Position numbers and translations under genes: made by a program | Assembly: GCA_964372635.1 (NCBI GenBank) | Contig: CAYJQW010000004.1 | Coordinates: forward strand, 840-64,839 | From: an uncultured Candidatus Saccharibacteria bacterium | Lineage (GTDB): Bacteria; Patescibacteriota; Andersenbacteria; UBA10190 | Length of the DNA stretch: 64,000 nt | Reading direction: 5' to 3' | The notes under the pieces: model-generated | What the model was told of the DNA's origin: nothing | Databases searched by the model: none | The model's input: the letters and a program-made list of their open reading frames with translations, nothing else | Shown: positions 1 through 64,000 of the stretch, piece after piece | How the letters are laid out: the number at the start of each line of letters is the position of its first letter | Position numbering within the stretch: position 1 is the stretch's first letter

Positions 1-1
1 A

Positions 2-1138
2 GTGTTCCGAAAGATATTTAATAATGAAACAGCTTTACTGATTCTCGCTTTTACCTTCTTTTCTCCAATTTATCTAACTCAGCAACGGTTAGGCTGGGCG
101 ATCGCCCTATTTCCGTTTTTCTCAATGCTTATATTGTGGATATGGCTCAGTAAATTTCCGGGACGTAATTTTCTGCTCGGCCTGGTGGCTGGTTTGGCCT
201 TGCATAATCATATTTTATTTCTGCCAACGCTAGCAGCTTTAACTACTGTCGGAACGATTTTAGAGTTATCAAAACACGATCGCGTTAAGCGCCTGGTATC
301 ATACTGGCCTTCGGTCATAGGGTTTGTCATCGCTTTCAGTACACAGTGGCTGGTATTACGATCAGATACCGCAGACCAAGGTGAGCCATCGACAGTGGCT
401 AGTTTATTTTGGGAGAGGGTGCACGATTTACCATCAATCATTCCACTCGCGTTGTCAGGGTCATCGTATGTGGCACGGTACACCGGGTCCGAGTTTAGAC
501 CATGGGCTATATATACAATTCTCTCTGTAGTTATAATCTTGATTGTATTGTCAGGCACAATATCACGTTATCGGCGCGCCGCGCATTTCTGGGCTCTAGG
601 ATTAGTGATTCATTTAACGGTGCTTCTCATTATGATTGATCGCTTCACCCTGCGCTATTTCGTTATATTTACCTTGGGCACATGGGTCCTAGCGTCTGTC
701 GGCGGGGCCGCACTTATTGAGAAGGCGGCCGTTCGATTACGACAGTCAGGTTTATTACAGTTTAAAGCAATAGGCGTGTCCACCTTTTTTATTTTTTTAT
801 CAACCTGGCTTGTTCTGATACCGTTCCTTAAAACAGGTGGCAGTGTGGCTTCATTCTCTTTAGGTAATCGAACTAACAGCGCCGCTGATCTCGCTGCCCT
901 GGAGCCATTAATCACTTGTTTGCGCGGCCAAAGGACGGTCTCAAGTGAGAATGTCCACATTTATAATCGCCTGCAGTTTTTATCGCACCAGTATCCCGAT
1001 TTACAATTTTTACCGGAAGATCAGCTCGAGCAAGCGAATCTGCTTGTTTATTATCGTGATCCGATTGCAGCAATTCCTGTGGATAGGCAGCCATGTCCAG
1101 ACCTTACTAATTTCATCGTTGAGCGACACGACCGCTAA
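2..1138 (+). CDS. polytopic membrane protein, 5'-truncated by the window edge; probable C-terminal part of a GT-C-type membrane glycosyltransferase
   Basis: Open frame from the window edge with no start codon. It has several hydrophobic helices (e.g. LLILAFTFFSPIYL, AIYTILSVVIILIVL) followed by a soluble C-terminal domain. The membrane-core-plus-C-terminal-domain layout matches the other GT-C-like proteins in the locus. Confidence 0.4.
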   Translation: MFRKIFNNETALLILAFTFFSPIYLTQQRLGWAIALFPFFSMLILWIWLSKFPGRNFLLGLVAGLALHNHILFLPTLAALTTVGTILELSKHDRVKRLVSYWPSVIGFVIAFSTQWLVLRSDTADQGEPSTVASLFWERVHDLPSIIPLALSGSSYVARYTGSEFRPWAIYTILSVVIILIVLSGTISRYRRAAHFWALGLVIHLTVLLIMIDRFTLRYFVIFTLGTWVLASVGGAALIEKAAVRLRQSGLLQFKAIGVSTFFIFLSTWLVLIPFLKTGGSVASFSLGNRTNSAADLAALEPLITCLRGQRTVSSENVHIYNRLQFLSHQYPDLQFLPEDQLEQANLLVYYRDPIAAIPVDRQPCPDLTNFIVERHDR

Positions 1139-1185
1139 CACCGTCGCTGCTATAAAAAAAGTGCGTTTGACGGTGAACGAAATTA

Positions 1186-3138
1186 TTATCTTAAATTCAG
1201 GCGGCGCAGGATGACGAGGAGGGCAATTAAAATCGTCGCGACTGAAATCATTAAACCGGTACGATATCCTGGTGCTTTGTACTCAAAAACTAATTCACTT
1301 TGTCCGGCCGGCAGTGTCGCGGCGATGCGCCCACTGACATCAGTCGTCGGCTCACCATTAGCCAGCCAGCCGCGAGCGTAATTATTGTTTAAGATAATGT
1401 TTGTGTTATTTGAGAGGTTAGCTTTGACATTTATCTTATTTGGAGACCAGAAAAGCAGCTCAACTTTTGCGGCCGGGTTATCGGATGAAACAAAAGATTG
1501 GTTTTCCGGCTGCTGTTTGGTTACAACTGCTGGCGACGGACCAAGGACAGTGCAATAAGAAAGTGTGCCCCAGCCCTGCACGGTAAGCGGGTAGGCGCGC
1601 GTATAGTCAGCTCCCTCATAGCGAATTGTGTTTTTATCTAGTGTAAATTGCAGTGGCTTTTGGGCCGCCTGTATAGGCTCTTCCGGATACGGTAGAACGA
1701 AAGCTTGCTGCGATAACTGATAGGAAAGTGTCATTAAATCAATTGCCAGCAGCCCGAGGACGATACTGGCAATCAATTTGAGTCCAAAGGCTGAACGTCT
1801 TTTAAATATAGTCATCAACATATTATCGAGTCCCAGACCAGAGAGCAGTGCTATCGGCATAACTGCAAACAGAACAAGACGTGAAATGTTTGAGCGCGGT
1901 AAAAAGGCTACCTGATCAAAAAGCGGCTTTAGCACCGGCCCAGCTGAAGATATTAAAAGGGCAATAACCGAGCCAAGGACGAGCAGACGAACAAGACGAC
2001 TTGTTCTAAATTTATTTAGCGCAGCTATGGCAAGGACGAGCACAAGCGGGCCTACATAGGCGCCATATTCGTGCCAGCCACCACCTTGATTGAGAATCGT
2101 ATTATCACTGCCCGGGCCGTGTAGATAACGCCCTAGCAGAACCTTGTGTAGGGAAGTTAAGGTGCTGGTCGATGACGCGTAGACTTGGTCTTGAAATTGA
2201 CTGAGCCAATAAAGAACTGGCACTAATTTAATACTGGCCAATCCTAAGGCCCAAAAGCCCGACTTCAGACATATCATAAAAGCCCGACGGTGATTTTTGG
2301 CAACCGCAACCAAGAAAACAAATGCCCCGGCGGTATACATGAGCAGGTAAATTCCGCCTTGCAGAAAAGTCAGGGCAAGGAATAGTCCGCAGAGCAATGA
2401 CCAGCGGTTAAGACTCTTTGTTGAATCAAGATCACTCGTTGTTCGGTAGGCACTTACCCACGACCACAGAATCCACGGTATCCACATCGCCGATAAAATA
2501 TTTGTATGCCCTTCAACAATTTCCAGAATGTTGACACTGCTAAATGACACGGTCACAGCAGCAAGCATTGCACCGAAGACAGAGAGTCCCAGCCGTTTGC
2601 TTAAAATCAGAGTGCCAACTGCGCCAATGATCGTACTAAAATATATTGCTAGCCTCAGGCCAAGGGGTATGCCGAACAATAGTTCTAAAATAAAGGTTGG
2701 TGTAAAAAGTGGAAATTCAGGGTCACCGATGGCTGAAGTGCCGCCGCAGATATACGGATTCCATTGGGGAATACCGTCATAAGTTAAAGTCAGATTTCGG
2801 ACAATATAGTGATACGAAAAATAATAGTCCCAATCGGATATACCAAGTTGACCAGATGAAAACCAGAATCCTCCCATAGCAAGAGGGGTTATTATGACCA
2901 GCAGAATACTGGCTGCAATCCATCGAAATTTGTTTAGTCGGCTGATACCTAAAACACCACCGAAAAAAATCAAGCCTGTCAAAATGCCTTGCCTGATGCC
3001 AAAGCCTGTTAAACTAGCTTCGAATAAACTGTCAAATAATGAAGTTGTTGTTGGTCTGCTATTAGCGAGCCACCATAAAAAACCGATTAACAAGATAACT
3101 ATTCCGCTACCAAGTAATTTTATAAATCGAGATGCCAC
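1186..3138 (-). CDS. large polytopic membrane protein with GT-C-like architecture (YfhO/ArnT-like), function unassigned
   Basis: 650-aa ORF. About 14 predicted TM helices fill the first ~480 aa. The C-terminal ~170 aa are hydrophilic and beta-rich (likely extracytoplasmic). A loop motif GGTSAIGDPEFP resembles the GSGGDPWQ motif in the 28290..30404 protein. Confidence 0.5.
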   Translation of the reverse strand: MASRFIKLLGSGIVILLIGFLWWLANSRPTTTSLFDSLFEASLTGFGIRQGILTGLIFFGGVLGISRLNKFRWIAASILLVIITPLAMGGFWFSSGQLGISDWDYYFSYHYIVRNLTLTYDGIPQWNPYICGGTSAIGDPEFPLFTPTFILELLFGIPLGLRLAIYFSTIIGAVGTLILSKRLGLSVFGAMLAAVTVSFSSVNILEIVEGHTNILSAMWIPWILWSWVSAYRTTSDLDSTKSLNRWSLLCGLFLALTFLQGGIYLLMYTAGAFVFLVAVAKNHRRAFMICLKSGFWALGLASIKLVPVLYWLSQFQDQVYASSTSTLTSLHKVLLGRYLHGPGSDNTILNQGGGWHEYGAYVGPLVLVLAIAALNKFRTSRLVRLLVLGSVIALLISSAGPVLKPLFDQVAFLPRSNISRLVLFAVMPIALLSGLGLDNMLMTIFKRRSAFGLKLIASIVLGLLAIDLMTLSYQLSQQAFVLPYPEEPIQAAQKPLQFTLDKNTIRYEGADYTRAYPLTVQGWGTLSYCTVLGPSPAVVTKQQPENQSFVSSDNPAAKVELLFWSPNKINVKANLSNNTNIILNNNYARGWLANGEPTTDVSGRIAATLPAGQSELVFEYKAPGYRTGLMISVATILIALLVILRRLNLR

Positions 3139-3177
3139 AGATTGGAGTATAACGGTATTTGCTTCTAATCTAAACCT

Positions 3178-5043
3178 ATGTGTGGCATTGCAGGAATATA
3201 TCAGAAAAACCCATTAACCCTTGACGGAGCTATATTATCCGCAATGTCGGCACAACTTGCTCATCGCGGTCCAGATGATAGCGGTCAATTTATTGATAAA
3301 TCCTGTGGCTTAGCTCACCGGCGGCTGGCTATTATCGATCTTTCCGCTGCTGGACACCAGCCTATGACCACACCTGATGGACGCTATACCATTATATTCA
3401 ACGGTGAAATCTATAATTATCGTGAGTTAAGGCAGAAATTTTTATCACACCTACCTTTTGTATCAGAATCTGATACTGAAGTATTACTTAAATTGCTGGC
3501 CCAGCGTGGTGTAAAGGCCTTACCCCTTTTACGAGGCATGTTTGCCTTTGCTTTTTGGGATGCAAACAAACGAGAGCTACTTTTGGCAAGAGATCATTTC
3601 GGCAAAAAACCTTTATTTTATAGTGATCTTAAATCAACATTTGTTTTTGCCTCTGAACCGAAAGCGTTACTGCAGCATCCAGAAGTTTCAAACCATCTCG
3701 ACCTAAAAGCTGCCACCAAATATTTTCTGTATGAATATCCACCATCACCAGCGACCGGCTATCGTGATATTGCCCAGCTTCCCATGGGAAGCTATCTGTC
3801 CTTAACATCAACAGGTTTTAAGGTAAAACCATATTGGCAGATGACCACACAACCTAAGTTAAATTCCACGGAAAAAAACATTCTAAAAAGTCTTGATACG
3901 CTTCTCAATAAAGCAGTGGAGCGGCGATTAATTTCCGATAGACCAGTAGGGCTGTTCTTAAGTGGTGGTCTAGATTCGGCAACAATAGGCTGGTATATGC
4001 GGCAGCAAACCGCGAAACCACTACATTCCTTTAATGTTTCATTTAAAGAACCTTCTTTTAATGAATCAAGTTTTGCTAGACAAGTGGCAGAATCAATTAG
4101 TTTAGAACACCATGATATTCCCTTTACGGTTAATGAGTTTCGGAGCGCTCTTGAGGAAGTTGCACCTCTACTAGATATGCCGCTAGCTGATGCATCGTTA
4201 TTGCCCTGCTTTTTAATGAGCAAAGTGGCACGTCGGCATATTACCGTGGCGCTTGATGGCGACGGTGGCGATGAATTGTTTGGAGGTTACGGCACATTTA
4301 AAGCTGCCCGCGTGGCCAGCTGGTTTTCAACTGTTCCAAAATCAATTATCAAGCATTTTATGAATCCAGCCCTTGATTTCCTACCCACAAAATTTGACGA
4401 TTTTTCCTTTGATTTCAAAGTAAAAAAGTTTGCATCTGGGCTACCATATAGTCTGGGTAGGCGTAACCAAGTCTGGCTAGGCTCTTTTACTGACGTGGAA
4501 TTAAAGCATCTCTTAACTCCAAATTTACAGTCTTACGTTTCCGAAGTATTTACTGATGTCGATGAGGTTGCTCTCAAAATAAATAATTTATCGATAAGTG
4601 ATCAGGTATCATTACTCACCATTAGGCATTATTTACATAACGATATTTTAGTAAAGCTTGATCGCGCTACCATGTTTAATAGTGTCGAGGCCAGAACGCC
4701 TTTTTTAGATCTTGATCTAGCCGAATTTGCTCTGCGTCTTCCCGATAGATGGAAACGTGATAAATACATTCTAAAAAAATTGATGCAGAATAGAATTTCT
4801 GAGGTAATAATTAGACGACCCAAAAAGGGTTTCGGTATTCCACTTGGCTACTGGCTCAAAGGCCCGCTGTATGAATGGGCTGAGAGCATTCTCAGTGAGG
4901 AAGTTATAAAAAAGCAAAATATTTTGCAACCAGCATATGTCAGACGATTGTTAGCTGAACATCACACGGGCAGAGTGGACCATCGAAAAAAATTATGGAC
5001 GTTACTCACTTGGCAATTATGGTATAACCGGTGGGCAATATAA
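3178..5043 (+). CDS. asnB: asparagine synthase (glutamine-hydrolysing) family amidotransferase, AsnB/WbpS-like
   Basis: ATG verified at 3178. The N-terminus MCGIAGIY gives the class-II glutamine amidotransferase Cys2 nucleophile. An SGGLDS PP-loop ATP-pyrophosphatase motif is present (LFLSGGLDSATIG). The 621-aa length fits AsnB. Embedded in a glycan locus, it is more likely a glycan amidotransferase (WbpS-like) than the housekeeping enzyme. Confidence 0.8.
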   Translation: MCGIAGIYQKNPLTLDGAILSAMSAQLAHRGPDDSGQFIDKSCGLAHRRLAIIDLSAAGHQPMTTPDGRYTIIFNGEIYNYRELRQKFLSHLPFVSESDTEVLLKLLAQRGVKALPLLRGMFAFAFWDANKRELLLARDHFGKKPLFYSDLKSTFVFASEPKALLQHPEVSNHLDLKAATKYFLYEYPPSPATGYRDIAQLPMGSYLSLTSTGFKVKPYWQMTTQPKLNSTEKNILKSLDTLLNKAVERRLISDRPVGLFLSGGLDSATIGWYMRQQTAKPLHSFNVSFKEPSFNESSFARQVAESISLEHHDIPFTVNEFRSALEEVAPLLDMPLADASLLPCFLMSKVARRHITVALDGDGGDELFGGYGTFKAARVASWFSTVPKSIIKHFMNPALDFLPTKFDDFSFDFKVKKFASGLPYSLGRRNQVWLGSFTDVELKHLLTPNLQSYVSEVFTDVDEVALKINNLSISDQVSLLTIRHYLHNDILVKLDRATMFNSVEARTPFLDLDLAEFALRLPDRWKRDKYILKKLMQNRISEVIIRRPKKGFGIPLGYWLKGPLYEWAESILSEEVIKKQNILQPAYVRRLLAEHHTGRVDHRKKLWTLLTWQLWYNRWAI

Positions 5044-5096
5044 TAATCGAGCAAACCTACTATCTCTTTGACTACTTTTAGCTTAACCTTCTTGCC

Positions 5097-6722
5097 GTGG
5101 CGTCATACAATAATGACATGACAACTATCAGCGGATGGCGTGTACTTATGTTAAAACTAAGAAGTTGGCCGGCTGTTGGACAAGAAAGTTCAATAAGGAG
5201 TTTCACAGAACGATTCTTACGAATTCTTATTTGGGTTTTGCCGTGGCTCGTGATAGCTGTTTTCACCTACATTTACATCTGGCTTGGTTTTTACAATGAA
5301 TTGCACTTAAGAAACGGTGTCGATCTCGGGACTTATAATCAGCTTCTCTATAATTTGTCATCAGGCCATAGCTTTCCACCGTTTAACAGTCTTAAAAATC
5401 AGATCGCCTGGGGTGATCATGCTCACTTCATTGTTATCTTGTTGACCCCGGTGTATTACCTTTTTCCAAGCTATCTGACTGTCATTGCTCTCCAGGTGTT
5501 AGCTATTACTACATCGGCTTGGGCATTATATAGCATTGCCCAGAAAACGATCAGGAACTATATATTTTCATATGTTATTCTATTCTCCTATCTTTTATTT
5601 TTTGGTGTTCAGTACGCTTTAAATTTTGATTTTCATCCCAATGTCTTAACAGCTGCTATTTTAGCTTGGAGTTTATATGCTCTTCATTTCAGAAAATGGC
5701 TGCTTTATTGGTTAGTATTCATATTAGGACTCCTAACGCGTGAAGATGCCGCAACCTTCTATGTCATGATCGGAGTTTATCTAGTGTTATTCCGACCAAG
5801 TATACCATTTGCTAAACGATGGACAGGAATAACTTGGGATAGTGTTAAAACTGTGGGGCTTGTGACCATTATCTTGGCGGGAGCATACTTCATTGGGGTG
5901 GTGTATTATCTTATGCCTCTCTGGCAACCAGATAATACAGCGCTGGCCTATTTTGATATTCCTGATAGCGCGCGTACGCCATTAGCCATCCTTTATTGGA
6001 TTGCAGGTAATCCAATTACGGTTATCCAAAACATGTTTGACACTTCCGCCAAAGTCAGCACGATCAGAAACCTGTTTCAATCATTTGGTTTTATACCCTT
6101 AATCACTCCGTTTACCTATTTAACAATCTTGCCAAACTTCCTCGCTCGATTTTTAAGTGGCGAAGAGCAGCGGCACATGACGCAGTTTCACTATGGAGCC
6201 AGCCTTGTGTCCCTACTGTCTTACGGTTCAATTCTAACAACTGTATTATTACAAAGGTCAGTCAAACATCTCTGGCAAAAAGTTATGAGGCAACAGCCGG
6301 TCTGGTCCTCTTTTATTATATCTACAGCAGTAGCAGCCTTGATATTTTTTGGTACATACACCGTGTCATTGCGTGATATTGATCTGCCTATTCACAGGCT
6401 TTATGATCGGGATTTTATTGAGCTTAAGTCTTTACCGCGCCCGGCTCGCGCCGCACTTGATGTTATGCGCCGGATCATTCCCGAAGAGGCTAGTGTGTCG
6501 GCGGCCAGCGGCTTAGTGCCAGCTCTATCTTCGCGGGAAAAAATATATAATTTTCCAGATGGACTGGAAACTTCTGTCGATTGGATCGTTTTGAGTGATG
6601 AGGGGAATACCTGGCCCTATCACAATGCTGAAATGAAAACGGCCATTAAAGAATTGCGTTTAAATTCCGACTATATTTTATCTTTTGATAACTACGGCAT
6701 TGTGGCCTTTAAGAAGAGATAA
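5097..6722 (+). CDS. DUF2079-like polytopic membrane protein (putative GT-C-type transferase)
   Basis: 541 aa with at least 10 TM helices. The N-terminal loop GVDLGTYNQLLYNLSSG resembles the DUF2079 signature DLG.F.Q..WN. The C-terminal ~120 aa are soluble. The GTG at 5097 may not be the true start; the first ATG is at 5118. Confidence 0.45.
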   Translation: MASYNNDMTTISGWRVLMLKLRSWPAVGQESSIRSFTERFLRILIWVLPWLVIAVFTYIYIWLGFYNELHLRNGVDLGTYNQLLYNLSSGHSFPPFNSLKNQIAWGDHAHFIVILLTPVYYLFPSYLTVIALQVLAITTSAWALYSIAQKTIRNYIFSYVILFSYLLFFGVQYALNFDFHPNVLTAAILAWSLYALHFRKWLLYWLVFILGLLTREDAATFYVMIGVYLVLFRPSIPFAKRWTGITWDSVKTVGLVTIILAGAYFIGVVYYLMPLWQPDNTALAYFDIPDSARTPLAILYWIAGNPITVIQNMFDTSAKVSTIRNLFQSFGFIPLITPFTYLTILPNFLARFLSGEEQRHMTQFHYGASLVSLLSYGSILTTVLLQRSVKHLWQKVMRQQPVWSSFIISTAVAALIFFGTYTVSLRDIDLPIHRLYDRDFIELKSLPRPARAALDVMRRIIPEEASVSAASGLVPALSSREKIYNFPDGLETSVDWIVLSDEGNTWPYHNAEMKTAIKELRLNSDYILSFDNYGIVAFKKR

Positions 6723-9600
6723 TTATTTTTCGGTAAAGCCATCGCCAAGGCAGTACTAGCAAGAGACATATTATTAGTGCGCTTACGGTTAAAAACTTGG
6801 CTTGAGTGATTGCTGATGATTCGTAACGGAATGAAACCACGTGTTTTCCGGAAGGCACTAGAGCAGCTTTAAAGATACTGAGGTCGGTAAAATATGGTGC
6901 TGGTTGGTCATCAATATAAGTAACCCACTGGGGGGTTGTAGCATCGGTCACGATGAGCCAGGCTACGTCGTCGGTCTCAACATCAACATCAACTTGTGTA
7001 TTTGAATAGAATGTAATCCTAGCTGTTCCTTGAGCTGGTTTTCCCTCAAGGCGCTCAACAACATCTGGCAGTCTTGTTCCTCCAATTAAGGCGATTTGGC
7101 TAGGGTCAAACTGGTCATCTTGTAATGCCGCTAAAACATGGTCAGGAGCCGGTTTGAACTTAAAATCACGCTGTAAAAAAGCCTTTGGATACGCTGCAGG
7201 ATTTTTGTAAAAACGGAATATTCGTTGATCTGATGCATATTCACCTATCGGTACGAAACCCGCATCTGGCATAAGATCCTCAATTCCCGGCGAAATTACC
7301 TGAGCCAGATGCGTCACCCCGGCGATATTAAATAATTGCCGCCGGCTTTCAAGAACGTGTTTAGAATCACCATCGTAAGGCTCACGATCATTAGCAAAAA
7401 AAGTTTCAATGAAATCTCGATAGGTGCGTATGGCTAAGGCACTAATCCAGCGAGCACTGCTGGCTTCGGCCGTGGCTTGCAAATGTCTCTCCAGCAGTAT
7501 CACATCGGCGTCAATGTCGGTCTTTTCTTGAGTAGGCAGGACAGTTACTCGTAACTCTTTTTGAGATCGGACTAATTCCACTGGACTAGGCTGATCAACT
7601 CTGACAATGTAAGCAGATAATTGACCAGGAATCTTGGTCAGAGCTAACGAGATAGCTGTCTTTTGACTACTGGTGAAAGATAAAACGTATTGTCCGTCGT
7701 CATCAATTGGCTCGCCGCTATCAAAACACAATGATAGCTTCTGGTCCACTAAGATATCTGAGGCTGTAATATTATGTGAGTCTATAGCTGGCTCAGATAT
7801 TGCCTTGTGCAACCCGACTGTAATGGCCTCGGACTTTGTGGAATCTGTTTCAGCTGGAATCGTAAAACAGGCGGGATTAGTCTTGATTTCAACTGGTTGA
7901 TAGATACTCAGATCCGGTGCAATAAATGGTGAGCGGGCAAATTCGAGACGAGGGATATCCGTTAGTAGCTCCGGACGACTGTATAACCGTGGTGGTAATT
8001 CTGATTCTTGGTTGGCCTGGCGGAGAAGTGACAAGAACGGAGAATCGAGTTGAACCGGTCGAGGTGTCAGAGGATTATAATTCCAACCAAGGTGTAGTAG
8101 GGTCACGGCGGTGACGAGCAAAACAACAACTTCGCCAAGCCTATAAAGACGGAAACTAATAAATATTATCAAGAACGGAATAACTAAGGCACCGACTATA
8201 GCCAGGAGCCAGCTTAAGTCAATAGACTGAATAATTCGTAACCATTGAATAGCGATCCGTGCATCCGTTTTGCTGAGAAAAAATGGCAAAAAAAGTAAAG
8301 CAGGCAAGGCCAAGCCTGTTAGAAAAATTCTTAACAGATGCCACCTTGACTTTCGCTTGTCACTGAAAAGATCACTTAGACCAAGACTGGCTAATAAGGC
8401 AATGCCAACATTAAAGAAAAAGACAAATCGTCCCGGATTGGCAACCGATGTTATAATTTTTTCTGCTACTAAATAGCGATAGATGGGCGAATTAACTCCA
8501 AGAGCAAACAGGATACCTATAACAACGAGAAATAAAGCCGCAATCCTCAGTGGTCTTCTAATTCGCCATGAGGCCAGGGCTGCCCCCGCCAAAAACAAAG
8601 GAAGAACGCCAACAAATGCGGCCAGCTCTTGAAAACCTTTAGCACCCCAGTAGTTATCATGATCACCAAAAAAGTAGGGCAGGACCAGCGTAATGGCGTG
8701 GCTGGGGGGGTAACTGAAATCAAACAGTTCTGATTCAGGCAGAACGTCGCTTCGTTCGGTAAACGGTAAAAATTCATACAGTGGCAAAACAGCAAAAGAC
8801 GCTGTTGCCAAAGCAATGAGCGCTGCTAATAAAACTAGAGACAAGACACGAAAGTTATATCCGTTTAAAATCCAATGGACAACAGTCGTCAATGTCTTGT
8901 TCTGCCTCAAGGCGGATTTTCCGCGATTGAAAGATTGGCCAATGAATGAAACTGAACCGATAATAGCCGCCAGCAATAGGTTGTAAAGTACTATCTGTGG
9001 TTGAGCTGATAAGGCCATCGTGGCTACCAGTAGACTCATGACAACGGCCCGGCGGATCGTGGGTCTCTCTAGAAAAATCTGAATGTTATAAAGGAGCCAC
9101 GGCAAAATCATTGTTGCGGTATAGAAGTTGACATGGTTTAAATGACCAATATTGAAACCAGAAAAAACGAATATAATAGCCCCCAAAGCGGCCGGCAGTT
9201 GTGGCAGCCTCCAGTGGCGCAAGAAAACAAACATGCCCAATAAGCCGAGCGCGAAGTAAGTCACTATAGAGATCTGCAAAACATCAAATGGAGCTATCTG
9301 TAAGGCACGAAGCACGACATGCACTGGTGTGAAAAAACCAAGTTGTCCCCAGGCAATAAGTGGTTGTCCAAATCCGAAATAATTACTCCAGACTGGCAGT
9401 TGAAGAGCCTGTTGACTTTGGGCATAAACTACTTCCAGGGGGTAGTAAATAGCCTTGAGGTCATCAAGCCAATAGGCTTGACTGCCGATTAAAACACGGC
9501 TAAAAAAAATAAACCATGTTAGTACTAGCATCATGAGGCCCCACCCATTGCCCGTTAAGTATGATTTTATTCTTGGCATTGTAATTCGCTGCCACCGCAT
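6709..9600 (-). CDS. YfhO-like large membrane protein (GT-C-like), function unassigned
   Basis: 963-aa ORF. The N-terminal ~500 aa are highly hydrophobic with many TM helices. A large hydrophilic central/C-terminal domain and a final C-terminal TM helix (ITQAKFLTVSALIICLLLVL) follow. This topology is typical of YfhO-family proteins. It overlaps the upstream pilin-like gene by ~30 bp. Confidence 0.45.
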   Translation of the reverse strand: MRWQRITMPRIKSYLTGNGWGLMMLVLTWFIFFSRVLIGSQAYWLDDLKAIYYPLEVVYAQSQQALQLPVWSNYFGFGQPLIAWGQLGFFTPVHVVLRALQIAPFDVLQISIVTYFALGLLGMFVFLRHWRLPQLPAALGAIIFVFSGFNIGHLNHVNFYTATMILPWLLYNIQIFLERPTIRRAVVMSLLVATMALSAQPQIVLYNLLLAAIIGSVSFIGQSFNRGKSALRQNKTLTTVVHWILNGYNFRVLSLVLLAALIALATASFAVLPLYEFLPFTERSDVLPESELFDFSYPPSHAITLVLPYFFGDHDNYWGAKGFQELAAFVGVLPLFLAGAALASWRIRRPLRIAALFLVVIGILFALGVNSPIYRYLVAEKIITSVANPGRFVFFFNVGIALLASLGLSDLFSDKRKSRWHLLRIFLTGLALPALLFLPFFLSKTDARIAIQWLRIIQSIDLSWLLAIVGALVIPFLIIFISFRLYRLGEVVVLLVTAVTLLHLGWNYNPLTPRPVQLDSPFLSLLRQANQESELPPRLYSRPELLTDIPRLEFARSPFIAPDLSIYQPVEIKTNPACFTIPAETDSTKSEAITVGLHKAISEPAIDSHNITASDILVDQKLSLCFDSGEPIDDDGQYVLSFTSSQKTAISLALTKIPGQLSAYIVRVDQPSPVELVRSQKELRVTVLPTQEKTDIDADVILLERHLQATAEASSARWISALAIRTYRDFIETFFANDREPYDGDSKHVLESRRQLFNIAGVTHLAQVISPGIEDLMPDAGFVPIGEYASDQRIFRFYKNPAAYPKAFLQRDFKFKPAPDHVLAALQDDQFDPSQIALIGGTRLPDVVERLEGKPAQGTARITFYSNTQVDVDVETDDVAWLIVTDATTPQWVTYIDDQPAPYFTDLSIFKAALVPSGKHVVSFRYESSAITQAKFLTVSALIICLLLVLPWRWLYRKIIISS

Positions 9601-10085
9601 ACTCGATACAAGACTCGTTCGCCGTCGTGTAAAATACGATAATAAAATTTTCTTTTCTCGTCCTCATCAAACATCCGTTCATCCGTATATTGCGCTTCTA
9701 GTTGCGCTTCCAGGTAATAACCAGAGACATTACCTGCGGTAACATCAGTTGCACAATAGACATAGGCGCGTCCTGATCTTTCACGGGTATCGTGAGGAAT
9801 AGCGTTTATATGCTGGCCCTTCAGCAGTGGCGAGTTGTTACCAAAAAGCCAGCTAGTTTGATCATCAGTGCTGGTACATATTTCACTTAAAGGCGGTGTC
9901 CCGTAGTTATCAAATTCATTGTTATATAATTCAAGGGCATGTTTTAAGTCTGTAATATCCTGACGGCGAAGATCATCGCGAACGGCAATTCTAGAGGAAA
10001 TAATACTGGGAATAAGAAATAAAAGAAGTAAGCCGAAGATCGTTGTCGCTGCCGCATACTCAAGCTGAATTCTTGTTAGATACAT
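9567..10085 (-). CDS. type IV pilin/pseudopilin-like protein with noncanonical prepilin signal
   Basis: ATG at 10085 with a stop 4 codons upstream. The N-terminal hydrophobic helix LEYAAATTIFGLLLLFLIPSII has a Glu at +5 relative to a possible cleavage after MYLT, but no Gly at -1. RDDLRRQDITDLKHALELYNNEFDNYGTPP follows, closely matching the DA.R..DL.QI..ALELYY.DNG.YP motif of CPR/Gram-positive-type pilins. Four Cys in the C-terminal part are consistent with a pilin disulfide domain. Confidence 0.5.
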   Translation of the reverse strand: MYLTRIQLEYAAATTIFGLLLLFLIPSIISSRIAVRDDLRRQDITDLKHALELYNNEFDNYGTPPLSEICTSTDDQTSWLFGNNSPLLKGQHINAIPHDTRERSGRAYVYCATDVTAGNVSGYYLEAQLEAQYTDERMFDEDEKRKFYYRILHDGERVLYRVCGGSELQCQE

Positions 10086-10557
10086 AACCCTAGATTACCA
10101 CGCGTGGTTTAGTAACGGCACGAATAAGTAGTCCTGCTACAATAAATAACCAGATAATAATTATTTGTTGGGCTCTCTTAGTTGCCGATGAATACACTAG
10201 AGTAATAGTTTGGCTGTGTTGATTAGGTATAACGAGATGAATTGAGCCATCGGCGGCCGGTAGAGCTAGGCCCTCTTGAGCTAGCCAAGATACAGTGTAA
10301 CGCTAATAAATAATAAAGGAGGATATTCCCAAATAAATGTCTGGCCGATACTCATCCCAGATGTCAAAATTAGATCCCTAGGCTGTTCGTGAGGTTCGTG
10401 GCGCTCCCCCCACTCAGGAAGCCTTGGAGAATTTAGCAACAGTATAGTCGATAAAAAGCTACCAAGTATAAATGTCCAGGATAGCAGATTCTGGTTGCGC
10501 GTTCGTCCAAAACGAGGTAGGGTCATGGGATGATTTTTATCATTATCTGCTCAACTC

Positions 10558-11652
10558 GTGAATACTAACGCTCAAATGAAAATCGGGACAGCTTCTAAAA
10601 TTTCTCGACCGGCTGATAATAAGATTTCCGGACAAGAGCGTGTTTTGGAGGCGCTGTCTCGGTTAAGTAAGGAAGTCAAAAAAATGCAAACGGAGTTTGG
10701 TTTGAGAGCGAAGCCAGCCATGAGCTCAATGATCAAAACGGAATGGGCTACTGTCAATGAGCCTGACTTATCAATTGAGACGATTTCACAGCCTGAAATT
10801 AATGCCTTATATGAGCTTCGGGCTGAATTATTAGATTGGGAATTAGAAACAGGATTTCTTGGTTTTTTTACGGATAATCCAGGTTATCGGTATGTGTTTA
10901 CGCGCCGACTGGAAATTCTTTTCGACATGCTCCCACTAAATATTAAAAATGCAGAAGTTCTTGAAATAGGCACAGCTGCCGGCATCGTGGCGAATTCCCT
11001 TGCCCCTTATGTTAGATTTTATACAGGGACTGACGTTACGCCGACTGCTCTAAAGTTTGCGGAAAACTTATCTCAGCGGCTCGGCTACTCCAATACAAAA
11101 TATAGGGTGGCTGATGGTCATTATCTCCCATTTACCAGCAATTCCTTCGATTTAATAATGTGTACTGAAACTTATGAGCATCTAGTTCGGCCAATCGAAG
11201 GCTTACGTGAAATGTGGCGAGTCTTAAAACCTGGTGGCACGGTCGCGTTTACTACACCGACAGCGCTAACACTTTCAGATTTGGCCATGAAGCTTATCCA
11301 GTTAATTAAGCGGGATATTCACGTTGAAGATACGGCTCAGTTTGATAAAAAAGCTTATTGGGCAGCCGAAAGGGAACATCGTAAGTTACCCCTGACTGCT
11401 TTTAAGCGGGTCCACTATCGCTTTGGATACGCCAAACTTGTACGTGATTTTACACAAGTTGGCTTTCAGGTTAAGAAATCCAAAGGAGCAGTATTTGGTT
11501 TGCCGCCGTATTACCTCGCGGCCTATCAACTATTACCAGGCTGGATATTGCCCGTGATTCGTCAATTTGAAGAACTTCTCAATGAGTGGGGTGTATTTGC
11601 GCGCTATGGTTCAGTGGCGACAGGATTTCAATTACTTAAACCAATAAAATAA
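10558..11652 (+). CDS. class I SAM-dependent methyltransferase
   Basis: Motif I VLEIGTAAGIVANSL and post-II motif VLKPGGTVAFTTP define a Rossmann-fold methyltransferase core at residues ~120-230. The track start at 10558 is GTG; the first ATG is at 10576. Confidence 0.75.
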   Translation: MNTNAQMKIGTASKISRPADNKISGQERVLEALSRLSKEVKKMQTEFGLRAKPAMSSMIKTEWATVNEPDLSIETISQPEINALYELRAELLDWELETGFLGFFTDNPGYRYVFTRRLEILFDMLPLNIKNAEVLEIGTAAGIVANSLAPYVRFYTGTDVTPTALKFAENLSQRLGYSNTKYRVADGHYLPFTSNSFDLIMCTETYEHLVRPIEGLREMWRVLKPGGTVAFTTPTALTLSDLAMKLIQLIKRDIHVEDTAQFDKKAYWAAEREHRKLPLTAFKRVHYRFGYAKLVRDFTQVGFQVKKSKGAVFGLPPYYLAAYQLLPGWILPVIRQFEELLNEWGVFARYGSVATGFQLLKPIK

Positions 11653-11752
11653 GTATAGTGCTACTGATCAGATGAGTGTCTGTTGGCTTACTTGCTAACA
11701 GATCACAAGTCTTAACCAGCTAAGCTTCTGCAGGCTGTGGTAGCGTATTTGT

Positions 11753-14173
11753 ATGCAAACTTTAGGGAACGCTTGGTGGAAATACATATTGCGTTGGGCA
11801 AAGCTGCCTTATTTTTGGCCAACTCTCATTTGTTTCGTTTTAGGTACGGCTTATTTTTTATCACCGGTCTATATGGAACGAGAAATACTGGCTCCTTACA
11901 ACGATGAAGCCCGCGTTGGTTTTGGCAGTACGAGGACGGTAGCCCAAGAATTTATTTCTCCCCATAAATTGCAAGCAATTGTAATTCCAATTGAGAGAGA
12001 ACCGAATATTGATGGACCACTTATACTGCACGTTCGTACGGAACTGAAAGGTCCAGATCTTATAACAAGCACCTTATTTTCTTTCACAGGTGGTCAGGCC
12101 AGATTTGACTTTAGTAAAATGTTGAATGGCGGGACTAAATATGTGTGGATTCTAGAAGCTCCAAACAATTTCGATAAAACGTCTTGGGTCTATTTGGAAC
12201 ATGATGAAACAGCCTATAATCATGGTAATTCGTACATTAAGGATACTCAATTAACTGGTAACTTTGGTTTTACTCTAATCCAAAGGAAATATCGTGGAGC
12301 ACACTTGTTTGAGCAATTATTGGCGGTAACACCATTCTGGGAATGGCGATCAGCCATTGTCGGCACAGTGGTGGCAAGTCTAGTCGCAACCTACTACAGC
12401 GCATTGAGAAAACCACACCATCGTGTTTCCTGGCTTCTCATATTGATATTAGCAACATTTGTCATTCATATTTTCTTGGCGCAGAGACTGCCAGCTGTTA
12501 CAGATGAGGGAGCATATCTTCAGGATGCCCAACAGGCGCAGCTGACATTCTTGCCCTTTCGAGATTATTTAACGAAAGGACCACTTTTTATTGGTCTACT
12601 GGCATCGTGGCAAAAATTATTTGGTTATGACTTGTTTACCGGTCGACTTCTTTCAGCTTTCATCTGGGCATTGGCTGTTTACTTAACGGCTATTTTTGGG
12701 CGCATCATTGATTTAAAAGGCTGGTATTATATCGCCGCCTTTGCGATGTCTGTACTTCCGGCAGCAGTTTCATTGACCACACCTATGCTCCTGCAAAGCA
12801 TGAGCACCGTTGTTGTGCTGGCTGGCCTCATTTTAGTCTTAAGAGGAGTCAAAGGTGATCATCTTGGCATGCTGATTTTTGGGGCATTATTACTTGCCGG
12901 TGGTTATCTTGTTCGAAGCAGCAGCCTTGTCCTTGTTATTACTGGGACAATCGCCATTATTTTGTATGGCCGACATCGCATAAAGGCCCTTATTACATAT
13001 CTTGCAACATATTTTCTATTACTCCTAATTATTTTTGCGATCAGTGTCAATGCAATTGGCATTGAACGAACCGCTATCATGTTTAATTTAGAAGCCTTTA
13101 TAATTTCTGGGCAAAGATCATCAACAGCCAGTGAGACTCGCGAACCAATCATTCGCCAGCTGACAAGTGACACTAGAACACTCTGGCGGAGCGCCCCGTG
13201 GTTTATGGCTGCGCTTGTGATGGTTCCCCCTATTATACTGCGGAAATTAGGTAAGAAGTTAAGAATAGTTGGACTAGTCGTGTGGCTTATTGTGCTCATC
13301 AATGTGTTCTTGCATCTGCGCGATATGCAATTCCTATTACCGAAATCCTTCCCTGTTACTACGGCGAGCATGGTAATTATTGTATTCGGGTTGCCAATAC
13401 TGTGGACATTATTTAGTTTTCAAGGGAAAAATCCCAATCGGCCTAAACCTGAAAAGACAATCCAGGTAAAATCATGGTTTACCAAACTGTCTTTTGACTT
13501 GAAGCTGGTCCAAAATTGGCGTGCCCTGCTTTTATTAGTTGCCTGGCTGGTCTTGCTGACAGGTCTATACTACTTTTGGCAGAATTTTCGTCAAAATTAT
13601 TTGATTGAATTTTTACCGCCACTTGCGTTACTCTCTGCTTGGGTCAGTGCTCAAGTAGCTGAAATATTTCAGTCTCTTACATTTCATAGGACCAAGAGGT
13701 TTATAACAGCTGGACTATGTGGTTTGCTAGCCATGTCAATCTATCAAGGTTATTGGCTGGCCGCTTCATATCCTCACACCGGTACCATTGATATAACTTC
13801 CCTCCAGGCTGTTTCCACTTTGGTAAGAAAACATGTCGAACCTGGTCAGGCTGTCTTTACCGCACAGCCACTTATAACTGCCGAGGCTTATCGTCCGATT
13901 GTTCTAGGTTACTCCCATCCAGGCTGGTATTTAAGTGAGCGGGTAGGTGAAGTATCATCATCGCTGCGGTCGATTTATTTTATGGAACCTCTTGCTCTCA
14001 CGTCATATCTCGAAACTACAGTCCAGTTTGTTTTGACTGATGATCGGACTCAAGAGGTATATTTTGATCAATACCCCGAACGTCAAGAAATCCTAAAGAA
14101 TAATTTTTTATTACTTGGCGAACTAAGTGATGGTCGTACGGAGGAACCGATGCGTTTATATAAAAAGATGTAA
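11753..14173 (+). CDS. GT-C-like polytopic membrane glycosyltransferase (paralog family A)
   Basis: ATG at 11753; 806 aa. It has an N-terminal soluble ~200 aa, then ~12 TM helices. The loop motif VTDEGAYLQDAQQAQLTFLPFRDYLTKGPLF and the C-terminal block FTAQPLITAEAYRPIVLGYSHPGWYLSERVG are shared with the 23525..25291 protein. Confidence 0.5.
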   Translation: MQTLGNAWWKYILRWAKLPYFWPTLICFVLGTAYFLSPVYMEREILAPYNDEARVGFGSTRTVAQEFISPHKLQAIVIPIEREPNIDGPLILHVRTELKGPDLITSTLFSFTGGQARFDFSKMLNGGTKYVWILEAPNNFDKTSWVYLEHDETAYNHGNSYIKDTQLTGNFGFTLIQRKYRGAHLFEQLLAVTPFWEWRSAIVGTVVASLVATYYSALRKPHHRVSWLLILILATFVIHIFLAQRLPAVTDEGAYLQDAQQAQLTFLPFRDYLTKGPLFIGLLASWQKLFGYDLFTGRLLSAFIWALAVYLTAIFGRIIDLKGWYYIAAFAMSVLPAAVSLTTPMLLQSMSTVVVLAGLILVLRGVKGDHLGMLIFGALLLAGGYLVRSSSLVLVITGTIAIILYGRHRIKALITYLATYFLLLLIIFAISVNAIGIERTAIMFNLEAFIISGQRSSTASETREPIIRQLTSDTRTLWRSAPWFMAALVMVPPIILRKLGKKLRIVGLVVWLIVLINVFLHLRDMQFLLPKSFPVTTASMVIIVFGLPILWTLFSFQGKNPNRPKPEKTIQVKSWFTKLSFDLKLVQNWRALLLLVAWLVLLTGLYYFWQNFRQNYLIEFLPPLALLSAWVSAQVAEIFQSLTFHRTKRFITAGLCGLLAMSIYQGYWLAASYPHTGTIDITSLQAVSTLVRKHVEPGQAVFTAQPLITAEAYRPIVLGYSHPGWYLSERVGEVSSSLRSIYFMEPLALTSYLETTVQFVLTDDRTQEVYFDQYPERQEILKNNFLLLGELSDGRTEEPMRLYKKM

Positions 14174-14176
14174 ATA

Positions 14177-15016
14177 TTATTCATTGCTGGACTTAATTTT
14201 GTGAGCTACTAGCCCCCATTCATAGCCACGTTTTAGCCGGAAAAAATGATCGAGCCGTGAGATTAGTCTTAAGAGAGGATAGACGATACGCAGATACCCC
14301 AGCAGCTGACGGTTTCCATTAACATCACCTTCAGAAGCTGGTGAAAGCGCTAAATTGTAACCCGCTGTTTTCTGTTGGCTACGATTTTTTAAAATATAAA
14401 ATCCGTTGTAAGCCAATTCAACCATCTCGGTAAAAAAGAAAGAAAATAGGTCAAAATCCTTTACTATTAGTCCGGCTGAGTCAGTTAATTTTTGTAGGGT
14501 GGACTTTGAAAATCCCTCAACAACGTGACCATGAGCAGCTTTATCAATACCGAATACATTTTCTGCAAAGTGTCTCCAGAAATATGGCCGACCATCATCA
14601 GCTGGTGTGGTTAAGATCACAACACCATCTGGGGTAAGTAATTCGGACACCCGACGCATAAAAGAGGCCGGATCTTGAACGTGCTCTATGACGTCGAAGA
14701 TGGTCACGATTTTAAAAGAACTCCGCGACAGTAAGGGATTATATATATCAATTTCATGGACCAAGCCATGAACAATCTTTCTCGTCTCGGCCGCCGCCGC
14801 GGCATCTGTTTCAGTAAATTCCCAAGTACCACCAAGACGCTCCAGAAGAACACTAAGCGTACCAACACCACTACCAATATCCAAACAAGGACAATCCTTA
14901 GCTTTCTTTTGTAGAGCTTGAAGCACCTTGGGTTTTGCCCACAACCATTTTTCTTTTTTCCTCACACTGACTGCAAAAACACGTAGCTGCCACGACTCAT
15001 TTTGTGCTGTTTTCAT
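14177..15016 (-). CDS. class I SAM-dependent methyltransferase
   Basis: Motif I CLDIGSGVGTLSVLL and LTPDGVVILTTP. Its start overlaps the stop of the upstream GT39-like gene by 4 bp (15013..15016). Confidence 0.75.
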   Translation of the reverse strand: MKTAQNESWQLRVFAVSVRKKEKWLWAKPKVLQALQKKAKDCPCLDIGSGVGTLSVLLERLGGTWEFTETDAAAAAETRKIVHGLVHEIDIYNPLLSRSSFKIVTIFDVIEHVQDPASFMRRVSELLTPDGVVILTTPADDGRPYFWRHFAENVFGIDKAAHGHVVEGFSKSTLQKLTDSAGLIVKDFDLFSFFFTEMVELAYNGFYILKNRSQQKTAGYNLALSPASEGDVNGNRQLLGYLRIVYPLLRLISRLDHFFRLKRGYEWGLVAHKIKSSNE

Positions 15017-16515
15017 AACTTATTGACTTTGAAGATCCAAACATAAGGTAGTCCGTTAATTTTAATAAGATGTTCCGGTTTTGGTTTTCCCGGGCCAAGA
15101 TAACTGGCCATCATTTCAGTTTCGGCAGCTCCAGGGCCGCGCTCAAACATGGAGCGGTACAAAATAATATAATCAGCCGAATTATTATCAGTATACGATA
15201 GTGAATCAGAAGGACCGGCATAGAAATAAGCAAAGACACGGTTATAGTAACTATGTACTTTAGCCTGTGGCGCTTGCTCAGAAATCCAAGCGGCGGCACT
15301 TTCTAAACCCTCGCCCCAGCCAAGCTTATGATCGGATTCTATTGGGTACAGTTTGTTATATTGAGCTAAATAATATGGATGGAGCCTAACATCATCAGCG
15401 GCTAACCACATTATTAATATCAGCGTAATCAGGTAGCCTACCATTCTCGACACATATAAACTATTGGCGAGCCAATGAATTATTATTCGCAAGCCGAATA
15501 CGCCTGTTAAAATAAATGTGAGTAGGGTGAGCAGTATATACCGGTCACTTTTATCGGAACTGAAGCTTAGAATGATCGCATAGACAATGCCGGCTAGTAA
15601 AAGCCAAAATACGGTTCGGCCCATTTTTTTATATCGTCGCAGACCCAAGCCAATAAGACCGAAAGGCACAAGAATGGTAGTGATCGGTGTAAGTCGGAAT
15701 AATCCATCACGGGCGTAATACCACCAGCGAGAAGTTGTCTCTAGGCTGCGTGTACCCTGGGCATGCAGAGTAAGTCTTTCTGAAACGTAGTTATACACGC
15801 TATCTGCTCCCAGCCAAAGGGCTGGCCATAAAATATACGTAGCTAAGATTATTATTGCGATCCAGAGCAGTATCATGTTGATGCCAGATCGCCAGGAAAA
15901 ACGAAGTTGTAAGAAAGTGACCGTGAGAATAACCAGAGCAGTAGGTATGAGTATAATGGCAAACATTTTTGTAAGCAGGCTCCCGGCGGCCAGGATAGCA
16001 CTGGCAGCCAGATAATGTTTATTCAAGGGTTCTTTGTGATGCAACGGTTCTAGGGCTGCCAATAAGGCAACTAGACTTGCCAGATAAAAAAGGGCAAGCA
16101 GGGCATCAGTATGCGCCAAGCGACTGTGAGCTATAAGAAAGGGGTCAAGAGCCAGGAAGAAACCGGCTGTCAAACCCCAGCGGCTGCCCCACAGCCTTGT
16201 TAGAAAATAAGTTATTATTAATATCAAAATACTGGTTGCGACAGCCACTGCTGCTTGATCTGCGGCTAAGGAGTGCCACCGATTACTTAATCCGATTAGC
16301 CAGGCTGTTGTCACGCCAGGCTGACCAGCCACGAGAGTTTTATCAAACTGGCCGGTTGAAAAAGCTTGCATAAAGCTGGCACCACGGTTTTGCCACAAGG
16401 GTTCATCGACAGTTAGAATTGATCCTAGTTGAAAGAGCCGAGGACTAAATACAGCCAAGAGAAATAGTGCTATGACGATCAGTCGATTAGACTGAGACGG
16501 ATTAGAGGCAGTCAT
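15013..16515 (-). CDS. ArnT/PMT-type (GT39/GT83-like) membrane glycosyltransferase, polyprenyl-phosphate-sugar dependent (paralog family B)
   Basis: 500 aa, 11-13 TM helices. The first extracytoplasmic loop after TM1 carries the DE motif typical of ArnT/PMT-family GT-C enzymes (LGSILTVDEPLWQNRGASFMQAF). It is paralogous to 21967..23463. The stop overlaps the upstream GT2 start (16512..16515). Confidence 0.6.
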   Translation of the reverse strand: MTASNPSQSNRLIVIALFLLAVFSPRLFQLGSILTVDEPLWQNRGASFMQAFSTGQFDKTLVAGQPGVTTAWLIGLSNRWHSLAADQAAVAVATSILILIITYFLTRLWGSRWGLTAGFFLALDPFLIAHSRLAHTDALLALFYLASLVALLAALEPLHHKEPLNKHYLAASAILAAGSLLTKMFAIILIPTALVILTVTFLQLRFSWRSGINMILLWIAIIILATYILWPALWLGADSVYNYVSERLTLHAQGTRSLETTSRWWYYARDGLFRLTPITTILVPFGLIGLGLRRYKKMGRTVFWLLLAGIVYAIILSFSSDKSDRYILLTLLTFILTGVFGLRIIIHWLANSLYVSRMVGYLITLILIMWLAADDVRLHPYYLAQYNKLYPIESDHKLGWGEGLESAAAWISEQAPQAKVHSYYNRVFAYFYAGPSDSLSYTDNNSADYIILYRSMFERGPGAAETEMMASYLGPGKPKPEHLIKINGLPYVWIFKVNKL

Positions 16516-17207
16516 TTATGGCGTGCAAAACGGCGTCCTCGTAGTCGGTAGGCAAACAACATGGCCAAGGACTTAAAGCCATCGCGGTATGTTATTTTTT
16601 TACCCTCAGCATGCGTACGAGCGCGATAATTTGTAGGCAACTCCTTAATCTTGAATCTGTGATCCAAAATCTGAAGCGTGATTTCCATATCGAACTCAAA
16701 GCCAGTTTTCTCAAGGTGTAAAACTTTTACAACTTCTTTTGTAAACACTTTGTGACCGGTTTCAACATCTGTTAATCGTTGCCCAAGTAGAATGTTCGTT
16801 AGTATTGTCATAGCTTTATTCTCTAGACGCTGAATAAAGTATAATTGGTTTTGCTGCAAAAAACGGGAACCATAAACGACACTTGTCTCGCCGCGTAAGA
16901 TGGGGCTTATCAGACTTGGAATCACTGTAGGGTCGTATTCGCAATCATCATCCTGAACGACGATAATGTCGCCGCTGACATAACGTAAACCAGTCTTAAT
17001 TGCTCCACCCTTGCCAGTATTATGATCATGCAAAATAACTTTTACGTTTTTTAAACGCTGTAAGATTTCCCGACTACCGTCAGTAGAAAAATCATCGACG
17101 GCTATTATTTCATAAGGGATAGGATATTTTACAGCCTGAATCTGATTCACGGCTTGCTCTATAAAATCCCTATCGTTGTATACGGGAATTAGAATTGATA
17201 GTTTCAT
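16512..17207 (-). CDS. GT2 polyprenyl-phosphate sugar synthase (DPM1/ArnC/GtrB-like)
   Basis: KLSILIPVYNDRDFIEQAV, IAVDDFSTDGS and VVQDDDCEYDP give the GT-A DxD signatures. The small soluble form (231 aa) resembles dolichyl/undecaprenyl-phosphate sugar synthases. It is translationally coupled to the GT39-like gene downstream. Confidence 0.75.
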   Translation of the reverse strand: MKLSILIPVYNDRDFIEQAVNQIQAVKYPIPYEIIAVDDFSTDGSREILQRLKNVKVILHDHNTGKGGAIKTGLRYVSGDIIVVQDDDCEYDPTVIPSLISPILRGETSVVYGSRFLQQNQLYFIQRLENKAMTILTNILLGQRLTDVETGHKVFTKEVVKVLHLEKTGFEFDMEITLQILDHRFKIKELPTNYRARTHAEGKKITYRDGFKSLAMLFAYRLRGRRFARHK

Positions 17208-18180
17208 GGGTTACATGCTCACGCCAATAGGACATAAGATCAGGAATAGTTTTATTAAGAAAAGATATTTTTGGCTGCCAACCAGTAGCGAGACGAAACT
17301 TAGTGTTGTCCCCAATGATAATACCACCATCAGTTGGGCGGGGTCCGGCCGGATCCAGTTTCAATTCAATCGGAGATATTTCTGATCTGACTAACATCGT
17401 CTCATATATTTCTTTAATTTTAGTGCCCCGACCTGAGCAAACGTTATAAACTTCTCCTGGCTGACAAAACTCAACTGCTGCCACATAGGCCCGAGCAATA
17501 TCACGTACGTCTGTAAAATCGCGGACGGCAGATAAATCCCTATATGTCACTTTTGCTGGTACCAGACCCTGTTCAATTAAGGCTATGGTATGGGCCAAGT
17601 GGCTGTCACCAAAGGCTGTTGGTCGACGCGGTCCCGTATGATTGAAGACCCGTAATCTAATTATATTTAGTTGGTAGGTGTGCCAGTATTGAAACCCAAG
17701 ATAATCCTGACCAATCTTTGAAACTGCGTAGGGGGAGCCGGGTAGCAACTCGGCACTTTCCTGAATCGGCAACTTGTGTCGTTTGCTTAAGCCATATTCC
17801 TCAGACGACCCCGGGATAATAATTACGGGGTTGTAGGTTATGGTTTTTAACTGACGCAGTGTTTCGAGAATATTAGCTTGCCCGAGTATATTTGTTATAA
17901 GGGTGGCTTGCGGTGATTCCCATGACGTTCGCACATAACTTTGCGCAGCTAAATGCCAAATGACGCTTGGCCTAACCATCTCAAGCAGGGAAAATACAGA
18001 CGATTCATCGGTAATATCAACCTCATGAAGTTGAATCTGATCTTTAATATGCTGAATGTTCTGAAGTGACGCCTTAGGCTTTCGCGTACCATGAATTCGA
18101 TATTCAGAGTGTTCAGATAGTAATAGTTCAGCCAAGTGACTGCCCGTAAATCCCTCAATACCAGTTATCAATATATTCAT
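17170..18180 (-). CDS. NAD-dependent nucleotide-sugar epimerase/dehydratase (extended SDR family)
   Basis: N-terminal Rossmann motif ILITGIEGFTGSHL (GxxGxxG) and catalytic YAVSK (YxxxK). The track start at 18243 would overlap the next gene. ATG is verified at 18180 (MNILITG) and is preceded by GAGAGAG. Confidence 0.75.
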   Translation of the reverse strand: MNILITGIEGFTGSHLAELLLSEHSEYRIHGTRKPKASLQNIQHIKDQIQLHEVDITDESSVFSLLEMVRPSVIWHLAAQSYVRTSWESPQATLITNILGQANILETLRQLKTITYNPVIIIPGSSEEYGLSKRHKLPIQESAELLPGSPYAVSKIGQDYLGFQYWHTYQLNIIRLRVFNHTGPRRPTAFGDSHLAHTIALIEQGLVPAKVTYRDLSAVRDFTDVRDIARAYVAAVEFCQPGEVYNVCSGRGTKIKEIYETMLVRSEISPIELKLDPAGPRPTDGGIIIGDNTKFRLATGWQPKISFLNKTIPDLMSYWREHVTHETINSNSRIQR

Positions 18181-18205
18181 AGTCTCTCTCTTGTATAAGG
18201 GAGTC

Positions 18206-19840
18206 TTAAAGCCAACGCAATGTGTGAACAGGCACAATTTCAAGAACGCCAGTGTCCCAAACTCTTTCTTTTTTTACCTCTGTCTTCACAATCGTATTGT
18301 CGACTGTCAACCGGCGGACTATCTCAAGAATACGGGGATCATCAGGTGTCTCAATTAAATAGACAATCTTGTACTGGCGTAACAGGTCAATTAGATCTTC
18401 GGGGTCCGCAGCTGGATACGTATTTAAGTAAAAACCCAGCTGCTGATTGCCTAGCTCTGTACCGGACTCTATTGTTCCAAAATAAAGAGTTGCAACAGCT
18501 TGATCAGTCGTTAAAGCAACAGGTTTAGACTCATGTGCTAAAGAAACTATCGATCGATACAAAGCATAGCCACGATAATTCTCTTCCCACGCACGTCCGG
18601 TTGCTTGTCGCATAAGGGTCTGGCTTTCCGAGCTCACTATCCAAATCGCCGCAGTCAGCAATGTTACGGCTAAGGCCTTCGGCCAAATCCAACTTTTCGA
18701 TTGAATATATAATCGATATGTCCCGGACAGTAAAGCGCTAAAGCCCGCGGCTGCAGTAAAATAATATACTGCAGATAAGGGAGCGACGTAGCGACTATAT
18801 ACCCACCACCATGACAGTAGTAATGTGTATCCAGTACCAGCGATAATAATCGGTAAACCAGCTTTTCCGTTTCTTATGATTATCCAAGGCACTCCAAGGA
18901 TCGCCAAGATGCTGAGCCACCAAGTCGTTGATAATAATATTCGGTTTGCCGCACCTGATTGCGGATTTTGACTGATCTCAAAGTTGGGGATTGACCAAGC
19001 TTTGCTGAAACCGGCACCATTGAGCATTAGTAAACCATTGATCGGGATTTGTTTAATCTCACCAAAGCCTCCATCAGCGGAGATTGCATCTGCCACATAT
19101 GGCAAATTAGTGATTGAACCGTGAATTGCAAGATGCGCTGGTATCCAGGCAATGATTGCTGCTACTGGAATCACCGACGCTCTCAAAACTTGTCGCCATG
19201 AAAGCCTGATCCACAAAAGCGGCCATAAAAGGCTGGCCACAATTAATCCTTCGTAACGTGTGAATATGAGGCAAGTAGTTACAACACCAAGCCAGAACAA
19301 CTGACGTCGGGACGATTTCGGTTTCAAAATAACTATTGTGACACAGTACACTGTGAGTACCATGAAAAAAACGAAGGTACTATCAGCTAATGGCCGAATG
19401 GCATTCAGCATTAGTAGCGGATCAAAAAGTGACAAGCCTAGGAATAGAAGTAGAGCGGCTCGATAAATTTTTAAGCGCCTACCCAGTGCATAAAGCGTTC
19501 CAACGCTAATGGCCGAGGCAGTTAGACTTATTATTACGCTCATTGGTATATATTCAATTGGGAATAATCGCGAGATTAGTATTAGAATACCGTACATTGG
19601 CAAGCGTTTCTCATGAGGTGGATATGAAAGATAGCCCAAGTTTTTGGCAATATGTTGGAAATTAAAGGCATCGCCAGCAGGCATAATACGACGTTCGAAG
19701 GCTATCGGGGCACGTACCAGCAGGGCAAAGATAATCAATAAAATTATGATTATGCTATCAATTTGGTAGGCAGTCACAGATTTAGTGTAGTTTGGTGCAC
19801 CTAACACGTACAGACGATCATAACCAGTGATGGCCGCCAA
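18206..19840 (-). CDS. polytopic membrane protein, GT-C-like, function unassigned
   Basis: 544 aa with ~12 TM helices in the first 420 aa. The soluble C-terminal ~120 aa are likely extracytoplasmic. Confidence 0.45.
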   Translation of the reverse strand: MAAITGYDRLYVLGAPNYTKSVTAYQIDSIIIILLIIFALLVRAPIAFERRIMPAGDAFNFQHIAKNLGYLSYPPHEKRLPMYGILILISRLFPIEYIPMSVIISLTASAISVGTLYALGRRLKIYRAALLLFLGLSLFDPLLMLNAIRPLADSTFVFFMVLTVYCVTIVILKPKSSRRQLFWLGVVTTCLIFTRYEGLIVASLLWPLLWIRLSWRQVLRASVIPVAAIIAWIPAHLAIHGSITNLPYVADAISADGGFGEIKQIPINGLLMLNGAGFSKAWSIPNFEISQNPQSGAANRILLSTTWWLSILAILGVPWIIIRNGKAGLPIIIAGTGYTLLLSWWWVYSRYVAPLSAVYYFTAAAGFSALLSGTYRLYIQSKSWIWPKALAVTLLTAAIWIVSSESQTLMRQATGRAWEENYRGYALYRSIVSLAHESKPVALTTDQAVATLYFGTIESGTELGNQQLGFYLNTYPAADPEDLIDLLRQYKIVYLIETPDDPRILEIVRRLTVDNTIVKTEVKKERVWDTGVLEIVPVHTLRWL

Positions 19841-19982
19841 TTAAATATCATTTAGTATGCTAATAAAACGGTCAGTGTCAAAGGAAAATTACCCTTTGAC
19901 TAGACCCATCGCGTTACATAATTATTTGTATTTCTCTTTTTTCAGTTGACGTGTCGTTATTAAGCACCGCAATCTAAAAGAT

Positions 19983-21182
19983 ATGCAATCTAAAATGAAA
20001 CGCGTTCTGATGATAGCTCCGACTCCTTTTTTTTCTGACCGAGGTTGTCACATGCACATTGCGGAGCAGGCCTACGCTTTGCAGCGTCGAGGGTTATTAG
20101 TTGAAATTGTTACCTACCACTTGGGACGAGACTTACCAGGACTATCAGTGACACGAACTTTAACGATTCCTTGGTATCATAAACGTGGGCCCGGGCCATC
20201 ATGGCATAAGTTTTACGTTGATCCATTGTTGCTAATAACCGCCTGGAGAGCCGCCCTGCGTTTTCGACCGGATGTAATTCATGCCCATCTTCATGAAGGC
20301 GCTGTGATCGGTTGGCTGTTGTCAAAGATTTTGTCAATTCCACTTATCTTTGATATGCAAGGCAGTCTAACCGGTGAGCTTATAGCTCATCGTTTTTTAC
20401 TAGTCAGACCAATGATCTTACGTCAAGCTTGGTATCGTCTAGAATACTGGATTGATCATATGGCGGACGCCATAGTCGCGCAATCTACAGAAATGCAGCG
20501 GGAGCTTTCCCATAAGTTTTTAGTGCAAAAATCCCGCATCATTATGGCTTTTGACGGAGTAAATACCAGTGTTTTTCATCCGGGCAATCGAGATAAGCTC
20601 CTGGTGCAAAGTCTTAATATTCCAGCTGACAGAAAAGTTATAGTCTACTTAGGAGGCTTGAGTCCGCATAAGGGTGTAGATATTTTACTCGAGGCTTTTC
20701 CCAAGATCATAGTAGCAGTGCCGAAAACATTTCTATTACTTATGGGATATCCGAATGAAGAATTTTATCGGAAGCAAGTCCTAACTATGGGGTTAGAGAA
20801 TGATGTAAAAATAACCGGAAAAATTCCTTATGAAGATGCGCCACGTTATTTAACTCTTGGCGATATAGCTGTGGCTCCCAAACGGTCACAAACTGAGGCA
20901 AACGGAAAAATATATAATTATATGGCATCTGGTTTACCCACTGTTGCTTTTGACACTGTCGTCAACCGTGACATTTTAGGAGACCTTGGTGTTTATGTGC
21001 ATAATCTTGATGACGTCGACGGCTTGGCTCAAGCCATCATCTCACTACTAGGGGACGATCAAACTCGTTCTCGTTTAGCAGAAGAAGTGAGGCGTAAAGC
21101 CGTGGCCTACTATTCTTGGGATGGTGTTGCTGAGCGTCTCGTTAAAGCTTACGAACAGGCCAGCCGGCAAGCAGCCCGTTAG
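19983..21182 (+). CDS. GT4 family (GT-B) glycosyltransferase
   Basis: ATG at 19983. The C-terminal half has the GT4 signature (GGLSPHKGVDILLEAF; YPNEEF...). Length is 399 aa. Confidence 0.7.
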   Translation: MQSKMKRVLMIAPTPFFSDRGCHMHIAEQAYALQRRGLLVEIVTYHLGRDLPGLSVTRTLTIPWYHKRGPGPSWHKFYVDPLLLITAWRAALRFRPDVIHAHLHEGAVIGWLLSKILSIPLIFDMQGSLTGELIAHRFLLVRPMILRQAWYRLEYWIDHMADAIVAQSTEMQRELSHKFLVQKSRIIMAFDGVNTSVFHPGNRDKLLVQSLNIPADRKVIVYLGGLSPHKGVDILLEAFPKIIVAVPKTFLLLMGYPNEEFYRKQVLTMGLENDVKITGKIPYEDAPRYLTLGDIAVAPKRSQTEANGKIYNYMASGLPTVAFDTVVNRDILGDLGVYVHNLDDVDGLAQAIISLLGDDQTRSRLAEEVRRKAVAYYSWDGVAERLVKAYEQASRQAAR

Positions 21183-21188
21183 GTTATT

Positions 21189-21926
21189 TTAAGCTCGACG
21201 CCCAACTCCTAAAATGTTTTTGGTAAAAATTGTCGTATCGGTGCGTCCGTACAATTTGAATATCAAGTACCATAACTTATTCAATAACGCCGCCGCTACT
21301 CGAGCTGTTACATTCAACAGGATGTTAGGCGTAACGTAAATATCGGTTCCATAAATTTTAACTTTGTCAAAATCGGCCATGAGTAGAGTTTGCTTCAAAC
21401 TATGCTGGTCGAAGCCAACCTCATGGGTGATATCAATATACCTACCATCATTACCCAGCAGAGGATTACCCATATTCGGCACTTTAACCAGAAAGACGCC
21501 GCCAGGTTTCAGGTTGGTTCTGATCAACTCAAGCATGTGCCACATAGTTGGCTTAACCTGATGTTCTAAGACGTCATTTAGAATGAATGCATCGACCGGG
21601 GCCGTGAGATTTTCCAGATAAGCAGTTATTTCTGACTTGAGTACAGGTAATTCTTTCCTCTGACAAAAAGCAATGACCTCACTACCCACGTCCACGCCAA
21701 GTATATTCTTATAGCCAGACCGCCTCAAAAAATAAAGAAAATGACCCAGACCGCTACCCAAATCGACAATGCGAGCATCTCGATTTGTTGGCAAATGCGG
21801 TAAATAATTCCGGCGAAAATAACGTTCCTGAATGCTAAACTCGGTATCCCCTTCACGAGCACCACCAAAATGCTGGGATAAGTATTTTGCATATGTCTGA
21901 CTTACATCCATCGGTGATTGTCGCAT
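21189..21926 (-). CDS. class I SAM-dependent methyltransferase
   Basis: Motif I IVDLGSGLGHFLYFL and LKPGGVFLVKVPN. Confidence 0.75.
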   Translation of the reverse strand: MRQSPMDVSQTYAKYLSQHFGGAREGDTEFSIQERYFRRNYLPHLPTNRDARIVDLGSGLGHFLYFLRRSGYKNILGVDVGSEVIAFCQRKELPVLKSEITAYLENLTAPVDAFILNDVLEHQVKPTMWHMLELIRTNLKPGGVFLVKVPNMGNPLLGNDGRYIDITHEVGFDQHSLKQTLLMADFDKVKIYGTDIYVTPNILLNVTARVAAALLNKLWYLIFKLYGRTDTTIFTKNILGVGRRA

Positions 21927-21966
21927 GAAGATTATTCTGACTGATTCATGCTACATTGTCGACATT

Positions 21967-23463
21967 ATGAATCGAAGCACACTGATAGTCTTGGTAGGTA
22001 TCTTTCTAGTAGCATTGGCACCTAGGACCATGCAGCTGGGTGCTTTTTTGTCCCCGGATGAACCTCGATGGCTTCTTAATACGCAGGAATTTGTGCTTGG
22101 ACTTAAGTCAGGTGATCTGTCGCGCCTTTATCAACAGCCACACCCGGGAGTTACCACTATGTGGCTGGCGTCACCAGTTATTGAATATTCATGGGCCGTC
22201 CGTCGTCTGCCCGCTGCGATCGCCATATCTTTCCTCCTGACAGCTACCACTACTCTCATGATGCAACTATGGGGGCGTGGTCTTGGTGGTAGTATCGGCT
22301 TTCTTTTGGCAATTAATCCCATCTTTATCGCCCACTCTCGCGTTCTGGCCATGGATGCCTTGCTGAGTATTTTTCTGCTCCTTTCTATTGTCGCCTTACT
22401 GCTGTGGTGGCGCGATAGAAAACAGTGGCAGCTGGCCATATCGGCTGTTAGCGGCGGGCTAGCCGTACTTTCCAAGATCGTTGGTGTTATAATTTTTCCC
22501 TATACAATAGCCATATTTACTTGGTTCTTGATTTTTCGTCAGTTATCACTCAAACGAGGTACAAAATCAGGGTTGCTTTGGCTTATTATATTTTTTCTCA
22601 CGATAATAATTGGACTGCCAACGATTGTGGTTGATTTTGAGCGTGTGGCTCAGGGCACTCAAGAATTCTTCGCAACGGAGCATTATAGTCAAACTGTGCA
22701 CGCTCTGGGCCCACTTTGGTATCCGCAAGCCCTACTAATCTGGACCACGCCACTGCACTGGCTTGGTTTACTTTTATTACCAACCCTAGTCTGGTCTAAG
22801 TGGCGCTATCGTCGCGATGTCGTATTACTTTTTCTTTTCGCTGCCGTTTTCTTCTTAACAGTTCAGTATTCTATTAAAAAAGGAGACCGCTATTTGTTGC
22901 CAGACTTTCTAATTTTTGATGTCATCACAGTTCTCTCAATTTCCGCAGCTATAAATTTTCTCTATACTCGCTTGACTTCTTTTCGCGGAAGAACATACGT
23001 CGCCAGAGGATTCTTTCTTATTATCTTTTGTCTTGTTGTTTGGCAGGTCATGATGGTAGTAACACTTCATCCTTATACCTTGGCATATCGGAACCCGCTG
23101 TGGCGCCCGATTGCCCTTGGTCGAACTATGGGTTGGGGGGAAGGTCTCGATCTAGCTGCACAGTATTTGAATTCAAAACCTCAAGTCGAGCAGATGCTGG
23201 TCGCTGCCTACTATGAAGGGCCGTTTAGCTATCGTTTTAAAGGTCACGTTACTTCGGCGGAAAGATTAGCTAAGGAGACCATATCTGATATTGGCGCTGA
23301 TTATGTTGTTTTGTATCGAACTATGATTGGCCGTGATCAGGAGCGCTGGGAAACAAAAGTTTTAGCTCAATTTTCTCATCAAGAGCCGGAGCATGTAGTT
23401 GTATTAAACGGAGAGGATTACGCTTGGATTTATAATACCAGTCAAATATCTAAAGACGACTGA
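21967..23463 (+). CDS. ArnT/PMT-type (GT39-like) membrane glycosyltransferase (paralog of 15013..16515)
   Basis: ATG at 21967 (MNRSTLIVLVGIFL). The track start at 21925 would overlap the divergent methyltransferase start. GAFLSPDEPRWLLNTQEF matches the DEP loop motif of the 15013..16515 protein. The C-terminal YAWIYN resembles YVWIFK in the paralog. Confidence 0.6.
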   Translation: MNRSTLIVLVGIFLVALAPRTMQLGAFLSPDEPRWLLNTQEFVLGLKSGDLSRLYQQPHPGVTTMWLASPVIEYSWAVRRLPAAIAISFLLTATTTLMMQLWGRGLGGSIGFLLAINPIFIAHSRVLAMDALLSIFLLLSIVALLLWWRDRKQWQLAISAVSGGLAVLSKIVGVIIFPYTIAIFTWFLIFRQLSLKRGTKSGLLWLIIFFLTIIIGLPTIVVDFERVAQGTQEFFATEHYSQTVHALGPLWYPQALLIWTTPLHWLGLLLLPTLVWSKWRYRRDVVLLFLFAAVFFLTVQYSIKKGDRYLLPDFLIFDVITVLSISAAINFLYTRLTSFRGRTYVARGFFLIIFCLVVWQVMMVVTLHPYTLAYRNPLWRPIALGRTMGWGEGLDLAAQYLNSKPQVEQMLVAAYYEGPFSYRFKGHVTSAERLAKETISDIGADYVVLYRTMIGRDQERWETKVLAQFSHQEPEHVVVLNGEDYAWIYNTSQISKDD

Positions 23464-23524
23464 TCTTTAATATGCCGCAATCATCACGATTTCAGTTATC
23501 GCCAATTTGCATCCCAGGAATCAC

Positions 23525-25291
23525 TCAGTTTTTTTTGTGATACAGAATGATCGGCTGTTTTGGTTCGTTGCTAACTGTAACTATTGGCTCAAAGTCTTGT
23601 TCAAGGAGAGTTCGCAGAGGCTGTGTCTCTTTGGCTCCGGGATTAAAATAAACATCCGTTGTTCGCCAGTCAACGACAATCCAATTTACATCGCGTGCTA
23701 CTTGAGAAGTTAAGTCAGGCAGATCTGGAAAATATATGCGGCGAATCGATGCCGGCATAAAACCGGCTCTCTCGGCCAAGTACCAGCCAGGATGAGTATA
23801 CAGTCCATATAAAGACCTGTGTCCTAAGAAGGCAAATACTGGTTGAGCGGTAAATATCGTTTCATTTTCTGCTACTAGGTTTTTAATTTGCTCGGCCATT
23901 TTCAGAGCCGCTCTTGTCGTAATCGTTCCACGATATTGTCTGTCCGATATGGCGAGGTATGGATAAGTTATTGAAAATATCAAAAACGCTGCCATTAATA
24001 TTGATAGCGGGAAAGTGCCGGGCAAACGCATGGACCAAAGTGACTTAAATAAAATAGCACTCGTAATCCCGGCGGCAATAGCTAGGGGTGGTATTGCTTC
24101 TAAGACATAATAAGGCGTTGGCTCACGGCCCCAATAATGATAAAATACCAGAACACTACCCAGCCAAATAGCTAATCTTAATATAGGTATGTTGATCGAT
24201 TTTGAGGTAGAGTCACGTTTTTGGTTTATCTTTGAACCAGAATAAGAAAGTAAAGTTAGCCCACATATAGCGAACAGGCCAAGATAAGAAATATTTGCGT
24301 ATTGACGAACCATCTTCATAGCATCACCACTCCAGTACTCTCCAATATTATTCAATACGGGGCCATACAGATAGTAGGCACCAGTTATAAGTGCAGACAA
24401 AAACGCCAGTTTTAAATACCAAGTGCCTGCCCGAAAGCTTAAACCGATCCCTCCAATTGCAAGAATCACCAATGGCAACCCTTCATACCATAGAGGAATA
24501 AACCCTCGAAAGAGCTGTTGTTGAGGACTAACCGATTCTTGGGTGTAAGCCGTCCGTTGATCATTGGCAATTAGTGTTGCATCAGCATTAAAAAAGAATG
24601 CTGTCTTAGGCCAACCATATAAAGGATAAATGATCGCTATGGTCATTGCTAGAAGGAATGCACCGACTAGACAAAACATTATCACCGAACGCCATGACTT
24701 AGTCTGAATAATCAAGACCGTTAAAATAATTGGCAAGGCCGAGATCGCCGTTGCTCTGGTCAGCGTAGCTAGAAAGAAGAAAAACGCTGCAATAATGATG
24801 TCGCGGCGGCTCACATGATTTCCGCTCACCAGCCATAAACTTAATAGTATCAGCGTTAATTCTAAGGAAAAATGCATGACGTTTGTTGTCAAGCTAACTG
24901 GTGCGGCCGATAATCCCCACAATATGGCCGCAACTATACCGACAGTTGTTGAATTAGTGAGGCGACGAGCCACTAGGTAGAGTAGCGGAATCGACATCAC
25001 GTGAAATAAACTAGAAAACAGGCGACTGGCAAAAATGGTTTGTCCGAGCAGTACTTGCCAACCTTTAAGAAGATATAGAAAAACTGGGCCTTTTGTAGCA
25101 CCAAATTCGCGGAAAGGCAGAACCTTCGCACTAGCCTGCCAAGCGTCCTGCATGTAGGCACTCTCGTCTTCGACAATATTGAGAATCGGAATGAGGTTAA
25201 TATGGATGGCCATAGCGGCCAGCATAATACCGCCAATTATTGTCGCAGAATTAGTAGCCAGTTTTATGATTGATATGGACATACGAATCAA
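23525..25291 (-). CDS. GT-C-like polytopic membrane glycosyltransferase (paralog of 11753..14173)
   Basis: 588 aa. NIVEDESAYMQDAWQASAKVLPFREFGATKGPVF and FTAQPVFAFLGHRSLYGLYTHPGWYLAERAG match the corresponding blocks of the 806-aa protein at 11753..14173. About 12 TM helices. Confidence 0.5.
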   Translation of the reverse strand: MIRMSISIIKLATNSATIIGGIMLAAMAIHINLIPILNIVEDESAYMQDAWQASAKVLPFREFGATKGPVFLYLLKGWQVLLGQTIFASRLFSSLFHVMSIPLLYLVARRLTNSTTVGIVAAILWGLSAAPVSLTTNVMHFSLELTLILLSLWLVSGNHVSRRDIIIAAFFFFLATLTRATAISALPIILTVLIIQTKSWRSVIMFCLVGAFLLAMTIAIIYPLYGWPKTAFFFNADATLIANDQRTAYTQESVSPQQQLFRGFIPLWYEGLPLVILAIGGIGLSFRAGTWYLKLAFLSALITGAYYLYGPVLNNIGEYWSGDAMKMVRQYANISYLGLFAICGLTLLSYSGSKINQKRDSTSKSINIPILRLAIWLGSVLVFYHYWGREPTPYYVLEAIPPLAIAAGITSAILFKSLWSMRLPGTFPLSILMAAFLIFSITYPYLAISDRQYRGTITTRAALKMAEQIKNLVAENETIFTAQPVFAFLGHRSLYGLYTHPGWYLAERAGFMPASIRRIYFPDLPDLTSQVARDVNWIVVDWRTTDVYFNPGAKETQPLRTLLEQDFEPIVTVSNEPKQPIILYHKKN

Positions 25292-25432
25292 GCATAGGTT
25301 GTTCTATTAGATTGAGTCTAGCATTATTAAGAGAATTCAATTTCAAACTAAATCACTAAAATAAGCATAGAGCTAAATTAAAATTTAACCGATGATTAAA
25401 AGAGTCCGGCAAAACTTTAGATCAGATATGGC

Positions 25433-26173
25433 ATGTTAAATCATATGATTGAATCCAAAAAAAATGTCATTTTAATACCAACATTTAATGAGGCACCCAA
25501 TATCGTTCTCATGCTTCAGGCGATCTCCCGGGTCGATCGGGATTTGAATATTCTGGTAATTGACGATGCTTCTCCCGATGGAACAGCCGATCTTGTCTCG
25601 GCCATGAAAAAAAATCACTTTGGAATAATGATCTTGCATCGAACAAGCGACCCCGGTTTCGCGCAATCCTATATTAATGGTATCAAGCTGGTTTTGGAGC
25701 AAGGTAAGTATGATGTTATTACAACTATGGACGCGGATTTCTCTCATGATCCAGCCGAAATCCCGCCTATGATGCGCTTAATATTTAACGGCGCTGATGT
25801 TGTGATCGGATCTCGCTATGCCAAATTACAGGATTTTTCGCACATCCCACTCTGGCGTAGACTGCTTAGCCGCTTTGCAAATTTTTATGTCCGATCAATC
25901 TTACGATTGCCAATTAGAGATTGTACTTCAGGATATACGATGTGGCGAGCTTCAGCCCTGGCAAACATTAATCTCAAGACAATACGAACGGAAGGATATG
26001 GTTTTTTATTTGCCCTAAAATATCAAGCTTATCGTCAGGGATTGCAGGTTGTTGAGCATCCGGTTAAATGGCCTGATCGTCATCTCGGTGCCTCAAAAAT
26101 GAATTTCAAAAGAATCTTCGAATCCGCATTACTACCTTGGAAAATTATTTGGAATAGTGCCAACGATAAATAA
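25433..26173 (+). CDS. GT2 polyprenyl-phosphate mannose/glucose synthase (DPM1/Ppm1-like)
   Basis: ATG at 25433. VILIPTFNEAPNI, VIDDASPDGTADLV and TTMDADFSHDP are classic DPM1-like motifs. Soluble, 246 aa. Confidence 0.75.
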   Translation: MLNHMIESKKNVILIPTFNEAPNIVLMLQAISRVDRDLNILVIDDASPDGTADLVSAMKKNHFGIMILHRTSDPGFAQSYINGIKLVLEQGKYDVITTMDADFSHDPAEIPPMMRLIFNGADVVIGSRYAKLQDFSHIPLWRRLLSRFANFYVRSILRLPIRDCTSGYTMWRASALANINLKTIRTEGYGFLFALKYQAYRQGLQVVEHPVKWPDRHLGASKMNFKRIFESALLPWKIIWNSANDK

Positions 26174-26179
26174 TAGCCT

Positions 26180-27550
26180 TTACTCTGCTCCGATAACGCG
26201 AAACTTTGGCAAGGGAACTATAAATTTACCTCCATTTTCCAGATATTGACTTTCTCGGTTTTTGAATTCAGCTAGAAAGTGCCAGGGCAGTATTAAAAAG
26301 TAATCTGGATTGTCATCTCGAGCCTTTTTTTCAGAGATAATTGGAATGTTTGTTGATACCGTACGCTTACCCCATTTTGCCGGATTACGCTCCGCGGCAG
26401 CAGTGATAACCTTATGGTTAAGATTAAAATATTGTAAGAGCGTATTTCCTTTTGTTGATGCCCCATAAACATAAATAGTTTTACCTGTAGATTTTTCTTG
26501 AACGATGAAATCAACAACTTGCCTTTTAATCTGGGCGACACGATCCCTAAACAATTGATAGGGAATAGTTGTTGCCAGATGCATTGCATTTTCTTTAAAT
26601 CTGAGTTGAGCCAGACGCTCTGATGCACCGGAACGAGGTGGCAGCTTACTTCCCTTATGGGTAATAAATGTTCGATAGCTGCCACCATTAACATTGTTTA
26701 ATTCAACGTCAATAACTTTTAGATCATGTCTTTTGAGTAGAAATTCAAGTGAACTGAGCGAATAGTATTCCAAATGTTCATGACAAATATTATCAAAGAT
26801 GTTATCGGCTAGCATCACCGGTAAATAGGCCATCTGAATTATCCAAAGTCCATCCGGTGCCAAAATTTCTCTAATATCAGCTACAAATTCATTAGGTTGC
26901 TCGAGATCATAAAACATAGCAATACTAGTTACAGCCTGAGCCTTTACTTTTTTACCTACCTTATCTTTAAATAAGTTTGCCGTGAAGAAATCGTTGATGA
27001 TAGTTGCTGATGTATTCTTCGCATAGGGCATCAGATTTATTGCTGGCTCAAATCCAACTTTATTTAAATCTCGCACCTGATATGAATTTAGTAATGTGTT
27101 GTCATTGCTACCCGTGTCCACCACGATACTATTCTTTGTTAGGGGAATTAATTCAGCTACACTTTTTGTAATATCAGCCAGAGCAACGCGCATAGTTTGG
27201 TTAACGCCTGAACGATACCAGTAATTACGATACATATACTGCTGATCTACAGTATGTTTAAGCTGAAGTAATCCGCAGCCGTTTCGACTCGGATCGCACA
27301 AGATAAGTTCCAAAGGTGCACTGGGAGTCAGACTATTCTTAGAAACGAAATCTGAAATACTTTGTACTCCCAATGACAGCACAGGCACAAGCATAGTCCC
27401 GCCACAAACGCGGCAGTTTGTGCGTGTAGTCACAGACAGATTAGTCTTGTGAGTAAGACTTACTGAGGACGTTTTGAGTTGTGGAGCAGCCGTTGTTATA
27501 GTAATCGACAGTATACTTATGAACACGCCAGTCGTAAAATCAGCGACCAA
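26180..27550 (-). CDS. SAM-dependent C-methyltransferase-like protein with N-terminal Cys-x2-Cys zinc-ribbon (TylCIII/NDP-hexose C-methyltransferase family)
   Basis: CRVCGGTMLVPVLSLGVQSISDF matches the N-terminal putative zinc-binding domain of the TylCIII-type family. The methyltransferase motif VVDTGSNDNTLLNSY follows, with a C-terminal methyltransferase extension domain (FIVPLPKFRVI). The track start at 27550 is TTG and overlaps the divergent gene. A GTG at 27433 would give M-TTRTNCRVCGG, matching family N-termini, so the true start is uncertain. Confidence 0.55.
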   Translation of the reverse strand: MVADFTTGVFISILSITITTAAPQLKTSSVSLTHKTNLSVTTRTNCRVCGGTMLVPVLSLGVQSISDFVSKNSLTPSAPLELILCDPSRNGCGLLQLKHTVDQQYMYRNYWYRSGVNQTMRVALADITKSVAELIPLTKNSIVVDTGSNDNTLLNSYQVRDLNKVGFEPAINLMPYAKNTSATIINDFFTANLFKDKVGKKVKAQAVTSIAMFYDLEQPNEFVADIREILAPDGLWIIQMAYLPVMLADNIFDNICHEHLEYYSLSSLEFLLKRHDLKVIDVELNNVNGGSYRTFITHKGSKLPPRSGASERLAQLRFKENAMHLATTIPYQLFRDRVAQIKRQVVDFIVQEKSTGKTIYVYGASTKGNTLLQYFNLNHKVITAAAERNPAKWGKRTVSTNIPIISEKKARDDNPDYFLILPWHFLAEFKNRESQYLENGGKFIVPLPKFRVIGAE

Positions 27551-28226
27551 TCACAAATGGGAACGTATTTGGGATGATGTTTGGCGAACAGGAGCTGCCG
27601 GCCGCACCATTTCGTGGTTACGTCAAAGGTATAGTGCGATGCTTTTGCATGTTATCAAGCCTTACTTAAAGTCTCAGGCACATGTACTTGAACTTGGATC
27701 AGGAACGGGGACATTACTACTTTCCTTAGCAGAAGATATAACTGAAGGAGTAGGTCTAGATATTTCCAATGAGGCCATTGCCATTGCTAACAAGAACCTG
27801 CAAAAAAAACTAGTTAAGAATATAAGTTTCATTAAGGCTGACTGCCGCCACGTACCTTACCAAGGACGATTTGACGTAGTGTACAGCGCTGGCCTGATTG
27901 AACATTTTTTTGCGCAAGACATTGAAATTGTTCGGCAGCATCTTAAGGCAGCAAAACCGGGAGGAACTGTTGTAATCAGTGTGCCTTATGCCTATTCCTT
28001 ACACAGTTTGCATTATATGCTGACACGGCCACGTTTATCACGATGGCTTTGGCCTTGGTCACGCGAGCGCAATTTTCAACTTTTTTATTCTCGTCAGCGT
28101 CTGCGCCGACTAGCACTAAATGTTAGCCACTCCCACAGAATTTTCCTGCTTCCACCCTGGCCTGTCGGTTTGTTATTGGGAATTATTGTTCTTGTCATCA
28201 ATAAAAAAGAAAATATTCAGGTGTGA
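27519..28226 (+). CDS. class I SAM-dependent methyltransferase
   Basis: ATG verified at 27519 (MNTPVV); the track start at 27474 is TTG. Motif I VLELGSGTGTLLLSL and AKPGGTVVISVP. A C-terminal hydrophobic segment (LLPPWPVGLLLGIIVLVI) suggests a membrane anchor. Confidence 0.7.
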   Translation: MNTPVVKSATNHKWERIWDDVWRTGAAGRTISWLRQRYSAMLLHVIKPYLKSQAHVLELGSGTGTLLLSLAEDITEGVGLDISNEAIAIANKNLQKKLVKNISFIKADCRHVPYQGRFDVVYSAGLIEHFFAQDIEIVRQHLKAAKPGGTVVISVPYAYSLHSLHYMLTRPRLSRWLWPWSRERNFQLFYSRQRLRRLALNVSHSHRIFLLPPWPVGLLLGIIVLVINKKENIQV

Positions 28227-28289
28227 CAATACCAGATTTATTTTATACGTCAAGTTTTTAGTGTAAGTAAATCATCATATAGTACGAAC

Positions 28290-30404
28290 ATGTCTAAAAT
28301 ACTTAAAAAGCACATTTCTGTGCTGATTTTGTATACAGCCCTAGTTCTGTTAATGACATTGCCAGTTGTCTTGAAGCTTACAACGCATGTCGCCGGATCA
28401 GGTGGCGACCCCTGGCAGACTATGTGGAGATTTGAAGATCGTCTGTCAGCGGCACAAGCAGCACGCGATAATTCTCAATTAGGACCATTTATCTTCCGAG
28501 AATTTCTTGGTGGTGGCGAACCGCGTCTAATCAACAATTCAGTTTGGCCATGGATGGGTCTTCATACGACCCTTGGAGAGCCCTTGGCTTATAATGTTGT
28601 TTGGTTGCTGTCTTATATCATGTCTGGATTCACCATGTGGCTGCTGACTAGATGTCTGATTCCGGCAAATAGGACATTTTCAATCCTAAATTTTAAATTG
28701 GCAAATAATGACATTGCAGCCATTATGGCTGGAATATTATATATGTTTGCCCCATATCATACCGCCCATTCCTTTGGTCATTTCGGCGCCATGCAAACTC
28801 AATGGCTGCCGCTGGCTATTCTTCTAACTCTTCTTTTCAAGGAGCGTCAGACATTTATACGTGCGCTTGGTTTAGTTGTCGTGTTGACGATCCAATCATG
28901 GAGTGAGCACCACTATCTGCTCTGGTATGCCCTGTTTGTTAGTCTTTATCTTGCTTGGCATTGGCAATATTTTCGACAGTTGACACTTAAACGCTCTAAA
29001 GTACTCCTTCAAACTTCATTCGTCATACTCTTACTTATATTAGTTCTACTGCCATGGTGGCCAACCGCTCGTCTGGCTTTTTCCGGGCAATCATCGCTTG
29101 TGTTAGGTAGTGATCAGACCATTCGATTTTCAGCTGATCTTTTTTCATATATTATTCCTGCTTCATTTCATCCCATATGGGGAGATGCTGCTAACACTTT
29201 ATTTGCTAAAAAATTTACTGGCAATGTTAGTGAAGCGACGCATTTTCTGGGCTGGGTGCCCCTCCTATTAGTTTTGTTCTTTCATCAGCGTATTCCAAGA
29301 AAGCATAAGATCTTTTGGGGTGTGGCGACATTAATATTCGGAATTATAAGCCTAGGACCACGATTGCATATTATCGGCCATATTTTGCCAATACCGCTCC
29401 CGTGGGCATTAATTGATTCCTGGCCCGTATTTAATGCAGTGCGCGCCGTTGGGCGAGCTAGTGTAATTGTTTTAATAGCCTTTTGTATATTATTCGGATG
29501 GGTGGTAGCGACTCAAATAAAACGACCTATAATATTCATACTGATAGGCACTGTCATTTTGCTTGAATTTCTCTTTATGCCCGTACCTTTGCAGTCAGCT
29601 ATATTGTCCGATGTTTACAAGACTGCAGCCAAACTTCCAGGATCAACCATAATTGAGTTGCCGGCTGCGACCAATTATACAGCAGCGTCGCGTGCGCTCT
29701 ATGCAGAAGGTATCCACCGCAAGTCTGTTATTGGGAATATTGCTCTCGAGCGATCTCTGGGCAACGATATTCTTGAAGAAATTCGCTCAATGCCGGCTCT
29801 GCGGCAACTCTTATATCTCCGGACGACTGATTTACAAGCACGGCGACCTGACTTTTTTAACCAAGAACTTAAAGAATCATTAGCCGATACTTTACGTAAA
29901 CTTGATGTTGGCGGTATTATTATTCATCTAGATTCATTATCGGCCTCGCAGGTTAGAATTACCCGAGACTTTCTTGAGCAAGATATAGGTTTTAGGCCAC
30001 AACCTTTTCAAGATGCCATTTTATATGAAGTACCTCAATCTTTTCGTGACAGTGGTGATGGTATTTTCATCAGTCGCGATAACCAGTGGGTCAATGTTCG
30101 ATCTGACATTGAACGTGGCACAGAGGCTTCGGTCGTACATGAAGCCTCGATTCGGCTTTTTAATACTAAAAACAAAGTAACTACGGTTGATTTGTCATAT
30201 ACTGTTGATTCTTCTTTGTCAGATCCACTTAATATCAGTGTCGGCAATAATGGCGGTAGTGATGTTTATTTAAGAAAGGATAATTCAGGCAGGTATGATT
30301 TTAGTATTGCAATCCCGGCTAACTCAAGAGTCATAATTTCATTTAGAAACAACATGACCCAGCCTGCTACTATTTTTGATCCACGCTTTATTGTGGCCAG
30401 ATAA
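28290..30404 (+). CDS. large polytopic membrane protein with C-terminal extracytoplasmic domain (GT-C-like), function unassigned
   Basis: 704 aa. About 13 TM helices fill the first ~430 aa. A first-loop motif HVAGSGGDPWQTMWRFED is present. The C-terminal ~270 aa are hydrophilic and beta-rich. Confidence 0.45.
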   Translation: MSKILKKHISVLILYTALVLLMTLPVVLKLTTHVAGSGGDPWQTMWRFEDRLSAAQAARDNSQLGPFIFREFLGGGEPRLINNSVWPWMGLHTTLGEPLAYNVVWLLSYIMSGFTMWLLTRCLIPANRTFSILNFKLANNDIAAIMAGILYMFAPYHTAHSFGHFGAMQTQWLPLAILLTLLFKERQTFIRALGLVVVLTIQSWSEHHYLLWYALFVSLYLAWHWQYFRQLTLKRSKVLLQTSFVILLLILVLLPWWPTARLAFSGQSSLVLGSDQTIRFSADLFSYIIPASFHPIWGDAANTLFAKKFTGNVSEATHFLGWVPLLLVLFFHQRIPRKHKIFWGVATLIFGIISLGPRLHIIGHILPIPLPWALIDSWPVFNAVRAVGRASVIVLIAFCILFGWVVATQIKRPIIFILIGTVILLEFLFMPVPLQSAILSDVYKTAAKLPGSTIIELPAATNYTAASRALYAEGIHRKSVIGNIALERSLGNDILEEIRSMPALRQLLYLRTTDLQARRPDFFNQELKESLADTLRKLDVGGIIIHLDSLSASQVRITRDFLEQDIGFRPQPFQDAILYEVPQSFRDSGDGIFISRDNQWVNVRSDIERGTEASVVHEASIRLFNTKNKVTTVDLSYTVDSSLSDPLNISVGNNGGSDVYLRKDNSGRYDFSIAIPANSRVIISFRNNMTQPATIFDPRFIVAR

Positions 30405-30468
30405 TTAAACGCCATTGTTGGACATTTAACCTCTTTCATGTTCAGATGCGGTATTAGCAAATCATGAT

Positions 30469-31626
30469 ATGAAAATACTAATTTTTAACTTTGAATATCC
30501 GCCTCTCGGCGGCGGCGGCGGCGTGGCGACGAAACAATTAGCGGAAGAATTGGCCAAACGTCATGATGTGATGGTTGTCACCAGTAGTCATAAAGGGCTT
30601 GCAACCAGTGAGAATATTGCTGGTGTCGAAATTAGAAGGGTGTCAATTTATCCACGTCATGAACTAGCAACCGCCACACTTCTTTCCATGATCAGCTTTG
30701 TACCGATGGCCTTTTTTGCGGGATTACGAATCATTCGACAGCATCGGCCAGATGTTATCAACGCTCAGTTTGCCATTCCATCAGGATTGCCAGTCGCTTG
30801 GTTGGCGAGACTGTATCATCTTCCTTTTGTCTTAAGCTTTGTGGGTGGCGATTTATATGATCCAACTAAAGGCATTTCCCCACATCGCCATTTTACTTTA
30901 AGAATGCTGGTGCGGCATGTTGCAGCTGCGGCAACTATTTGTACGGCAATATCTAGTGACACTAAAAAACGAGCGAAGGATCTTCACTTGGTGAAAAATA
31001 AGATTATTGTTACACCTTTGGGTTTAATTCCTAAACTAGAAGCTAACTCTTTAAGGACACCCCAGCAATTGTCTTCGCCTCTTCCAGCTTTTGTGTCCAT
31101 TGGACGTCTGATTCATCGCAAGGGGTATGAGCAGCTCTTAGATGCCTGGCAGCAAGTAACAGGTGCTCAGCTCGTTATCGCTGGGCAAGGGCCATTACAT
31201 AAACGACTTCAAGGGCGAGCGCACGAACTAGGTATTTCTGACAGAGTGAATTTTTTAGGATTTGTGTCAGAAATTCAGAAACAGCGCTTACTAGCCGAGA
31301 GTTTTGGTTATGTCTCAGCGGCACGGCATGAAGGCTTCGGTATCGTGTATTTAGAAGCAATGCAGGCTGGTTTGCCGATTGTCTCAACCAATGATGGTGG
31401 CCATAACGATTTTCTGATTAATAATAAAAACGCACTTCTGGTTGCGCCGAACGACACAGCAGGACTAGCTAAGTCTGTAAATTGGCTTCTCAAAAATCCA
31501 GAGCAAGCCAAAGCGATGGGTAATATTAATCGCGTCAAAGTGAAAGATTTTTATATTCAGAAGACCACTGCTCGGTTTGAGGAAGTTCTTGTTCAGGCTA
31601 TCCGTAGTCCCATTCTCGCCCCATGA
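30469..31626 (+). CDS. GT4 family glycosyltransferase
   Basis: ATG at 30469. The N-terminus MKILIFNFEYPPLGGGGGVATKQL is typical of GT4. The EX7E motif is ARHEGFGIVYLEAMQAGLPIVSTNDGG. Confidence 0.85.
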   Translation: MKILIFNFEYPPLGGGGGVATKQLAEELAKRHDVMVVTSSHKGLATSENIAGVEIRRVSIYPRHELATATLLSMISFVPMAFFAGLRIIRQHRPDVINAQFAIPSGLPVAWLARLYHLPFVLSFVGGDLYDPTKGISPHRHFTLRMLVRHVAAAATICTAISSDTKKRAKDLHLVKNKIIVTPLGLIPKLEANSLRTPQQLSSPLPAFVSIGRLIHRKGYEQLLDAWQQVTGAQLVIAGQGPLHKRLQGRAHELGISDRVNFLGFVSEIQKQRLLAESFGYVSAARHEGFGIVYLEAMQAGLPIVSTNDGGHNDFLINNKNALLVAPNDTAGLAKSVNWLLKNPEQAKAMGNINRVKVKDFYIQKTTARFEEVLVQAIRSPILAP

Positions 31627-32714
31627 TCAAAGTCGCGCTTGAAGCTCGTGCCTTGCGGCAGCCTGGGGGAGGAGTGCGCAGCTACGTTGAACATCTTTAT
31701 AAGGGTCTTCAAGTAAACCCAGACATTACCGTTAATGTTTTCAAAGATACAAGATTCAAAAAAATGATTCCCTTCTGGCTTAACTGGTATATTCCTTGGC
31801 AAGTGAAGAAATTGCAGCCTGATGTGGCCCATTTCACTAAGGCGGCCCTACCCAGTCGGTTAGCCTGTCCATCGATTGTGACAATCTATGACATCATTCC
31901 TATTTTGTTTCCTCAGTCGCAAAAGATCCTGGCCAGAATGTATTGGCCGCGAGCCTTACGGCATGCAGCACAAGCGAGCGATCATATTATTACTATTTCG
32001 GAAAGAAGTAAGGCCGACATCATCAAGTATTTAGGTGTCACAGCTCACAAGGTGACCGTTATACCACTCGGGATTGATACATCCTTCTTTAAGCCGGCAT
32101 CTGAAGAAGATATAGCGTTAATCAAAGATCGCTTTCGACTACCTAAAAAATACATCCTTTACGTTGGCACTATTGAGCCACGCAAGAATATCCCCGCATT
32201 AATCAGAAGTCTGGCCCAGATTGCGTCTGACATTCCGCATAAACTTGTCATTGCCGGCAGAAACTATAAGGGATTAGAAAGTATCAAATCTGAAATCAGG
32301 CGTCTTGATCTGTCGGATCGCGTGATATTTCTTAATTTTGTTAAGTCCGAGTATTTGCCGGCACTTTATTCAGGAGCCGAGCTCTTTATGTGGCCGTCTA
32401 TCTATGAAGGGTGGGGATTTCCACCGCAGGAAGCCATGGCTTGCGGCACACCGGTTATCGTCAGCGACGGCGGGTCGCTACCAGAGGTTGTGGGTAATGC
32501 TGGTATTATTCAAAAGTTTACAGTTAATGCGCTAAATGATCGTCTTTGTGACAGTGTCTTTGAAAATATGTTTGCCAGGGAAGTACAACTATTACTTAGC
32601 GACACCGCGCGACGAAAAGATATGAGTGCTCAAGGATTGAAGCACGTTACAAAATTTTCATGGCAGGAAGTTATAGACCGCACGATTGGAGTTTATAAAA
32701 AAATAATTGTTTAA
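31623..32714 (+). CDS. GT4 family glycosyltransferase
   Basis: YEGWGFPPQEAMACGTPVIVSD is the EX7E motif. A 4-bp ATGA overlap with the upstream GT4 indicates translational coupling. Confidence 0.85.
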   Translation: MIKVALEARALRQPGGGVRSYVEHLYKGLQVNPDITVNVFKDTRFKKMIPFWLNWYIPWQVKKLQPDVAHFTKAALPSRLACPSIVTIYDIIPILFPQSQKILARMYWPRALRHAAQASDHIITISERSKADIIKYLGVTAHKVTVIPLGIDTSFFKPASEEDIALIKDRFRLPKKYILYVGTIEPRKNIPALIRSLAQIASDIPHKLVIAGRNYKGLESIKSEIRRLDLSDRVIFLNFVKSEYLPALYSGAELFMWPSIYEGWGFPPQEAMACGTPVIVSDGGSLPEVVGNAGIIQKFTVNALNDRLCDSVFENMFAREVQLLLSDTARRKDMSAQGLKHVTKFSWQEVIDRTIGVYKKIIV

Positions 32715-32728
32715 GTATTTGTTGAACT

Positions 32729-33868
32729 ATGAAAGTGGCTTATCTTAGTAATGCAGACCGTAATACCGGCATTGGACTACGTGTTAGTGAAATTGGCCAC
32801 CGTCTGCAGGCAAATAAGCATATATCCTTGGATCATATTCATTTGAACGGGGAAATGGGCGTAGTTCAGACAGACTCGTCAGTTATAGTTGCGAAAAAGA
32901 CTTGGCCGGGACCGCTGCGGGCTAAGTCAGTAATGTGGGTGCGTCTGGGTAGAGCCATCTTGCCAAGGCTACGTTCATATAATCTTATCCACTTAACCAG
33001 TCAGAATCTTAGTTTTTTGGCCAGAAAAGATATTCCGACAGTTATCACTGTCCATGATTTAATTGAAATCATGGAGCCCCAGGATTGGCGAGCGGCGCTG
33101 CTTAATAATTATCTCTACAGCGGATTAAAGCGGGCCAAACATATAATTGCGGTTTCTCAATATACGAAACAAACAATCACTGAACGATATGGAATCAGTA
33201 AAGAAGACGTTTCTGTGATATATAACGGTGTTGGCCAAGAGTTTTATCATATTAAACATTTTGACCAATCTGTTAGTCGTCAGACCCTACGGCATGAGCT
33301 AAAATTGCCGGACCAGGCCATGGTCGTCTTATATGTTGGTTCTGAACATGCCCGCAAGAACATTTCGACCGCGCTGCAAGCCTTCTTACAGGCAAGCGAA
33401 TCAATCGGAAAAGACAAACTCTGGTTCATTAAAGTTGGCAATCCTGGTTTGGCCGCTGGGCGTGCTCAAACGCTGTCAGAAATCGAACGACTAGGGATTA
33501 AAAGGCAAGTAATCTTACTCAGAGCAGTCTCAGAGCAGCGTCTCAATGAATTGTATAATCTCGCCGACGTGTTAGTTTACCCATCACGTTTTGAAGGCTT
33601 TGGATTACCACCACTGCAGGCGATGGCAGCTGGAACCCCAGTTATTACTTCTAATGTAACCTCATTACCAGAAGTTGTTGGTGGTGCTGCTATTACGCAC
33701 GATCCGGACGATACATCTGCCTTCGCCAAGTCAATTATCGAGGTATTATCAGATAAAGATAAAGCATCAATTTTAAGAAAAAAGGGTCTAGTTAGAGCTC
33801 GCCAATTCTCCTGGGATAGGGCGGCTCAAGAAATTGCTGCCCTATATCACCATTTATCTGGTATTTGA
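32729..33868 (+). CDS. GT4 family glycosyltransferase
   Basis: [22 protein letters not shown]; 379 aa. Confidence 0.8.
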
Positions 33869-33941
33869 TAATAATTTACAGTTTTTACATTAAACGAAAG
33901 ATTATTGACATTCAACTAATCGTCATGCAACTGTCAACGCA

Positions 33942-35186
33942 ATGAGGATTTTATTTTTATCGTCTCTGTATCCGCCAGTGACCAAGGGTGGTGGAGAGAT
34001 TTCGACACATCTTATTGCGCAGGGTTTAATCATGCAAGGGCATGATGTTTTAGTTGCAACAGAGGGTAAAATGCATGAAAAAAAGATCATCAACGGTGTG
34101 CCCGTTGAGAATTTTGCTGTTCCGTTGACAGCTAAGCCTCTTTTTGAGAGAGCTCACGCTCGTCGCGTTGCGGCGAATTTAGAAAAGGCAATAAATTGGA
34201 AATCGTTTGATATAATACATGCCCACGACTTACGTACAGCTCAGATTATTTCTGAGTTAATTGCGGATGGCATAATTCAAGCAAAGCGATCATTAGTGAC
34301 TGCCCGAGACTATGGACAAATCTGCGGCTCACCCAACAATTTGATGTTTAACGGCACAACATGTCCTGGTTGCGAGCAGCTTCGTAGCGTTATTCGTAAC
34401 CAAGCAGTTGTTGAGGCACCGCTTTATCGTAAACCGTTTCGAATTTGGCAATACTGGCACAATATTGACTACAGGTTAAGCTCCTTTAGATCTTTTCCCC
34501 GGCAGATTTTTATTTCGAGCGCACAACGAACGGAAATTTCCCGTCGTCAAGATTTATCAAAGACTCAAACTCATATTATCTATAATCCAGTTCCGCCGTC
34601 ATACCTAAATACCCCGCTACAACAAGGAGATCAAAAAATATTATTATACGCGGGAAATCTTAACTCTTATAAAGGCACAGATATTCTCCTTGAGGCTTTT
34701 AAGGAGATCGCTCATGATGATAAAGAAATTCAGTTAATTATGGTTGGTGATGGATCTAGCCGCTATCGATATGATCAATATGTTGCTCAAAACGGTTTGA
34801 ACGGGCAAGTCAGATTATATGGACATGTGGCATGGGCCGATATGATGGCCTTGTATGATTCCGCCCGTATTGTTGTCGCCCCGCATGTTTGGGTGGAGCC
34901 TTTCGGCCGGACTGTAGCTGAGGCCATGGCACGGGGAAAATTGGTTATTACTTCCCGTAGCGGCGGACCGGCCGAAATGATTATCGACAACGAGCGAGGT
35001 TTTCTCGTTAAGCCTAATCACGTTAAAGACTTAACATCTAAAATTCGCTTGGCGCTTGATTTGCCTCAAAATAGAGCGGTTACCATTGGTCAAGCAGCTC
35101 AGACCTGGGCAGCTGGCCATCTTTCGGTATATAAGATCACGCATCAACATAAAAACGTTTATCAAGAAATGCTAACTAAGTTATAA
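33942..35186 (+). CDS. GT4 family glycosyltransferase
   Basis: N-terminus MRILFLSSLYPPVTKGGGE; VEPFGRTVAEAMARGKLVITSRSGGPAEMI; 414 aa. Confidence 0.8.
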   Translation: MRILFLSSLYPPVTKGGGEISTHLIAQGLIMQGHDVLVATEGKMHEKKIINGVPVENFAVPLTAKPLFERAHARRVAANLEKAINWKSFDIIHAHDLRTAQIISELIADGIIQAKRSLVTARDYGQICGSPNNLMFNGTTCPGCEQLRSVIRNQAVVEAPLYRKPFRIWQYWHNIDYRLSSFRSFPRQIFISSAQRTEISRRQDLSKTQTHIIYNPVPPSYLNTPLQQGDQKILLYAGNLNSYKGTDILLEAFKEIAHDDKEIQLIMVGDGSSRYRYDQYVAQNGLNGQVRLYGHVAWADMMALYDSARIVVAPHVWVEPFGRTVAEAMARGKLVITSRSGGPAEMIIDNERGFLVKPNHVKDLTSKIRLALDLPQNRAVTIGQAAQTWAAGHLSVYKITHQHKNVYQEMLTKL

Positions 35187-35231
35187 AAAACCGCGCTCTA
35201 GATACGCGGTATGCCGGTACGTTAGTTTTTT
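35185..35231. terminator. intrinsic terminator-like hairpin between convergent genes
   Basis: aaaaaACCGCGctctagataCGCGGTatgccggtacgttagtttttt: a 6-bp GC stem with 9-nt loop, an A-run upstream and a T-run downstream. It could act bidirectionally for the + GT4 gene and the - 125-aa ORF. Confidence 0.45.
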
Positions 35232-35247
35232 AAATCTCGATTGACAA

Positions 35248-35625
35248 TTAATCCAAGTTCAATCGATCGAGCCACGATTTTGCGGATAGAGAAAAAAAGA
35301 TATTGTGAACCAAATATCCGAGCAATTTTTTAGCTGATAGCGGAGGAGGATCATTTCTAGAAAACGAGTATTCAATTCTAACTCTTTCCGCATGCCCAAT
35401 CGGGAATTCTGCGAACAATTTCTTGGCAGCCAACCAGCCTTCATTTTGAATATCAGGATCGTCCGTTAAAGTGGACCGGCCGATATTTTCAATGTCGGTA
35501 CAAAGCTGATCACAGTCATAGTCGAGTCCTTGACGTCGCATTTCGTCAACCACTGATAATGCTAATTGACACAATTCACCGACAATGTTAAGCAATCTTT
35601 TTTCAGCAGAAGATGAATTTAGCAT
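35248..35625 (-). CDS. hypothetical acidic cytoplasmic protein
   Basis: 125-aa ORF immediately downstream of, and co-oriented with, the GT9 gene. It has no TM helices and I recognise no motif. Confidence 0.4.
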   Translation of the reverse strand: MLNSSSAEKRLLNIVGELCQLALSVVDEMRRQGLDYDCDQLCTDIENIGRSTLTDDPDIQNEGWLAAKKLFAEFPIGHAERVRIEYSFSRNDPPPLSAKKLLGYLVHNIFFSLSAKSWLDRLNLD

Positions 35626-35684
35626 TAGACTAGCCTCCCTAATTTTCTAAAGGACAAATCAAGTATCGGACAACTAGAATCTTG

Positions 35685-36746
35685 TTATAGTGTTTTAGAG
35701 ATTATGTCAAGTACTTGGCTTGCCGACAGGCTCAGTAAAGTTTCGTGTGTTGTAGGGCCAAGATCAAAATTATTTTCTGTGTCGTAAACCGGGTTCGTGC
35801 CGGACGCTCGTATAATGTGGCTGTCTTTGCCACGCGGACCAGTCTTTCTTTCATCGGTTGGACCGAATAGACCGTAGGTTTTTACACCGACTGCCGCCGC
35901 CAAATGCATCAGACCTGAATCATTAGATAGAAATAGTCTGCAGCGTTGCATCAGGCTGGCCGTGGCTAAAAGGTCAGCTGAAACAACAGTAGAATTAACG
36001 CCCAGAGCAGTTTTTGCTGTCCGTTTCAACCCGTTTTCGTGAAGTCCGCCGAACAACAGAATGTGAGCGTTATTCTTGGTAATTAAACTTTGTCCCACCT
36101 CAATAAACCGTTGAATCGGCCAGCGTTTAAATAACATGTTAGCTGCACAGCCCATATGAAACCCAATAACCATTTTATCAGAAGGGATTGCAAACGTTTT
36201 ATAGAGATGGTCTGCTTGTTGTCGTTTAGTTTCAGGGATAATTATTTCATACCGTAATGGATATTTTTGATGCTGTATTCTATAGTCAAGTAAAGACAAT
36301 AAGTTAAGATTTTGTTCAACATCATGTAATTTTGCCTGCTCATTTATCGCCTGTGTGAACAAAAATTTACTGTGGCTATTCCCGCGCCATGGATAGGTGT
36401 GCCCCAGACGTTGTCTAATGCCAGCTAAGAACATGTAGGCTGCACTTTTCCAGCGCTGCCCCGGCGATAATACAATACCTGTGTCAAAACGTTGTCGAAG
36501 TAATTTCCAGCACAATTGAATATGATCCAACCAGGATTGCTTCAGTGATGCCTCGATCACCTGATCTACCCATGGATTAGCCTCAGCTATAACCTTTGTA
36601 CCGCGAGGGGCTACCCACAATGTGATGTGACTCTCAGGGAATGCGCGCCGAATCTGATTAATTGCCGGCGACTGCATGAGCAAGTTTCCAATTCCAGACA
36701 GAGCAATGATAAGGATTTTATGTGGTGTTTTTAGTTTGCTTGACAT
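35685..36746 (-). CDS. GT9 family glycosyltransferase (ADP-heptose:LPS heptosyltransferase-like, RfaF/WaaC family)
   Basis: ATG verified at 36746 (MSSKLKTPHKILIIALSGIGNLLMQSPAINQIRRAFPESHITLWV), the typical GT9 N-terminus. FLSNDSGLMHLAAAVGVKTYGLFGPTD matches the conserved GT9 C-terminal motif. The track start at 36839 is probably too long. Confidence 0.8.
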   Translation of the reverse strand: MSSKLKTPHKILIIALSGIGNLLMQSPAINQIRRAFPESHITLWVAPRGTKVIAEANPWVDQVIEASLKQSWLDHIQLCWKLLRQRFDTGIVLSPGQRWKSAAYMFLAGIRQRLGHTYPWRGNSHSKFLFTQAINEQAKLHDVEQNLNLLSLLDYRIQHQKYPLRYEIIIPETKRQQADHLYKTFAIPSDKMVIGFHMGCAANMLFKRWPIQRFIEVGQSLITKNNAHILLFGGLHENGLKRTAKTALGVNSTVVSADLLATASLMQRCRLFLSNDSGLMHLAAAVGVKTYGLFGPTDERKTGPRGKDSHIIRASGTNPVYDTENNFDLGPTTHETLLSLSASQVLDIISKTL

Positions 36747-36851
36747 AAAGATAATATTAAGTGACTGTATAAGTATCAATATTGTACCTTCATAAACGAA
36801 TACCAACACTTTTTTAAATTGCATTGTGCCTGATAGCACAAGGAGGCGACA

Positions 36852-37256
36852 ATGAATCTGGAACTGAAAGCAGTGCTTGTGTCCAATGCGCCTGAGGGTA
36901 TTGCGGCAGTGTTTGCAAGGGAAGGGTTCAGCATCATGTCAATAAATCGATGTGATTGGAACCAGCACTTAGTTGCGCTTACCTTGGCCGACGTAGTGGT
37001 GATTGACGAAATTGGTGGTGTCGCAAATACGGATGACACTACTGATATCGAAGATTGGCTTTGCCAATTCTCACAAGAATGGCAAGGTCCTATGATCGTC
37101 ATACTTGAACAAGACAACGACCAACACTTCGAGAAGCGCCCAATACGACCGAGATCGTCGATTGTTCATCACCAATCGGCACCTCTCTCCCCGCTGGTTG
37201 AGGAATTAAAAGGAGCCTGCCAGGGACGTCACGCCAAATTTTCCGCTTTGAGGTAA
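36852..37256 (+). CDS. hypothetical protein, possibly a degenerate CheY-like receiver domain
   Basis: Strong Shine-Dalgarno AAGGAGG 5 nt upstream of the ATG at 36852. KAVLV...ADVVVIDE...PMIVIL has the alternating beta-alpha pattern of a receiver fold but lacks the canonical DD pair. It is divergent from the GT9 gene. Confidence 0.35.
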   Translation: MNLELKAVLVSNAPEGIAAVFAREGFSIMSINRCDWNQHLVALTLADVVVIDEIGGVANTDDTTDIEDWLCQFSQEWQGPMIVILEQDNDQHFEKRPIRPRSSIVHHQSAPLSPLVEELKGACQGRHAKFSALR

Positions 37257-37261
37257 GTTTA

Positions 37262-38419
37262 TTAGTTTTGCCTCAACTGACCCAGCTCTAAGTAAAGCTC
37301 GGTCAGTTTTTTTATTGTTTTATCCCAGGAGAAGTTGTGCATTACATAGCTTTGACCATAATTACCAAGCTGACGCCGCTGGTTTGCATTAGTTAGCAGA
37401 GTGTGCAGAGCCGCCAGCAACTCATCCTTAGTCTGAAAGAGGAGACCAGCCCTTTTATCAGGTACAACGTATGGTATGGCTGAGGCATTACGGGCAACCA
37501 CAGGTGTGCCGCAGGCTAAACTTTCAGCCAGGACAATACCAAAGGCTTCAAAGTGAGAGGTATGAAGTAATAACTTGGCATGCTGATAAGCACCAATTAA
37601 CTCGTTGTTAGACAGCCTCCCGAGAAAATGCACGTGTTGTCCTAGATCAAGGTGTTTGACCAGTTGTATAAGGCTGTTCTTGCCACCGAAATCCTCACCG
37701 ACAATTACGAGACACGCGTCGGGCACTGTTTTTCGTAAGTCTGGCAAAATCTCAATAGCCTCGGCGACTTTCTTGGCTTTACTAATGCGGCCAACTGTCA
37801 GTATGACCTGGCCCTTGATCCCACGTTTCAGATATGGATTGTCTTGTTTACTGACGAACTTATCAACATCAATGCCAGGTGGTAGAAGCTCAAATCTTTT
37901 TACCGGCAGTCCTGCGTTTTCAATCAACTGCTGCTCAAACGGTGAGATGACTGCCACCACCGCAGCCTGGGCAAAAGTAAACCGTCCCACAGTTTTTTGA
38001 TAAAGCTTCCAAAACATTTTACGCCGATTTCCATGGTCGTAGTAATAAGGATTAAAGATTAAAGGTATATTATGCTTAGCTGCATAACGCGCTGCTACGT
38101 CCGCTGGTTGATACCAAAAGCTGTGGCTATGAATAATATCAGGCATATGATGCCCTAGGTAGTAGTTTAGCGCTTGTAACCTTGGATATGACACTAATGG
38201 TGTTCTGGCAAAGTGCAGACGCTGAAGATATATCGGATCATCAAGCAAAAGATTCGGAGCAAGCTCAGTGATCGGTCCATGTGTGCGCATTTTACTGGCC
38301 AGAACTCGAACGTCCCGCTTATTCTCGATGCTACGAGTCTTCTCAACAATTTCTTGTACGTAGTGCTCAACGCCTCCAGTGGCCGGAGGATAACGCAAAC
38401 AAATGTGGATTATTCGCAT
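37262..38419 (-). CDS. GT4 family glycosyltransferase
   Basis: ATG verified at 38419 (MRIIHICLRYPPATGGVEHYVQEI). HTSHFEAFGIVLAESLACGTPVVARN is the EX7E motif. Confidence 0.8.
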   Translation of the reverse strand: MRIIHICLRYPPATGGVEHYVQEIVEKTRSIENKRDVRVLASKMRTHGPITELAPNLLLDDPIYLQRLHFARTPLVSYPRLQALNYYLGHHMPDIIHSHSFWYQPADVAARYAAKHNIPLIFNPYYYDHGNRRKMFWKLYQKTVGRFTFAQAAVVAVISPFEQQLIENAGLPVKRFELLPPGIDVDKFVSKQDNPYLKRGIKGQVILTVGRISKAKKVAEAIEILPDLRKTVPDACLVIVGEDFGGKNSLIQLVKHLDLGQHVHFLGRLSNNELIGAYQHAKLLLHTSHFEAFGIVLAESLACGTPVVARNASAIPYVVPDKRAGLLFQTKDELLAALHTLLTNANQRRQLGNYGQSYVMHNFSWDKTIKKLTELYLELGQLRQN

Positions 38420-38532
38420 AGCACTGACAAACGATTTAATTCCAGCCCACAATTTATTCCAACGACAAACCTAATCGCTAAATATTCTGACATACTTGTT
38501 TTTAAATTCTTAATCATCGTACATAAAAATAA

Positions 38533-39345
38533 TTAAACCCCACTATTTTGTCTGGCCAGTATCAGGAATTTTCTTCCCATCTCGTATTCGTAATATGAAG
38601 ATAAAATACACCAAAGCCAGCCAGCTAGGCCGTCTAGCCAGCCAGATCGATAGATATAAAGTTTCAGAAATTGCCGCAAAGCCAGGTATTGCGGTAAAAA
38701 CTGGAAGGGCTTTATTATTCGGCCGGAACGATGCATCTTCCTCTTCCACATTTCATTAGCATCCAGTGTTGTATAACGATGCATTCTCCTAAGATAGGAA
38801 GAAATATTTTGATGAGAGTGATGAACCAACGTCCCAGCTAGAATAAGTGAGCTGTCGTCACCCAGTTTGATTGTCGTCTCATTTCTTGGGATGGTTTTTA
38901 TAACTTGCTCATGCACACTGGCATTAGTCCAGCGGCCATAAGATTTGCGAAACAAGCGTAGGTTATGTCCGGATAAATGATTAAGCGGCTTATTGAGAAA
39001 AGTGGTTACAACTTGAAGCCAATAAAAACTGCAGTTTGCGTTTACTCCTTGACCAGAGACAACTTTATTAATTGAGCGTATAAGGGTTGGTGTAAGCTCT
39101 TCATCGGCATCAACAAATAAAAGCCATTCGCTGCTGGCGATGTCTCGGCCCAAGTTCTTCTGCTGGCCATATCCCGACCAGGCATTAGTCACTACCTTGG
39201 CACCAAAAGCACAGGCGATAGCAGCGGTCTGATCATCACTCTTCGCATCAACAACAATGATTTCATCGGCGAAGGCAACGCTCTGTAAAGCCCGAACGAT
39301 GGTCTTTTCCGCATTCTTAGTAATAATTATGGCCGATAGATTCAT
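38533..39345 (-). CDS. GT2 family glycosyltransferase (WaaE/KdtX-like small GT-A)
   Basis: MNLSAIIITKNAEKTIVRALQSV, IIVVDAKSDDQT and LFVDADEELTP give the DxD motif. Soluble, 270 aa. Confidence 0.8.
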   Translation of the reverse strand: MNLSAIIITKNAEKTIVRALQSVAFADEIIVVDAKSDDQTAAIACAFGAKVVTNAWSGYGQQKNLGRDIASSEWLLFVDADEELTPTLIRSINKVVSGQGVNANCSFYWLQVVTTFLNKPLNHLSGHNLRLFRKSYGRWTNASVHEQVIKTIPRNETTIKLGDDSSLILAGTLVHHSHQNISSYLRRMHRYTTLDANEMWKRKMHRSGRIIKPFQFLPQYLALRQFLKLYIYRSGWLDGLAGWLWCILSSYYEYEMGRKFLILARQNSGV

Positions 39346-39350
39346 AGTCG

Positions 39351-40007
39351 CTAGTTCATATTACTAACAACATCCTGAATAGTTTTAACGCTTACTGGCA
39401 AATTATTTATAAAAGACAAATGTCGTTTAAATTCTCTTAAGGGTACATGGTGCATTAGGTTTACTTCGGAATCGCTCAACATATGGTATGTCTCTATAAT
39501 CCAGGAATTGGCTAGCATAGCCCACACCACCCTCGCATTGGCTTTGGCTAGTGACCAATTCCGGCGGGAGTAATTAAACGATTTAAGTTCAAAGGCATTT
39601 TTTGGTGGCACCGTTTCAAAACCACTATTAACAGTACGGCCGGCCTGGTAGTAATAGCGAGCAGCTTGTCTAACCCTTTCATTATTACTACCCCCAGGGT
39701 AGACAACTGTGGTCGCACCGAGACGCTCGTGAGGTTCTCGTAATTCACGGTCCAGCGCCTGATCCGAAATTTCTGTGAGGTTACAATGAGTTAAAGTGTG
39801 GGCGGCAATTTCATGTCCACTATCTTTTAGAGTTAACCACTCTGACCAAGATTGAACTGACAAGTCTTCCGTGCTCTCGATATTTTCTCCATCAATACAA
39901 ATCGCAAATACTCCCGGGACTTGAGTTTTTTGCAGCAGCGGCACAATGTTTTGCCACACGGCCATGTAGCCGTCATCAAAGACGAATGTAACTGTACCTC
40001 GTGTCAT
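39351..40007 (-). CDS. polysaccharide deacetylase (CE4 / NodB homology domain)
   Basis: VTFVFDDGY is NodB motif 1 (TFDDG). AAHTLTHCNL is motif 2 (H-S/T-xxH). VVYPGGSNN is motif 3. 218 aa. Confidence 0.8.
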   Translation of the reverse strand: MTRGTVTFVFDDGYMAVWQNIVPLLQKTQVPGVFAICIDGENIESTEDLSVQSWSEWLTLKDSGHEIAAHTLTHCNLTEISDQALDRELREPHERLGATTVVYPGGSNNERVRQAARYYYQAGRTVNSGFETVPPKNAFELKSFNYSRRNWSLAKANARVVWAMLANSWIIETYHMLSDSEVNLMHHVPLREFKRHLSFINNLPVSVKTIQDVVSNMN

Positions 40008-40015
40008 ATCAGAAA

Positions 40016-41236
40016 TTACACTTTAGCTATTTCTTTTACGTAGTCAAGTAGTCTCTGGCTGGAAGAACCGTCGGTGAAAGTCAACAGGCTTCTTGCCGTG
40101 GTCCTGCGCTCCTCCTTTTTGATCTCAGGATGAGCTAAAGTATTATTGATTTCCAAGATAAGTTCTCTTTTATTCTTTACGATTGAGGTCCCGCCGCAAT
40201 TAGTAATATAGCGGTAATGCTCCCGAAAATCGCGATAAACCATAGAATGGCGCCAGCGCCACCAGTCTAATGACCGACCAAACTTGACATTAATCACCGG
40301 TGTATCGGCTCTCACTGATTCAATGGCCACGGTAGACGATTGGTTTATTAGCACATCACTGTGTTGGAATAAGGAAACCAATAAATAGGCCTCCTCATCG
40401 GTGGGCAGGTAGGCAAAATCTGGGTGTAGTGCGTTTGCTCTTCGACCAAATGAATGTCTAGTAATAACGCCGAAGCGTTCATATTTATGGTTCTTTAGAT
40501 TTCCGCCAGGATGTACTGAGGCGTACAAATTAAGTGGCATCACGATTTGTTTTTTTGATCGTGCTCGATCAATGGCCCGAAATACATAATCGAAAGGATA
40601 TAGCTCCGTTGTTGCCCCATGGATAATTTTTGCGGGGCTGTCATTTGCAAAGCCAAGATATGTCAGAAGCTCCTGTTTTGCCGGTATTTTTTCAAGATGT
40701 GAGAAATAGTCGAATCTAGGAGAACCGGTTATTTTTATATGATCAGGTCGTATTTCCGGAAAGGCCTGATGCAAATGACTCATATTCAGTTGATTCCAGA
40801 CAGCTAAGTAATCTGGCAATTCATAACCGATGGCAGCATTCTTAGCGGAACCAGAGTGCCCATATTTCTTCAAGCGCTCCATCTTGAACACATTGTCCCA
40901 ACTGGCAATAAAAGTTAAGACAGGGATGTCGTTCTTCTTGGCTGCTCGGATGATTGGCGTATCATTTACGTCTAGTCCGACTGTCGGTGTTAGAACAACA
41001 TCCGGTTTTTGCCGAGCAAATAAGTCATTATGACTAGGTTGGCCAGAGGGATTTTCAAGGAAAATAAATTTATGCCCAAAATTTCGAAATATTTCTGCAT
41101 GATAGCGTGCGGCTGGAGTAATTACCAAAACCTCACTTATCGTATTATCGATTTCTAGATGCTGTCTTAAAGGCAATAATATCTCTCTACTGTTGTAACC
41201 AGAGGGTGCCGAGATGGCCAAGCGTAATCCTTTCAC
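40016..41236 (-). CDS. hypothetical GT-B-fold transferase-like protein (possibly a capsule/teichoic-type glycosyl- or glycerophosphotransferase)
   Basis: 406 aa, soluble. It has alternating beta-alpha predicted segments and a C-terminal block (VLINQSSTVAIESVRADTPVINV) reminiscent of GT-B C-terminal domains. The family assignment is not secure. Confidence 0.3.
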   Translation of the reverse strand: MKGLRLAISAPSGYNSREILLPLRQHLEIDNTISEVLVITPAARYHAEIFRNFGHKFIFLENPSGQPSHNDLFARQKPDVVLTPTVGLDVNDTPIIRAAKKNDIPVLTFIASWDNVFKMERLKKYGHSGSAKNAAIGYELPDYLAVWNQLNMSHLHQAFPEIRPDHIKITGSPRFDYFSHLEKIPAKQELLTYLGFANDSPAKIIHGATTELYPFDYVFRAIDRARSKKQIVMPLNLYASVHPGGNLKNHKYERFGVITRHSFGRRANALHPDFAYLPTDEEAYLLVSLFQHSDVLINQSSTVAIESVRADTPVINVKFGRSLDWWRWRHSMVYRDFREHYRYITNCGGTSIVKNKRELILEINNTLAHPEIKKEERRTTARSLLTFTDGSSSQRLLDYVKEIAKV

Positions 41237-41265
41237 AGCAGGTTTTCCTAAGTATAAAACTTGAG

Positions 41266-41988
41266 CTATTTACCGTATATGCGCAGGCGCCATACCAGCC
41301 AAATTGCTTCACGGACAATTTGTTTACTCATTTTTGACTGCCCATTTCGTCTCTCGGTGAAAATTATAGGAACTTCAGAGATCGAGAGACCACTTTTCCA
41401 GGCGCGAAAGAGAGTAGTGATTTGAAAACCATAACCATCGGTAGTAACACTTGAAAGATCAATTCTCCTAAGAGCCTCCGCTCGCCAGGCGCGAAACCCA
41501 CCAGTGGCATCTTTAAACGGAAGACCGGTGACAAAACCTGCATACACGTTGCCGGTGATGCTTATCAGTAATCTTTTAAGAGGCCAATTAATAACGCTGA
41601 TGCCGTTACTGTAACGTGAACCCACAACTACATCGTGAGTAGATAGCTGAGCAAGTAATCGAGGCACATCAAGTGGATTATGTGAAAGGTCGGCATCCAT
41701 CTGCACGATTTTGGTCGCACCACGATCTAGAGCATATTGAAAGCCGTGCACGTAAGCCTTGCCTAAGCCTTCCTTACGATCTCTAATTAACAATTGAAGT
41801 AATGGATACGATTTTCTTAGTTGCTGCACTGCCTCAGAGGTTCCATCGGGTGAATTGTCATCGACAATCAACAAATTGAGCCCTGGTATTTTTTGCGAAA
41901 ATATTTTATCGATCACACTCTCAACATTTCCCCTTTCATTATAGGTGGGGATTACAACCCAAGTTGTCGCATGTGAAGTTGACACCAT
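41266..41988 (-). CDS. GT2 polyprenyl-phosphate mannose/glucose synthase (DPM1-like)
   Basis: WVVIPTYNERGNVESVIDKI, LIVDDNSPDGTSEAV and QMDADLSHNP closely parallel the 25433..26173 protein. Confidence 0.8.
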   Translation of the reverse strand: MVSTSHATTWVVIPTYNERGNVESVIDKIFSQKIPGLNLLIVDDNSPDGTSEAVQQLRKSYPLLQLLIRDRKEGLGKAYVHGFQYALDRGATKIVQMDADLSHNPLDVPRLLAQLSTHDVVVGSRYSNGISVINWPLKRLLISITGNVYAGFVTGLPFKDATGGFRAWRAEALRRIDLSSVTTDGYGFQITTLFRAWKSGLSISEVPIIFTERRNGQSKMSKQIVREAIWLVWRLRIYGK

Positions 41989-42127
41989 TTTAACCGCTAG
42001 AAATAAACATTTAAATCAATATTTCAATATTCTTGTTACGTAACTCGTACCATATTTAATTAGCGGCAATCAAACTGACGAGCATTTTAATCCGTAATCA
42101 ACACTAAAGAATATAATGCAATGGTGC

Positions 42128-43180
42128 CTAATCTACCGGCAAAATATCGCGCAAAACGGTCATTATCTCTGAAGGAGTAATCGCAGCTAGGCACGATTTA
42201 GTCATCTGCTCACCCGGGCGAGTCCAGTTTCGAAAGTGTTGCTTGTCACTCTCAAGTTGAGTCAATTGGCTGGAGACTGATTTCGGTTTTAATTGATCGG
42301 GCACCTCAGGTGATGGCCCGAGAACAGTGCGATGTAATTTTTTGGAATCATAAATATGAGAATTTAGGAAAAAAGCTGGGGCTGCTCGTTTAAGAGGAAG
42401 ATCACAATATAATGTAATAGTTGGCAGAGAAACGGCAGCGGAAAAATGAAGAGGACCTGAGGGTGGTCCTATGGCAACGTCGCAAAGCTGAAGAGTGGCA
42501 ATGTTCTCACGAAGTGTTAGTTGGCGTCCGTGGTATTCGGGAACGAAGCGCCCGCCAAACCATATTGGTGCCACACCGTATATTTTTTGAATCAACCGCG
42601 ATAAAACTTTGGCTTTTTTTGAAACCCATTCTCGAGTGGTCGGACCGCTTAAGGCTTCCAATAATACAATGCGAGGGTGGGGGGCATCTGCCATAACCTC
42701 TGCTGCAACGTGACGATCATGATCTGTAAAATAAAGTTGATACTTGCTGTAATTTTCATCAGGTAAACCCACCGCTTCATACATTCGTTGCAGTGGATTG
42801 TCAGTGGGATTAATTCCAAAGTCAAGTTCGAATATGCCGTCGAATAAATCTGATTTTCTTTGTGCGTCAAAGTAAGCTCTATTCCAAGTTGGAAAGTGTT
42901 TCCCTTCCTCAATACATGTATTTGCGGCGAGATCCAAAATTTGGTCGTGCCAATGTACCAGTTGGTCAATATGCGGGTTTGTCATCATTAGGCTTATACA
43001 AAATCCGCCCTGATTCCTTTTACCCCATCGACTTTTTTTATCTTTAAAGCCCCAGCCAACAACTAGGGTAATATGGCAGTTTGGATACCTATTTTTCAAA
43101 GTCTCAAGCACAGGCGGAATAAAAAAAACATGATCACCCATATTGCCAACGTGTTTAATTAAGAAACGCTTGCGCTGCAT
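42128..43180 (-). CDS. GT9 family glycosyltransferase (heptosyltransferase-like)
   Basis: FLIKHVGNMGDHVFFIPPVLETLKNRYPNCHITLVVG matches the GT9 N-terminal motif. DVAIGPPSGPLHFSAAVSLPTITLY matches the GT9 C-terminal motif NDSGPMHLAAA. Confidence 0.65.
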   Translation of the reverse strand: MQRKRFLIKHVGNMGDHVFFIPPVLETLKNRYPNCHITLVVGWGFKDKKSRWGKRNQGGFCISLMMTNPHIDQLVHWHDQILDLAANTCIEEGKHFPTWNRAYFDAQRKSDLFDGIFELDFGINPTDNPLQRMYEAVGLPDENYSKYQLYFTDHDRHVAAEVMADAPHPRIVLLEALSGPTTREWVSKKAKVLSRLIQKIYGVAPIWFGGRFVPEYHGRQLTLRENIATLQLCDVAIGPPSGPLHFSAAVSLPTITLYCDLPLKRAAPAFFLNSHIYDSKKLHRTVLGPSPEVPDQLKPKSVSSQLTQLESDKQHFRNWTRPGEQMTKSCLAAITPSEIMTVLRDILPVD

Positions 43181-43394
43181 AGAATGCTAATAGGCAGTTT
43201 CAGTGATGAAATAAATTAAGGTCAGACAAATCATTTTTTGACCTTTAGCGGATTTAGTCAAGTTCAGTATCACTGAGCTATTGTTCAACATAGTGTTAGC
43301 GTACCGTATGCAAAAATAAATCCCAGTCCGAGACGATACTTATCTTAAAATCACGGCCTTCGCTCTTTATAAGTAAATCGTCTCAAACTAGGAA

Positions 43395-43473
43395 TGGAGA
43401 GGGCGGGAGTTGAACCCGCGATTTGTCGCCAATCAGCTTAGCGATGGTTCTCCCAGCTGACCTCATCCTCCCC
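43395..43473 (-). tRNA. tRNA-like gene with noncanonical D/anticodon region (anticodon unresolved; possibly CUG/Gln with a G33, or an enlarged anticodon loop)
   Basis: Reverse complement is GGGGAGGATGAGGTCAGCTGGGAGAACCATCGCTAAGCTGATTGGCGACAAATCGCGGGTTCAACTCCCGCCCTCTCCA. The 7-bp acceptor stem GGGGAGG/CCTCTCC has one G-U pair and discriminator A. The T-arm GCGGG-TTCAACT-CCCGC is canonical. The D-loop AGCTGGGAGA is identical to many bacterial tRNAs. The body is ~6 nt longer than standard and I cannot fold a canonical 7-nt anticodon loop with U33. Confidence 0.55.
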
Positions 43474-43562
43474 TAAAAACATTTTTATTTTACAAGATCT
43501 CAAATTCAACGATTTAGCATTTTTACCTGTTATGAATAATTTCGTCAAGTTTTTTGTTGGTG

Positions 43563-44732
43563 CTAATTACGATTCAGTGAAGATCGTGTCATGGGCTGTG
43601 ATTTTTTCGTTAACAAAATAAGACGCGCAGCTGATTCCTCATAGTCATATTTTTTTAGCCGATCAGTCGCGTAAGTCGTAGTGGCTGCGTAATAACCGTT
43701 ATCAGTCAGAAGGCGCTCGCCTAGCGCCAATAGTTTTTCCGTATCTGAATTTCCGTCCGAAGTAAGCTGTGGAAAAAGATCCACAGCGCCATCAGAATTT
43801 CCGCCTAGGCTTGGAGTACCAACGGCCGCGCAGTCAGTCTGGACACGTCCGCGCGTCTTCGTATAGTCCGTGTTTATGACTAGGGTTGTTCGGGCTAACG
43901 TTTCTAAGTGCTGCCGCCATGGCTCAAACGCCAGTTGCTGAAAATTTGCTCCAGCTAGATTAGTCGTGTCGTAATTCATACCGGCGACATTTGGCACGAG
44001 AATCCGAAATTCTGGGAACTTCTTCTGTAAGGCTAAGGCAACGGCTTGACCCTGCCTAATATTATCGCGCTGAGTGACACCAGCCACTAGCATTGTCTTG
44101 TCCTTTTTTGAGCGCGGCAGATAATAACGCGATGCAAAAGCAGCTGGGTATGGCTGCGGTAAATAAGTAATCGGAGTTTGCGCGATATTTTTATACCAGC
44201 CGACAGTGTTTTCGACTACACTTATAAAGACATCACAGGCATTTATAAAAGAAATTAGACTTTGACGGGTATCGTTATTATTTTCAGTCGCTGGGCGCAG
44301 CAAACCATATGGCTGGGTAGGAACGCCAATAATAAACGGACGTGGCGACATTTCCTTGAGACGCTTCAATAATGCCACTAATTCGTGAGCGTCGCTAAGC
44401 TGGTGAACGACCATTAGGATATTAAATTCTTGTAGGTATTTAAGCGAATAAATGGGCCAAAAACCAGTAAGTCGTTTCAGCCCGCGGCGCCAAATTTTGT
44501 CCGCACTGGCGATCTTAGTCAACGGAATATGTTCTCCGGCCAAGGCGGAGACATAGCAGCCAAAACTAGTTGGGTCTATTTCCGTTTGTGGGTCTGCTAA
44601 GTAATTTGGTTTTTCCTTCGTATGCCGCCAAATATTTCCGGATTTACTTGTGTATTCAAGAACGGCAAATCTCATGGCATGACAGTGCCAGACATAATTG
44701 ACCGATGCAAGCATTACCAGTAAACTTTTCAT
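43563..44732 (-). CDS. hypothetical protein (possible GT-B-like transferase), N-terminal signal-like hydrophobic segment
   Basis: 389-aa ORF. The N-terminus MKSLLVMLASVNYVW is hydrophobic. I recognise no catalytic motif. The gene is co-oriented with the tRNA downstream. Confidence 0.35.
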   Translation of the reverse strand: MKSLLVMLASVNYVWHCHAMRFAVLEYTSKSGNIWRHTKEKPNYLADPQTEIDPTSFGCYVSALAGEHIPLTKIASADKIWRRGLKRLTGFWPIYSLKYLQEFNILMVVHQLSDAHELVALLKRLKEMSPRPFIIGVPTQPYGLLRPATENNNDTRQSLISFINACDVFISVVENTVGWYKNIAQTPITYLPQPYPAAFASRYYLPRSKKDKTMLVAGVTQRDNIRQGQAVALALQKKFPEFRILVPNVAGMNYDTTNLAGANFQQLAFEPWRQHLETLARTTLVINTDYTKTRGRVQTDCAAVGTPSLGGNSDGAVDLFPQLTSDGNSDTEKLLALGERLLTDNGYYAATTTYATDRLKKYDYEESAARLILLTKKSQPMTRSSLNRN

Positions 44733-45043
44733 GCTGTAGCAAAAAACTAGACTTGCTCTTTAAAACCTGTTAGCGGCTGTCTAAATATTTTGCTTAGATG
44801 CGTTGGTGAAGTTGTCTCTAGACGAGGTTTGTATTGCATCTAAAATTTCTTGCATTTGACGTTTCGTTTAAAAAGGCGGCGCGAAAAGATAGCCTGGATC
44901 AAGTAGGCACGTATTTAGGTTTGCCTTATAAAGCGCTCAGTAAGCCATTTAAAGGCGCGATCTTAGCAGTGTCAAAAATGACGAGAGAATTGATGCGCCT
45001 AGATTATTAGTTCATTAACTTACCTACGGCTAACTTGAGTGCT

Positions 45044-45076
45044 AATCCGACTTTACAATAGAAGTCGGATTTTTTT
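45044..45076 (+). terminator. plus-strand intrinsic-terminator-like hairpin
   Basis: aatCCGACTTtacaatagAAGTCGGatttttttgcgc: a 7-bp stem with 8-nt loop and a 7-T run on the plus strand. Both flanking genes are on the minus strand, so it would terminate an unannotated plus-strand transcript from the 44733..45052 gap. Confidence 0.35.
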
Positions 45077-46627
45077 GCGCATAAGGGCTGCAGCTTCATT
45101 TATTTCTTTAATATCAAATAGCCAAGCGCCGCCAAAGTATACGGTGCACCCAACTAGCGCCGGAACCATGACCTGTATAATCAACATTAAATCTCGGGGC
45201 AGATCATAAAAGTGTATTAAAGGTCGCGTCAGATTAATAACCAATATAAGAGCAATGGCCAACAATGAAGTTTTTAAGTAAACGGGATGCCAAAAAATCA
45301 TATATAGCTTGTCAATAAAACGGGACAAGTAGAGAAAATATAGCAAGGCAATCGCGAGCGGTACCAAAGATGAGCCAAGGGCGAGTCCGGCATGACCCAT
45401 GGTGGGAACAAGCAGCACAAACAGGAAAATGGCAATAGCTTGGGAAGAAATAGTCACGGCGGCTGAAGCGCGAGTTTCTTGCAAGGCTAGGGTAGCATAT
45501 CCCAAGACTGCACTGATGCCATTAATAGTTAGTCCAATGACAAAGAATAGTAGAGCAATGCTTGTTTGAGCAGAATCCAGCGCAGAAAATGAGCCGCGCT
45601 CATAAAGGAGAGAGATTAGTGGATTACGCAGAAGAGCAATACATATAATCACTGGAACTGTCACAAAGGTAATTAACCTCATGGCGTTACTGATCGTTGT
45701 CCGCATACCTCGATAGTCTCTATGACCTGCTTTTTCAGATAAGAGAGGATAAACAACGGTTGTCACCGAGGTCAGAAACATTATGGTCACAAGCTGCGAT
45801 ATTTTTTCTGCGAATTTGAGCGATGACAGACTACCCGCTGATAAGTCAGAAACCAATATACGATAAACAATGCCGGCCGCCTGGGTTACGGCGACTGAGT
45901 AGATGAAAGGATAAACGAGCATTGCCAAACGCCTGATTTTGGGATCAAACGGTCTTAGCACAAAGTGGTATTGAAAGCCGTTTCTGCGCAAGGTATATCC
46001 GACCATTATAAATTGAAACAAAGAACCGATGAGGGCTCCATAAGCCAGCGAGCTAATACCCAGTGTATCTATGGTGAGTACCAAAACTACGATAGATGTT
46101 AAGGGAGCGATAATGCGCAGTAAGGCAGGTACTAAAAAATGTTTAACCGAATGCAACATTGCGGTTGCCAAATCGGCCAGGAAAAGAAACAAAAATGACG
46201 GTAGCAGAACACGCAATAGTATAATTGTCTGAGCTGTTGTTGCCTGGTCAAAACCTGGAGCAATGAAATTAATAAATGGATCTGCGAATATGCCAATGGT
46301 AAGAATTAAAATAAGAAAAGCGATCGAGGTGAGGTGAAATATGTTTAAACCAAGTGTCCAGGCTTCATGTTTTTGACCACGCGTCAGGTATTTGACAAAC
46401 ATTGGCAAAAATACAGACGTTATTGATCCACCCATCAGGAGTTTACTAACTAATTCTTGAGCTGATTGGGCCATGAAGAAAGCATCCGTGTCTTGACCTG
46501 AACCAAAGTAAAATGCGACAAGCAGTTGCAAAAAAAATCCGGCCAAGGCACCGCCAAGGGCACTGGCCGCTATTAATCCAGCTGAGCCTAATGTTGCCTC
46601 TGATTCAGTTCTCATCACCGTTATCAA
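45053..46627 (-). CDS. murJ: MOP-superfamily flippase, MurJ/MviN-like (lipid II or lipid-linked oligosaccharide flippase)
   Basis: 524 aa with ~14 TM helices. The N-terminal motif FGSGQDTDAFFMAQSAQELVSKLLMGG...TSVFLPMF matches the MurJ signature G.G..TDAF.VA...P.L......G......F.P. Confidence 0.55.
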   Translation of the reverse strand: MITVMRTESEATLGSAGLIAASALGGALAGFFLQLLVAFYFGSGQDTDAFFMAQSAQELVSKLLMGGSITSVFLPMFVKYLTRGQKHEAWTLGLNIFHLTSIAFLILILTIGIFADPFINFIAPGFDQATTAQTIILLRVLLPSFLFLFLADLATAMLHSVKHFLVPALLRIIAPLTSIVVLVLTIDTLGISSLAYGALIGSLFQFIMVGYTLRRNGFQYHFVLRPFDPKIRRLAMLVYPFIYSVAVTQAAGIVYRILVSDLSAGSLSSLKFAEKISQLVTIMFLTSVTTVVYPLLSEKAGHRDYRGMRTTISNAMRLITFVTVPVIICIALLRNPLISLLYERGSFSALDSAQTSIALLFFVIGLTINGISAVLGYATLALQETRASAAVTISSQAIAIFLFVLLVPTMGHAGLALGSSLVPLAIALLYFLYLSRFIDKLYMIFWHPVYLKTSLLAIALILVINLTRPLIHFYDLPRDLMLIIQVMVPALVGCTVYFGGAWLFDIKEINEAAALMRKKIRLLL

Positions 46628-46790
46628 AAAAAAGATAAACAGTTAACAAGATAAATCCTGCCGCGTACGTTAAGACTTCAGTCTCAAAATTAAAGACCGC
46701 CGGATGCAACCAGCGAGCAAAAGACACCATTACGCCGGTTAACAGAAACATACTGGCCAATATTGGCCCTAGACTAAGCAAAATCTTCAT
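46605..46790 (-). CDS. small membrane protein (61 aa), hypothetical
   Basis: Two hydrophobic segments. It overlaps both neighbours by a few bp in an apparently co-transcribed minus-strand block. It could be spurious. Confidence 0.25.
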   Translation of the reverse strand: MKILLSLGPILASMFLLTGVMVSFARWLHPAVFNFETEVLTYAAGFILLTVYLFFDNGDEN

Positions 46791-47455
46791 AGAGCTCGTT
46801 CTCTTAGCACAATACTTAGAACGTAATCTATAATACGAACCTTATCTCGAAAACCTGTCAGGGGTGAATTAACAATGTTAGCCTTAAGGTCGTGCAACTC
46901 CCAATAACTTGTATCGTCTGCTCTGTTCATCAACCAGGTTTGAACTGCAGCCAAATCAACCTGGTCATCCTTAATTAGTGAGTAACTAAGCTTCTCAGTC
47001 GAAGAAAATTGATTCAGGCTCGGGGTCGCAAAAAACATAACATCAATGGATTGATCTTCAGCCTGTATTTTATCAGTCAGCGGAATCACGACGGTCTTCG
47101 TTAATCTATTTGCTGTCGTCTTGGTTGATTTTTGGTACAGAACTTCTGGACGATAACTAAGCCAAAAGCTGTTTTCTCGCACGCCAACAGATAGTTGATC
47201 CAATATACGGGGTGTAAATGTAATCGTTAAAACAAGATTTTTTCCCATGACTGGCTGATCAATATTAATGTCAGCATGGGCAATCTGCTCTGTAATATGG
47301 GTCGTTTCTTGGCGGATAGGATAGGTAATACCGTCAATATTTTCTAGATTACTCACCTGTCGAACCCCTTGCGGCCAAATAGAAATTATATAAATACCAC
47401 TGGTTATAATAATGGAACCGATGATCGTAATAATTACTTTGCCGATGGTTTTCAT
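46787..47455 (-). CDS. bitopic membrane-anchored protein with extracytoplasmic domain, hypothetical
   Basis: The N-terminal TM helix MKTIGKVIITIIGSIIITSGIYIISIW is followed by a ~190-aa hydrophilic domain. It lies between two flippase genes with 4-bp overlaps. Confidence 0.4.
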   Translation of the reverse strand: MKTIGKVIITIIGSIIITSGIYIISIWPQGVRQVSNLENIDGITYPIRQETTHITEQIAHADINIDQPVMGKNLVLTITFTPRILDQLSVGVRENSFWLSYRPEVLYQKSTKTTANRLTKTVVIPLTDKIQAEDQSIDVMFFATPSLNQFSSTEKLSYSLIKDDQVDLAAVQTWLMNRADDTSYWELHDLKANIVNSPLTGFRDKVRIIDYVLSIVLRERAL

Positions 47456-47457
47456 CT

Positions 47458-48924
47458 TTATTTAGCAGTTATCCAGCGTAAAGACGGGTGCAGACTGGCA
47501 ATATATGTTCGATCTTTGGGAGTAATTTCCTGCAAAGCTAAAAGAACGACGATGTAGATACAGCCCGATAGTAAATATTGAGGAATAAGAGTTAGAGGCG
47601 AAGCAATCCAAATATATGTAGGCGCAACAGCAAAGGCACTTGCTGCCAGAATATTGATGGTACTACGCAGCGGTAGCGGAATGGCGAAGGATTTAAAAGT
47701 GTAATAAGAAAGTAGACTAAGACCGATTAAACCTGAAATCGTTGTTTGTAAACTGGCACCCAATAAGCCTTTTGATGGAATCAGAAACCAACCAAATGTG
47801 GCGCTACTAATTATCAGGATACAAGTAATCACTAAAGCAACTTTTGCTTTACCGGCACCAGCCACTATATTGGCAAGTAGGAGATAGAATGCTAATGCTC
47901 CCAAACCAATCATAAGAATCGTCAATGATGGTGCCGCTGGAATGTATTCCCGAGAGAAGAATAAAATGAGAAGTGGCTTACTAGTTGCCGAGGCAAGAGC
48001 AACACCTGGTACTATCAACATTATCAAATAACGAATAGTTTCAGCAATAAATGTGACGGCAGCCTGACGTGACTCCCGGGATGAAGTCAGTTTTGAGACA
48101 CTGGGTAAAAGGATAAAACCGATGGCTTGCAGCAATAGGTATGGAATACGTGACAGTGTTACCGCTGCGTTATAATAGCCAGTTTGAACATTATCGCGAA
48201 GCAATGCTTTGACCATGAAGAGGTCTAGGCTAATTAAAACTTGCAAGCCAACAAGTGTCAGGGTGTAAGTTCCAGCAAAGGCCATGAATTTCTTAAGAGA
48301 TAGTTTCTTTTCTCCACTGCCGCCAACCCTTTGTGTCCAATACCAACCGATAACCGCGGCTATAATTCCACCTAAGGCAAAGCCGGCAAAAGCTCCATAG
48401 ACACCAATAAAGTAAATCAACACCAGGGCGCCCGCTAACTTGATGATCGCATATATGGCCGTCAATAAAGCCTGCCGACTGAAAAGATGCATGCCGCTAA
48501 AGAATTGGACGTACATTGGGTATAGCGACTGCACAAAAATAACCAAGGCTACAAACCAGATAAGCGGTATCAAACTTAAGTCACCAAGTAGTCGACTCAC
48601 AAGCGGAGCGGTACCGAGAATAATAATTACGATCGCCAAGGCAACGTAAATCTGAAGACGAACGGCCTGTCTTAAGATACTGCGGGCATGATCATGATCA
48701 CGGGCAACGAACCGAGATATAGCGGCGGGCACGCCAAGAGACAAAACCAAACCAAATATTGATTGAATTGACAGCACCACGCCGTAAATACCATATGGAG
48801 CTGGACCAAGAACACGACCAATCCACAAATGGGTAGCATACCCTAAGATCAATACGAGAGCCTGGGCCATGGTGACTACCATGGCACCAGTAAGACGTGA
48901 TTGTGGCTGATAATCTTTTTTCAT
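47458..48924 (-). CDS. Wzx-like oligosaccharide flippase (polysaccharide biosynthesis protein, MOP superfamily)
   Basis: 488 aa, 12-14 TM helices, no soluble domain. The length and topology are typical of Wzx/PST-family flippases. Confidence 0.55.
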   Translation of the reverse strand: MKKDYQPQSRLTGAMVVTMAQALVLILGYATHLWIGRVLGPAPYGIYGVVLSIQSIFGLVLSLGVPAAISRFVARDHDHARSILRQAVRLQIYVALAIVIIILGTAPLVSRLLGDLSLIPLIWFVALVIFVQSLYPMYVQFFSGMHLFSRQALLTAIYAIIKLAGALVLIYFIGVYGAFAGFALGGIIAAVIGWYWTQRVGGSGEKKLSLKKFMAFAGTYTLTLVGLQVLISLDLFMVKALLRDNVQTGYYNAAVTLSRIPYLLLQAIGFILLPSVSKLTSSRESRQAAVTFIAETIRYLIMLIVPGVALASATSKPLLILFFSREYIPAAPSLTILMIGLGALAFYLLLANIVAGAGKAKVALVITCILIISSATFGWFLIPSKGLLGASLQTTISGLIGLSLLSYYTFKSFAIPLPLRSTINILAASAFAVAPTYIWIASPLTLIPQYLLSGCIYIVVLLALQEITPKDRTYIASLHPSLRWITAK

Positions 48925-51248
48925 AACGTAGAAACAAGGCCCAAGGCGATAATATCAAGACTGATAGGAGCAGAATAAGGGTTAAGCAGTGTCAGTCTAA
49001 TAAATCCGTCATTAGATATCGGAACATCGTGCGCTGCTATCGTCACCGAATTTTGACCAGATGCAAATTCATAGCGCGCCCCTGTCTCTGTCAGCACCTC
49101 TAAACTGTCACTAGGATTTTTTCTAGTCACAAGAAAACGAACATCAGTATTAGGATAACCTGTTTTTTCTTTATCCCATAAAATGGAAACATAATCGCCG
49201 ACGTTGAAACTCGTGGTTATATAAGGAGAGGTTGTCGTGCGATAGGTACACGTCCCGTCAATCTCAGGGCTTGTTAGTCTTGATACCCGCAGGCTGGCTG
49301 GTAAATGTTCAAACGTATCCTCTTGATCGCCGATATCGTTTACTAGTGTACTGGCCCGAAGCATGAAAATTTGATCGTTTTCCGATAGACTGGATGTTGC
49401 ACATATCACATCTGGAAACCTTGACGTAAAAAGCGTTATATCCTGGTCAGACGTCTCTGCTGTTAAAGCTGGATTAAATGCAAAGTTATCTGAACTCTTC
49501 TCGTTAATTCCAGCCAGCCATCTAATGCTATGCTTTTGCAAAAGATCCGAAATAATTTGATTATTTCCCAGCGAAAATATTTTTTCATAATCAAGTTGAC
49601 GCAAGTACAGCTGATAACGGGTCTCAGATTGATTTGCTTCCAGCATTTGGCGCTGTAAATCTGCGGCTAAACGGTTAAACTGTGATCGGCCTGATAGCGC
49701 AAGCCAAGAACTACTGCGGCGATTAAAGTCGTCGGTTAACACGGCCCCTGGTCCGACCTGTCGTTGCAAATAGTCGGATAAAAGGAGTTGCCCTGTCGAG
49801 AGCGTTGAGTTCGTCCTGACAGTATGTGATAAATGAAATGCCTGTACTGTTGTTACCCAGCCACTAGCGCCCACCAGGCCGATTAAAGCCAATATTAGAC
49901 TGCGACGCCAACTGACCTCAACTAAACTGGATATTTTCTTACCTAAGATAATAACAAAATAAGCGCCGCTTATACTCAAAGGTAGAGCTGTATAAAATAA
50001 TGCACGAACCGGTGGAATATCGATAAATATTCGGGGACCCTGTGAGAGTAGAAGTAGAACGATAGTACTCAATCCAAAAGTCAAAATAAGCGGCTCTCTT
50101 GATCTTTCTATCAAACCTTTCCTAAGTATCAAGAGTAAGCCAGAAACGCCTACAAGCAGCCAAATATGTCCCATCAAACGGGGGTAATCAAATAATCGTG
50201 GTAACTGGTCAATTAAATGAGGTGTAGTTGTAAATATATCGCCCAGCTTAGTTTGTAAATTGAGTGCTAGACCACCTACAAATACCAAAGAAAAAAGTAA
50301 TATAATTAATGTGGTGACTTGAGGCGTTAATAGATTTTTAACGCCTCTATTGCGAATAAAATATACAGCAATGACTGGCATCATTATAAAAAAGGCTAAA
50401 AAGGCGGAAAACTGATGGGTAAGTGCCAGAGAAATAGCCGTTAGAACCATTAGGACCATATCGGATGATCGCCATTTAGCAATTAAGGATAGACCAAGTA
50501 AGAGCAAGCCAAATAAAAAGAATTCACCGATTATGTTTTGATAGTGGTAGCCTGGTTCACGGATGTAACGAAGGAAACGAACCTGCGTCAATAATAAAAA
50601 AGCAATGGCTATAGCAAATGATAATTGTGAATATCTAGGAAATATTTTTCTCGCGATGGCGATTCCAATGACGGTGGTTGCCAGCGTCATGGCAATTGAC
50701 ATAAAGCCGATTGATGTCAGCGAACCGTTCGCTAATTCAAGTACACTAGCCGTCATTGTGTGCAACCCAGGAGTAAAAAAATCAACGCGATCCCTATTCA
50801 ATAGTTCGGATGCAACAGTGTAATCAGCCAATGCATTGTTTTTGATAATGCTTTGTGCCCACAAAATAGCCTTCTGGCTGTCACCAGTTGGCAGACCATG
50901 ATGGAAGCGAAGATACGGAATACTGAAAATAGAAAAAATAACAACAAATGAAGCACTCAGCATTAAAATATATCGACCGTCTTGGCGATGCTTTTGAGAT
51001 TTCTTAGGAAGTAGAAAGCAGAAAAGCGTTAAACAAGAAGCAAATAATACAACAAGCAGTCCCGGTAAATGCAGCGCAGCAGCGACCAGTGTTCCAATGA
51101 TTACAAAGTTAAGGCTCCAAAGAATAATACGGGCAGCCTGGGCCCAAACATCATGATTTCGACTGAATCTAGAAAATCCCAAACCGGGCACAATGATATG
51201 CAGAAGAGGAGAGAGAACAACCATCACGGCGTTAAAAAAAAGACTCAT
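48921..51248 (-). CDS. large polytopic membrane protein with C-terminal soluble domain (GT-C-like or Wzy/ligase-like), function unassigned
   Basis: 775 aa. About 14 TM helices fill the first ~480 aa. The C-terminal ~290 aa are hydrophilic. It is first in a minus-strand block with two flippases. Confidence 0.45.
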   Translation of the reverse strand: MSLFFNAVMVVLSPLLHIIVPGLGFSRFSRNHDVWAQAARIILWSLNFVIIGTLVAAALHLPGLLVVLFASCLTLFCFLLPKKSQKHRQDGRYILMLSASFVVIFSIFSIPYLRFHHGLPTGDSQKAILWAQSIIKNNALADYTVASELLNRDRVDFFTPGLHTMTASVLELANGSLTSIGFMSIAMTLATTVIGIAIARKIFPRYSQLSFAIAIAFLLLTQVRFLRYIREPGYHYQNIIGEFFLFGLLLLGLSLIAKWRSSDMVLMVLTAISLALTHQFSAFLAFFIMMPVIAVYFIRNRGVKNLLTPQVTTLIILLFSLVFVGGLALNLQTKLGDIFTTTPHLIDQLPRLFDYPRLMGHIWLLVGVSGLLLILRKGLIERSREPLILTFGLSTIVLLLLSQGPRIFIDIPPVRALFYTALPLSISGAYFVIILGKKISSLVEVSWRRSLILALIGLVGASGWVTTVQAFHLSHTVRTNSTLSTGQLLLSDYLQRQVGPGAVLTDDFNRRSSSWLALSGRSQFNRLAADLQRQMLEANQSETRYQLYLRQLDYEKIFSLGNNQIISDLLQKHSIRWLAGINEKSSDNFAFNPALTAETSDQDITLFTSRFPDVICATSSLSENDQIFMLRASTLVNDIGDQEDTFEHLPASLRVSRLTSPEIDGTCTYRTTTSPYITTSFNVGDYVSILWDKEKTGYPNTDVRFLVTRKNPSDSLEVLTETGARYEFASGQNSVTIAAHDVPISNDGFIRLTLLNPYSAPISLDIIALGLVSTL

Positions 51249-51281
51249 ATGTTTAGTGCGAAATACTTAGTAATGAAGCTG

Positions 51282-52469
51282 TTAAACGAGTAGTTTTTCA
51301 TATTTACTCCCCAGGTACTCCCAGGAATTTTTTCTAGCATGGGCCCTCATGGCAGCTTGATCCGCCGGGCTAAGAGGATGACTAATTAAACTGCGAATAA
51401 CATTAGCATAGCTTTGTGGATCAGCAGGTTCGGCAAAAAATCTCGGATGTAAATTTTCCGGTATCAAATATGGTCTGATACCAATGTTACTGGTCACTAT
51501 AGGTAAGCCTGACGCAACCGCGAGGGCGACTCGAAAACTGCTTTTGGCACGATTGACTAGTTTAGCATCGATTGGATCGACAAAGATTGAGGTCTGCGTT
51601 AATAACATTGGAACCTCAGACATAGTAAACCGGCCATGCCAGATTACGGCATGGCTCAGTTTAGTATTATCGAACAATTTCTTAAGAGAATCCTGGTCAT
51701 GGCCGTCGCCGGCAATGAGAAGTTGGACATAGATATTATGTCTGAACAACTCCTGCAAAATTTCGGGTAGTAAATCAATCCGGTGACCAGAAGAAATAGA
51801 AAGACTGCCGACATAGGTGATGGTTAATTGTGAATTCACCGCCATTTTACTTTTCCCATATACCGTTGAAACCTCAAATGGCAATGTTATACCGGTTGGA
51901 ATCATAGAAACGCTTTTACGCTCATTGGAAAGTTGCCGAAAATGATCGGTGAGGAACGGGGTTGCGGTAACAATGATGTCTGCCAGTCTAGTTGCTGTTC
52001 GTTCTGACCAATGAAGCGCAGCCCGTTGAGCAAGTGAAACCAGTCGATTAGCAGTTAGTTCAAAATCATCAACATCGAGCACTATTTTGGTGTGAGAGGA
52101 AAACAGTAAATAAAACCAAACTCCAAGAACATTGGATGGAAAAGGCTTAACTATAAAGATGAAATCAGGTCTAAGTTTTAGGAGCCGCCAAAATGTCAGA
52201 ATAGATGTAATAAGCATTGTTACCAGGAGAGCAGCGCCATGTTGACGTCGTTTACCGGAGAGAGAACGAGTGAAAGGTTCTCGTCCCACATAATGGAATC
52301 TAAGGTCAGAAACGGTTTTATTTACATTTTTTTGCCTGCCACTAGCTGGCTTAAGTATAAGTAGGTGGCACACATGTCCGCGTCGGGAGAGCTCAGACGC
52401 AAAAGGCACAATCCGTCCAATAAGTGTTGACGAATTAACCGAAAGCGGAGTTGCAAAAACTAAACGCAT
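51282..52469 (-). CDS. GT-B-fold glycosyltransferase (GT4-like, degenerate EX7E)
   Basis: 395 aa, soluble. The C-terminal block SSFRVALAVASGLPIVTSNIG resembles the GT4 EX7E region with substitutions. Confidence 0.5.
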   Translation of the reverse strand: MRLVFATPLSVNSSTLIGRIVPFASELSRRGHVCHLLILKPASGRQKNVNKTVSDLRFHYVGREPFTRSLSGKRRQHGAALLVTMLITSILTFWRLLKLRPDFIFIVKPFPSNVLGVWFYLLFSSHTKIVLDVDDFELTANRLVSLAQRAALHWSERTATRLADIIVTATPFLTDHFRQLSNERKSVSMIPTGITLPFEVSTVYGKSKMAVNSQLTITYVGSLSISSGHRIDLLPEILQELFRHNIYVQLLIAGDGHDQDSLKKLFDNTKLSHAVIWHGRFTMSEVPMLLTQTSIFVDPIDAKLVNRAKSSFRVALAVASGLPIVTSNIGIRPYLIPENLHPRFFAEPADPQSYANVIRSLISHPLSPADQAAMRAHARKNSWEYLGSKYEKLLV

Positions 52470-52523
52470 GCATTTTATTATGAATCAGAAATTATGATGG
52501 AATAAATGTCGCTTGGCAAGTCT

Positions 52524-53270
52524 CTACTTCTTACACCCGTTTCTTTCTCGCTTTTTGATCTTTTTCAGGAGTGGCCAAATATTAAAAGCGGATTTCAATA
52601 ATGTGATTATGTCAAGCTTACTGCCGTCCATACTTGTCCAATTGATGGGGAAATTACTGACGGAGTAGCCCCGACATACCGCTTTATAGGCGATTTCGCT
52701 GTCAAAAAGCCAACGTTTCTCGAGAAGATCACTAAATAAATTTCGAGCAGCAGCCCGTCGATAACCTTTAAAACCGCACATAGTATCAACATCTCCAAGC
52801 CCATATAATCCCATATATCTTCGGTAGATGTGACCTGATAAGCGACGAAGAATTGAGTGACGCTCTGTCTTGGCGCCTAACATCCAGCGGTTACCAACAC
52901 CGATATCAGCTTTCGCCAAGGCCTGAATCATGATAGGTAGGTCACTGATTGGCGTTGCCCCATCAGCATCCATGAAAATAATGAGATCACCCTGAGCTGC
53001 CATGACACCAGTCTGAACCGCCGCGCCTTTACCTTGATTACTTGCATGCTTAATGACTTTAAGTTTTGGCAGGCGGCCCAAGAAGCTATAAGCAACTTCG
53101 GATGTTTTATCAATACTGCCATCATCTACGATTATTAATTCTGAAATTAACGCCTTCGTTTCTGACCACTCAGCCACCGATTTTAAAAATAGGTCCAAGC
53201 GCCCCACTTCATTATAGGCAGGAATGATTAAACTAACATTTCTACTCTTTGTCTCATAAAAGTGGTTCAC
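52524..53270 (-). CDS. GT2 polyprenyl-phosphate sugar synthase (DPM1/GtrB-like)
   Basis: VSLIIPAYNEVGRLDLFLKSV, IIVDDGSIDKTSEVA and FMDADGATP; 248 aa, soluble. Confidence 0.8.
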   Translation of the reverse strand: MNHFYETKSRNVSLIIPAYNEVGRLDLFLKSVAEWSETKALISELIIVDDGSIDKTSEVAYSFLGRLPKLKVIKHASNQGKGAAVQTGVMAAQGDLIIFMDADGATPISDLPIMIQALAKADIGVGNRWMLGAKTERHSILRRLSGHIYRRYMGLYGLGDVDTMCGFKGYRRAAARNLFSDLLEKRWLFDSEIAYKAVCRGYSVSNFPINWTSMDGSKLDIITLLKSAFNIWPLLKKIKKRERNGCKK

Positions 53271-53425
53271 ACTTTTACGCTAATACTGTTACAAATTAAT
53301 TACCAATTATTGATGGCTAATTTCACGGCAGAGTTATGCGAAATACTTACTTAAAGACGCCCTGTAATTATCCGAGCATACTTGTGACCAAAAATAAATC
53401 GAGGTAGCGTTGAATAAGCATAATT

Positions 53426-55231
53426 ATGACATTACTTCTTGTTATTTTAGCGGCAAGTTCGTTGATTGCTGCTGGTATTATTTTTAAGCATAAACGGCTA
53501 TTTAGTTTTATAGCCTCAGCTCTAATCATTTTTGAAGCTCATTGGCTCCTCCTTACAATAATTGATCGGACAATTGCTTTGGCGAGCAAAACATCAAATA
53601 TCTATTTGGGCGGTTCAATTATTTTACTTCTCTTCTGGATGGCACAGTGGCGACTCTGGACGTTTCCGAGATGGTTAAATTTTAAAGACGTGATAAAAGA
53701 TATTGGACCTGGTCTTATTCTCGTTGTAGTTTTGGCATCGGCGGCCGGCATCTCGTTCGCTAACGGTTGGCAGCCTGACGGTACTTTTATAACACATGGT
53801 TTTTTTAACGGCGACACGGCCACTTTTACCTCATTGGTTCAGAAGTCAATGGGTAGCGTAGGCCTAGTGAACAATAACCCCTTTGCCGGGAATGGATATT
53901 TGGAATATCCGACTCTACTTCATGCCGGTGTGGCCGAGTTTTTAACTGCTGTCTTACCGTCGGCAATATTGGGAAGTGGGTGGTTTGCCTTTCTGCCGCT
54001 CATGAACTACGTCTTTATTCTTGCCAGTGTGCCTCTTTTATTTTTACTTTGGGATGTTGCAATCCCAGAGCCAAGTGAAGCGTGGCAGGCTTGGCTTGGA
54101 ACCAAGTCACGACTAAAAGCTAACTTTCTGCAAACAATAATCGTTTTGTATATATTATCTTTGTCCTGGGAAAGCTTTGTATATCCACAAGGCCATTTTT
54201 TCTTAATGGGCTTGTTTTTCCTTCTCGTGGCGCTCCTCCTCAAAAGCCAAAATGCTCGAGGGGCTCAACATTGGTTACTGATCGGATTAGCCCAGGTTAT
54301 TACTCTTGAATTACTAATGTCTAATGCCGTCACGGGAACAGCCGCGGTCGTATTGACTACATCATTTTGGCTACTGGGTTCAAATAGTAAAAAACTTCAA
54401 GTTCCTGAGCGAGCACTATCATTATTAGCCGCTTTATTTTGGATTGGTCTGTTTCTTGTTAACGTGCCTGGTGAAAGCGCGTTCGGCCGTCCTGGTTTTT
54501 CATATACTGCGGCTCTTGATATGTTGCGGCTGGCACCAGTCCTACTATTGATTTTTATTGGACTTTTACAGAACGTCTCCAAACACACTTTAATGGCTGT
54601 TATGGTAACAGCATTAGTATCAGTTTCATATATAACTTTTATTTTTTCGAGTCGAGATATAATTGTCGCTAACGCTTCTCGTTTTCTCTATCACGCCATA
54701 CTGGTTGGCTTCCCTTTAGCTATTTATCCACTGACACGGGGAATATGGTGGTTGCGGCGGGAACTTCTTCAGACATCACACACCTTAGCGGAGCTTATAA
54801 CGGGATGGGCCGTTGTTACGGCAGTGGCCGGATTCTATTTATTGCCAGCTTTGGCCAGTGTTGCTAGCACCTTTGACAATTTACTTTGGCAGGACGAGCA
54901 GCGTATTTCGTCCCTTGAGCAGGGAGCATTGCAGTGGATCAATAATAACACTTCGGCTGACGCCATTTTTCTTGCATCGCCGGATGCCCCTTGGAGTATT
55001 CCGATTTTCACAGGTCGAGCAATCGTCCGCACTAATTATTGGCTATCACCAAAAGATGCTTTACTTGATGATATTCGGCTTGCCTATACTGGAAATAGTA
55101 CGGCTCAAAAAAAAGTACAGTCAGAGGCTGACTACTTATACTTGCGAGCTCAGGATAAAAACTGGAAAATCTATCCAGCCACACAGCCGGTATTTAAGAG
55201 CGCCGCCGTGACGATTTGGAAACTAAATTAA
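53426..55231 (+). CDS. polytopic membrane protein (601 aa), function unassigned, possibly GT-C/polymerase-like
   Basis: About 14 TM helices across most of the length, with a C-terminal ~130-aa soluble segment. Confidence 0.4.
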   Translation: MTLLLVILAASSLIAAGIIFKHKRLFSFIASALIIFEAHWLLLTIIDRTIALASKTSNIYLGGSIILLLFWMAQWRLWTFPRWLNFKDVIKDIGPGLILVVVLASAAGISFANGWQPDGTFITHGFFNGDTATFTSLVQKSMGSVGLVNNNPFAGNGYLEYPTLLHAGVAEFLTAVLPSAILGSGWFAFLPLMNYVFILASVPLLFLLWDVAIPEPSEAWQAWLGTKSRLKANFLQTIIVLYILSLSWESFVYPQGHFFLMGLFFLLVALLLKSQNARGAQHWLLIGLAQVITLELLMSNAVTGTAAVVLTTSFWLLGSNSKKLQVPERALSLLAALFWIGLFLVNVPGESAFGRPGFSYTAALDMLRLAPVLLLIFIGLLQNVSKHTLMAVMVTALVSVSYITFIFSSRDIIVANASRFLYHAILVGFPLAIYPLTRGIWWLRRELLQTSHTLAELITGWAVVTAVAGFYLLPALASVASTFDNLLWQDEQRISSLEQGALQWINNNTSADAIFLASPDAPWSIPIFTGRAIVRTNYWLSPKDALLDDIRLAYTGNSTAQKKVQSEADYLYLRAQDKNWKIYPATQPVFKSAAVTIWKLN

Positions 55232-55947
55232 GCATCGCCCTACTAATCACAACGCTAGCTATGTTAGATTCGTTACTTGAGTCTGTTGACCCAAGCCTTA
55301 ATAAAGTCGACACGATCCAATTTGGTAGCTGGGTAATCAAATTATTTATCATATCCGAATGGCCGAATAACATCCCAACAATACGGCAGGTTCACGGAAG
55401 TTATATTATTTCAGCTGATGATATTTCAGGAAATCTTCAGGAAGCTGATGGTATAGGTATTAGGTTGAGCCACGATAAAAGATCAAGTAATCCTCTGATA
55501 AAAGAAGTCGGTATCAAGACGGCTGATTGCCTGCCATTGGTCTTAATGACTGAAACGGTAGCCCTACTTCTGCATACCAGTCGCAAAACTCTTATCCATG
55601 GTTTGCTAAATCAAGTCACTAGGTGGCTTGATCCCGCCATGATTAAGCACGTGTATGTTGGACCGCATATCTGTCCTGAGCACTTCACATTTGAATGGGT
55701 AGGTCCGGATTTGGCGAGATTCATCGAACTATTTCCTGCGGCAGTTGATGAATATAAAGGAATCTACTCGCTATCGCTACGCGATGCGGTACAAGAATAT
55801 TTCAACACTTGGCGTGTTCGCGAAGAAATTATAGAGGAGGATTTACGTTGTACTTTTGAAGCTTCAGAGTTGGCGTCTTATGTCCGCAGTCTTCGCAGTG
55901 GTGAAAAACTTAACTCTCATTTGGCAACAGTTGTTGCAAAGAACTAA
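55216..55947 (+). CDS. hypothetical protein, weak similarity to the YfiH/PgeF (DUF152) family
   Basis: QVHGSYIISADD and KTADCLPLVLMT resemble the conserved His and ADC.PV motifs of the YfiH family. The downstream HAGWRG motif is degenerate (HTSRKTLIHG). The start overlaps the upstream gene by 16 bp. Confidence 0.3.
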   Translation: METKLSIALLITTLAMLDSLLESVDPSLNKVDTIQFGSWVIKLFIISEWPNNIPTIRQVHGSYIISADDISGNLQEADGIGIRLSHDKRSSNPLIKEVGIKTADCLPLVLMTETVALLLHTSRKTLIHGLLNQVTRWLDPAMIKHVYVGPHICPEHFTFEWVGPDLARFIELFPAAVDEYKGIYSLSLRDAVQEYFNTWRVREEIIEEDLRCTFEASELASYVRSLRSGEKLNSHLATVVAKN

Positions 55948-56989
55948 TAAAAGCCTCAGCTTGCTTTGGCCAATTAAAACGTTCGAGTGTAAAACGTCGA
56001 GCCTGAAGATTTGGTTTTGGATTTTGTAAAAATTCTTTCAAAACGCTAATCCAAGCCGGAGCATCTTGCGGATTTAGTAACGTTCCATTCTGACCGTCAT
56101 GGATAGCGTCAACGATGCCGTCAACTCGACTGGCAAAAATCTGCCGGCAACAAACAGCTGCTTGAAGTAGTACTAGCCCAAACCCCTCAGCATCATTTTC
56201 TGTAAAATTATTCGGCTGTATAAAAGCATCCACCGTGTTATAAAGAATACTGAGATCATTCTCTGAGACTCGACCGAGCATAATAACACGTCTACCTGAG
56301 CTAAGTATTTGTTGCTGAAGCGCCTCTTTTTGGGGACCATCACCAGCAATGACGTATACGACATTGCTGGACATAGCCGGTAATATTTTCTGGATAAACC
56401 AGGCATGTCCCTTTCTTTTAATTAGACGTCCAGCGGTGAGTAAGACAAGATCTCGGGACAGTAATTGGTAACCAGCAACATGCATGAGTAGTTTAGTCAG
56501 CTTGTCACGACTAGTTGAGGGTTGATAATAAGTGTCATAAATGCCAGGATTCAAAACCAAAACTTCAGATTTTGTTTTACTAAACTTGGTTTTAAGAAGA
56601 CCACTCACATAACCGCTGATGGCTAAATAGAGATCGAAATTTCTGAAAAATAATTTTAAATAAAGCTGATATATTGTTAGATCATAAAGAATGTCCAGAC
56701 CATGAACGGTGACAGTGATTGGCTTCTTATAAATCTTTTTAATAAGCCAGCCAATTAGGGCAAGAGTTGGATCACCTAAATGCACTACGTCTACTTGTCG
56801 GGAAGCCATCAGTGCGCGAGGTATTGTAAACAATACAAAAAATAGCGCCGTGGCTCTCGAGCCAGCGTGCGTAATCGTCTTGACTATTACACCAGGTTGC
56901 TTTTTAACCTCACTAATTAGCTCAAAGCTCAGCCGTTCCATTCCACCGCTGTTAGTTCCATAGGCGCGGGTGATAAACAAAATTATCAT
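55910..56989 (-). CDS. GT4 family glycosyltransferase
   Basis: MIILFITRAYGTNSGGMERLSFEL is a GT4-type N-terminus. ENDAEGFGLVLLQAAVCCRQIFASRVDGI is EX7E-like. Confidence 0.75.
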   Translation of the reverse strand: MIILFITRAYGTNSGGMERLSFELISEVKKQPGVIVKTITHAGSRATALFFVLFTIPRALMASRQVDVVHLGDPTLALIGWLIKKIYKKPITVTVHGLDILYDLTIYQLYLKLFFRNFDLYLAISGYVSGLLKTKFSKTKSEVLVLNPGIYDTYYQPSTSRDKLTKLLMHVAGYQLLSRDLVLLTAGRLIKRKGHAWFIQKILPAMSSNVVYVIAGDGPQKEALQQQILSSGRRVIMLGRVSENDLSILYNTVDAFIQPNNFTENDAEGFGLVLLQAAVCCRQIFASRVDGIVDAIHDGQNGTLLNPQDAPAWISVLKEFLQNPKPNLQARRFTLERFNWPKQAEAFISSLQQLLPNES

Positions 56990-57038
56990 ATAAGACTTAC
57001 TTAAAAAGTGGAGTCAAATTTTCGTGAAGACTAATGGT

Positions 57039-58052
57039 TCAACTTTGTGATTTGTCCTTAGAATATGCCTGCTCTCTAGCGTAATAAACTGCCTCTTCGG
57101 CAATCAGGCGGTTACGATGCAGCATATCGGCCAGCATAGATAGAAATAACAACAAAAAACCAACAATAATAAAAATACCCGAGACTGACACTAAGGAGCG
57201 ATAGGGGGCGGTTTGGCCGGTCTGGATATAATGTGTTAGTAAAAATATACCACTGACAATACCAATCATAAAAAGTGTGAGTCCTGGGATGCCAAAGAAA
57301 TAATGAGGTAAATAATCTCGGGCAGTGCGAAAAATTATGGTGCTGGTTTTAAGACCGAACCGCCACAAATTACCAGCGACCCGGGATTCACCAAATTCCC
57401 GCTCGCCGCGAACCATTAGTGACACTTCGGCCATAGTGATGTTTTTAAAAGCGAGGTCAATAAATGTCTCCTGTGTATATGTAAAATGTCCGAAAAGAGT
57501 TAGGCGCAACGCCGCCTCTCGCGAGTAAGCTCGAAAGCCGCATGAAACATCAGTAAAATTCTTTTGAGTAATAAGATTAATGATTCTGACCATCCATTTA
57601 TTACCCCAACGTTTTATGCCGGGCATAACCGGCTCGAACTTCGCACTGGCGAAGCGTGTAGCCGTAACAAAATCAGCCCGTTCTTGTTGAATAGGCTTAA
57701 TTAAGGAAGCGATATCCTGGGGATTGAATTGACCATCGCCGTCGATGTTAACGATTATTTCAGCTTGTGCCATCAAAGCCTCACGTAACCCAGTATGAAA
57801 AGCGGCGCCGACGCCGAGATTATCGGCATGACTTACGACTCGGGCGCCCGCCTCACGAGCAGTCTGGGCAGTTGAGTCGTTTGAGCCATCGTCAATCACA
57901 ATAGCCTCGACCGATGAAACTCCTGGCAGGTCACTTGGAATGGCACGAATAACGGACGCTATAGTTTGTTCCTCATTAAGTGCTGGAATAATTACAACCA
58001 TTTTTCTATTTTGAGCAATCGATTGTTTACCAGTCGAGTGATTCATAGTCAT
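57039..58052 (-). CDS. GT2 polyisoprenyl-phosphate glycosyltransferase with C-terminal TM helices (GtrB/ArnC-like)
   Basis: MVVIIPALNEEQTIASVI, AIVIDDGSNDSTAQTA and NIDGDGQFNP. Two C-terminal TM helices (TLFMIGIVSGIFLLTHYI and IFIIVGFLLLFLSMLADML) are the hallmark of GtrB/ArnC-type lipid-phosphate sugar synthases. An alternative ATG lies at 58001. Confidence 0.8.
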   Translation of the reverse strand: MTMNHSTGKQSIAQNRKMVVIIPALNEEQTIASVIRAIPSDLPGVSSVEAIVIDDGSNDSTAQTAREAGARVVSHADNLGVGAAFHTGLREALMAQAEIIVNIDGDGQFNPQDIASLIKPIQQERADFVTATRFASAKFEPVMPGIKRWGNKWMVRIINLITQKNFTDVSCGFRAYSREAALRLTLFGHFTYTQETFIDLAFKNITMAEVSLMVRGEREFGESRVAGNLWRFGLKTSTIIFRTARDYLPHYFFGIPGLTLFMIGIVSGIFLLTHYIQTGQTAPYRSLVSVSGIFIIVGFLLLFLSMLADMLHRNRLIAEEAVYYAREQAYSKDKSQS

Positions 58053-58137
58053 AGTCTAACACTAAATTGCATTGAAACTGCAGAATAAATCAAACAAATG
58101 AATTGTCAATGGCTGGCATCAATGTTACTCTTCCCCA

Positions 58138-59568
58138 ATGAAATTGAAACTGATATTTTTTATCGTCTTTATTATTGGCATTGGGCTAGTTCTTTCTGGT
58201 TCGATCGAGGCAGCTGGCTTGAATTCGAGAATTAACGAAGCATTCTCCGCTGTGTTTGGTAGAAATCCGACGGCGACTGAGAATTTATATTGGACGACGA
58301 GAACTGTTGATCGAAAAAGTTTTGCGGCATTGCAAGACACTATGCGGTTTTACAAAAGCCAAAATAAGACAGTTGGCGCTGCAGCTAAAGATTCTAGAAG
58401 TATATCGCAAGCCGTTAGGGCTTCTACTAAGCAGCAGTTAATCCGAGATGTATTACCTCTCTTTGTCCAGATTTATGGTAAGGACCCCTCAAATGCAGAT
58501 AAAATATGGTGGCGTAAGCGAATCTCTTGTGATGAAATTAAAGACAAGAAACAACTTGAATCATCAATGAGATTTCACAAAAACAAAGGTGTGAGTAAAG
58601 GCGCCAATACAATCTGCGGGCAAAAAGCTACGACGCCCAGCGGAGTAACAGCTCGTTCGGTGACTGGTTTTTCAGACCACCCTCTGGGCGATACTGTCCG
58701 CGTTGGTATATATAATGCAGGGAGTAAACCGGTCGTCATAGCTGCCAGCGGCAGATACCAAGTTAGAGAAGGTTCTGACACGAAAGCTACACTTAGCGAA
58801 GGGGACGCAGTGACAATTACCTATTCGGGTGGTCTCTATCATGTTCGAGGAGCTGTTGAAATAGAGGCAACAGAACCGATTCGGCTAGTACCGGTAGGTG
58901 GAACAATCATGCAGGTGAAGAGCTATAATGACCCCTCCGCCACGATACCAGGTAAAAATTATAATCGTTTTCGCGATACCATTGTTGTTACTAAATGCAC
59001 TAATTGTAGTGATGTGTGGGTGGTTAATGACGTTCGGGCTGAACATTACGCCAAGGGCCTCGCCGAAACGTCGGCGTCTGATGCGGGAGCAACCGAATTT
59101 TATAAAGCCTTAGCTATAGCTGCTCGTAGCTATGCCCTTTATCATCGCAACGTCACGGGCGGTCGTAGGCCAGCAAAAGGCTATGACATTGGTCGAACAG
59201 CTGATGATCAAATCTACCGTGGCTATGAATATGAAATTCTGGTCCCTCGCCTGGCGTCTGCAGTTGATCAAACACGCGGCGTTATTGTGACGGATAAAGA
59301 CGGCGATAAACCTCTCATTACGACATATTTTTCAGATTCTGGCGGAAAGACAAAAACTGCCCAAGAGGTATGGGGGACAACTGCTTCACGTTTCAGCCAC
59401 CTTCAAAAAAATGTTGATGATCCTCATCACGTTGCTGCCACCTGTCGCGGTCACTGTGTTGGCATGAGTGCGCAAGGAGCATTTGGGTTCGCTAAAAAGG
59501 ATGGCTGGAGTTTTCAAAGGATTCTGCAGCATTACTACCAAAACATTCGTTTGGTTAAAGCATATTGA
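58138..59568 (+). CDS. SpoIID/LytB-domain protein with N-terminal signal anchor
   Basis: N-terminus MKLKLIFFIVFIIGIGLVLSGSIEAAG (signal/TM). C-terminal TTYFSDSGGKTKTAQEVWG and CRGHCVGMSAQGAFGFAKKDGWSFQRILQHYYQNIRL match the SpoIID/LytB amidase-enhancer/lytic transglycosylase signature (YF.S.GG.TE..E.VW; GHG.GMSQ.GA...A..G..Y..IL.HYY). Confidence 0.65.
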   Translation: MKLKLIFFIVFIIGIGLVLSGSIEAAGLNSRINEAFSAVFGRNPTATENLYWTTRTVDRKSFAALQDTMRFYKSQNKTVGAAAKDSRSISQAVRASTKQQLIRDVLPLFVQIYGKDPSNADKIWWRKRISCDEIKDKKQLESSMRFHKNKGVSKGANTICGQKATTPSGVTARSVTGFSDHPLGDTVRVGIYNAGSKPVVIAASGRYQVREGSDTKATLSEGDAVTITYSGGLYHVRGAVEIEATEPIRLVPVGGTIMQVKSYNDPSATIPGKNYNRFRDTIVVTKCTNCSDVWVVNDVRAEHYAKGLAETSASDAGATEFYKALAIAARSYALYHRNVTGGRRPAKGYDIGRTADDQIYRGYEYEILVPRLASAVDQTRGVIVTDKDGDKPLITTYFSDSGGKTKTAQEVWGTTASRFSHLQKNVDDPHHVAATCRGHCVGMSAQGAFGFAKKDGWSFQRILQHYYQNIRLVKAY

Positions 59569-59647
59569 TACGACCAATACTGCCCAATATTGCCGCTTGT
59601 GATGACTTCTGATAAAACGTCAGTTGGCATCTTAAGATATTTGGATA

Positions 59648-59676
59648 TTTGGTAAATTAGATTCGACCCGTATAGT
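59648..59676 (+). promoter_or_regulatory. sigma70-like promoter candidate giving a leaderless transcript for the GT4 gene at 59683
   Basis: TTTGGT at 59648-59653, a 17-nt spacer, then TATAGT at 59671-59676. The ATG at 59683 lies 7 nt after the -10 element, at the expected transcription start. No Shine-Dalgarno sequence is present. Confidence 0.3.
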
Positions 59677-59682
59677 AAAAAA

Positions 59683-60834
59683 ATGAAGCTAACCCTCATC
59701 ACTGAGTATTGGGGAGAGCGCGGTGGAGCGGAAAACTACCTTTGGAATATAGGTCACTTTCTTGCACCAGGCAGCCTAACAGTTATCGCGCCTCGCTCTG
59801 GCCATAGTAAATTGCCTATTGGTAGTGGCATCAATAACATCTCTATTCAGCGTTTACGCTGGCCGCTACTTTGGCCTAGTTGGTTGCCACTGTTTTTACA
59901 TCTTTATCGTCAAGCTCGCCAGGGTGAGCTGGACGTTTTGCTTTGTGGCAAAACATTATTTGAAGGACATCTTGGATATTTCTTGAAAAAATATGCCGGT
60001 GTGCCCTATATAGTTTTTACTTATGGTATGGAGATTGAATATTGGAACCAGCATAGACGGTCCTTTAAGAAAATGTTGAAGGTGTTGCGCCGAGCTGATC
60101 TTATAATCTACATCAATGAAGTAACCAAGAAGAAACTCATTGAATTTGGTATCGCCCAAGATCAAATAATCAAGATACAGCCTGGTGTTACTGCGAGACA
60201 TCTGAACAAAACAAGCCGGCCAATGATTGAATCACGGCTGCGCTACTATAATATTAAACAGCCTTATGTCCTGGCAGTAGGTCGGCTGATTGCTCGTAAG
60301 GGGTTTGATGTTTTAATCGAGGCTTTCGCTGGTCTTGATCAAACTATATTTAGCCAGCACCGACTGGTGATTATCGGTGATGGTCCCGACCTTCGGCATC
60401 TCCAATCTGTTGCCGAGAGAAATTTTATAGGTACCAGCATTACCTTTTTGACAAAGGTACCTGATAAAGACTTACCATCCCTGTATGCCGGCGCGGAAAT
60501 CTTTGCACTCACCCCATGTGAAATTAGTGGTGAGCTAGAAGGCTTCGGTATTGTTTATTTGGAAGCAGCCGCCCATGGTATACCAGCTATTGGTACAAAA
60601 ACTGGCGGTGTTCCTGAAGCAGTCCTCGACAATAAAACAGGTTTAATTATAATGCCAGCTGATACTTCGGGGTTAACTAGGGCTCTAAAGCGATTACTGG
60701 TAGATGCCGAACTTCGAGCTAATTTTGGTCTTGCCGGACAACAACGTGTGTTAAAGCAATTCCAATGGGAGACAAAAAGTGCTCAATTGCAAACAGCTAT
60801 TGAAAAGATCCTCGCGCACACGCAGAGTTATTAG
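59683..60834 (+). CDS. GT4 family glycosyltransferase
   Basis: EGFGIVYLEAAAHGIPAIGTKTGGVPEAV is the EX7E motif; 383 aa. Confidence 0.85.
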   Translation: MKLTLITEYWGERGGAENYLWNIGHFLAPGSLTVIAPRSGHSKLPIGSGINNISIQRLRWPLLWPSWLPLFLHLYRQARQGELDVLLCGKTLFEGHLGYFLKKYAGVPYIVFTYGMEIEYWNQHRRSFKKMLKVLRRADLIIYINEVTKKKLIEFGIAQDQIIKIQPGVTARHLNKTSRPMIESRLRYYNIKQPYVLAVGRLIARKGFDVLIEAFAGLDQTIFSQHRLVIIGDGPDLRHLQSVAERNFIGTSITFLTKVPDKDLPSLYAGAEIFALTPCEISGELEGFGIVYLEAAAHGIPAIGTKTGGVPEAVLDNKTGLIIMPADTSGLTRALKRLLVDAELRANFGLAGQQRVLKQFQWETKSAQLQTAIEKILAHTQSY

Positions 60835-60848
60835 CTAGTTATTTAATT

Positions 60849-63503
60849 ATGGACCTGGCGCGTACACAACTCTTATCTCTTATTACCAAGGCGGTCACAA
60901 CGTCATTTGGCATTATCCAGTCGATTATTATAATTCGGCTGCTTACTCCTGCTGATTACGGTTTGGTTGGATTAGTATTGTCGATCGGAGGCGTCATTGG
61001 TGTAACGCAGCATCTTGGCATAGTTGATGGGGTAATTCGTGAAATTGCTATTCTCAAAAACAAAACGGAAGCCGGTAAAGTATTTTGGGTGTCACACTTA
61101 GTTCGTCAGGCAGTAACTATTCCGCTTTCAAGCGCTTTATTTATGGCAGCACCATTCGTGGCAACAAAGCTTTACGATCGTCCGGAGATTATCCCATATA
61201 TTCAACTCTTCGCGGCCGTACTCGTTTTGCAGGGTTTGCAGGATGTACTGGGAGCAACGTTAACTGGCATTAAGAAATTCGGGGCTTTGTATATAACACA
61301 AATAGCGACGGCAATTATAAATATTATTGTTTTTGGGTATCTGACCTGGCAATTTGGCATCAGCGGTTTTTTTATCGCCATCATCGTTACTACCTGCCTC
61401 ATGGTGGCGATAATGTATTTAATACTTTCTAGACACAGCATTGAGTTTGCGCCGCGGAGCATCAGCAAAATTGGCCTTGATAGTATTAAAAAATATTTAA
61501 GGCGTGTTATGAGGATCGGCGCCTACATGTACGTGGCGCGAATATTTTTTGTTGTCTGGCAGCGTCTGCCACTACTCATATTAGGTGCTGTTGTATCTGC
61601 CGAGGAACTTGGCTACCTCAACGTGTCGCTAACTTTCGGTTCGCGTCTAACTATTATTGCGATGGCATTATCGGAAGTAAATTTATCTTGGATGAGTTCT
61701 TTGTACTTAGATAAACGCCCAGAATTTAGTCGCGTTGTTACTCGTAACATGCAGCGAGTGCTTGTTGTCATGTCTTTTCTGACACTTATTTTATTGTTCT
61801 TTACTCCAGAAATCCTGCGCTATGTTATCGGTTCAGAATATCTTCCAGCCAAACACATTATATTGCTGATGACGTTGGCATTTTTTCTGTATTCGCTTAT
61901 GGATATCGGCACCAGTAGCGTTTTCGTGCCAGCGGATAAACCACGATCGCGTGCTCAAATTTACGCCGTGATGCTTAGCATTACAGCGCTTCTCACCATC
62001 TGGCTAGTCAAGACACGCCCGGATGCCTTACTCGCCTCCCTCGCAGTACTTTTTGGGGCACTGGTCGCCTACGTCTGTATGGTTATTTTAGTAAAACGTC
62101 AGTTTAACATTTCTCTTTTAACCAGGCCTCTATTAATTGTTCTCTTAGCCCTGTTTACTTCAGCTGCTTGGTTATTTACCGACCCGCCGGCTGAACAAAG
62201 AACTCTAATCTTTCTCGGTCTAATAGCCTACACCTTTTGGGTAGCGCGACGCAGTCAGCTATTGCCCTCATTTAATTTAGCTATTGATCACCAGCCAAAC
62301 AGTTTATTGCCACGTCGAATAATTTGCTTTTCCGGTGCTTCATATGACGCGCCAAGCTGGACTAACCGTCAACACATAATGAGCCGAGTTTCTAAGCGAA
62401 TGCCGGTTTTATACGTCGAACCTAGAGTATGGATTATGCGATATTTCTGGCAAAATTGGCGTCATCCTAAAAGACTGGCCAACTTTCTTTGGCGTCTCAT
62501 CGGATATGAGAAAAAACATAGTAAGCTGATTATTGTTTCTCAGTGGAACCTTTTACCAGGATCACGCGAAAATAAACTTGTTGCCTGGTGTAACCATTGG
62601 TTACTTAATCGTTGGCGGATTATTCTTCTCGCTAAACTGCTTGGTTTTTACCCACCTGGCAAGTTTAACAAGCATCTTATTGTTTGGATCTACGACACTG
62701 AAGCTGCCGAATACCTATCGGCCTATCGAGATAATTTTGTTTTGTACGATTGCGTCGACGACCACGCGGCTCAGGCTGGACCAGACAGAAATCCGGCGAA
62801 AGTACGTGCCGAAGAAAAAGCCATATTACGCCAAGCTGATCTTGTGACAGTAACAAGTCAGAAATTATACGAGCAAAAAAAGTCTTGGAACAAAAACGTC
62901 AACCTAGTTATCAACGCAGGTGATGTTGCTTTATTCATACAGCCATCAAAATACAAGCCAGCCTTTGATTTCGCTGACGGCAGGCCGATCATTGGAACAG
63001 TTGGCGCCCTTGACTCTTATAAAATTGATTTCGATTTATTGCAAACCGTAGCTACTAAGAAACCGACATGGCATTTTGTCTTTGTCGGTGCGCCGGTTGT
63101 CGAGCGTATGAGTCGGGAGTTATGGGCAATCATGAAATTGCCAAATGTGCATATATATCGCGAAGTGCCTCGTGAAGATGTACCGGATTATGTATACAAA
63201 TTCGATGTGTGTATGATTGCTTATAAAAATAGCGCTTATAATGCGGCCAGCTTTCCCTTAAAATTCTGGGAATTTATGGCGACAGGCAAGCCTATAGTTG
63301 TCTCCGGAGTACCAGAACTAAAAGTTTACTCACATTTGATCACATATACTGAAACGGATGAATTATTTATAAATGGCATTGAAGCTGCTCTGCAGTCACC
63401 GGACTTGAGCAGTTTAGCGCGGCGAACGGAGGCACGTATCCACTCATGGGATAATAGGGTAGAGCAACTTTTTGAATTAATAAACATTAAAGTTGTTCAA
63501 TAA
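60849..63503 (+). CDS. fusion protein: N-terminal Wzx-like MOP flippase domain plus C-terminal GT-B glycosyltransferase domain (TuaH/GT4-like)
   Basis: 884 aa. Residues ~1-480 are 12-14 TM helices resembling a PST/Wzx flippase. Residues ~490-884 are soluble and have GT-B features (ICFSGASYDAPSW...LYDCVDDH...HFVFVGAP...SFPLKFWEFMATGKPIVVSG). I see no internal stop or frameshift in the sequence. Confidence 0.55.
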   Translation: MDLARTQLLSLITKAVTTSFGIIQSIIIIRLLTPADYGLVGLVLSIGGVIGVTQHLGIVDGVIREIAILKNKTEAGKVFWVSHLVRQAVTIPLSSALFMAAPFVATKLYDRPEIIPYIQLFAAVLVLQGLQDVLGATLTGIKKFGALYITQIATAIINIIVFGYLTWQFGISGFFIAIIVTTCLMVAIMYLILSRHSIEFAPRSISKIGLDSIKKYLRRVMRIGAYMYVARIFFVVWQRLPLLILGAVVSAEELGYLNVSLTFGSRLTIIAMALSEVNLSWMSSLYLDKRPEFSRVVTRNMQRVLVVMSFLTLILLFFTPEILRYVIGSEYLPAKHIILLMTLAFFLYSLMDIGTSSVFVPADKPRSRAQIYAVMLSITALLTIWLVKTRPDALLASLAVLFGALVAYVCMVILVKRQFNISLLTRPLLIVLLALFTSAAWLFTDPPAEQRTLIFLGLIAYTFWVARRSQLLPSFNLAIDHQPNSLLPRRIICFSGASYDAPSWTNRQHIMSRVSKRMPVLYVEPRVWIMRYFWQNWRHPKRLANFLWRLIGYEKKHSKLIIVSQWNLLPGSRENKLVAWCNHWLLNRWRIILLAKLLGFYPPGKFNKHLIVWIYDTEAAEYLSAYRDNFVLYDCVDDHAAQAGPDRNPAKVRAEEKAILRQADLVTVTSQKLYEQKKSWNKNVNLVINAGDVALFIQPSKYKPAFDFADGRPIIGTVGALDSYKIDFDLLQTVATKKPTWHFVFVGAPVVERMSRELWAIMKLPNVHIYREVPREDVPDYVYKFDVCMIAYKNSAYNAASFPLKFWEFMATGKPIVVSGVPELKVYSHLITYTETDELFINGIEAALQSPDLSSLARRTEARIHSWDNRVEQLFELINIKVVQ

Positions 63504-63507
63504 AGAA

Positions 63508-63547
63508 GAAAGGCTCCACCGCAATGCGGTGAAGCCTTTAGTTTTTT
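63508..63547. terminator. bidirectional intrinsic terminator between convergent genes
   Basis: aaAGGCTcCACCGCaatGCGGTGaAGCCTTtagtttttt: a GC-rich stem of about 12 bp with one bulge, followed by a T-run on the plus strand and by an A-run complement on the minus strand. Confidence 0.5.
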
Positions 63548-63947
63548 AGTGGCGCAAGTTATCGAGAATAGTCCTAAATTGCTCCACTCCTGGGTCGACA
63601 GATTCAGGTATGAAGATGATATACAAAGGTTTTTTTCCATCTTCATCTACAATCGTACAAGTCCACCGAAGTTCGATTTTGGCGTTCTTGTAAGACGGCA
63701 TCCCTATCTGTGGTACGACCACGACTTGGCAACCAAGCTGCTGAAAATCTTTTATTCCGACTTTCAATTTTTCGTAGGAAGTAAATTTCATATTACACCC
63801 TGGGTATCTGATCGGATAGAGACGAGGTGGATCAGTTCGGTTATCTCGGCCATAACCCGTCCAGACATGCTTGGCTTTTAGACCGGTGAATTCCGCCTGC
63901 AACGAAGTCCAAGCGGCCTCTCCGTACCTGGTCTTAAATTCCCTCAT
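63546..63947 (-). CDS. hypothetical protein, 5' end beyond the window (frame stays open upstream to position 64000)
   Basis: The minus-strand ORF ends at the bidirectional terminator. The frame upstream of the ATG at 63947 has no stop before the window edge, so this is the C-terminal part of a longer gene. I recognise no motif. Confidence 0.35.
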   Translation of the reverse strand: MREFKTRYGEAAWTSLQAEFTGLKAKHVWTGYGRDNRTDPPRLYPIRYPGCNMKFTSYEKLKVGIKDFQQLGCQVVVVPQIGMPSYKNAKIELRWTCTIVDEDGKKPLYIIFIPESVDPGVEQFRTILDNLRH

Positions 63948-64000
63948 GGAAACAACCTCACCAGCTTTCAGTTCAGATCCATTTGTTTTATCTGACTTCA

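What the first reader, a model, noticed from the sequence alone, without database searches (positions are those of the whole stretch)
15013..18180. Arn/Ppm-like three-gene module: SDR sugar-nucleotide epimerase/dehydratase -> GT2 polyprenyl-P-sugar synthase -> GT39-like transferase, translationally coupled
The three minus-strand genes overlap by 4 bp at two junctions (16512-16515 and 15013-15016). They encode the same logic as ArnA/ArnC/ArnT (lipid A Ara4N modification) or Ppm1/Pmt (protein O-mannosylation). A nucleotide sugar is modified, transferred to a polyprenyl phosphate by a DPM1-like GT2, then delivered to an extracytoplasmic acceptor by an ArnT/PMT GT-C enzyme. The trailing methyltransferase (14177..15016) is coupled too, suggesting a methylated sugar is transferred.
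Basis: partly seen in the sequence, partly recalled or inferred. Interest (0 to 1): 0.55.

Follow-up and report, generated by a model that had tools for sequence, protein, structure and literature searches.

The report
Lipid-linked sugar glycosylation operon, CPR bacterium
This is a real, tightly packed operon in an uncultured Patescibacteria (Andersenbacteria-like) genome that most likely modifies a GDP-sugar, loads it onto a membrane lipid carrier and transfers it to the cell surface; it is a recognisable variant of a well-known bacterial scheme, not a new kind of system.

Summary
Three minus-strand genes lie at 15013-18180, with ATGA overlaps at 15013-15016 and 16512-16515. The SDR and GT2 genes also overlap, by 38 nt.

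The unit is larger than reported: GT-C (544 aa), SDR, DPM1-like GT2, GT-C (500 aa), methyltransferase.

- **SDR:** it belongs to the GDP-sugar clade. It is 38% identical to a GDP-heptose 4,6-dehydratase and 36% to Rmd. It carries the dehydratase-type SSE/YxxxK/GPRR residues and is not ArnA-like.
- **GT2:** its best solved relative is a dolichyl-phosphate mannose synthase.
- **GT-C enzymes:** both model confidently as GT-C folds. The 500-aa one has an invariant Asp37-Glu38 after the first helix.
- **Fusions:** in 13 relatives the GT2 is fused to the N-terminus of this GT-C, which ties the two steps together and fixes the topology.
- **Synteny:** SDR-GT2 adjacency holds in 8 of 8 loci that carry the cassette. 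The methyltransferase is optional.

The closest known analogue is the Streptococcus mutans Pgf operon (GT-A, epimerase, two GT-C). The sugar, flippase and acceptor remain unknown. I call it a new variant of a known kind, of moderate interest.

The parts
19854..19881 (-). Promoter-like site (TTGACA-16-CATACT, 10 of 12) in the 142-nt gap upstream of the first gene of the operon
   Evidence: One search gives the consensus match only. One search shows this is the only gap of 100 nt or more next to the block.
18206..19840 (-). First gene: 544-aa polytopic membrane protein, a lineage-restricted GT-C-fold glycosyltransferase (here 'GT-C-544') with invariant Gly56-Asp57 after TM1
   Evidence: The Pfam PMT hit is only 21 bits, below its cut-off. 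The AF2 model has pLDDT 89. Foldseek against PDB gives STT3, ArnT, ALG12 and AftB at E of 1e-7 to 1e-5, prob 1.0. The word-index search found 28 homologues, all unnamed or 'hypothetical'. The full library holds 42 cluster representatives at E<=1e-30. It lies next to SDR-GT2 in all 7 related loci that carry the cassette, directly upstream in 6 and inverted just downstream in L088.
17170..18180 (-). Extended SDR of the GDP-sugar 4,6-dehydratase / 4-reductase clade (336 aa)
   Evidence: GDP_Man_Dehyd scores 226 bits. The gmd equivalog scores 126 against a cut-off of 415. The best PDB matches are Rmd 2pk3 (192 bits) and GDP-heptose 4,6-dehydratase 7us5 (191 bits). The motifs GSSEEYG, PYAVSK and FNHTGPRR match the dehydratases; both solved reductases have GPGQ.
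17170..17207 (-). 38-nt overlap between the end of the SDR gene and the start of the GT2 gene
   Evidence: The same overlap is seen in L002 and L087 (38 nt), L086 (32 nt), and L001 and L088 (4 nt).
16512..17207 (-). Soluble DPM1-like GT2 (231 aa, no TM helix), the predicted polyprenyl-phosphate sugar synthase
   Evidence: PF00535 scores 119 bits. The top NCBIfam hits are AglJ, PpgS and Dol-P hexose transferase, all below their cut-offs. The best PDB match is Pyrococcus DPMS 5mlz at E=1e-23, ahead of ArnC at 1e-11. The motifs PVYND, VDDFSTDGS, QDDDCEY and YGSRF are conserved. No TM segment was found.
16512..16515 (-). ATGA stop/start overlap between GT2 and GT-C; in 13 homologues the two are one polypeptide
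15013..16515 (-). GT-C-fold glycosyltransferase (500 aa, 'GT-C-500'), PMT_2 family, with invariant Asp37-Glu38 after TM1 and a small C-terminal alpha/beta domain
   Evidence: PMT_2 scores 35 bits against a cut-off of 26. Invariant residues are R26, D37, E38, W41, R44, H135, D137, K183 and R325. The AF2 model has pLDDT 95. Foldseek gives STT3, ArnT, ALG9/12 and Pmt4 at E near 1e-7 and TM near 0.5.
15013..15016 (-). ATGA stop/start overlap between GT-C-500 and the methyltransferase
14177..15016 (-). Class I SAM methyltransferase (279 aa, no TM helix), an optional last gene of the operon
   Evidence: Methyltransf_23 scores 60 bits. The best PDB match is only 28 bits. It is present after GT-C-500 in L001, L002, L086 and L087, and absent in L003, L004, L005, L007 and L088.
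11753..14173 (+). Convergent neighbour: 806-aa GT-C-like protein, paralogue of the PMT_2 protein at 23525..25291. It is the most conserved neighbour of GT-C-500.
   Evidence: phmmer of the 806-aa protein against the 588-aa protein gives E=1e-45, and the 588-aa protein hits PMT_2 at 41.5 bits. It is adjacent and convergent in L001-L008, L022, L086 and L087, and separated by one inverted gene in L088.

Best explanation
The block 14177-19881 is one five-gene operon of an Andersenbacteria-like Patescibacterium. It encodes an extracytoplasmic glycosylation module of the 'polyprenyl-phosphate sugar synthase plus GT-C' type.

Proposed sequence of events:
1. In the cytoplasm the SDR acts on a GDP-activated manno-configured sugar (GDP-mannose, or less likely GDP-heptose). 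It most probably acts as a 4,6-dehydratase, perhaps one that also reduces C4. The product is a 6-deoxy or 4-keto-6-deoxy GDP-sugar.
2. The soluble DPM1-like GT2 sits on the cytoplasmic face of GT-C-500, and is fused to it in relatives. It transfers the sugar to polyprenyl phosphate.
3. The lipid-linked sugar is flipped by an unidentified route.
4. On the outer face GT-C-500 and GT-C-544 transfer it, using the Asp/Glu of their first external loop. The acceptor is most likely a cell-envelope glycopolymer made by the surrounding 64-kb glycan island, or else a surface protein.
5. Where present, the methyltransferase methylates the sugar on the cytoplasmic side.

What is shown: the gene structure, the family and fold assignments, the catalytic motifs, the fusions and the synteny. 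What is inferred: every chemical step, the identity of the sugar, the flipping and the acceptor.
For: **Operon structure.** The genes overlap by 4, 4 and 38 nt, with a 25-nt gap and one upstream promoter-like site.

**GT2.** It is closest to DPMS, AglJ and PpgS.

**GT-C enzymes.** Both model as GT-C folds with conserved loop-1 acidic residues.

**Fusions.** Thirteen homologues are single 699-729-aa GT2::GT-C proteins. The linker between the GT2 C-terminal helix and TM1 is no more than about 20 residues. One of them, P0012, carries an unrelated GT2, so fusion happened at least twice.

**Synteny.** SDR is followed by GT2 in 8 of 8 loci (the window, L001, L002, L005, L013, L086, L087, L088). GT-C-500 follows directly in 6 of them. 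By matching contig lengths, 16 of 31 close SDR orthologues share a contig with a GT-C-500 homologue, and 15 share one with a GT-C-544 homologue.

**SDR.** It has [ST]SE...Yx3K, the GMD fingerprint of Vogel et al. 2022 (PMC8987622). It also has the GP(R/K)R motif shared by three solved dehydratases and replaced by GPGQ in both solved Rmd reductases. The RPxD and RDF nucleotide-sugar-binding motifs are retained.

**Analogous cassette.** In related locus L006 the gene order is methyltransferase, GT-C, GT2, C-methyltransferase, SDR.
Against: - No experiment of any kind supports this.
- No GtrA, SMR or MATE flippase gene lies in or next to the block.
- The window has no gmd, manC, heptose-pathway or 4-reductase gene, so the supply of substrate and the fate of a 4-keto product are unexplained.
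- The SDR scores equally well against a reductase (2pk3) and a dehydratase (7us5). The dehydratase call rests on a motif seen in only five solved enzymes.
- The module-linked SDR subgroup has its own substitutions (FGDSHvAH, GPRPTDGG) at positions that contact GDP in GMD, so the nucleotide could differ.
- In L003, L004, L007, L008 and L022 the GT-C-500 orthologue has no SDR-GT2 cassette beside it, so GT-C-500 does not depend strictly on this donor.
- All NCBIfam equivalog cut-offs are missed by wide margins.
Confidence: 0.7

Rival explanations
1. The SDR is a plain Rmd-type GDP-4-keto-6-deoxy-D-mannose 4-reductase, as JGI annotates its orthologues. It makes GDP-D-rhamnose from the product of a separate Gmd encoded elsewhere in the genome. 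The rest of the pathway is as in the main explanation.
For: - The best PDB hit is Aneurinibacillus Rmd 2pk3 (192 bits, 36% identity).
- JGI names the orthologues 'GDP-4-dehydro-6-deoxy-D-mannose reductase'.
- Rmd 2pk3 also has the SSE motif.
Against: - Both solved Rmd enzymes have GPGQ where the query has GPRR. All 120 homologues keep the final Arg (117 are [RK]R). The three solved dehydratases have RR or LR at that position.
- The query is slightly closer to the GDP-heptose dehydratase 7us5 (38% identity, fewer indels).
- No Gmd gene lies in 64 kb of glycan genes.
- NCBI names the same family 'GDP-mannose 4,6-dehydratase'.
Confidence: 0.2
2. The system is a protein O-glycosylation machine of the Pgf or actinobacterial Ppm1/Pmt type. 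On this reading the GT-C enzymes glycosylate Ser/Thr of secreted or membrane proteins, for example the conserved pseudopilin-like 172-aa neighbour, rather than a glycopolymer.
For: [quoted passage not shown]
- The GT2 hits the PgfS model at 63 bits.
- GT-C-500 is in the PMT_2 family and has a DE motif.
- A 172-aa single-pass protein with a marginal GspG-like N-terminus (E=0.023) is conserved beside the GT-C block in about 15 loci.
Against: - The whole window is a polysaccharide-type island: many GT4 and GT2 genes, three MOP-family flippases, a TagF-like glycerophosphotransferase and a polysaccharide deacetylase.
- PgfM1 and PgfM2 are YfhO-type GT-C enzymes, not PMT_2.
- The fold matches (TM about 0.5 to STT3, ArnT, ALG and Pmt4 alike) give no acceptor information.
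Confidence: 0.3
3. The SDR acts after the GT2, on the polyprenyl-phosphate-linked sugar. This would resemble ORF13 of the Citrobacter youngae O2 three-component system, or DprE2 of mycobacteria.
For: Kelly et al. 2024 (PMC11127046) show an SDR epimerase inside a three-component system that is proposed to convert undP-ribofuranose to undP-xylofuranose in the cytoplasm. The module-linked SDR subgroup has altered residues at GDP-contacting positions.
Against: The SDR is 36-38% identical over its full length to GDP-sugar enzymes. It keeps the RPxD and RDF substrate-domain motifs and the full dehydratase catalytic set. It has no membrane-binding segment.
Confidence: 0.07
4. The genes are merely co-located members of a large glycan island. 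On this reading the GT2 is an ordinary cytoplasmic glycosyltransferase acting on a pyrophosphate-linked oligosaccharide, and the GT-C-fold proteins are polymerases or ligases unrelated to it.
For: - Every curated equivalog cut-off is missed.
- The GT-C-500 orthologue occurs without the SDR-GT2 cassette in several genomes.
- Overlapping genes are common in this window.
Against: There are two independent GT2::GT-C gene fusions with very short linkers. The best structural relative of the GT2 is a Dol-P-mannose synthase. GT2 and GT-C recur together with tailoring enzymes in L006 and in some Chloroflexota loci.
Confidence: 0.08

Closest known systems
Streptococcus mutans Pgf operon (pgfS-pgfM1-pgfE-pgfM2)
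   Same: It has the same four kinds of component in one operon: a GT-A/GT2 lipid-sugar synthase, an SDR sugar-nucleotide enzyme and two GT-C transferases acting outside the membrane (PMC12041528). The window's GT2 hits the PgfS model at 63 bits.
   Different: PgfE is a UDP-HexNAc 4-epimerase, whereas this SDR is of the GDP-sugar dehydratase/reductase clade. PgfM1 and PgfM2 are YfhO-type, whereas these GT-C enzymes are PMT_2-type or a lineage-specific family. Pgf has no methyltransferase and no GT2::GT-C fusions. The host is a Firmicute, not a member of the Candidate Phyla Radiation (CPR).
Gtr-type three-component glycosylation systems (GtrA/GtrB/Gtr*; GacI/GacL; CsbB/GtcA/YfhO; C. youngae ORF12/14/15)
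   Same: A polyprenyl-phosphate sugar synthase plus a GT-C transferase with its catalytic acid in an external loop. An auxiliary SDR is documented in the C. youngae O2 system (PMC11127046).
   Different: No flippase gene is present in the block. The synthase has no TM domain of its own and is anchored, or fused, to the GT-C. The SDR looks like a nucleotide-sugar enzyme rather than a lipid-sugar epimerase.
Arn pathway (ArnA/B/C/D/T/E/F) of lipid A modification
   Same: The general order is the same: an SDR step, a GT2 transfer to undecaprenyl phosphate, then a GT-C transfer outside the cell.
   Different: The ArnA model scores 33 bits against a cut-off of 777 and ArnC 53 against 529. ArnT gives no hit for GT-C-500. 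There is no formyltransferase, aminotransferase, deformylase or ArnE/F. The organism belongs to a group without lipid A (background knowledge).
Actinobacterial Ppm1/Pmt and mycobacterial PPM- or DPA-dependent GT-C networks
   Same: A soluble DPM1-like catalytic domain depends on, or is fused to, a membrane partner. M. tuberculosis Ppm1 is a two-domain fusion (background knowledge). Many GT-C paralogues draw on lipid-monophosphate sugars (PMC3485146 abstract).
   Different: In Ppm1 the membrane partner is an Lnt-like domain, not the consuming GT-C. No SDR or methyltransferase is involved. The donor there is unmodified mannose.
[quoted passage not shown]
   Same: They are the closest solved relatives of the SDR (38% and 36% identity). 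The SSE/YxxxK catalytic set is shared, and the GPRR motif is shared with the dehydratase.
   Different: None of these enzymes is known to feed a polyprenyl-phosphate sugar synthase. Their products go to cytoplasmic Leloir glycosyltransferases (PMC10680097; background knowledge).

Membership tests
Three-component extracytoplasmic glycosylation system (GtrB-like synthase + flippase + GT-C) | DPM1/GtrB-like GT2 polyprenyl-phosphate sugar synthase | tested here: met
   PF00535 scores 119 bits. The best PDB match is DPMS 5mlz at E=1e-23. The top NCBIfam hits are AglJ, PpgS and Dol-P hexose transferase, all below their equivalog cut-offs. DxD-type and GSR motifs are present. Activity was not tested.
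Three-component extracytoplasmic glycosylation system (GtrB-like synthase + flippase + GT-C) | GT-C-fold transferase with a conserved acidic residue in the first extracytoplasmic loop | tested here: met
   The AF2 models have pLDDT 95 and 89, and Foldseek gives prob 1.0 to STT3, ArnT, ALG and Pmt4. D37-E38 and D57 are invariant just after TM1. N-terminal GT2 fusions imply an N-in topology.
Three-component extracytoplasmic glycosylation system (GtrB-like synthase + flippase + GT-C) | Dedicated small flippase (GtrA/SMR/MATE) encoded with the other two | tested here: not met
   There is no such gene in or beside the block, and no gap large enough to hide one. The related locus L001 has a 63-aa GtrA_DPMS_TM fragment about 5 kb away. 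MOP-family genes lie 27-45 kb away in the window.
Three-component extracytoplasmic glycosylation system (GtrB-like synthase + flippase + GT-C) | Polyprenyl-monophosphate sugar as the actual donor | not testable with these tools
   This needs lipid extraction or an in vitro assay.
Arn (Ara4N lipid A modification) pathway | ArnA-type UDP-GlcA decarboxylase/formyltransferase, ArnB aminotransferase, and ArnC and ArnT equivalogs | tested here: not met
   ArnA NF005998 scores 33 against 777 and ArnC NF007986 scores 53 against 529. The ArnT model gives no hit for GT-C-500. The window has no DegT-type aminotransferase or formyltransferase.
GT39 protein O-mannosyltransferase (PMT/Pmt) | Match to the PMT family model and the loop-1 DE motif | tested here: inconclusive
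   The DE motif is present and invariant. Only PMT_2 (PF13231) passes its cut-off; PF02366 is not hit by GT-C-500 in my scan, though it is precomputed for some homologues. The fold match to Pmt4 (TM 0.54) is no better than to STT3 or ArnT. There are no MIR domains.
[quoted passage not shown] | Score above the equivalog cut-off | tested here: not met
   126 bits against a cut-off of 415, and about 31% identity to E. coli Gmd.
[quoted passage not shown] | [ST]SE...Yx3K catalytic fingerprint and the Arg of the NHxxP(R/L)R motif | tested here: met
   The query has GSSEEYG, PYAVSK and FNHTGPRR. The fingerprint is from PMC8987622 Table 1. The importance of the Arg (Arg185 of P. aeruginosa Gmd) is recalled from King et al. 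2009, which was not held.
Rmd (GDP-4-keto-6-deoxy-D-mannose reductase) | Resemblance to the two characterised Rmd enzymes, including their active-site region | tested here: inconclusive
   The best overall PDB hit is Rmd 2pk3 (192 bits). However, both Rmd structures have GPGQ where the query and all its homologues have GP[RK]R, and P. aeruginosa Rmd has SGD instead of SSE. Only two Rmds have been characterised (bioRxiv 10.1101/854612).

The most novel reading that the evidence does not exclude
The cassette makes a lipid donor not yet described: a polyprenyl-phosphate 6-deoxy (or 4-keto-6-deoxy, possibly methylated) manno-hexose or heptose derived from a GDP-sugar. The synthase and its consuming GT-C would form one physical complex, covalently fused in many relatives. 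That complex would couple synthesis on the inner face to use on the outer face without a separate flippase gene. Interchangeable cassettes of this kind (this one, the C-methyltransferase cassette at 23.5-28.2 kb, and the L006 operon) would then diversify the surface glycans of CPR bacteria.
Probability: 0.22. Interest if true: 0.65.

Novelty: new variant of a known kind. Interest (0 to 1): 0.4.

Why it matters
Patescibacteria (CPR) are abundant, mostly uncultured episymbionts, and their envelope chemistry is essentially unknown. Their surface presumably mediates attachment to hosts.

This locus shows that an Andersenbacteria-like genome devotes a 64-kb island to glycan assembly. The island holds at least five GT-C-type enzymes from three sequence families.

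One donor-making cassette is tied to its transferase by gene overlap here and by gene fusion in relatives. The natural GT2::GT-C fusions are ready-made single-polypeptide targets for biochemistry and cryo-EM. They could address a general open problem: how lipid-linked monosaccharides get from the synthase to the outward-facing GT-C active site.

If the SDR really is a GDP-sugar 4,6-dehydratase feeding a DPM1-like enzyme, the donor would be a deoxy-sugar lipid of a type I do not know to have been described.

Otherwise the module is an ordinary instance of a widespread scheme.

Tried and rejected
- **hhalign of single sequences against my alignments.** GT-C-544 and the 806-aa protein against the GT-C-500 profile gave probabilities of 25% and 3%. 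The 806-aa protein against the GT-C-544 profile gave 0.4%. These were uninformative. The fold of GT-C-544 was settled by AlphaFold and Foldseek instead. The 806-aa protein was settled by its paralogy to the PMT_2 protein at 23525..25291.
- **PDB sequence searches.** GT-C-500, the 806-aa protein and the methyltransferase gave nothing useful.
- **Primary papers.** King et al. 2009 (PMC4381037) and Xiang et al. 2022 (PMC9623766) are not held. The Arg185 argument therefore rests on my own alignment plus memory of the abstract.
- **Naming the source organism.** The exact look-up of the window's GT-C found no contig on record. The cluster look-up gave no names or accessions. The taxon is inferred only from the nearest homologues.
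- **Supply and flipping genes in the window.** I looked for a Gmd, ManC, heptose pathway, 4-reductase or GtrA and found none.
- **A second SDR near the block in relatives, as a possible Gmd partner.** It is GalE-like, not Gmd-like.
- **Neighbours of more distant SDR homologues.** They sit among GT4, aminotransferase and radical-SAM genes with no Gmd beside them, so context did not settle dehydratase versus reductase.
- **Literature on glycosylation or GT-C enzymes in Patescibacteria/CPR.** The searches found nothing relevant.
- **The idea that the 4-nt overlaps are in themselves remarkable.** Rejected, because they recur elsewhere in the window.

Full report
**Observation**

The ATGA stop/start overlaps at 15013-15016 and 16512-16515 are in the sequence.

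- The SDR and GT2 genes also overlap, by 38 nt at 17170-17207.
- The ATG at 18180 is the likely SDR start, because orthologues are 323-339 aa and begin MNILITG-like.
- The methyltransferase gene 14177..15016 follows, as stated.
- Four-nucleotide overlaps also occur at 31623 and 48921. They are normal for this compact genome, which is 43% GC with almost no intergenic space. They indicate an operon rather than anything rare.

**True extent**

A fifth gene, 18206..19840 (544 aa), ends 25 nt upstream of the SDR start. The only real gap, 142 nt, lies upstream of that gene and carries the best promoter-like match on this strand, TTGACA-16-CATACT at 19881-19854. The unit is therefore GT-C-544, SDR, GT2, GT-C-500, methyltransferase. 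It converges on an 806-aa gene at 11753..14173.

**Host**

Homologues of all three tested proteins come almost only from Patescibacteria/CPR metagenome bins. The named ones are mostly Candidatus Andersenbacteria. The five proteins are singletons at 90% identity.

**SDR**

- Pfam gives GDP_Man_Dehyd at 226 bits. No NCBIfam equivalog is reached; gmd scores 126 against a cut-off of 415 and ArnA 33 against 777.
[quoted passage not shown] Classical Gmds follow at about 105 bits, and UDP- and dTDP-sugar enzymes score lower.
- JGI labels the orthologues Rmd and NCBI labels them Gmd. Only two Rmds have ever been characterised, and several Gmds are bifunctional (bioRxiv 10.1101/854612).
- I aligned the solved enzymes with 120 homologues.
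  - The query has GSSEEYG and PYAVSK, which is the [ST]SE...Yx3K fingerprint given for Gmd in PMC8987622 Table 1.
  - It also has FNHTGPRR. At that position the three dehydratases read PRR or PLR, and both reductases read GPGQ.
  - All 120 homologues keep the final Arg.
  - From memory of King et al. 2009 (not held), this Arg (Arg185 of P. aeruginosa Gmd) was proposed as the Gmd-specific determinant.
- Identity is 38% to the heptose dehydratase and 36% to Rmd.
- I therefore favour a 4,6-dehydratase, possibly one with reductase activity. This rests on five structures.
- The RPxD and RDF substrate-domain motifs are kept.
- The module-linked subgroup, however, has its own FGDSHvAH and GPRPTDGG signatures at positions that touch GDP in Gmd.
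- The window has no Gmd, ManC, heptose-pathway or 4-reductase gene.

**GT2**

It is 231 aa with no TM segment.

- PF00535 scores 119 bits. The top NCBIfam hits are AglJ, PpgS, Dol-P hexose transferase and PgfS, all far below their cut-offs.
- The best solved relative is Pyrococcus dolichyl-phosphate mannose synthase (5mlz, E=1e-23), ahead of ArnC and GtrB (about 1e-11).
- The family motifs PVYND, VDDxSTDGS, QDDDCEY and YGSRF are conserved.

**GT-C enzymes**

*GT-C-500*
- It passes the PMT_2 cut-off.
- In 64 homologues the invariant residues are R26, D37, E38, W41, R44, H135, D137, K183 and R325.
- Its AlphaFold model has pLDDT 95 and pTM 0.94.
- Foldseek matches only GT-C(A) enzymes (STT3, ArnT, ALG9/12, Pmt4, PglB, AglB) at E near 1e-7 and TM near 0.5, with no clear nearest family.
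- D37-E38 sit ten residues after TM1 (helix 8-27).

*GT-C-544*
- It has only a sub-threshold PMT hit. The word-index search found just 28 homologues, all 'hypothetical'. The full library holds 42 cluster representatives at E<=1e-30.
- It nonetheless models at pLDDT 89 and matches the same GT-C set. G56-D57 after TM1 are invariant.

*The 806-aa neighbour*
- It is a paralogue (E=1e-45) of the PMT_2 protein at 23525..25291. GT-C-500 is a paralogue (E=1e-57) of 21925..23463.
- The window therefore has at least five GT-C enzymes from three sequence families.

**Evidence that the genes work together**

- *Fusions.* Thirteen of the GT-C-500 homologues are 699-729-aa proteins with PF00535 at the N-terminus. 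Twelve carry an orthologue of this GT2, which is 65% identical in L001. The GT2 C-terminal amphipathic helix is joined to TM1 by no more than about 20 residues. One of the thirteen, P0012, carries an unrelated GT2, so fusion arose at least twice. Because the GT2 must see cytoplasmic nucleotide sugar, the fusions also fix the GT-C N-terminus inside the cell and the D37-E38 loop outside.
- *Synteny.*
  - SDR is followed by GT2 in all 8 loci that carry the cassette (the window, L001, L002, L005, L013, L086, L087, L088).
  - GT-C-544 lies beside the cassette in all of them. In the 7 related loci it is directly upstream in 6 and inverted just downstream in L088.
  - GT-C-500 follows directly in 6.
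- *Shared contigs.* Matching contig lengths suggest that 16 of 31 close SDR orthologues share a contig with a GT-C-500 homologue, and 15 share one with a GT-C-544 homologue.
- *Modularity.*
  - The most conserved backbone is GT-C-500, the 806-aa GT-C, a 172-aa protein and a 963-aa membrane protein.
  - In L003, L004, L007, L008 and L022 the SDR-GT2-GT-C-544 cassette is absent from the ±8 kb around it. L003 has another methyltransferase there instead.
  - The 279-aa methyltransferase is present in four relatives and absent in five.
- *A parallel cassette.* L006 has the gene order methyltransferase, GT-C, GT2, TylC3-type C-methyltransferase, SDR. The window's own second set lies at 23.5-28.2 kb: a GT-C, a DPM1-like GT2, a C-methyltransferase and a methyltransferase.

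**Mechanism**

The most likely mechanism is that the SDR modifies a GDP-manno sugar (inferred: 4,6-dehydration, with or without reduction). The GT2, docked on or fused to GT-C-500, loads it on polyprenyl phosphate. An unidentified step flips it. GT-C-500 and GT-C-544 then transfer it outside the cell.

I lean towards an envelope glycopolymer as the acceptor. The window is a polysaccharide island, with many GT4 and GT2 genes, two GT9 genes, three MOP flippases, a TagF-like enzyme and a deacetylase. Protein O-glycosylation remains a serious alternative.

**Comparison with known systems**

- The general class is the three-component glycosylation system. That class includes one case with an auxiliary SDR (PMC11127046).
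- The block is not an Arn system. It cannot be filed as GT39.
- The differences from known systems are four:
  - a GDP-sugar dehydratase-type SDR;
  - a synthase without its own anchor, which is fused to the consuming GT-C in relatives;
  - no flippase gene;
  - an optional methyltransferase.
- The host is also a CPR bacterium. I found no literature on such systems in CPR.

**Verdict**

This is a new variant of a known kind, of moderate interest (0.4).

Noticed in passing
window 9567..10085 (-); homologues in L001 13465-13986, L002 12860-13414 and about 12 more loci: A 172-aa protein with one N-terminal hydrophobic helix followed by 'AVRDDLRRQDITDLKHALELYNNEFDNYG', which looks pseudopilin-like. 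It has only a marginal GspG hit (E=0.023). It is conserved at 41-56% identity right beside the 806-aa GT-C in about 15 related loci, and is usually followed by the 963-aa membrane protein. It could be an acceptor or a partner of the GT-C enzymes.
   Followed up: partly
window 23525..28226; L006 2497..7932: There is a second donor-type cassette: a GT-C (588 aa), a DPM1-like GT2 (246 aa, AglJ/PpgS-like), a TylC3-type NDP-hexose C-methyltransferase (PF08421+PF08484) and another methyltransferase. In L006 the same kinds of gene form one overlapping operon together with an SDR. Such C-methyltransferases need an NDP-4-keto-6-deoxyhexose (background knowledge). The only dehydratase-like gene in the window is the SDR at 17170..18180.
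   Followed up: partly
protein P0012 (729 aa, homologue of window 15013..16515): This fusion protein carries a different GT2 domain on the same GT-C family. Its motifs are ALPTRNE and VVVDCDMTYPA, and it has a PF12804 hit. GT2::GT-C fusion therefore arose independently at least twice.
   Followed up: partly
window 17170..18180, residues about 188-196 and 279-287 of the SDR: The SDRs linked to this module form a subgroup with its own signatures: FGDSHvAH against Fv.SnFakq, and GPRPTDGG against RPsDvp in the wider Patescibacteria family. These positions contact GDP in Gmd, so the nucleotide or sugar specificity may be altered.
   Followed up: no
window 35685..36839 and 42128..43180 (-): Two GT9 (heptosyltransferase-family) genes occur in an organism that is not expected to make LPS. 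Together with the SDR's similarity to a GDP-heptose dehydratase, this is a lead towards heptose-containing glycans. No heptose-nucleotide pathway genes are in the window.
   Followed up: no
window 60849..63503 (+): An 884-aa protein combines a MOP/Wzx-type flippase domain (Polysacc_synt_3, residues 28-334) with a C-terminal GT4 domain (residues 703-823). I have not seen this flippase-glycosyltransferase fusion described.
   Followed up: no
window 1186..3138, 6709..9600, 28290..30404, 48921..51248, 53426..55231, 5097..6722: These are six further large proteins. Four have no Pfam family; 5097..6722 hits DUF2079 and 53426..55231 hits DUF6798. 1186..3138 and 6709..9600 are paralogues (E of 1e-9 to 1e-11), and the L001 homologue of the 963-aa protein has a faint YfhO hit. 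They may be additional GT-C-like enzymes, which would make the island unusually rich in them.
   Followed up: partly
window 3178..5043 (+); L002 30-1904, L086 1359-3233, L087 84-1961: A glutamine-dependent asparagine synthase (AsnB-like) gene is repeatedly found a few genes from the GT-C block in relatives. This suggests an amidation step in the glycan or cell-wall pathway.
   Followed up: no

Follow-up and report, generated by a model that had tools for sequence, protein, structure and literature searches.

A 64,000-nt stretch of contig from an uncultured Candidatus Saccharibacteria bacterium (the window, meaning the whole of the DNA analysed here) contains a head-to-head pair of predicted methyltransferase genes, which raises the question of what kind of sugar the reverse-strand enzyme acts on, which nucleotide carries that sugar and where translation of the gene begins. 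The explanation developed below combines an ordinary member of a known C-methyltransferase family, a lipid-carrier route that leans towards GDP and a model of the start codon, and taken as a whole it is probably correct. The gene is an ordinary family member, its sole true peculiarity being an ACG that has arisen by mutation in place of the usual start codon.

The reverse-strand gene encodes an intact predicted sugar C-methyltransferase

The ORF at 26180-27550 on the reverse strand had been read, in a first inspection of the sequence alone (the sequence-only reading), as a TylCIII-like sugar C-methyltransferase with a Cys zinc ribbon. The motifs quoted in support of this assignment, TRTNCRVCGGTMLVPVLSLGVQSISDF and VVDTGSNDNTLL, are present in the translation as described, and Pfam, PDB sequence and fold matches agree with it, placing the enzyme among those of TylCIII/TcaB9 type with a Cys4 zinc ribbon. 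The profile alignment proposed as a check gave scores far beyond chance for both family domains. The zinc-ribbon domain Methyltransf_13 (PF08421, 4.8e-11) spans 27230-27415(-) and covers the whole profile (positions 1-62), and the C-terminal C-methyltransferase domain Methyltransf_14 (PF08484, 1.4e-45) spans 26207-26692(-), matching positions 2-160 of 160. Between them, a class I SAM-binding domain (PF13489, 26708-27169(-)) carries the glycine-rich motif VVDTGSNDN (27089-27124), Asp215 (26906-26908) and FDNICHEH (26774-26797); the glycine-rich motif aligns to IVEIGCNDG of TcaB9 and VLEIGSNTG of MtmC, and CHEH aligns to YDEH. In the numbering of the long ORF, which is used throughout, the zinc ligands are Cys46, Cys49, Cys85 and Cys92, the second knuckle being Cx6C rather than CxxC; in an alignment of homologues, C85 and C92 are invariant and C46 and C49 nearly so. 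This domain order is the same as the Pfam architecture of TylCIII, EryBIII, AviG1 and the Coxiella burnetii protein CBU_0691. A nested ORF at 26293-26694(-) was rejected as a gene, being a mechanical out-of-frame ORF within the C-methyltransferase gene.

Full-length phmmer matches among PDB sequences were obtained for MtmC (3.9e-53), TcaB9 (6.5e-39) and KijD1 (8e-37). The AlphaFold2 model of the protein (pLDDT 85.5) retrieved these same three enzymes as the only members of the top 18 Foldseek PDB matches (TMt 0.90-0.94, rmsd 1.9-2.4 Å), beyond which matches fall to E ~1e-8 and other families reach a TMq of at most 0.33. MtmC, the mithramycin D-mycarose 3-C-methyltransferase/4-ketoreductase of Streptomyces argillaceus (4rv9), is the best sequence match and the best fold match (TMt 0.90, 29% identity) and shares the three-domain layout, the Cys4 zinc site and the EH catalytic motif. 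It differs in having a CxxC second zinc knuckle and in reading FDTIYHEH, that is, His and Tyr where the window enzyme has Asp215 and Cys256, and its substrate is a dTDP-2,6-dideoxy sugar; its gene belongs to an antibiotic cluster, whereas the window gene sits in a surface-glycan island. The dTDP-sugar C-3'-methyltransferases TcaB9 (Micromonospora chalcea, 3ndi, with mutants 4e2w-4e31) and KijD1 (Actinomadura kijaniata, 5t64) align over their full length (~1e-38) and superpose well (TMt 0.92-0.94), but identity is 22-24% and their substrate is a dTDP-amino-trideoxy sugar. Sequence and model together show that 26180-27433(-) encodes an intact predicted SAM-dependent nucleotide-sugar C-methyltransferase of the TcaB9/MtmC/KijD1/TylCIII fold family.

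An Asp/Cys subfamily of the TcaB9 fold

Active-site positions (Y76, H181, Y222, E224 and H225 in TcaB9) were taken from the mutant chains deposited in the PDB and their titles. Tyr76, Glu224 and His225 are kept in the window enzyme as Y110, E258 and H259, and these are invariant in 24 homologues. His181 and Tyr222 are replaced by Asp215 and Cys256, which are likewise invariant in the 24 homologues, and the substrate or the regiochemistry may therefore differ from that of the solved enzymes. The two substitutions mark a distinct subfamily, His181 and Tyr222 being no requirement of the Pfam definition. As delimited by sequence comparison, this subfamily is large and uncharacterised, with 50-65% identity among enzymes from CPR bacteria, DPANN archaea, Planctomycetes and Actinobacteria.

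The divergent pairing is conserved

The forward-strand ORF at 27474-28226 had been described as a second class I SAM methyltransferase, and Pfam matches (Methyltransf_31/25/23/11) bear this out; no specific NCBIfam family was matched. We refer to its product as MT2. The divergent pairing is itself conserved, the head-to-head arrangement of the two genes being kept in nine related loci, and MT2 shares 54-60% identity with its divergent counterpart in L001-L007 and L081. The proposal that ATG 27519 is its real start also holds: homologues begin with 'MN(I/N/T)KTEQIWD' at the aligned ATG, and the comparison places the MT2 gene at 27519-28226(+), encoding 235 aa. Its C-terminus carries a conserved FLPPWPxGLLLGIIV stretch (KD19 2.4), which could be a membrane anchor or equally the last buried Rossmann strand.

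In seven related loci (L001, L002, L003, L005, L007, L081 and L082) the divergent start codons are 22-24 bp apart. The corresponding spacer in the window, from the MT2 start codon to the ancestral C-methyltransferase start, is 25 bp long (27494-27518); it contains -10-like boxes on both strands as well as a palindrome, AGTATACT (27510-27517). A promoter scan identified TTTACG-17-TATACT on the reverse strand (27538-27510) and TTGAGT-17-TATAGT with a TG element on the forward strand (27474-27502). Promoter-like boxes of this kind are not enriched over shuffled sequence (2 versus 0.9 ± 1.0); equivalent ATACT and TGnTATAnT boxes are found 15-16 nt before each start in the relatives.

The ancestral start codon of the C-methyltransferase is ACG in the window

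The sequence-only reading took 27474 and 27550 for annotated, overlapping starts. Both are the first TTG codons of the longest ORFs, identified mechanically, and the 77-bp overlap of the divergent ORFs is a longest-ORF artefact. The start on public record is a different one: the sole protein entry for the gene (P0001, 404 aa, 100% identical) begins past the first CxxC, at ATG 27394. Judged from the protein sequence, this start is wrong, because it deletes two of the zinc ligands.

The C-methyltransferases of seven relatives start with ATG or GTG at the position where the window has ACG (27493-27491), and the relatives' proteins carry a disordered tail of 23-25 aa; in L001, a stop lies 4 codons before the ATG that is located 24 aa ahead of the Cys, and this ATG is the sole start available. 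Between 27503 and 27433 none of the frames has an ATG, GTG or TTG, and GTG 27433 is the first canonical start codon downstream of ACG 27493. It also coincides with the beginning of the predicted fold: in the long ORF, pLDDT is below 50 for residues 1-36, and strand and ordered structure start at residue 40, the codon of GTG 27433. Since the ancestral start codon is ACG in the window, translation most likely begins, at slightly better than even confidence, at GTG 27433, which would then be a replacement start and give a coding sequence of 417 aa plus stop (26180-27433(-)). The existence of GTG 27433 and ATG 27519 in frame was correctly reported in the earlier reading, and its choice of the former was reasonable, but two of the arguments attached to it do not stand. 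A Cys motif about 6 aa from the start is not typical of the nearest relatives, which have 19-30 residues before the Cys (4-35 over 120 homologues), and an 85-bp divergent promoter region is not the ancestral layout, given the spacing of the start codons in the relatives.

The in-frame open stretch upstream of GTG 27433 (27434-27550(-)) holds ACG 27493-27491, GTG 27526 and TTG 27550 and is probably a 5' leader or the relic of an N-terminal tail rather than coding. No Rfam match at E≤1 was found in 27415-27505, a region whose fold z-score is -0.9, when it was searched for a riboswitch or structured leader. Shine-Dalgarno scoring was discarded as a means of choosing among starts, as the Shine-Dalgarno core occurs in 4 of 47 ORFs versus a background of 7%, making this a genome without such signals; the GAGGA before TTG 27474 is uninformative for the same reason.

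Initiation may instead have been kept at the ancestral position, either inefficiently at the ACG itself or because the ACG is a consensus or sequencing error for ATG in the metagenome-assembled genome, with a 26-aa tail as in the relatives. This is unlikely, even though the ACG aligns exactly with the ATG or GTG of the seven relatives, lies 25 bp from the MT2 start and 16 nt from the -10-like box in keeping with their geometry, and is a single transition away from ATG. ACG is a very poor initiator in bacteria, and the base is without a second assembly: an exact-pattern scan of metagenome contigs for strain variants returned 0 matches, and the protein cluster has one member. Marginally less likely still is a true 5' overlap, with the C-methyltransferase starting at GTG 27526 or TTG 27550, acquiring a partly hydrophobic extension of 37-45 aa (MFISILSITITTAAP...) and overlapping the MT2 start by 8 or 32 bp. 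The frame is indeed open for 45 codons upstream of the Cys codon, up to a TGA just upstream of 27550, both codons are canonical, and stops are present in the other two frames of 27434-27493. The translation of that segment is moreover weakly like the tails of the relatives ('KTNLSVTTRTNC' versus 'NNVSTRTSC' and 'THLNIILRTSC'), a likeness that would fit initiation further upstream. Such a hydrophobic extension, however, occurs in no homologue, in-frame stops lie 4-7 codons upstream of the ATG in L001, L003 and L005, residues 1-36 are predicted to be disordered, and the conserved -10-like box (27515-27510) is downstream of both GTG 27526 and TTG 27550. That the gene is decaying after loss of its start codon, an incipient pseudogene as the ACG in place of the ancestral ATG might suggest, is very improbable, since the 417-aa frame is uninterrupted, all of the ~150 columns that are invariant in the alignment are kept, including the four zinc ligands and the catalytic pair, and an in-frame GTG is on hand at the fold boundary.

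Gene context favours a GDP-linked sugar

The TylCIII analogy implies a dTDP-2,6-dideoxy sugar. The genes surrounding the C-methyltransferase point instead to a GDP-linked one, and two TcaB9 active-site residues are replaced. Across 80 related loci, a short-chain dehydrogenase/reductase (SDR) cluster occurs within 5 kb of the C-methyltransferase in 47, but this single-linkage cluster mixes true GDP-mannose dehydratases (GMDs) with GalE-like and 6vo6-like enzymes, and the notion that every neighbouring SDR is a GMD was accordingly rejected. A strict GMD motif is present in at least 13 of the 80 loci, in 8 of which the gene is adjacent and on the same strand, and the SDR of L054 passes the NCBIfam gmd equivalog cut-off (502 versus 415 bits). 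Neighbouring nucleotidyltransferases in the related loci best match mannose-1-P guanylyltransferases. In the closest relatives the SDR partners are generic GalE-like enzymes, so that the case for GDP draws mostly on loci further removed.

In the window, the only extended SDR among the scanned ORFs (all but the last three, 59683-63947) is encoded at 17170-18243(-), 9 kb from the C-methyltransferase. In the PDB it is most similar to GDP-6-deoxy-D-lyxo-4-hexulose reductase (2pk3, 3.9e-56) and to GDP-D-glycero-D-manno-heptose 4,6-dehydratase (7us5, 1.9e-55), and it falls below every NCBIfam cut-off. Its sequence makes it a candidate for supplying or reducing a GDP-4-keto sugar. No dehydratase was found in the immediate C-methyltransferase module, and no nucleotidyltransferase in the window. 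Overall, gene context suggests that the carrier is most likely GDP rather than dTDP, an assignment held at even confidence.

A classical C3-methyltransferase of dTDP-deoxysugars, of the TylCIII/EryBIII kind and acting on a mycarose-type 2,6-dideoxy sugar, is an unlikely reading. The solved relatives all use dTDP-sugars, and the JGI name of one homologue is NDP-4-keto-2,6-dideoxyhexose 3-C-methyltransferase. Against this, no RmlA, RmlB, 2,3-dehydratase or 3-ketoreductase was found among the Pfam-scanned ORFs of the window (the same set), related loci place GMD, guanylyltransferase-like and dolichol-phosphate-mannose-synthase (DPMS)-like enzymes beside the gene, and both His181 and Tyr222 have changed. 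A parallel is offered by CBU_0691, a predicted virenose C3-methyltransferase that is 42-44% identical to the TylCIII type and is proposed to methylate a 4-keto-6-deoxyhexose, one of the two routes proposed for it running from GDP-mannose through GMD to C-methylation (PMC3539893). This is the route suggested for the window by gene context, which would be a GDP-mannose-derived 6-deoxy-3-C-methyl-hexose pathway of the virenose/evalose type; the likeness is one of description, both activities being predicted.

A proposed route to the cell surface

Two glycosyltransferase genes lie near the C-methyltransferase. A convergent GT2 gene (25433-26173(+), PF00535) encodes a dolichol/polyprenol-phosphate sugar synthase-like enzyme, probably the next step in the pathway, whose only PDB relative is the Pyrococcus furiosus dolichol monophosphate mannose synthase (5mlz, 2e-25). 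Among 81 loci, made up of the window and the 80 related ones, 31 have a GT2 of this family no more than 5 kb from the C-methyltransferase, and in 15 it is the immediate neighbour. Next to it, a GT-C (PMT_2) membrane glycosyltransferase (23525-25291(-), PF13231, 2e-10) is probably the final transferase of the module, and its position is syntenic in L004, L006, L081 and L082. The arrangement of a small DPMS-related GT2 next to a GT-C/PMT_2 enzyme is thus present in the window and syntenic in relatives, and follows the gene logic of the Arn route (ArnC GT2 and ArnT GT-C) and of DPMS, in which a modified nucleotide sugar is converted by a small GT2 to a polyprenyl-phosphate sugar that is used by a GT-C enzyme. 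The analogy is one of pathway layout only, there being no Arn enzymes in the window system.

Under the proposed scheme, the C-methyltransferase would act on an NDP-4-keto-hexose, where a His/Glu-assisted enolate would attack SAM and the carbon adjacent to the 4-keto group (by analogy, C-3) would receive the methyl group. The branched sugar would be loaded onto polyprenyl phosphate by the convergent GT2 and then moved by the GT-C enzyme to a surface glycan, and MT2 may add a further methyl group, probably O-linked, in this lineage. More tentatively, enzymes of the Asp/Cys type may be a functional class of their own within the TcaB9 fold, one that C-methylates 4-keto-mannose or heptose derivatives linked to GDP, with DPMS-like GT2 and GT-C enzymes then passing the branched products to the cell surface of CPR and DPANN organisms.

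Implications

These results leave the current understanding standing. They correct an annotation, in that the public protein is deprived of half of its zinc site, and the same error affects at least four further entries for this family in the databases. The replacement of ATG by ACG at a conserved, tight head-to-head gene pair provides a small natural case of start-codon relocation in a non-Shine-Dalgarno genome. GDP-linked C-methyl sugars delivered by a lipid carrier are likely to form part of the surface glycans of CPR and DPANN organisms and, if the Asp/Cys class proves to be real, it would be a widespread, previously undescribed source from which the envelopes of ultrasmall prokaryotes obtain C-branched sugars.

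A predicted sugar C-methyltransferase of an Asp/Cys subfamily

The minus-strand ORF at 26180..27550 (456 aa counted from the mechanical TTG at 27550, which sets the residue numbering used here) contains both strings, CRVCGGTMLVPVLSLGVQSISDF and VVDTGSNDNTLL, on which a sequence-only reading had based the proposal of a TylCIII-like C-methyltransferase. Against Pfam, its product matched the zinc-binding domain Methyltransf_13 over the whole profile (residues 46-107, 4.8e-11) and Methyltransf_14 (1.4e-45), the two profiles suggested for checking that proposal, as well as Methyltransf_23 (4e-09). A phmmer search of the PDB yielded end-to-end alignments with the solved dTDP-sugar C3-methyltransferases MtmC (4rv9, 3.9e-53), TcaB9 (6.5e-39) and KijD1 (8e-37). 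The best 18 PDB matches returned by Foldseek for an AlphaFold2 model (24 homologues in the input alignment; mean pLDDT 85.5, pTM 0.84) were exclusively these three enzymes, with target-normalised TM of 0.90-0.94 and rmsd of 1.9-2.4 Å; matches beyond those 18 fall to E ~1e-8 and TMq ~0.3. The family assignment is hence upheld by Pfam, phmmer and Foldseek.

Active-site positions were taken from the TcaB9 mutant PDB entries H181N, Y222F, E224Q, H225N and Y76F, using entry titles and residue differences between chains. TcaB9 Tyr76, Glu224 and His225 correspond to Tyr110, Glu258 and His259 of the C-methyltransferase, and His181 and Tyr222 to Asp215 and Cys256. In a 24-sequence alignment all five residues and the zinc ligands C85 and C92 show no variation; C46 and C49 are absent only in truncated gene calls. 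The second zinc knuckle is Cx6C, as opposed to CxxC in TcaB9 and MtmC. Given the fold matches, the conserved residues and the two replaced active-site positions, the protein belongs to this fold family, has an intact catalytic Glu-His pair and falls in a distinct Asp/Cys subfamily. All architectural and catalytic-pair features of the MtmC/TcaB9/KijD1 family are present and the enzyme would be expected to work like them; the differences are two positions that contact the substrate and, probably, the nucleotide carrier.

Identity to the closest proteins, which are encoded in Patescibacteria (CPR) MAGs carrying the label Andersenbacteria or 'Saccharibacteria', is no more than 60-65%, and relatives at 47-60% identity are found in DPANN and other archaea, Planctomycetes, Dehalococcoidia, Nocardia, Blastochloris and others. 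All 8000 candidates that were scored cleared the 1e-10 cut-off. Database names are unspecific ('class I SAM-dependent methyltransferase'), apart from a single JGI label, NDP-4-keto-2,6-dideoxyhexose 3-C-methyltransferase. Based on these numbers, taxa and names, the family is large, widespread and uncharacterised.

The divergent partner methyltransferase

The plus-strand partner ORF (27474..28226, 250 aa), here MT2, matches only generic class I models in Pfam (Methyltransf_31/25/23/11), reaches no NCBIfam cut-off and has unspecific PDB relatives. The proposed divergent pairing with a second SAM methyltransferase holds, since the same head-to-head pair is kept in nine related loci (L001-L007, L081, L082). 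MT2 homologues in these loci start at an ATG giving MN(I/N/T)KTEQIWD; the ATG at 27519 is real and in frame, gives MNTPVVKSATNHKWERIWDD and equals the homologous start, confirming its earlier designation as the MT2 start. MT2 is probably a lineage-specific accessory methyltransferase.

At its C-terminus (28140-28226), a hydrophobic tail, FLPPWPxGLLLGIIVxxI (KD19 2.4), is conserved in 8/8 homologues and could be a membrane anchor or merely the last buried beta-strand. A second MT2-like methyltransferase of the same similarity cluster (21189-21926, minus strand, 245 aa) occupies a conserved syntenic slot (GT4, MT2-like, PMT) in L001-L007. In the closest relatives, L001 (2255-5178) and L003 (2252-5226), a second C-methyltransferase paralogue (422 aa), an SDR and a DPMS-like GT2 form an operon that directly adjoins the MT2/C-methyltransferase pair; the module is duplicated in this lineage.

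Translation start of the C-methyltransferase

The only public protein for the gene (P0001, 404 aa) begins at ATG 27394, M53 of the long ORF, and so its zinc site lacks the first CxxC. Four other database entries (P0035, P0056, P0057, P0070) are likewise truncated, so that this is a recurrent gene-calling error in the family. The canonical in-frame starts on the minus strand are TTG 27550, GTG 27526 and GTG 27433, lying 45, 37 and 6 aa ahead of Cys46. Shine-Dalgarno cores precede 4 of 47 window ORFs against a 7% background, and ribosome-binding sites therefore cannot decide between them. We consider GTG 27433, which is real and in frame, somewhat likely to be the start, and the 77-bp overlap of the divergent ORFs is a longest-ORF artefact. 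The AlphaFold2 model has its first strand starting from residue 40, which is encoded by the GTG 27433 codon. The N-terminal tail before Cys spans 4-35 aa among 120 homologues and is poorly conserved, and a 6-aa N-terminus would accordingly be tolerable, though atypical of the nearest clade (19-30 aa); the start favoured by the sequence-only reading is plausible, but not for its stated reason of a family-typical N-terminus.

The sole possible start in L001 is an ATG that precedes the Cys by 24 aa and has a stop codon 4 codons ahead of it; an equivalent ATG is found in L002, L003, L005, L007, L081 and L082, and a GTG in L006. Divergent start codons lie 22-24 bp apart in these loci (16 bp in L006). 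In each of two independent DNA alignments, the ATG of the relatives falls on the window's ACG (27493-27491), which leaves a spacer of 25 bp to the MT2 start, so the start geometry is conserved and the start codon is not. This alignment speaks for initiation at the ACG, or for a base error there, which we nonetheless regard as unlikely. We give a similarly low probability to the use of GTG 27526 or TTG 27550. Residues 1-36 of the long ORF are modelled with pLDDT <50. Incipient decay of the gene is very improbable, as every invariant subfamily column is kept.

Relatives carry -10-like boxes 15-16 nt upstream of each divergent start, and the window has TATACT (minus strand, 27515 to 27510) and TG-extended TATAGT (plus strand, 27497-27502) at the same positions. 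From the minus-strand box down to GTG 27433, all frames are devoid of ATG, GTG and TTG. Promoter-like sites of this kind do not outnumber those in shuffles. A palindrome in the spacer, AGTATACT (27510-27517), presents the TATACT hexamer on both strands, and relatives show a kindred (A/G)TAT(A/G)CT box at the matching position. Across the window, -10-like hexamers 6-7 nt upstream of start codons number 7 against ~2.5 expected (TATAGT-6-ATG at 28290 and 59683, TATACT-7-GTG at 3138 on the minus strand, and also 5118), which, together with the lack of Shine-Dalgarno usage, suggests leaderless mRNAs at operon heads.

Glycan context and putative substrate

The Pfam scan covered all window ORFs but the last three (59683-63947), and judging by domain content those scanned (1-59568) all fit one putative glycan-biosynthesis island, of a density that is unusual in a CPR genome of small size. 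It holds ~10 GT4, six GT2, two GT9 and three PMT/PMT_2 (GT-C-type) glycosyltransferases, five SAM methyltransferases, MurJ/Wzx-type flippases, a polysaccharide deacetylase, a glycerophosphotransferase, an asparagine synthase and several large membrane proteins without Pfam match. The immediate module, conserved in relatives, runs GT4, GT4, 704-aa DUF6311-type membrane protein, MT2, C-methyltransferase, GT2 and PMT_2, with MT2 divergent from the C-methyltransferase and the latter convergent with the GT2. The only solved relative of this GT2 is the Pyrococcus dolichol-phosphate-mannose synthase (2e-25), and its NCBIfam near-matches are the polyprenyl-phosphate sugar synthases AglJ, PpgS and ArnC. 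The 704-aa multi-pass protein (28290-30404, plus strand) has no Pfam match; its syntenic counterpart in L081 (666 aa, 46% identical) carries DUF6311. L006, L081 and L082 all keep it beside MT2, and it may represent a further GT-C-like transferase.

A second, tightly overlapping minus-strand module (14177-18243) comprises an SDR (17170-18243), a GT2 (16512-17207), a PMT_2 (15013-16515) and a methyltransferase (14177-15016), and is Arn-like in logic: a nucleotide sugar would be modified, loaded on lipid phosphate and transferred outside the membrane. Its SDR, the only one found in the window, best resembles GDP-6-deoxy-D-lyxo-4-hexulose reductase and GDP-heptose 4,6-dehydratase, below every curated cut-off.

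Among 80 related loci surveyed, an extended SDR was the commonest neighbour (47 loci have one within 5 kb and 26 within 300 bp). A true GDP-mannose 4,6-dehydratase is present in at least 13 of the 80, adjacent and on the same strand in 8 of these; the SDR cluster representative matches PDB 1n7g at 8e-94, and the L054 copy clears the NCBIfam gmd equivalog cut-off. Nucleotidyltransferases resembling mannose-1-phosphate guanylyltransferases were found in 15/80 loci and a DPMS-like GT2 in 31/80. SDR partners are nevertheless heterogeneous, the Nocardia neighbour being like 6vo6 and that of L001 GalE-like. The substrate would be an NDP-4-keto sugar, most probably GDP-linked, and polyprenyl phosphate would be the carrier that brings the methylated sugar to a GT-C transferase. 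Of the two possible routes to Coxiella virenose proposed in silico, one leads from GDP-mannose through GMD to a C3-methyltransferase (PMC3539893). A dTDP-deoxysugar pathway, by analogy with TylCIII, finds no support in the gene context. Tentatively, the Asp/Cys subfamily may represent a GDP-specific C-methyltransferase class that provides the envelopes of CPR and DPANN organisms with branched sugars.

Follow-up and report, generated by a model that had tools for sequence, protein, structure and literature searches.

The Gene and Its Neighborhood

Within the window, by which is meant the whole 64,000-nucleotide stretch of DNA analyzed here, one open reading frame of 884 codons plus a stop (60849..63503, +) begins with ATG and encodes a flippase domain of the Wzx/PST type followed by a GT-B glycosyltransferase (GT) domain. 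The sequence-only reading of this DNA had described the frame as continuous, and this has held up. The ORF occupies exactly these positions, the longest homopolymer at the junction is no more than 4 nt, and an independent Logan assembly (P0379) gives a protein identical at 883 of 884 residues, with no gaps. Since the other two frames are rich in stops (58 and 54 over the length of the gene) on both sides of the junction, the two halves share one frame.

Fourteen nucleotides upstream lies a conserved co-directional partner, a GT4 glycosyltransferase of 383 aa (59683..60834, +; Pfam). It is syntenic in loci with enough upstream flank, both those with a fused gene and those in which the flippase and the GT are split into two genes. 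Farther upstream are three other members of the conserved module, recognized by Pfam and synteny: a SpoIID-domain protein of 476 aa (58138..59568, +; Pfam SpoIID); a GT2 enzyme of the DPM1/GtrB/AglJ/PpgS type, 337 aa long with hydrophobic C-terminal segments (57039..58052, -; Pfam Glycos_transf_2), for which the best NCBIfam matches, AglJ and PpgS, are both under cutoff; and a divergently oriented GT4 of 359 aa (55910..56989, -). Directly downstream of the fusion, a GT4, a GT2 and Wzy_C are present in 17 of the 18 fused loci whose flank is long enough, and in every split locus, so that Wzy_C is the third gene after the fusion in related loci. This block is absent from the window because the contig ends soon after the fusion gene.

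The conserved order of this Wzx/Wzy-type cluster is GT4, GT2, SpoIID, GT4, flippase-GT, GT4, GT2, Wzy, and it codes for at least five GTs besides the fusion. The window also has a separate MurJ (45053-46627) and several GT-C/PMT-like proteins, of a type that uses polyprenyl-P-sugars. A phosphoglycosyl-transferase primer, either Bac_transf-type or MraY/WecA-type, was not recognized within these 64 kb.

The Flippase Domain

The N-terminal domain (residues 1-468; 60849..62252, +) had been read as a Wzx-like MOP domain with 12-14 transmembrane (TM) helices, a description borne out by family matches and by structure prediction. Polysacc_synt_3 (Pfam) matches residues 28-334 (E 1.3e-21, 77.5 bits against a cutoff of 23) and Polysacc_synt residues 12-265 (44.6 bits against 28.2). 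The match to the NCBIfam MOP flippase model PRK10459 is weak, 21 bits against a cutoff of 273, and by this score the protein is not an equivalog of that model. An AlphaFold2 model of the whole fusion protein (pLDDT 90.9, pTM 0.74) has 14 TM helices between residues 3 and 468. With Foldseek, the best matches of the TM domain were Escherichia coli WzxE (PDB 9g9p_A, TMt 0.83), with which it also shares the Wzx Pfam families, and MurJ (7wax, TMt 0.74); its fold is that of MOP proteins. In contrast to this structural likeness to WzxE and other solved MOP proteins, there is no detectable sequence similarity: a profile of the flippase domain found no match among PDB sequences even at E <= 1. The helix count is that of MurJ, also 14, whereas WzxE has 12 (PMC11706664).

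The predicted loops contain 24 lysine and arginine residues on the inside and 7 on the outside. Together with the 14 helices, this places both termini, and with them the GT domain, in the cytoplasm, the side on which nucleotide sugars are available to the GT. Nine charged or polar residues are invariant across the fused family (R64, E65, R86, Q131, D132, R231, R303, D352 and R368); they are candidate residues of the central cavity, where they would bind the lipid-PP-glycan. From its family membership and modeled fold, the predicted activity of the domain is the flipping of a lipid-linked oligosaccharide.

The Glycosyltransferase Domain

The C-terminal domain (residues 490-884; 62316..63500, +) is GT4-like and belongs to a TuaH-related subfamily. 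That it is a soluble GT-B domain had been proposed from two sequence blocks, both of which are present, FPLKFWEFMATGKPIVVSG at residues 802-820 and HFVFVGAP at residues 742-749. A match to a GT-B profile, suggested at the time as a test, was obtained with two Pfam models: Glycos_transf_1 at residues 703-822 (36.2 bits, cutoff 26.4) and Glyco_trans_1_4 at residues 713-823 (41.4 bits, cutoff 27). The AlphaFold2 model of residues 490-884 has two Rossmann halves, and its pattern of strands and helices fits a GT-B fold with a C-terminal helix crossing back. Full-length Foldseek alignments were found with MshA (3c4q, TMt 0.72), PglA (8dvz, 0.71) and HepE (0.71). Sequence matches in the PDB are weak and are to GT4 enzymes only.

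The best curated match of the domain is the model for Bacillus subtilis TuaH (NF047676, NCBIfam), which covers residues 609-876 at 1.8e-34 and extends over profile positions 99-382 of 384. At 119.3 bits the score is far below the 550-bit equivalog cutoff, which makes the domain, on this evidence, a member of a related subfamily rather than a TuaH orthologue. TuaH is itself only a putative GT (PMC6265299).

The donor-site motif FPLKFWEFMATGKP (residues 802-815; 63252..63293, +) was scored as invariant in the fused-homologue alignment. Among 46 fused homologues no variation occurs at P803, L804, K805, F806, W807 or E808, and F802 is kept in at least 90%; when stand-alone homologues are added to the alignment, S801, F802, P803, L804, K805 and F806 are invariant. 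When aligned to the structures of Tll1590 and MshA, the invariant E808 takes the place of the second Glu in the EX7E motif of GT4 enzymes, while the position of the first Glu is Ala or Ser in this family. Like the donor-site motif, the motifs TNRQ, EPR and YDCVDxH in the N-terminal half do not vary in either the fused or the stand-alone forms. Glycosyl transfer is the activity predicted from these motifs and from the model.

The N-terminal half of the GT also contains an amphipathic helical region rich in basic and aromatic residues (residues 526-560; 62424..62528, +). It has nine Lys or Arg, one Asp or Glu, and eight Trp, Phe or Tyr; its helical hydrophobic moment of 0.65 is the maximum of the GT domain, and the model has helices at residues 529-535 and 540-551. 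This region is probably a membrane-interface element.

Distribution of the Fused Form

Both domains occur in more than 120 full-length database homologues; of 146 homologues, the best 120 all fall between 850 and 915 aa, with coverage of 96-100%. Both domain HMMs match one ORF in 26 GTDB species-level genomes, and the named ones among them are labeled Candidatus Andersenbacteria. Column identities of 0.70 in the flippase and 0.65 in the GT domain (46 homologues) indicate that both halves are under constraint.

Each part of the fusion belongs to an ordinary, known family; it is their combination that had been called uncommon, and the database bears this out. The best 150 cluster representatives at 50% identity include a single full-length fused cluster, and complete flippase-only and GT-only relatives are separate proteins. 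Some GT relatives in this set are joined to other GT-like segments. A literature search, whose coverage was not exhaustive, found no published description of a MOP-GT fusion.

Four apparent exceptions within the fused family were judged not to be genuine splits. A stand-alone GT nested in the fused clade (P0273, locus L004) is not a secondary fission, because the GC content changes from ~0.63 to ~0.52 exactly at its start and the genes upstream are unrelated; the contig is probably chimeric. The apparent gene break in locus L016 coincides with a scaffold gap filled with N. Loci L006 and L007 have one TAA each at a site other than the junction, perhaps through an error in the consensus or because the gene is a pseudogene.

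The Tether and the Origin of the Fusion

Eight more distant Patescibacteria loci with the same synteny encode a flippase of ~475 aa and a GT of ~390 aa as two genes, with lengths of 475 and 400 aa in L035. The question of whether orthologues are fused or split, raised with the original observation, therefore has a divided answer: orthologues at 52-60% identity are all fused, as the reading of this protein as a genuine fusion implied, but syntenic orthologues at 36-45% identity are split exactly at the junction. In these the stop and start codons overlap or abut, as an ATGA overlap in L035, L039, L041 and L042, as TAA followed directly by ATG in L037, and as gene overlaps of 8-14 nt in L083-L085. 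Because close orthologues are fused and distant ones split at the junction, the fusion is a real evolutionary event and not an artefact.

The two domains are connected by a flexible tether (residues 469-489; 62253..62315, +), a remnant of the ancestral flippase C-tail and GT N-tail. It varies from 12 to 32 aa (n=46 homologues), has a column identity of only 0.30 compared to 0.70 and 0.65 in the domains on either side, and includes a low-confidence linker at residues 479-485, where the pLDDT is <50. It has neither a Met/ATG nor an internal start that could be used; the only alternative starts are TTG at codons 472 and 487, neither with an upstream Shine-Dalgarno sequence. The median length between shared HMM landmarks is 27 aa in fused proteins and 25 aa for the summed tails of split proteins. 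The tether is thus about as long as both ancestral tails together, which suggests that no new sequence was added at the merger.

In a GT tree rooted on distant GTs, in which the split forms were paraphyletic, 191 of 200 bootstraps recovered a monophyletic fused clade. With concatenated sequences the fused clade was recovered in 200 of 200. A flippase-only tree, rooted on the second Wzx in the window, had an unstable root and was left out of the inference of polarity; it gave monophyly of the fused clade in 68 of 200 bootstraps and of the split group in 120 of 200. By this phylogeny the fused forms make up a single derived clade with one origin, in the lineage labeled Candidatus Andersenbacteria, whose members are tiny and uncultured. 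Separate, adjacent, syntenic orthologues together with a derived fused state are what is expected of a gene fusion in the Rosetta-stone sense. The overlapping or abutting genes of the split loci, the single derived clade and a tether equal to two tails together point to an origin from two translationally coupled genes that merged within a glycan cluster of the Wzx/Wzy type. The flippase stop codon would have been lost or moved out of frame, merging the adjacent coupled genes.

Comparison With Known Systems

The fusion resembles Wzx systems in lying in a cluster with multiple GTs, with Wzy_C in related loci, and in the logic of the pathway, in which cytoplasmic GTs build the lipid-linked unit and Wzx then flips it. 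It differs from WzxE, which works with separate GTs (WecF, WecG), in that one GT is covalently attached to the C-terminus of the flippase. The tua operon of B. subtilis also pairs a TuaH-type GT with a MOP flippase (TuaB, Wzx-like), for teichuronic acid, but as two separate proteins whose genes lie apart from each other.

Peptidoglycan precursor synthesis follows the two-step logic that is proposed here for the fusion: MurG (GT28), a membrane-associated GT-B enzyme, carries out the last cytoplasmic transfer to a lipid-linked precursor, and its product is then moved across the membrane by MurJ, a MOP flippase with 14 TM helices. MurG and MurJ are, however, separate proteins. A MurJ is encoded elsewhere in the window, so that the fusion is distinct from the lipid II system. 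A paper by Gee et al. in Sci Signal in 2012 is said to have described MviN (MurJ) of Mycobacterium tuberculosis with a fused cytoplasmic pseudokinase domain. That protein and the fusion are alike as MOP flippases with a large C-terminal cytoplasmic domain; the domain of MviN is regulatory and non-catalytic, whereas the fusion has a complete GT-B domain with conserved donor-site residues.

Bacterial cellulose synthase BcsA and hyaluronan synthase (HAS) also combine glycosyl transfer and membrane translocation in one protein. They are processive GT-A (GT2) enzymes that form a polymer channel from their own TM helices, and the fusion is not a synthase of this kind: its catalytic domain is GT-B and is tethered to an alternating-access transporter of the MOP fold, in a cluster with a Wzy gene. 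A synthase and the flippase for its product are likewise found in one polypeptide in MprF and other PplT-domain proteins, and PplT domains have been reported fused to GT-A and GT-B domains (bioRxiv 10.1101/2022.03.11.483950). The flippase fold of MprF/PplT is not MOP, however, and the substrates are phospholipids, not polyprenyl-linked glycans.

Proposed Function

With the architecture, topology, conservation, origin and genomic context of the fusion established as above, we consider it probable that the gene encodes a bifunctional membrane protein in which the product of the GT is flipped by its own flippase domain. The N-terminal 14-TM Wzx/MOP-type domain would move a polyprenyl-linked glycan intermediate across the cytoplasmic membrane. 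The flexible linker of ~20 aa would hold the GT-B domain on the cytoplasmic side, where it would transfer one residue from a nucleotide sugar to the presumably lipid-linked acceptor in the inner leaflet. Fusion would set a 1:1 ratio of the two activities and hold the GT close to the entrance of the flippase to which it is joined. The GT product would then be flipped promptly, and the lipid carrier would not be trapped in unflipped intermediates; without a working flippase, Und-PP intermediates are thought to be toxic through sequestration of the lipid carrier (PMC11706664). Direct hand-off from the GT to its own flippase domain is plausible, and the fusion may couple glycosyl transfer kinetically to flipping. 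The original suggestion that the GT adds the last cytoplasmic sugar is unsupported, because the clusters code for at least five other GTs.

The fusion may, on the other hand, add little, because the split lineages evidently work without a covalent link. Both domains may be active with no effect of their fusion on kinetics or channeling, the fused gene being a harmless by-product of stop loss at an ATGA or TAA-ATG junction that persisted because translational coupling already provided 1:1 co-expression. The split forms are indeed already tightly coupled, the tether is no more than two ancestral tails joined, unconserved and 12-32 aa long, and the same module is kept in split lineages, presumably with the same function. 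Some observations, none of them decisive, run the other way: no reversion has occurred in any of the 26 species genomes with an intact junction, the fusion has been kept in more than 120 clusters at 90% identity that have diverged to 52-60% identity, and the pTM of 0.74, taken by itself, hints at a preferred arrangement of the two domains, which are similar in size. A variable, apparently disordered tether is no less compatible with loose tethering than with a fixed interface. We regard a neutral fusion as a possible, though somewhat unlikely, explanation.

At the opposite extreme, the fusion could reflect an obligatory physical complex of GT and Wzx, which split lineages and perhaps Wzx/Wzy pathways generally would form without a covalent link, with the GT as a specificity gate at the portal. 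The GT would dock at the cytoplasmic portal and admit only the unit just completed, which would explain why Wzx flippases prefer their cognate units (PMC6436433), and the fusion would be a single-chain target for structures of the hand-off. This proposal is speculative and, in our judgment, unlikely.

Still less probable is a non-classical role of the TM domain, which in place of flipping an undecaprenyl-diphosphate repeat unit might handle a polyprenyl-monophosphate-linked glycan primed by the DPM1/AglJ-like GT2, or might serve mainly as a membrane anchor or synthase-like export conduit for a glycan that the GT domain builds. The module conserves this GT2, which has hydrophobic segments at its C-terminus, the window has several GT-C/PMT-like users of polyprenyl-P-sugars, and no primer of the Bac_transf or MraY/WecA type was recognized in its 64 kb. 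The primer could, however, be encoded elsewhere in the genome, the TM domain has both the family membership and the fold of Wzx, and a Wzy_C gene, a typical component of Wzx/Wzy pathways, is conserved as the third gene downstream in related loci. Known synthases have GT-A (GT2) catalytic domains and use their own helices as the channel, rather than a GT-B domain with a MOP transporter.

It is highly improbable that the C-terminal domain is a GT-like module that has lost its catalytic activity and regulates or gates the flippase by sensing a nucleotide sugar or binding substrate, an arrangement that would be comparable to the pseudokinase domain on M. tuberculosis MviN. The missing first Glu of EX7E and a score far under the TuaH equivalog cutoff would fit such a module, but the first Glu is absent from many active GT-B enzymes. 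The fold is a complete GT-B, predicted with high confidence, and FPLKFWE, GxxGxxDxYK, TNRQ, EPR and YDCVDxH are invariant in stand-alone homologues of ~390 aa, which are regular GTs of their clusters. Finally, that a frameshift or missed stop in the contig joined two separate genes, as farther relatives with two genes meeting exactly at the junction point might suggest, is for practical purposes refuted by the >120 independent full-length homologues in NCBI, JGI, ENA and Logan assemblies, by single ORFs with both domains in 26 species genomes, by the gap-free match of the independent assembly, and by a junction with no homopolymer >4 nt and stop-rich alternative frames on both sides.

Significance

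There is as yet no settled account of how Wzx flippases acquire and choose their lipid-linked substrates, and a physical link between cytoplasmic GTs and the flippase has so far mostly been assumed. The fusion names a GT/flippase pair to test, and it provides a single-chain construct for cryo-EM and biochemistry of the hand-off from GT to flippase, for which sister lineages supply matched natural split controls. If the fusion is neutral, it is a tidy case of gene fusion through a lost overlapping stop codon. In either event its gene architecture is a clean marker of the Andersenbacteria-type clade, among Patescibacteria whose small genomes give a region of ~60 kb to envelope glycans. As a fusion that arose once and is found throughout its lineage, it offers comparative-genomic evidence that this GT and this flippase act together.

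The fused protein

The open reading frame at 60849-63503 (+), which the sequence-only reading had described as a flippase joined to a glycosyltransferase (GT), starts with ATG and encodes 884 amino acids. Its coordinates proved exact, and both motifs cited in that reading, including HFVFVGAP, are present in the protein. The N-terminal part, proposed to be a Wzx-like MOP domain, matches Polysacc_synt_3 (residues 28-334, E 1.3e-21) and Polysacc_synt (residues 12-265) in Pfam, and the C-terminal part, proposed to be a soluble GT-B domain, matches Glycos_transf_1 and Glyco_trans_1_4 (residues 703-823), all above curated cutoffs. The MOP flippase model in NCBIfam gives a weak match. Both assignments are borne out by a confident AlphaFold2 model made with 46 homologues as input (pLDDT 90.9, pTM 0.74), in which residues 3-468 form 14 membrane helices, residues 479-485 are disordered, and residues 490-884 fold into a complete, two-Rossmann GT-B domain.

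In Foldseek comparisons with the PDB, the membrane half finds its best match in WzxE, which flips lipid III (TMt 0.83), with MurJ at 0.74; the soluble half resembles the GT4-type GT-B enzymes MshA (0.72), PglA (0.71) and HepE (0.71). The halves belong to known families, Wzx/PST in the MOP superfamily and a TuaH-related subfamily of GT4-like GT-B enzymes. The TuaH-like NCBIfam match (residues 609-876, 1.8e-34) scores 119 bits, far under the 550-bit equivalog cutoff, and the GT domain is not a TuaH orthologue. When loops are set by the AlphaFold2 helices, 24 lysines and arginines fall in predicted cytoplasmic loops vs. 7 in outer loops. The membrane domain accordingly has its two ends in the cytoplasm, and the GT lies on that face as well.

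Integrity of the reading frame

The frame had been read as continuous, and several observations agree. Alternative frames contain 58 and 54 stops over the gene, on either side of the junction, so the flippase and GT halves are native to one frame. The longest homopolymer in the junction DNA is ≤4 nt. The protein encoded by an independent Logan contig is identical at 883/884 positions, with zero gaps. The best 120 of 146 database homologues, drawn from NCBI, JGI, ENA and Logan assemblies, are all 850-915 aa long with both Pfam domains, at 96-100% query coverage and 52-60% identity; the named members among them are Candidatus Andersenbacteria. That an assembly artefact made the fusion is excluded for practical purposes. 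Residues 440-510 contain no Met codon and no plausible internal start, and a separate GT product is therefore not possible in the window genome.

Split orthologues and the origin of the fusion

A profile of the fused family was run over the representatives of 1.84 billion clusters formed at 50% identity. The best 150 include one full-length fused cluster and its fragments, in keeping with the view that the architecture is uncommon. The next-best complete clusters are stand-alone GTs of ~390 aa (profile 485-877) and stand-alone flippases of ~480 aa (profile 3-467). One stand-alone GT lies in Parcubacteria group bacterium Gr01-1014_38, at a locus whose gene order matches window 55910-63503: GT4(-), GT2(-), SpoIID(+), GT4(+), flippase, GT. 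There a 475-aa flippase gene and a 400-aa GT gene meet in the sequence ATGA, the TGA stop of the first overlapping the start codon of the second.

When GTDB species genomes were surveyed with an alignment of the GT domain as query, 78 loci emerged, which were scored on stop-to-stop ORFs with separate flippase and GT HMMs. Whether orthologues are fused or split, a check proposed from the sequence, follows GT identity to the window. At 26 loci, with 50-58% identity, one ORF is matched by both HMMs; at five, with 40-44%, the genes are split and adjacent, through ATGA in four and TAA followed by an in-frame ATG in one. Four further loci (51-53%) are truncated at a contig end, with the GT part alone visible, and 40 distant loci in other phyla (27-33%) have no family flippase in the stored flanks (≤7 kb per side). 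The remaining three (54%) are interrupted away from the junction. Two of these, from MAGs, carry a single in-frame TAA in an otherwise intact fused gene (L006 4473-4475; L007 4717-4719), one in the flippase half and the other in the GT half; consensus errors or recent pseudogene formation could account for them. The break in the third, L016, was rejected as a true interruption, being a run of N at a scaffold gap. The protein database led to three more split loci, in which the two genes overlap by 8-14 nt.

With distant GTs as the root, a GT tree recovers the fused sequences as monophyletic in 191/200 bootstraps, and the split ones branch as a paraphyletic grade; in a concatenated tree fused monophyly reaches 200/200. 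A flippase-only tree was dropped for polarity, its root being unstable. Synteny extends to the neighboring genes in both classes, and their divergence falls into the same two tiers. The stretch between common HMM landmarks is 27 residues long at the median in fused proteins (range 19-40), and flippase tail and GT head of split proteins sum to a median of 25, indicating that the tether is two ancestral tails joined. From these arrangements we infer that the fusion was obtainable by point mutation at TAA-ATG or by a small indel in the ATGA overlap.

One apparently stand-alone GT falls phylogenetically within the fused clade (L004 1-4987; GCA_900206355.1 OBEQ010462274.1). Along this metagenome contig the GC content drops abruptly from ~0.63 to ~0.52 exactly where the GT begins, and the assembly is probably chimeric. 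A PrsW-protease gene lies between GT2 and SpoIID at 5/8 split loci (L037, L039, L083-L085) and at no fused-clade locus.

The gene cluster and its surroundings

Directly after the fusion gene, 17 of the 18 fused loci with enough flank have a GT4, a GT2 and a Wzy_C-family gene, as do all split loci downstream. The presence of this block in both classes identifies the module as a Wzx/Wzy-type glycan assembly cluster, with a SpoIID-domain protein retained. In the window the block is absent downstream, and the contig ends ~1.6 kb past the gene. An unrelated 133-aa ORF at 63546-63947 (-), with no Pfam match and no counterpart at any other locus, stands in its place, and a phmmer search (1e-8) of the 64-kb window gave no Wzy homologue. 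The missing block could reflect rearrangement, mobile insertion or an assembly break.

Upstream, the conserved GT2 of the module (57039-58052, -) is most similar to glycosyltransferases that act on polyprenyl phosphate, with AglJ at 144 bits and PpgS at 105 bits, both under cutoff. It has hydrophobic segments at its C-terminus, and could prime a monophosphate-linked glycan rather than decorate one. A 601-aa polytopic membrane protein (53426-55231, +), with a weak DUF6798 match alone, keeps its syntenic position in at least two fused loci (L010, L019). It may serve the module as an extracytoplasmic partner, of GT-C type or another kind.

The remaining window is a ~60-kb envelope-glycan island with many GT4, GT2 and GT9 genes and with methyltransferases. 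Positions 1-55000 include four GT-C/PMT_2-like membrane proteins (15013-16515, 18206-19840, 21925-23463 and 23525-25291), four GT4 genes in tandem (30469-35186), a TagF-like enzyme (40016-41236), two GT9-like genes, a C-methyltransferase, a polysaccharide deacetylase, and genes resembling AsnB and GDP-mannose dehydratase. In the window no primer of the phosphoglycosyl-transferase type was recognized. Five large ORFs of 650-963 aa (48921-51248, 28290-30404, 11753-14173, 6709-9600 and 1186-3138), without Pfam match at E ≤1e-3, could be unrecognized polymerases, ligases or surface proteins. Some 12-15 kb upstream of the fusion gene lie a separate MurJ (45053-46627, -; 206.7 bits) and another Wzx-type flippase, 488 aa long and stand-alone (47458-48924, -). 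MOP flippases in the genome therefore number at least three, and the fusion is neither its lipid II flippase nor its sole Wzx.

Function and relation to known systems

Column identity is 0.70 and 0.65 in the two domains vs. 0.30 in the tether (residues 469-489); both domains are well folded and under purifying selection. The GT donor-site motif FPLKFWE and the N-domain motifs TNRQ, EPR and YDCVDxH are invariant across fused and stand-alone relatives, and in alignment E808 corresponds to the second Glu of EX7E, the GT4 motif. Residues 526-560 of the GT form a strongly amphipathic helix, basic and aromatic, suited to a membrane surface.

In the proposed mechanism, the GT would extend a polyprenyl-linked intermediate by one sugar, possibly the last, on the inner leaflet, and the attached MOP domain would then flip the product. 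The carrier linkage may be di- or monophosphate, and the DPM1/AglJ-like GT2 of the module could be a primer. Fusion would set a 1:1 stoichiometry and proximity, which should curb the accumulation of unflipped intermediates, an accumulation believed to be toxic because it sequesters the carrier (PMC11706664). The preference of Wzx proteins for cognate units (PMC6436433) is consistent with such coupling. A serious alternative to the coupling is that both halves are active and their linkage, arising neutrally, brings no gain: the tether is flexible and lacks conservation, and lineages with split genes function. A non-classical role for the MOP domain is possible. That the GT-like domain is catalytically dead and regulatory is unlikely, since the identical residues are kept in ordinary stand-alone homologues.

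The closest functional analogies are MurG followed by MurJ and systems with separate Wzx and GT, such as that of enterobacterial common antigen (ECA); the enzyme-flippase fusions MprF and PplT, and synthase-type enzymes, are analogous in principle only. The TuaH-like GT also occurs in tandem GT-GT proteins (~775-810 aa), in ~1180-aa proteins with other GT-like segments (three matched stretches), and, mostly in SAR324 MAGs, in ~745-aa proteins whose N-terminus is extended by ~350 aa of unrelated sequence (examples: P0131, P0137, P0148, P0227; L051, L053, L055, L068, L070, L071). The subfamily seems fusion-prone. The literature searches turned up no account of a GT joined to a MOP flippase, and databases name the fused proteins only 'oligosaccharide flippase family protein' or by two COG names. 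The fusion is a lineage-specific domain architecture whose origin is well resolved.
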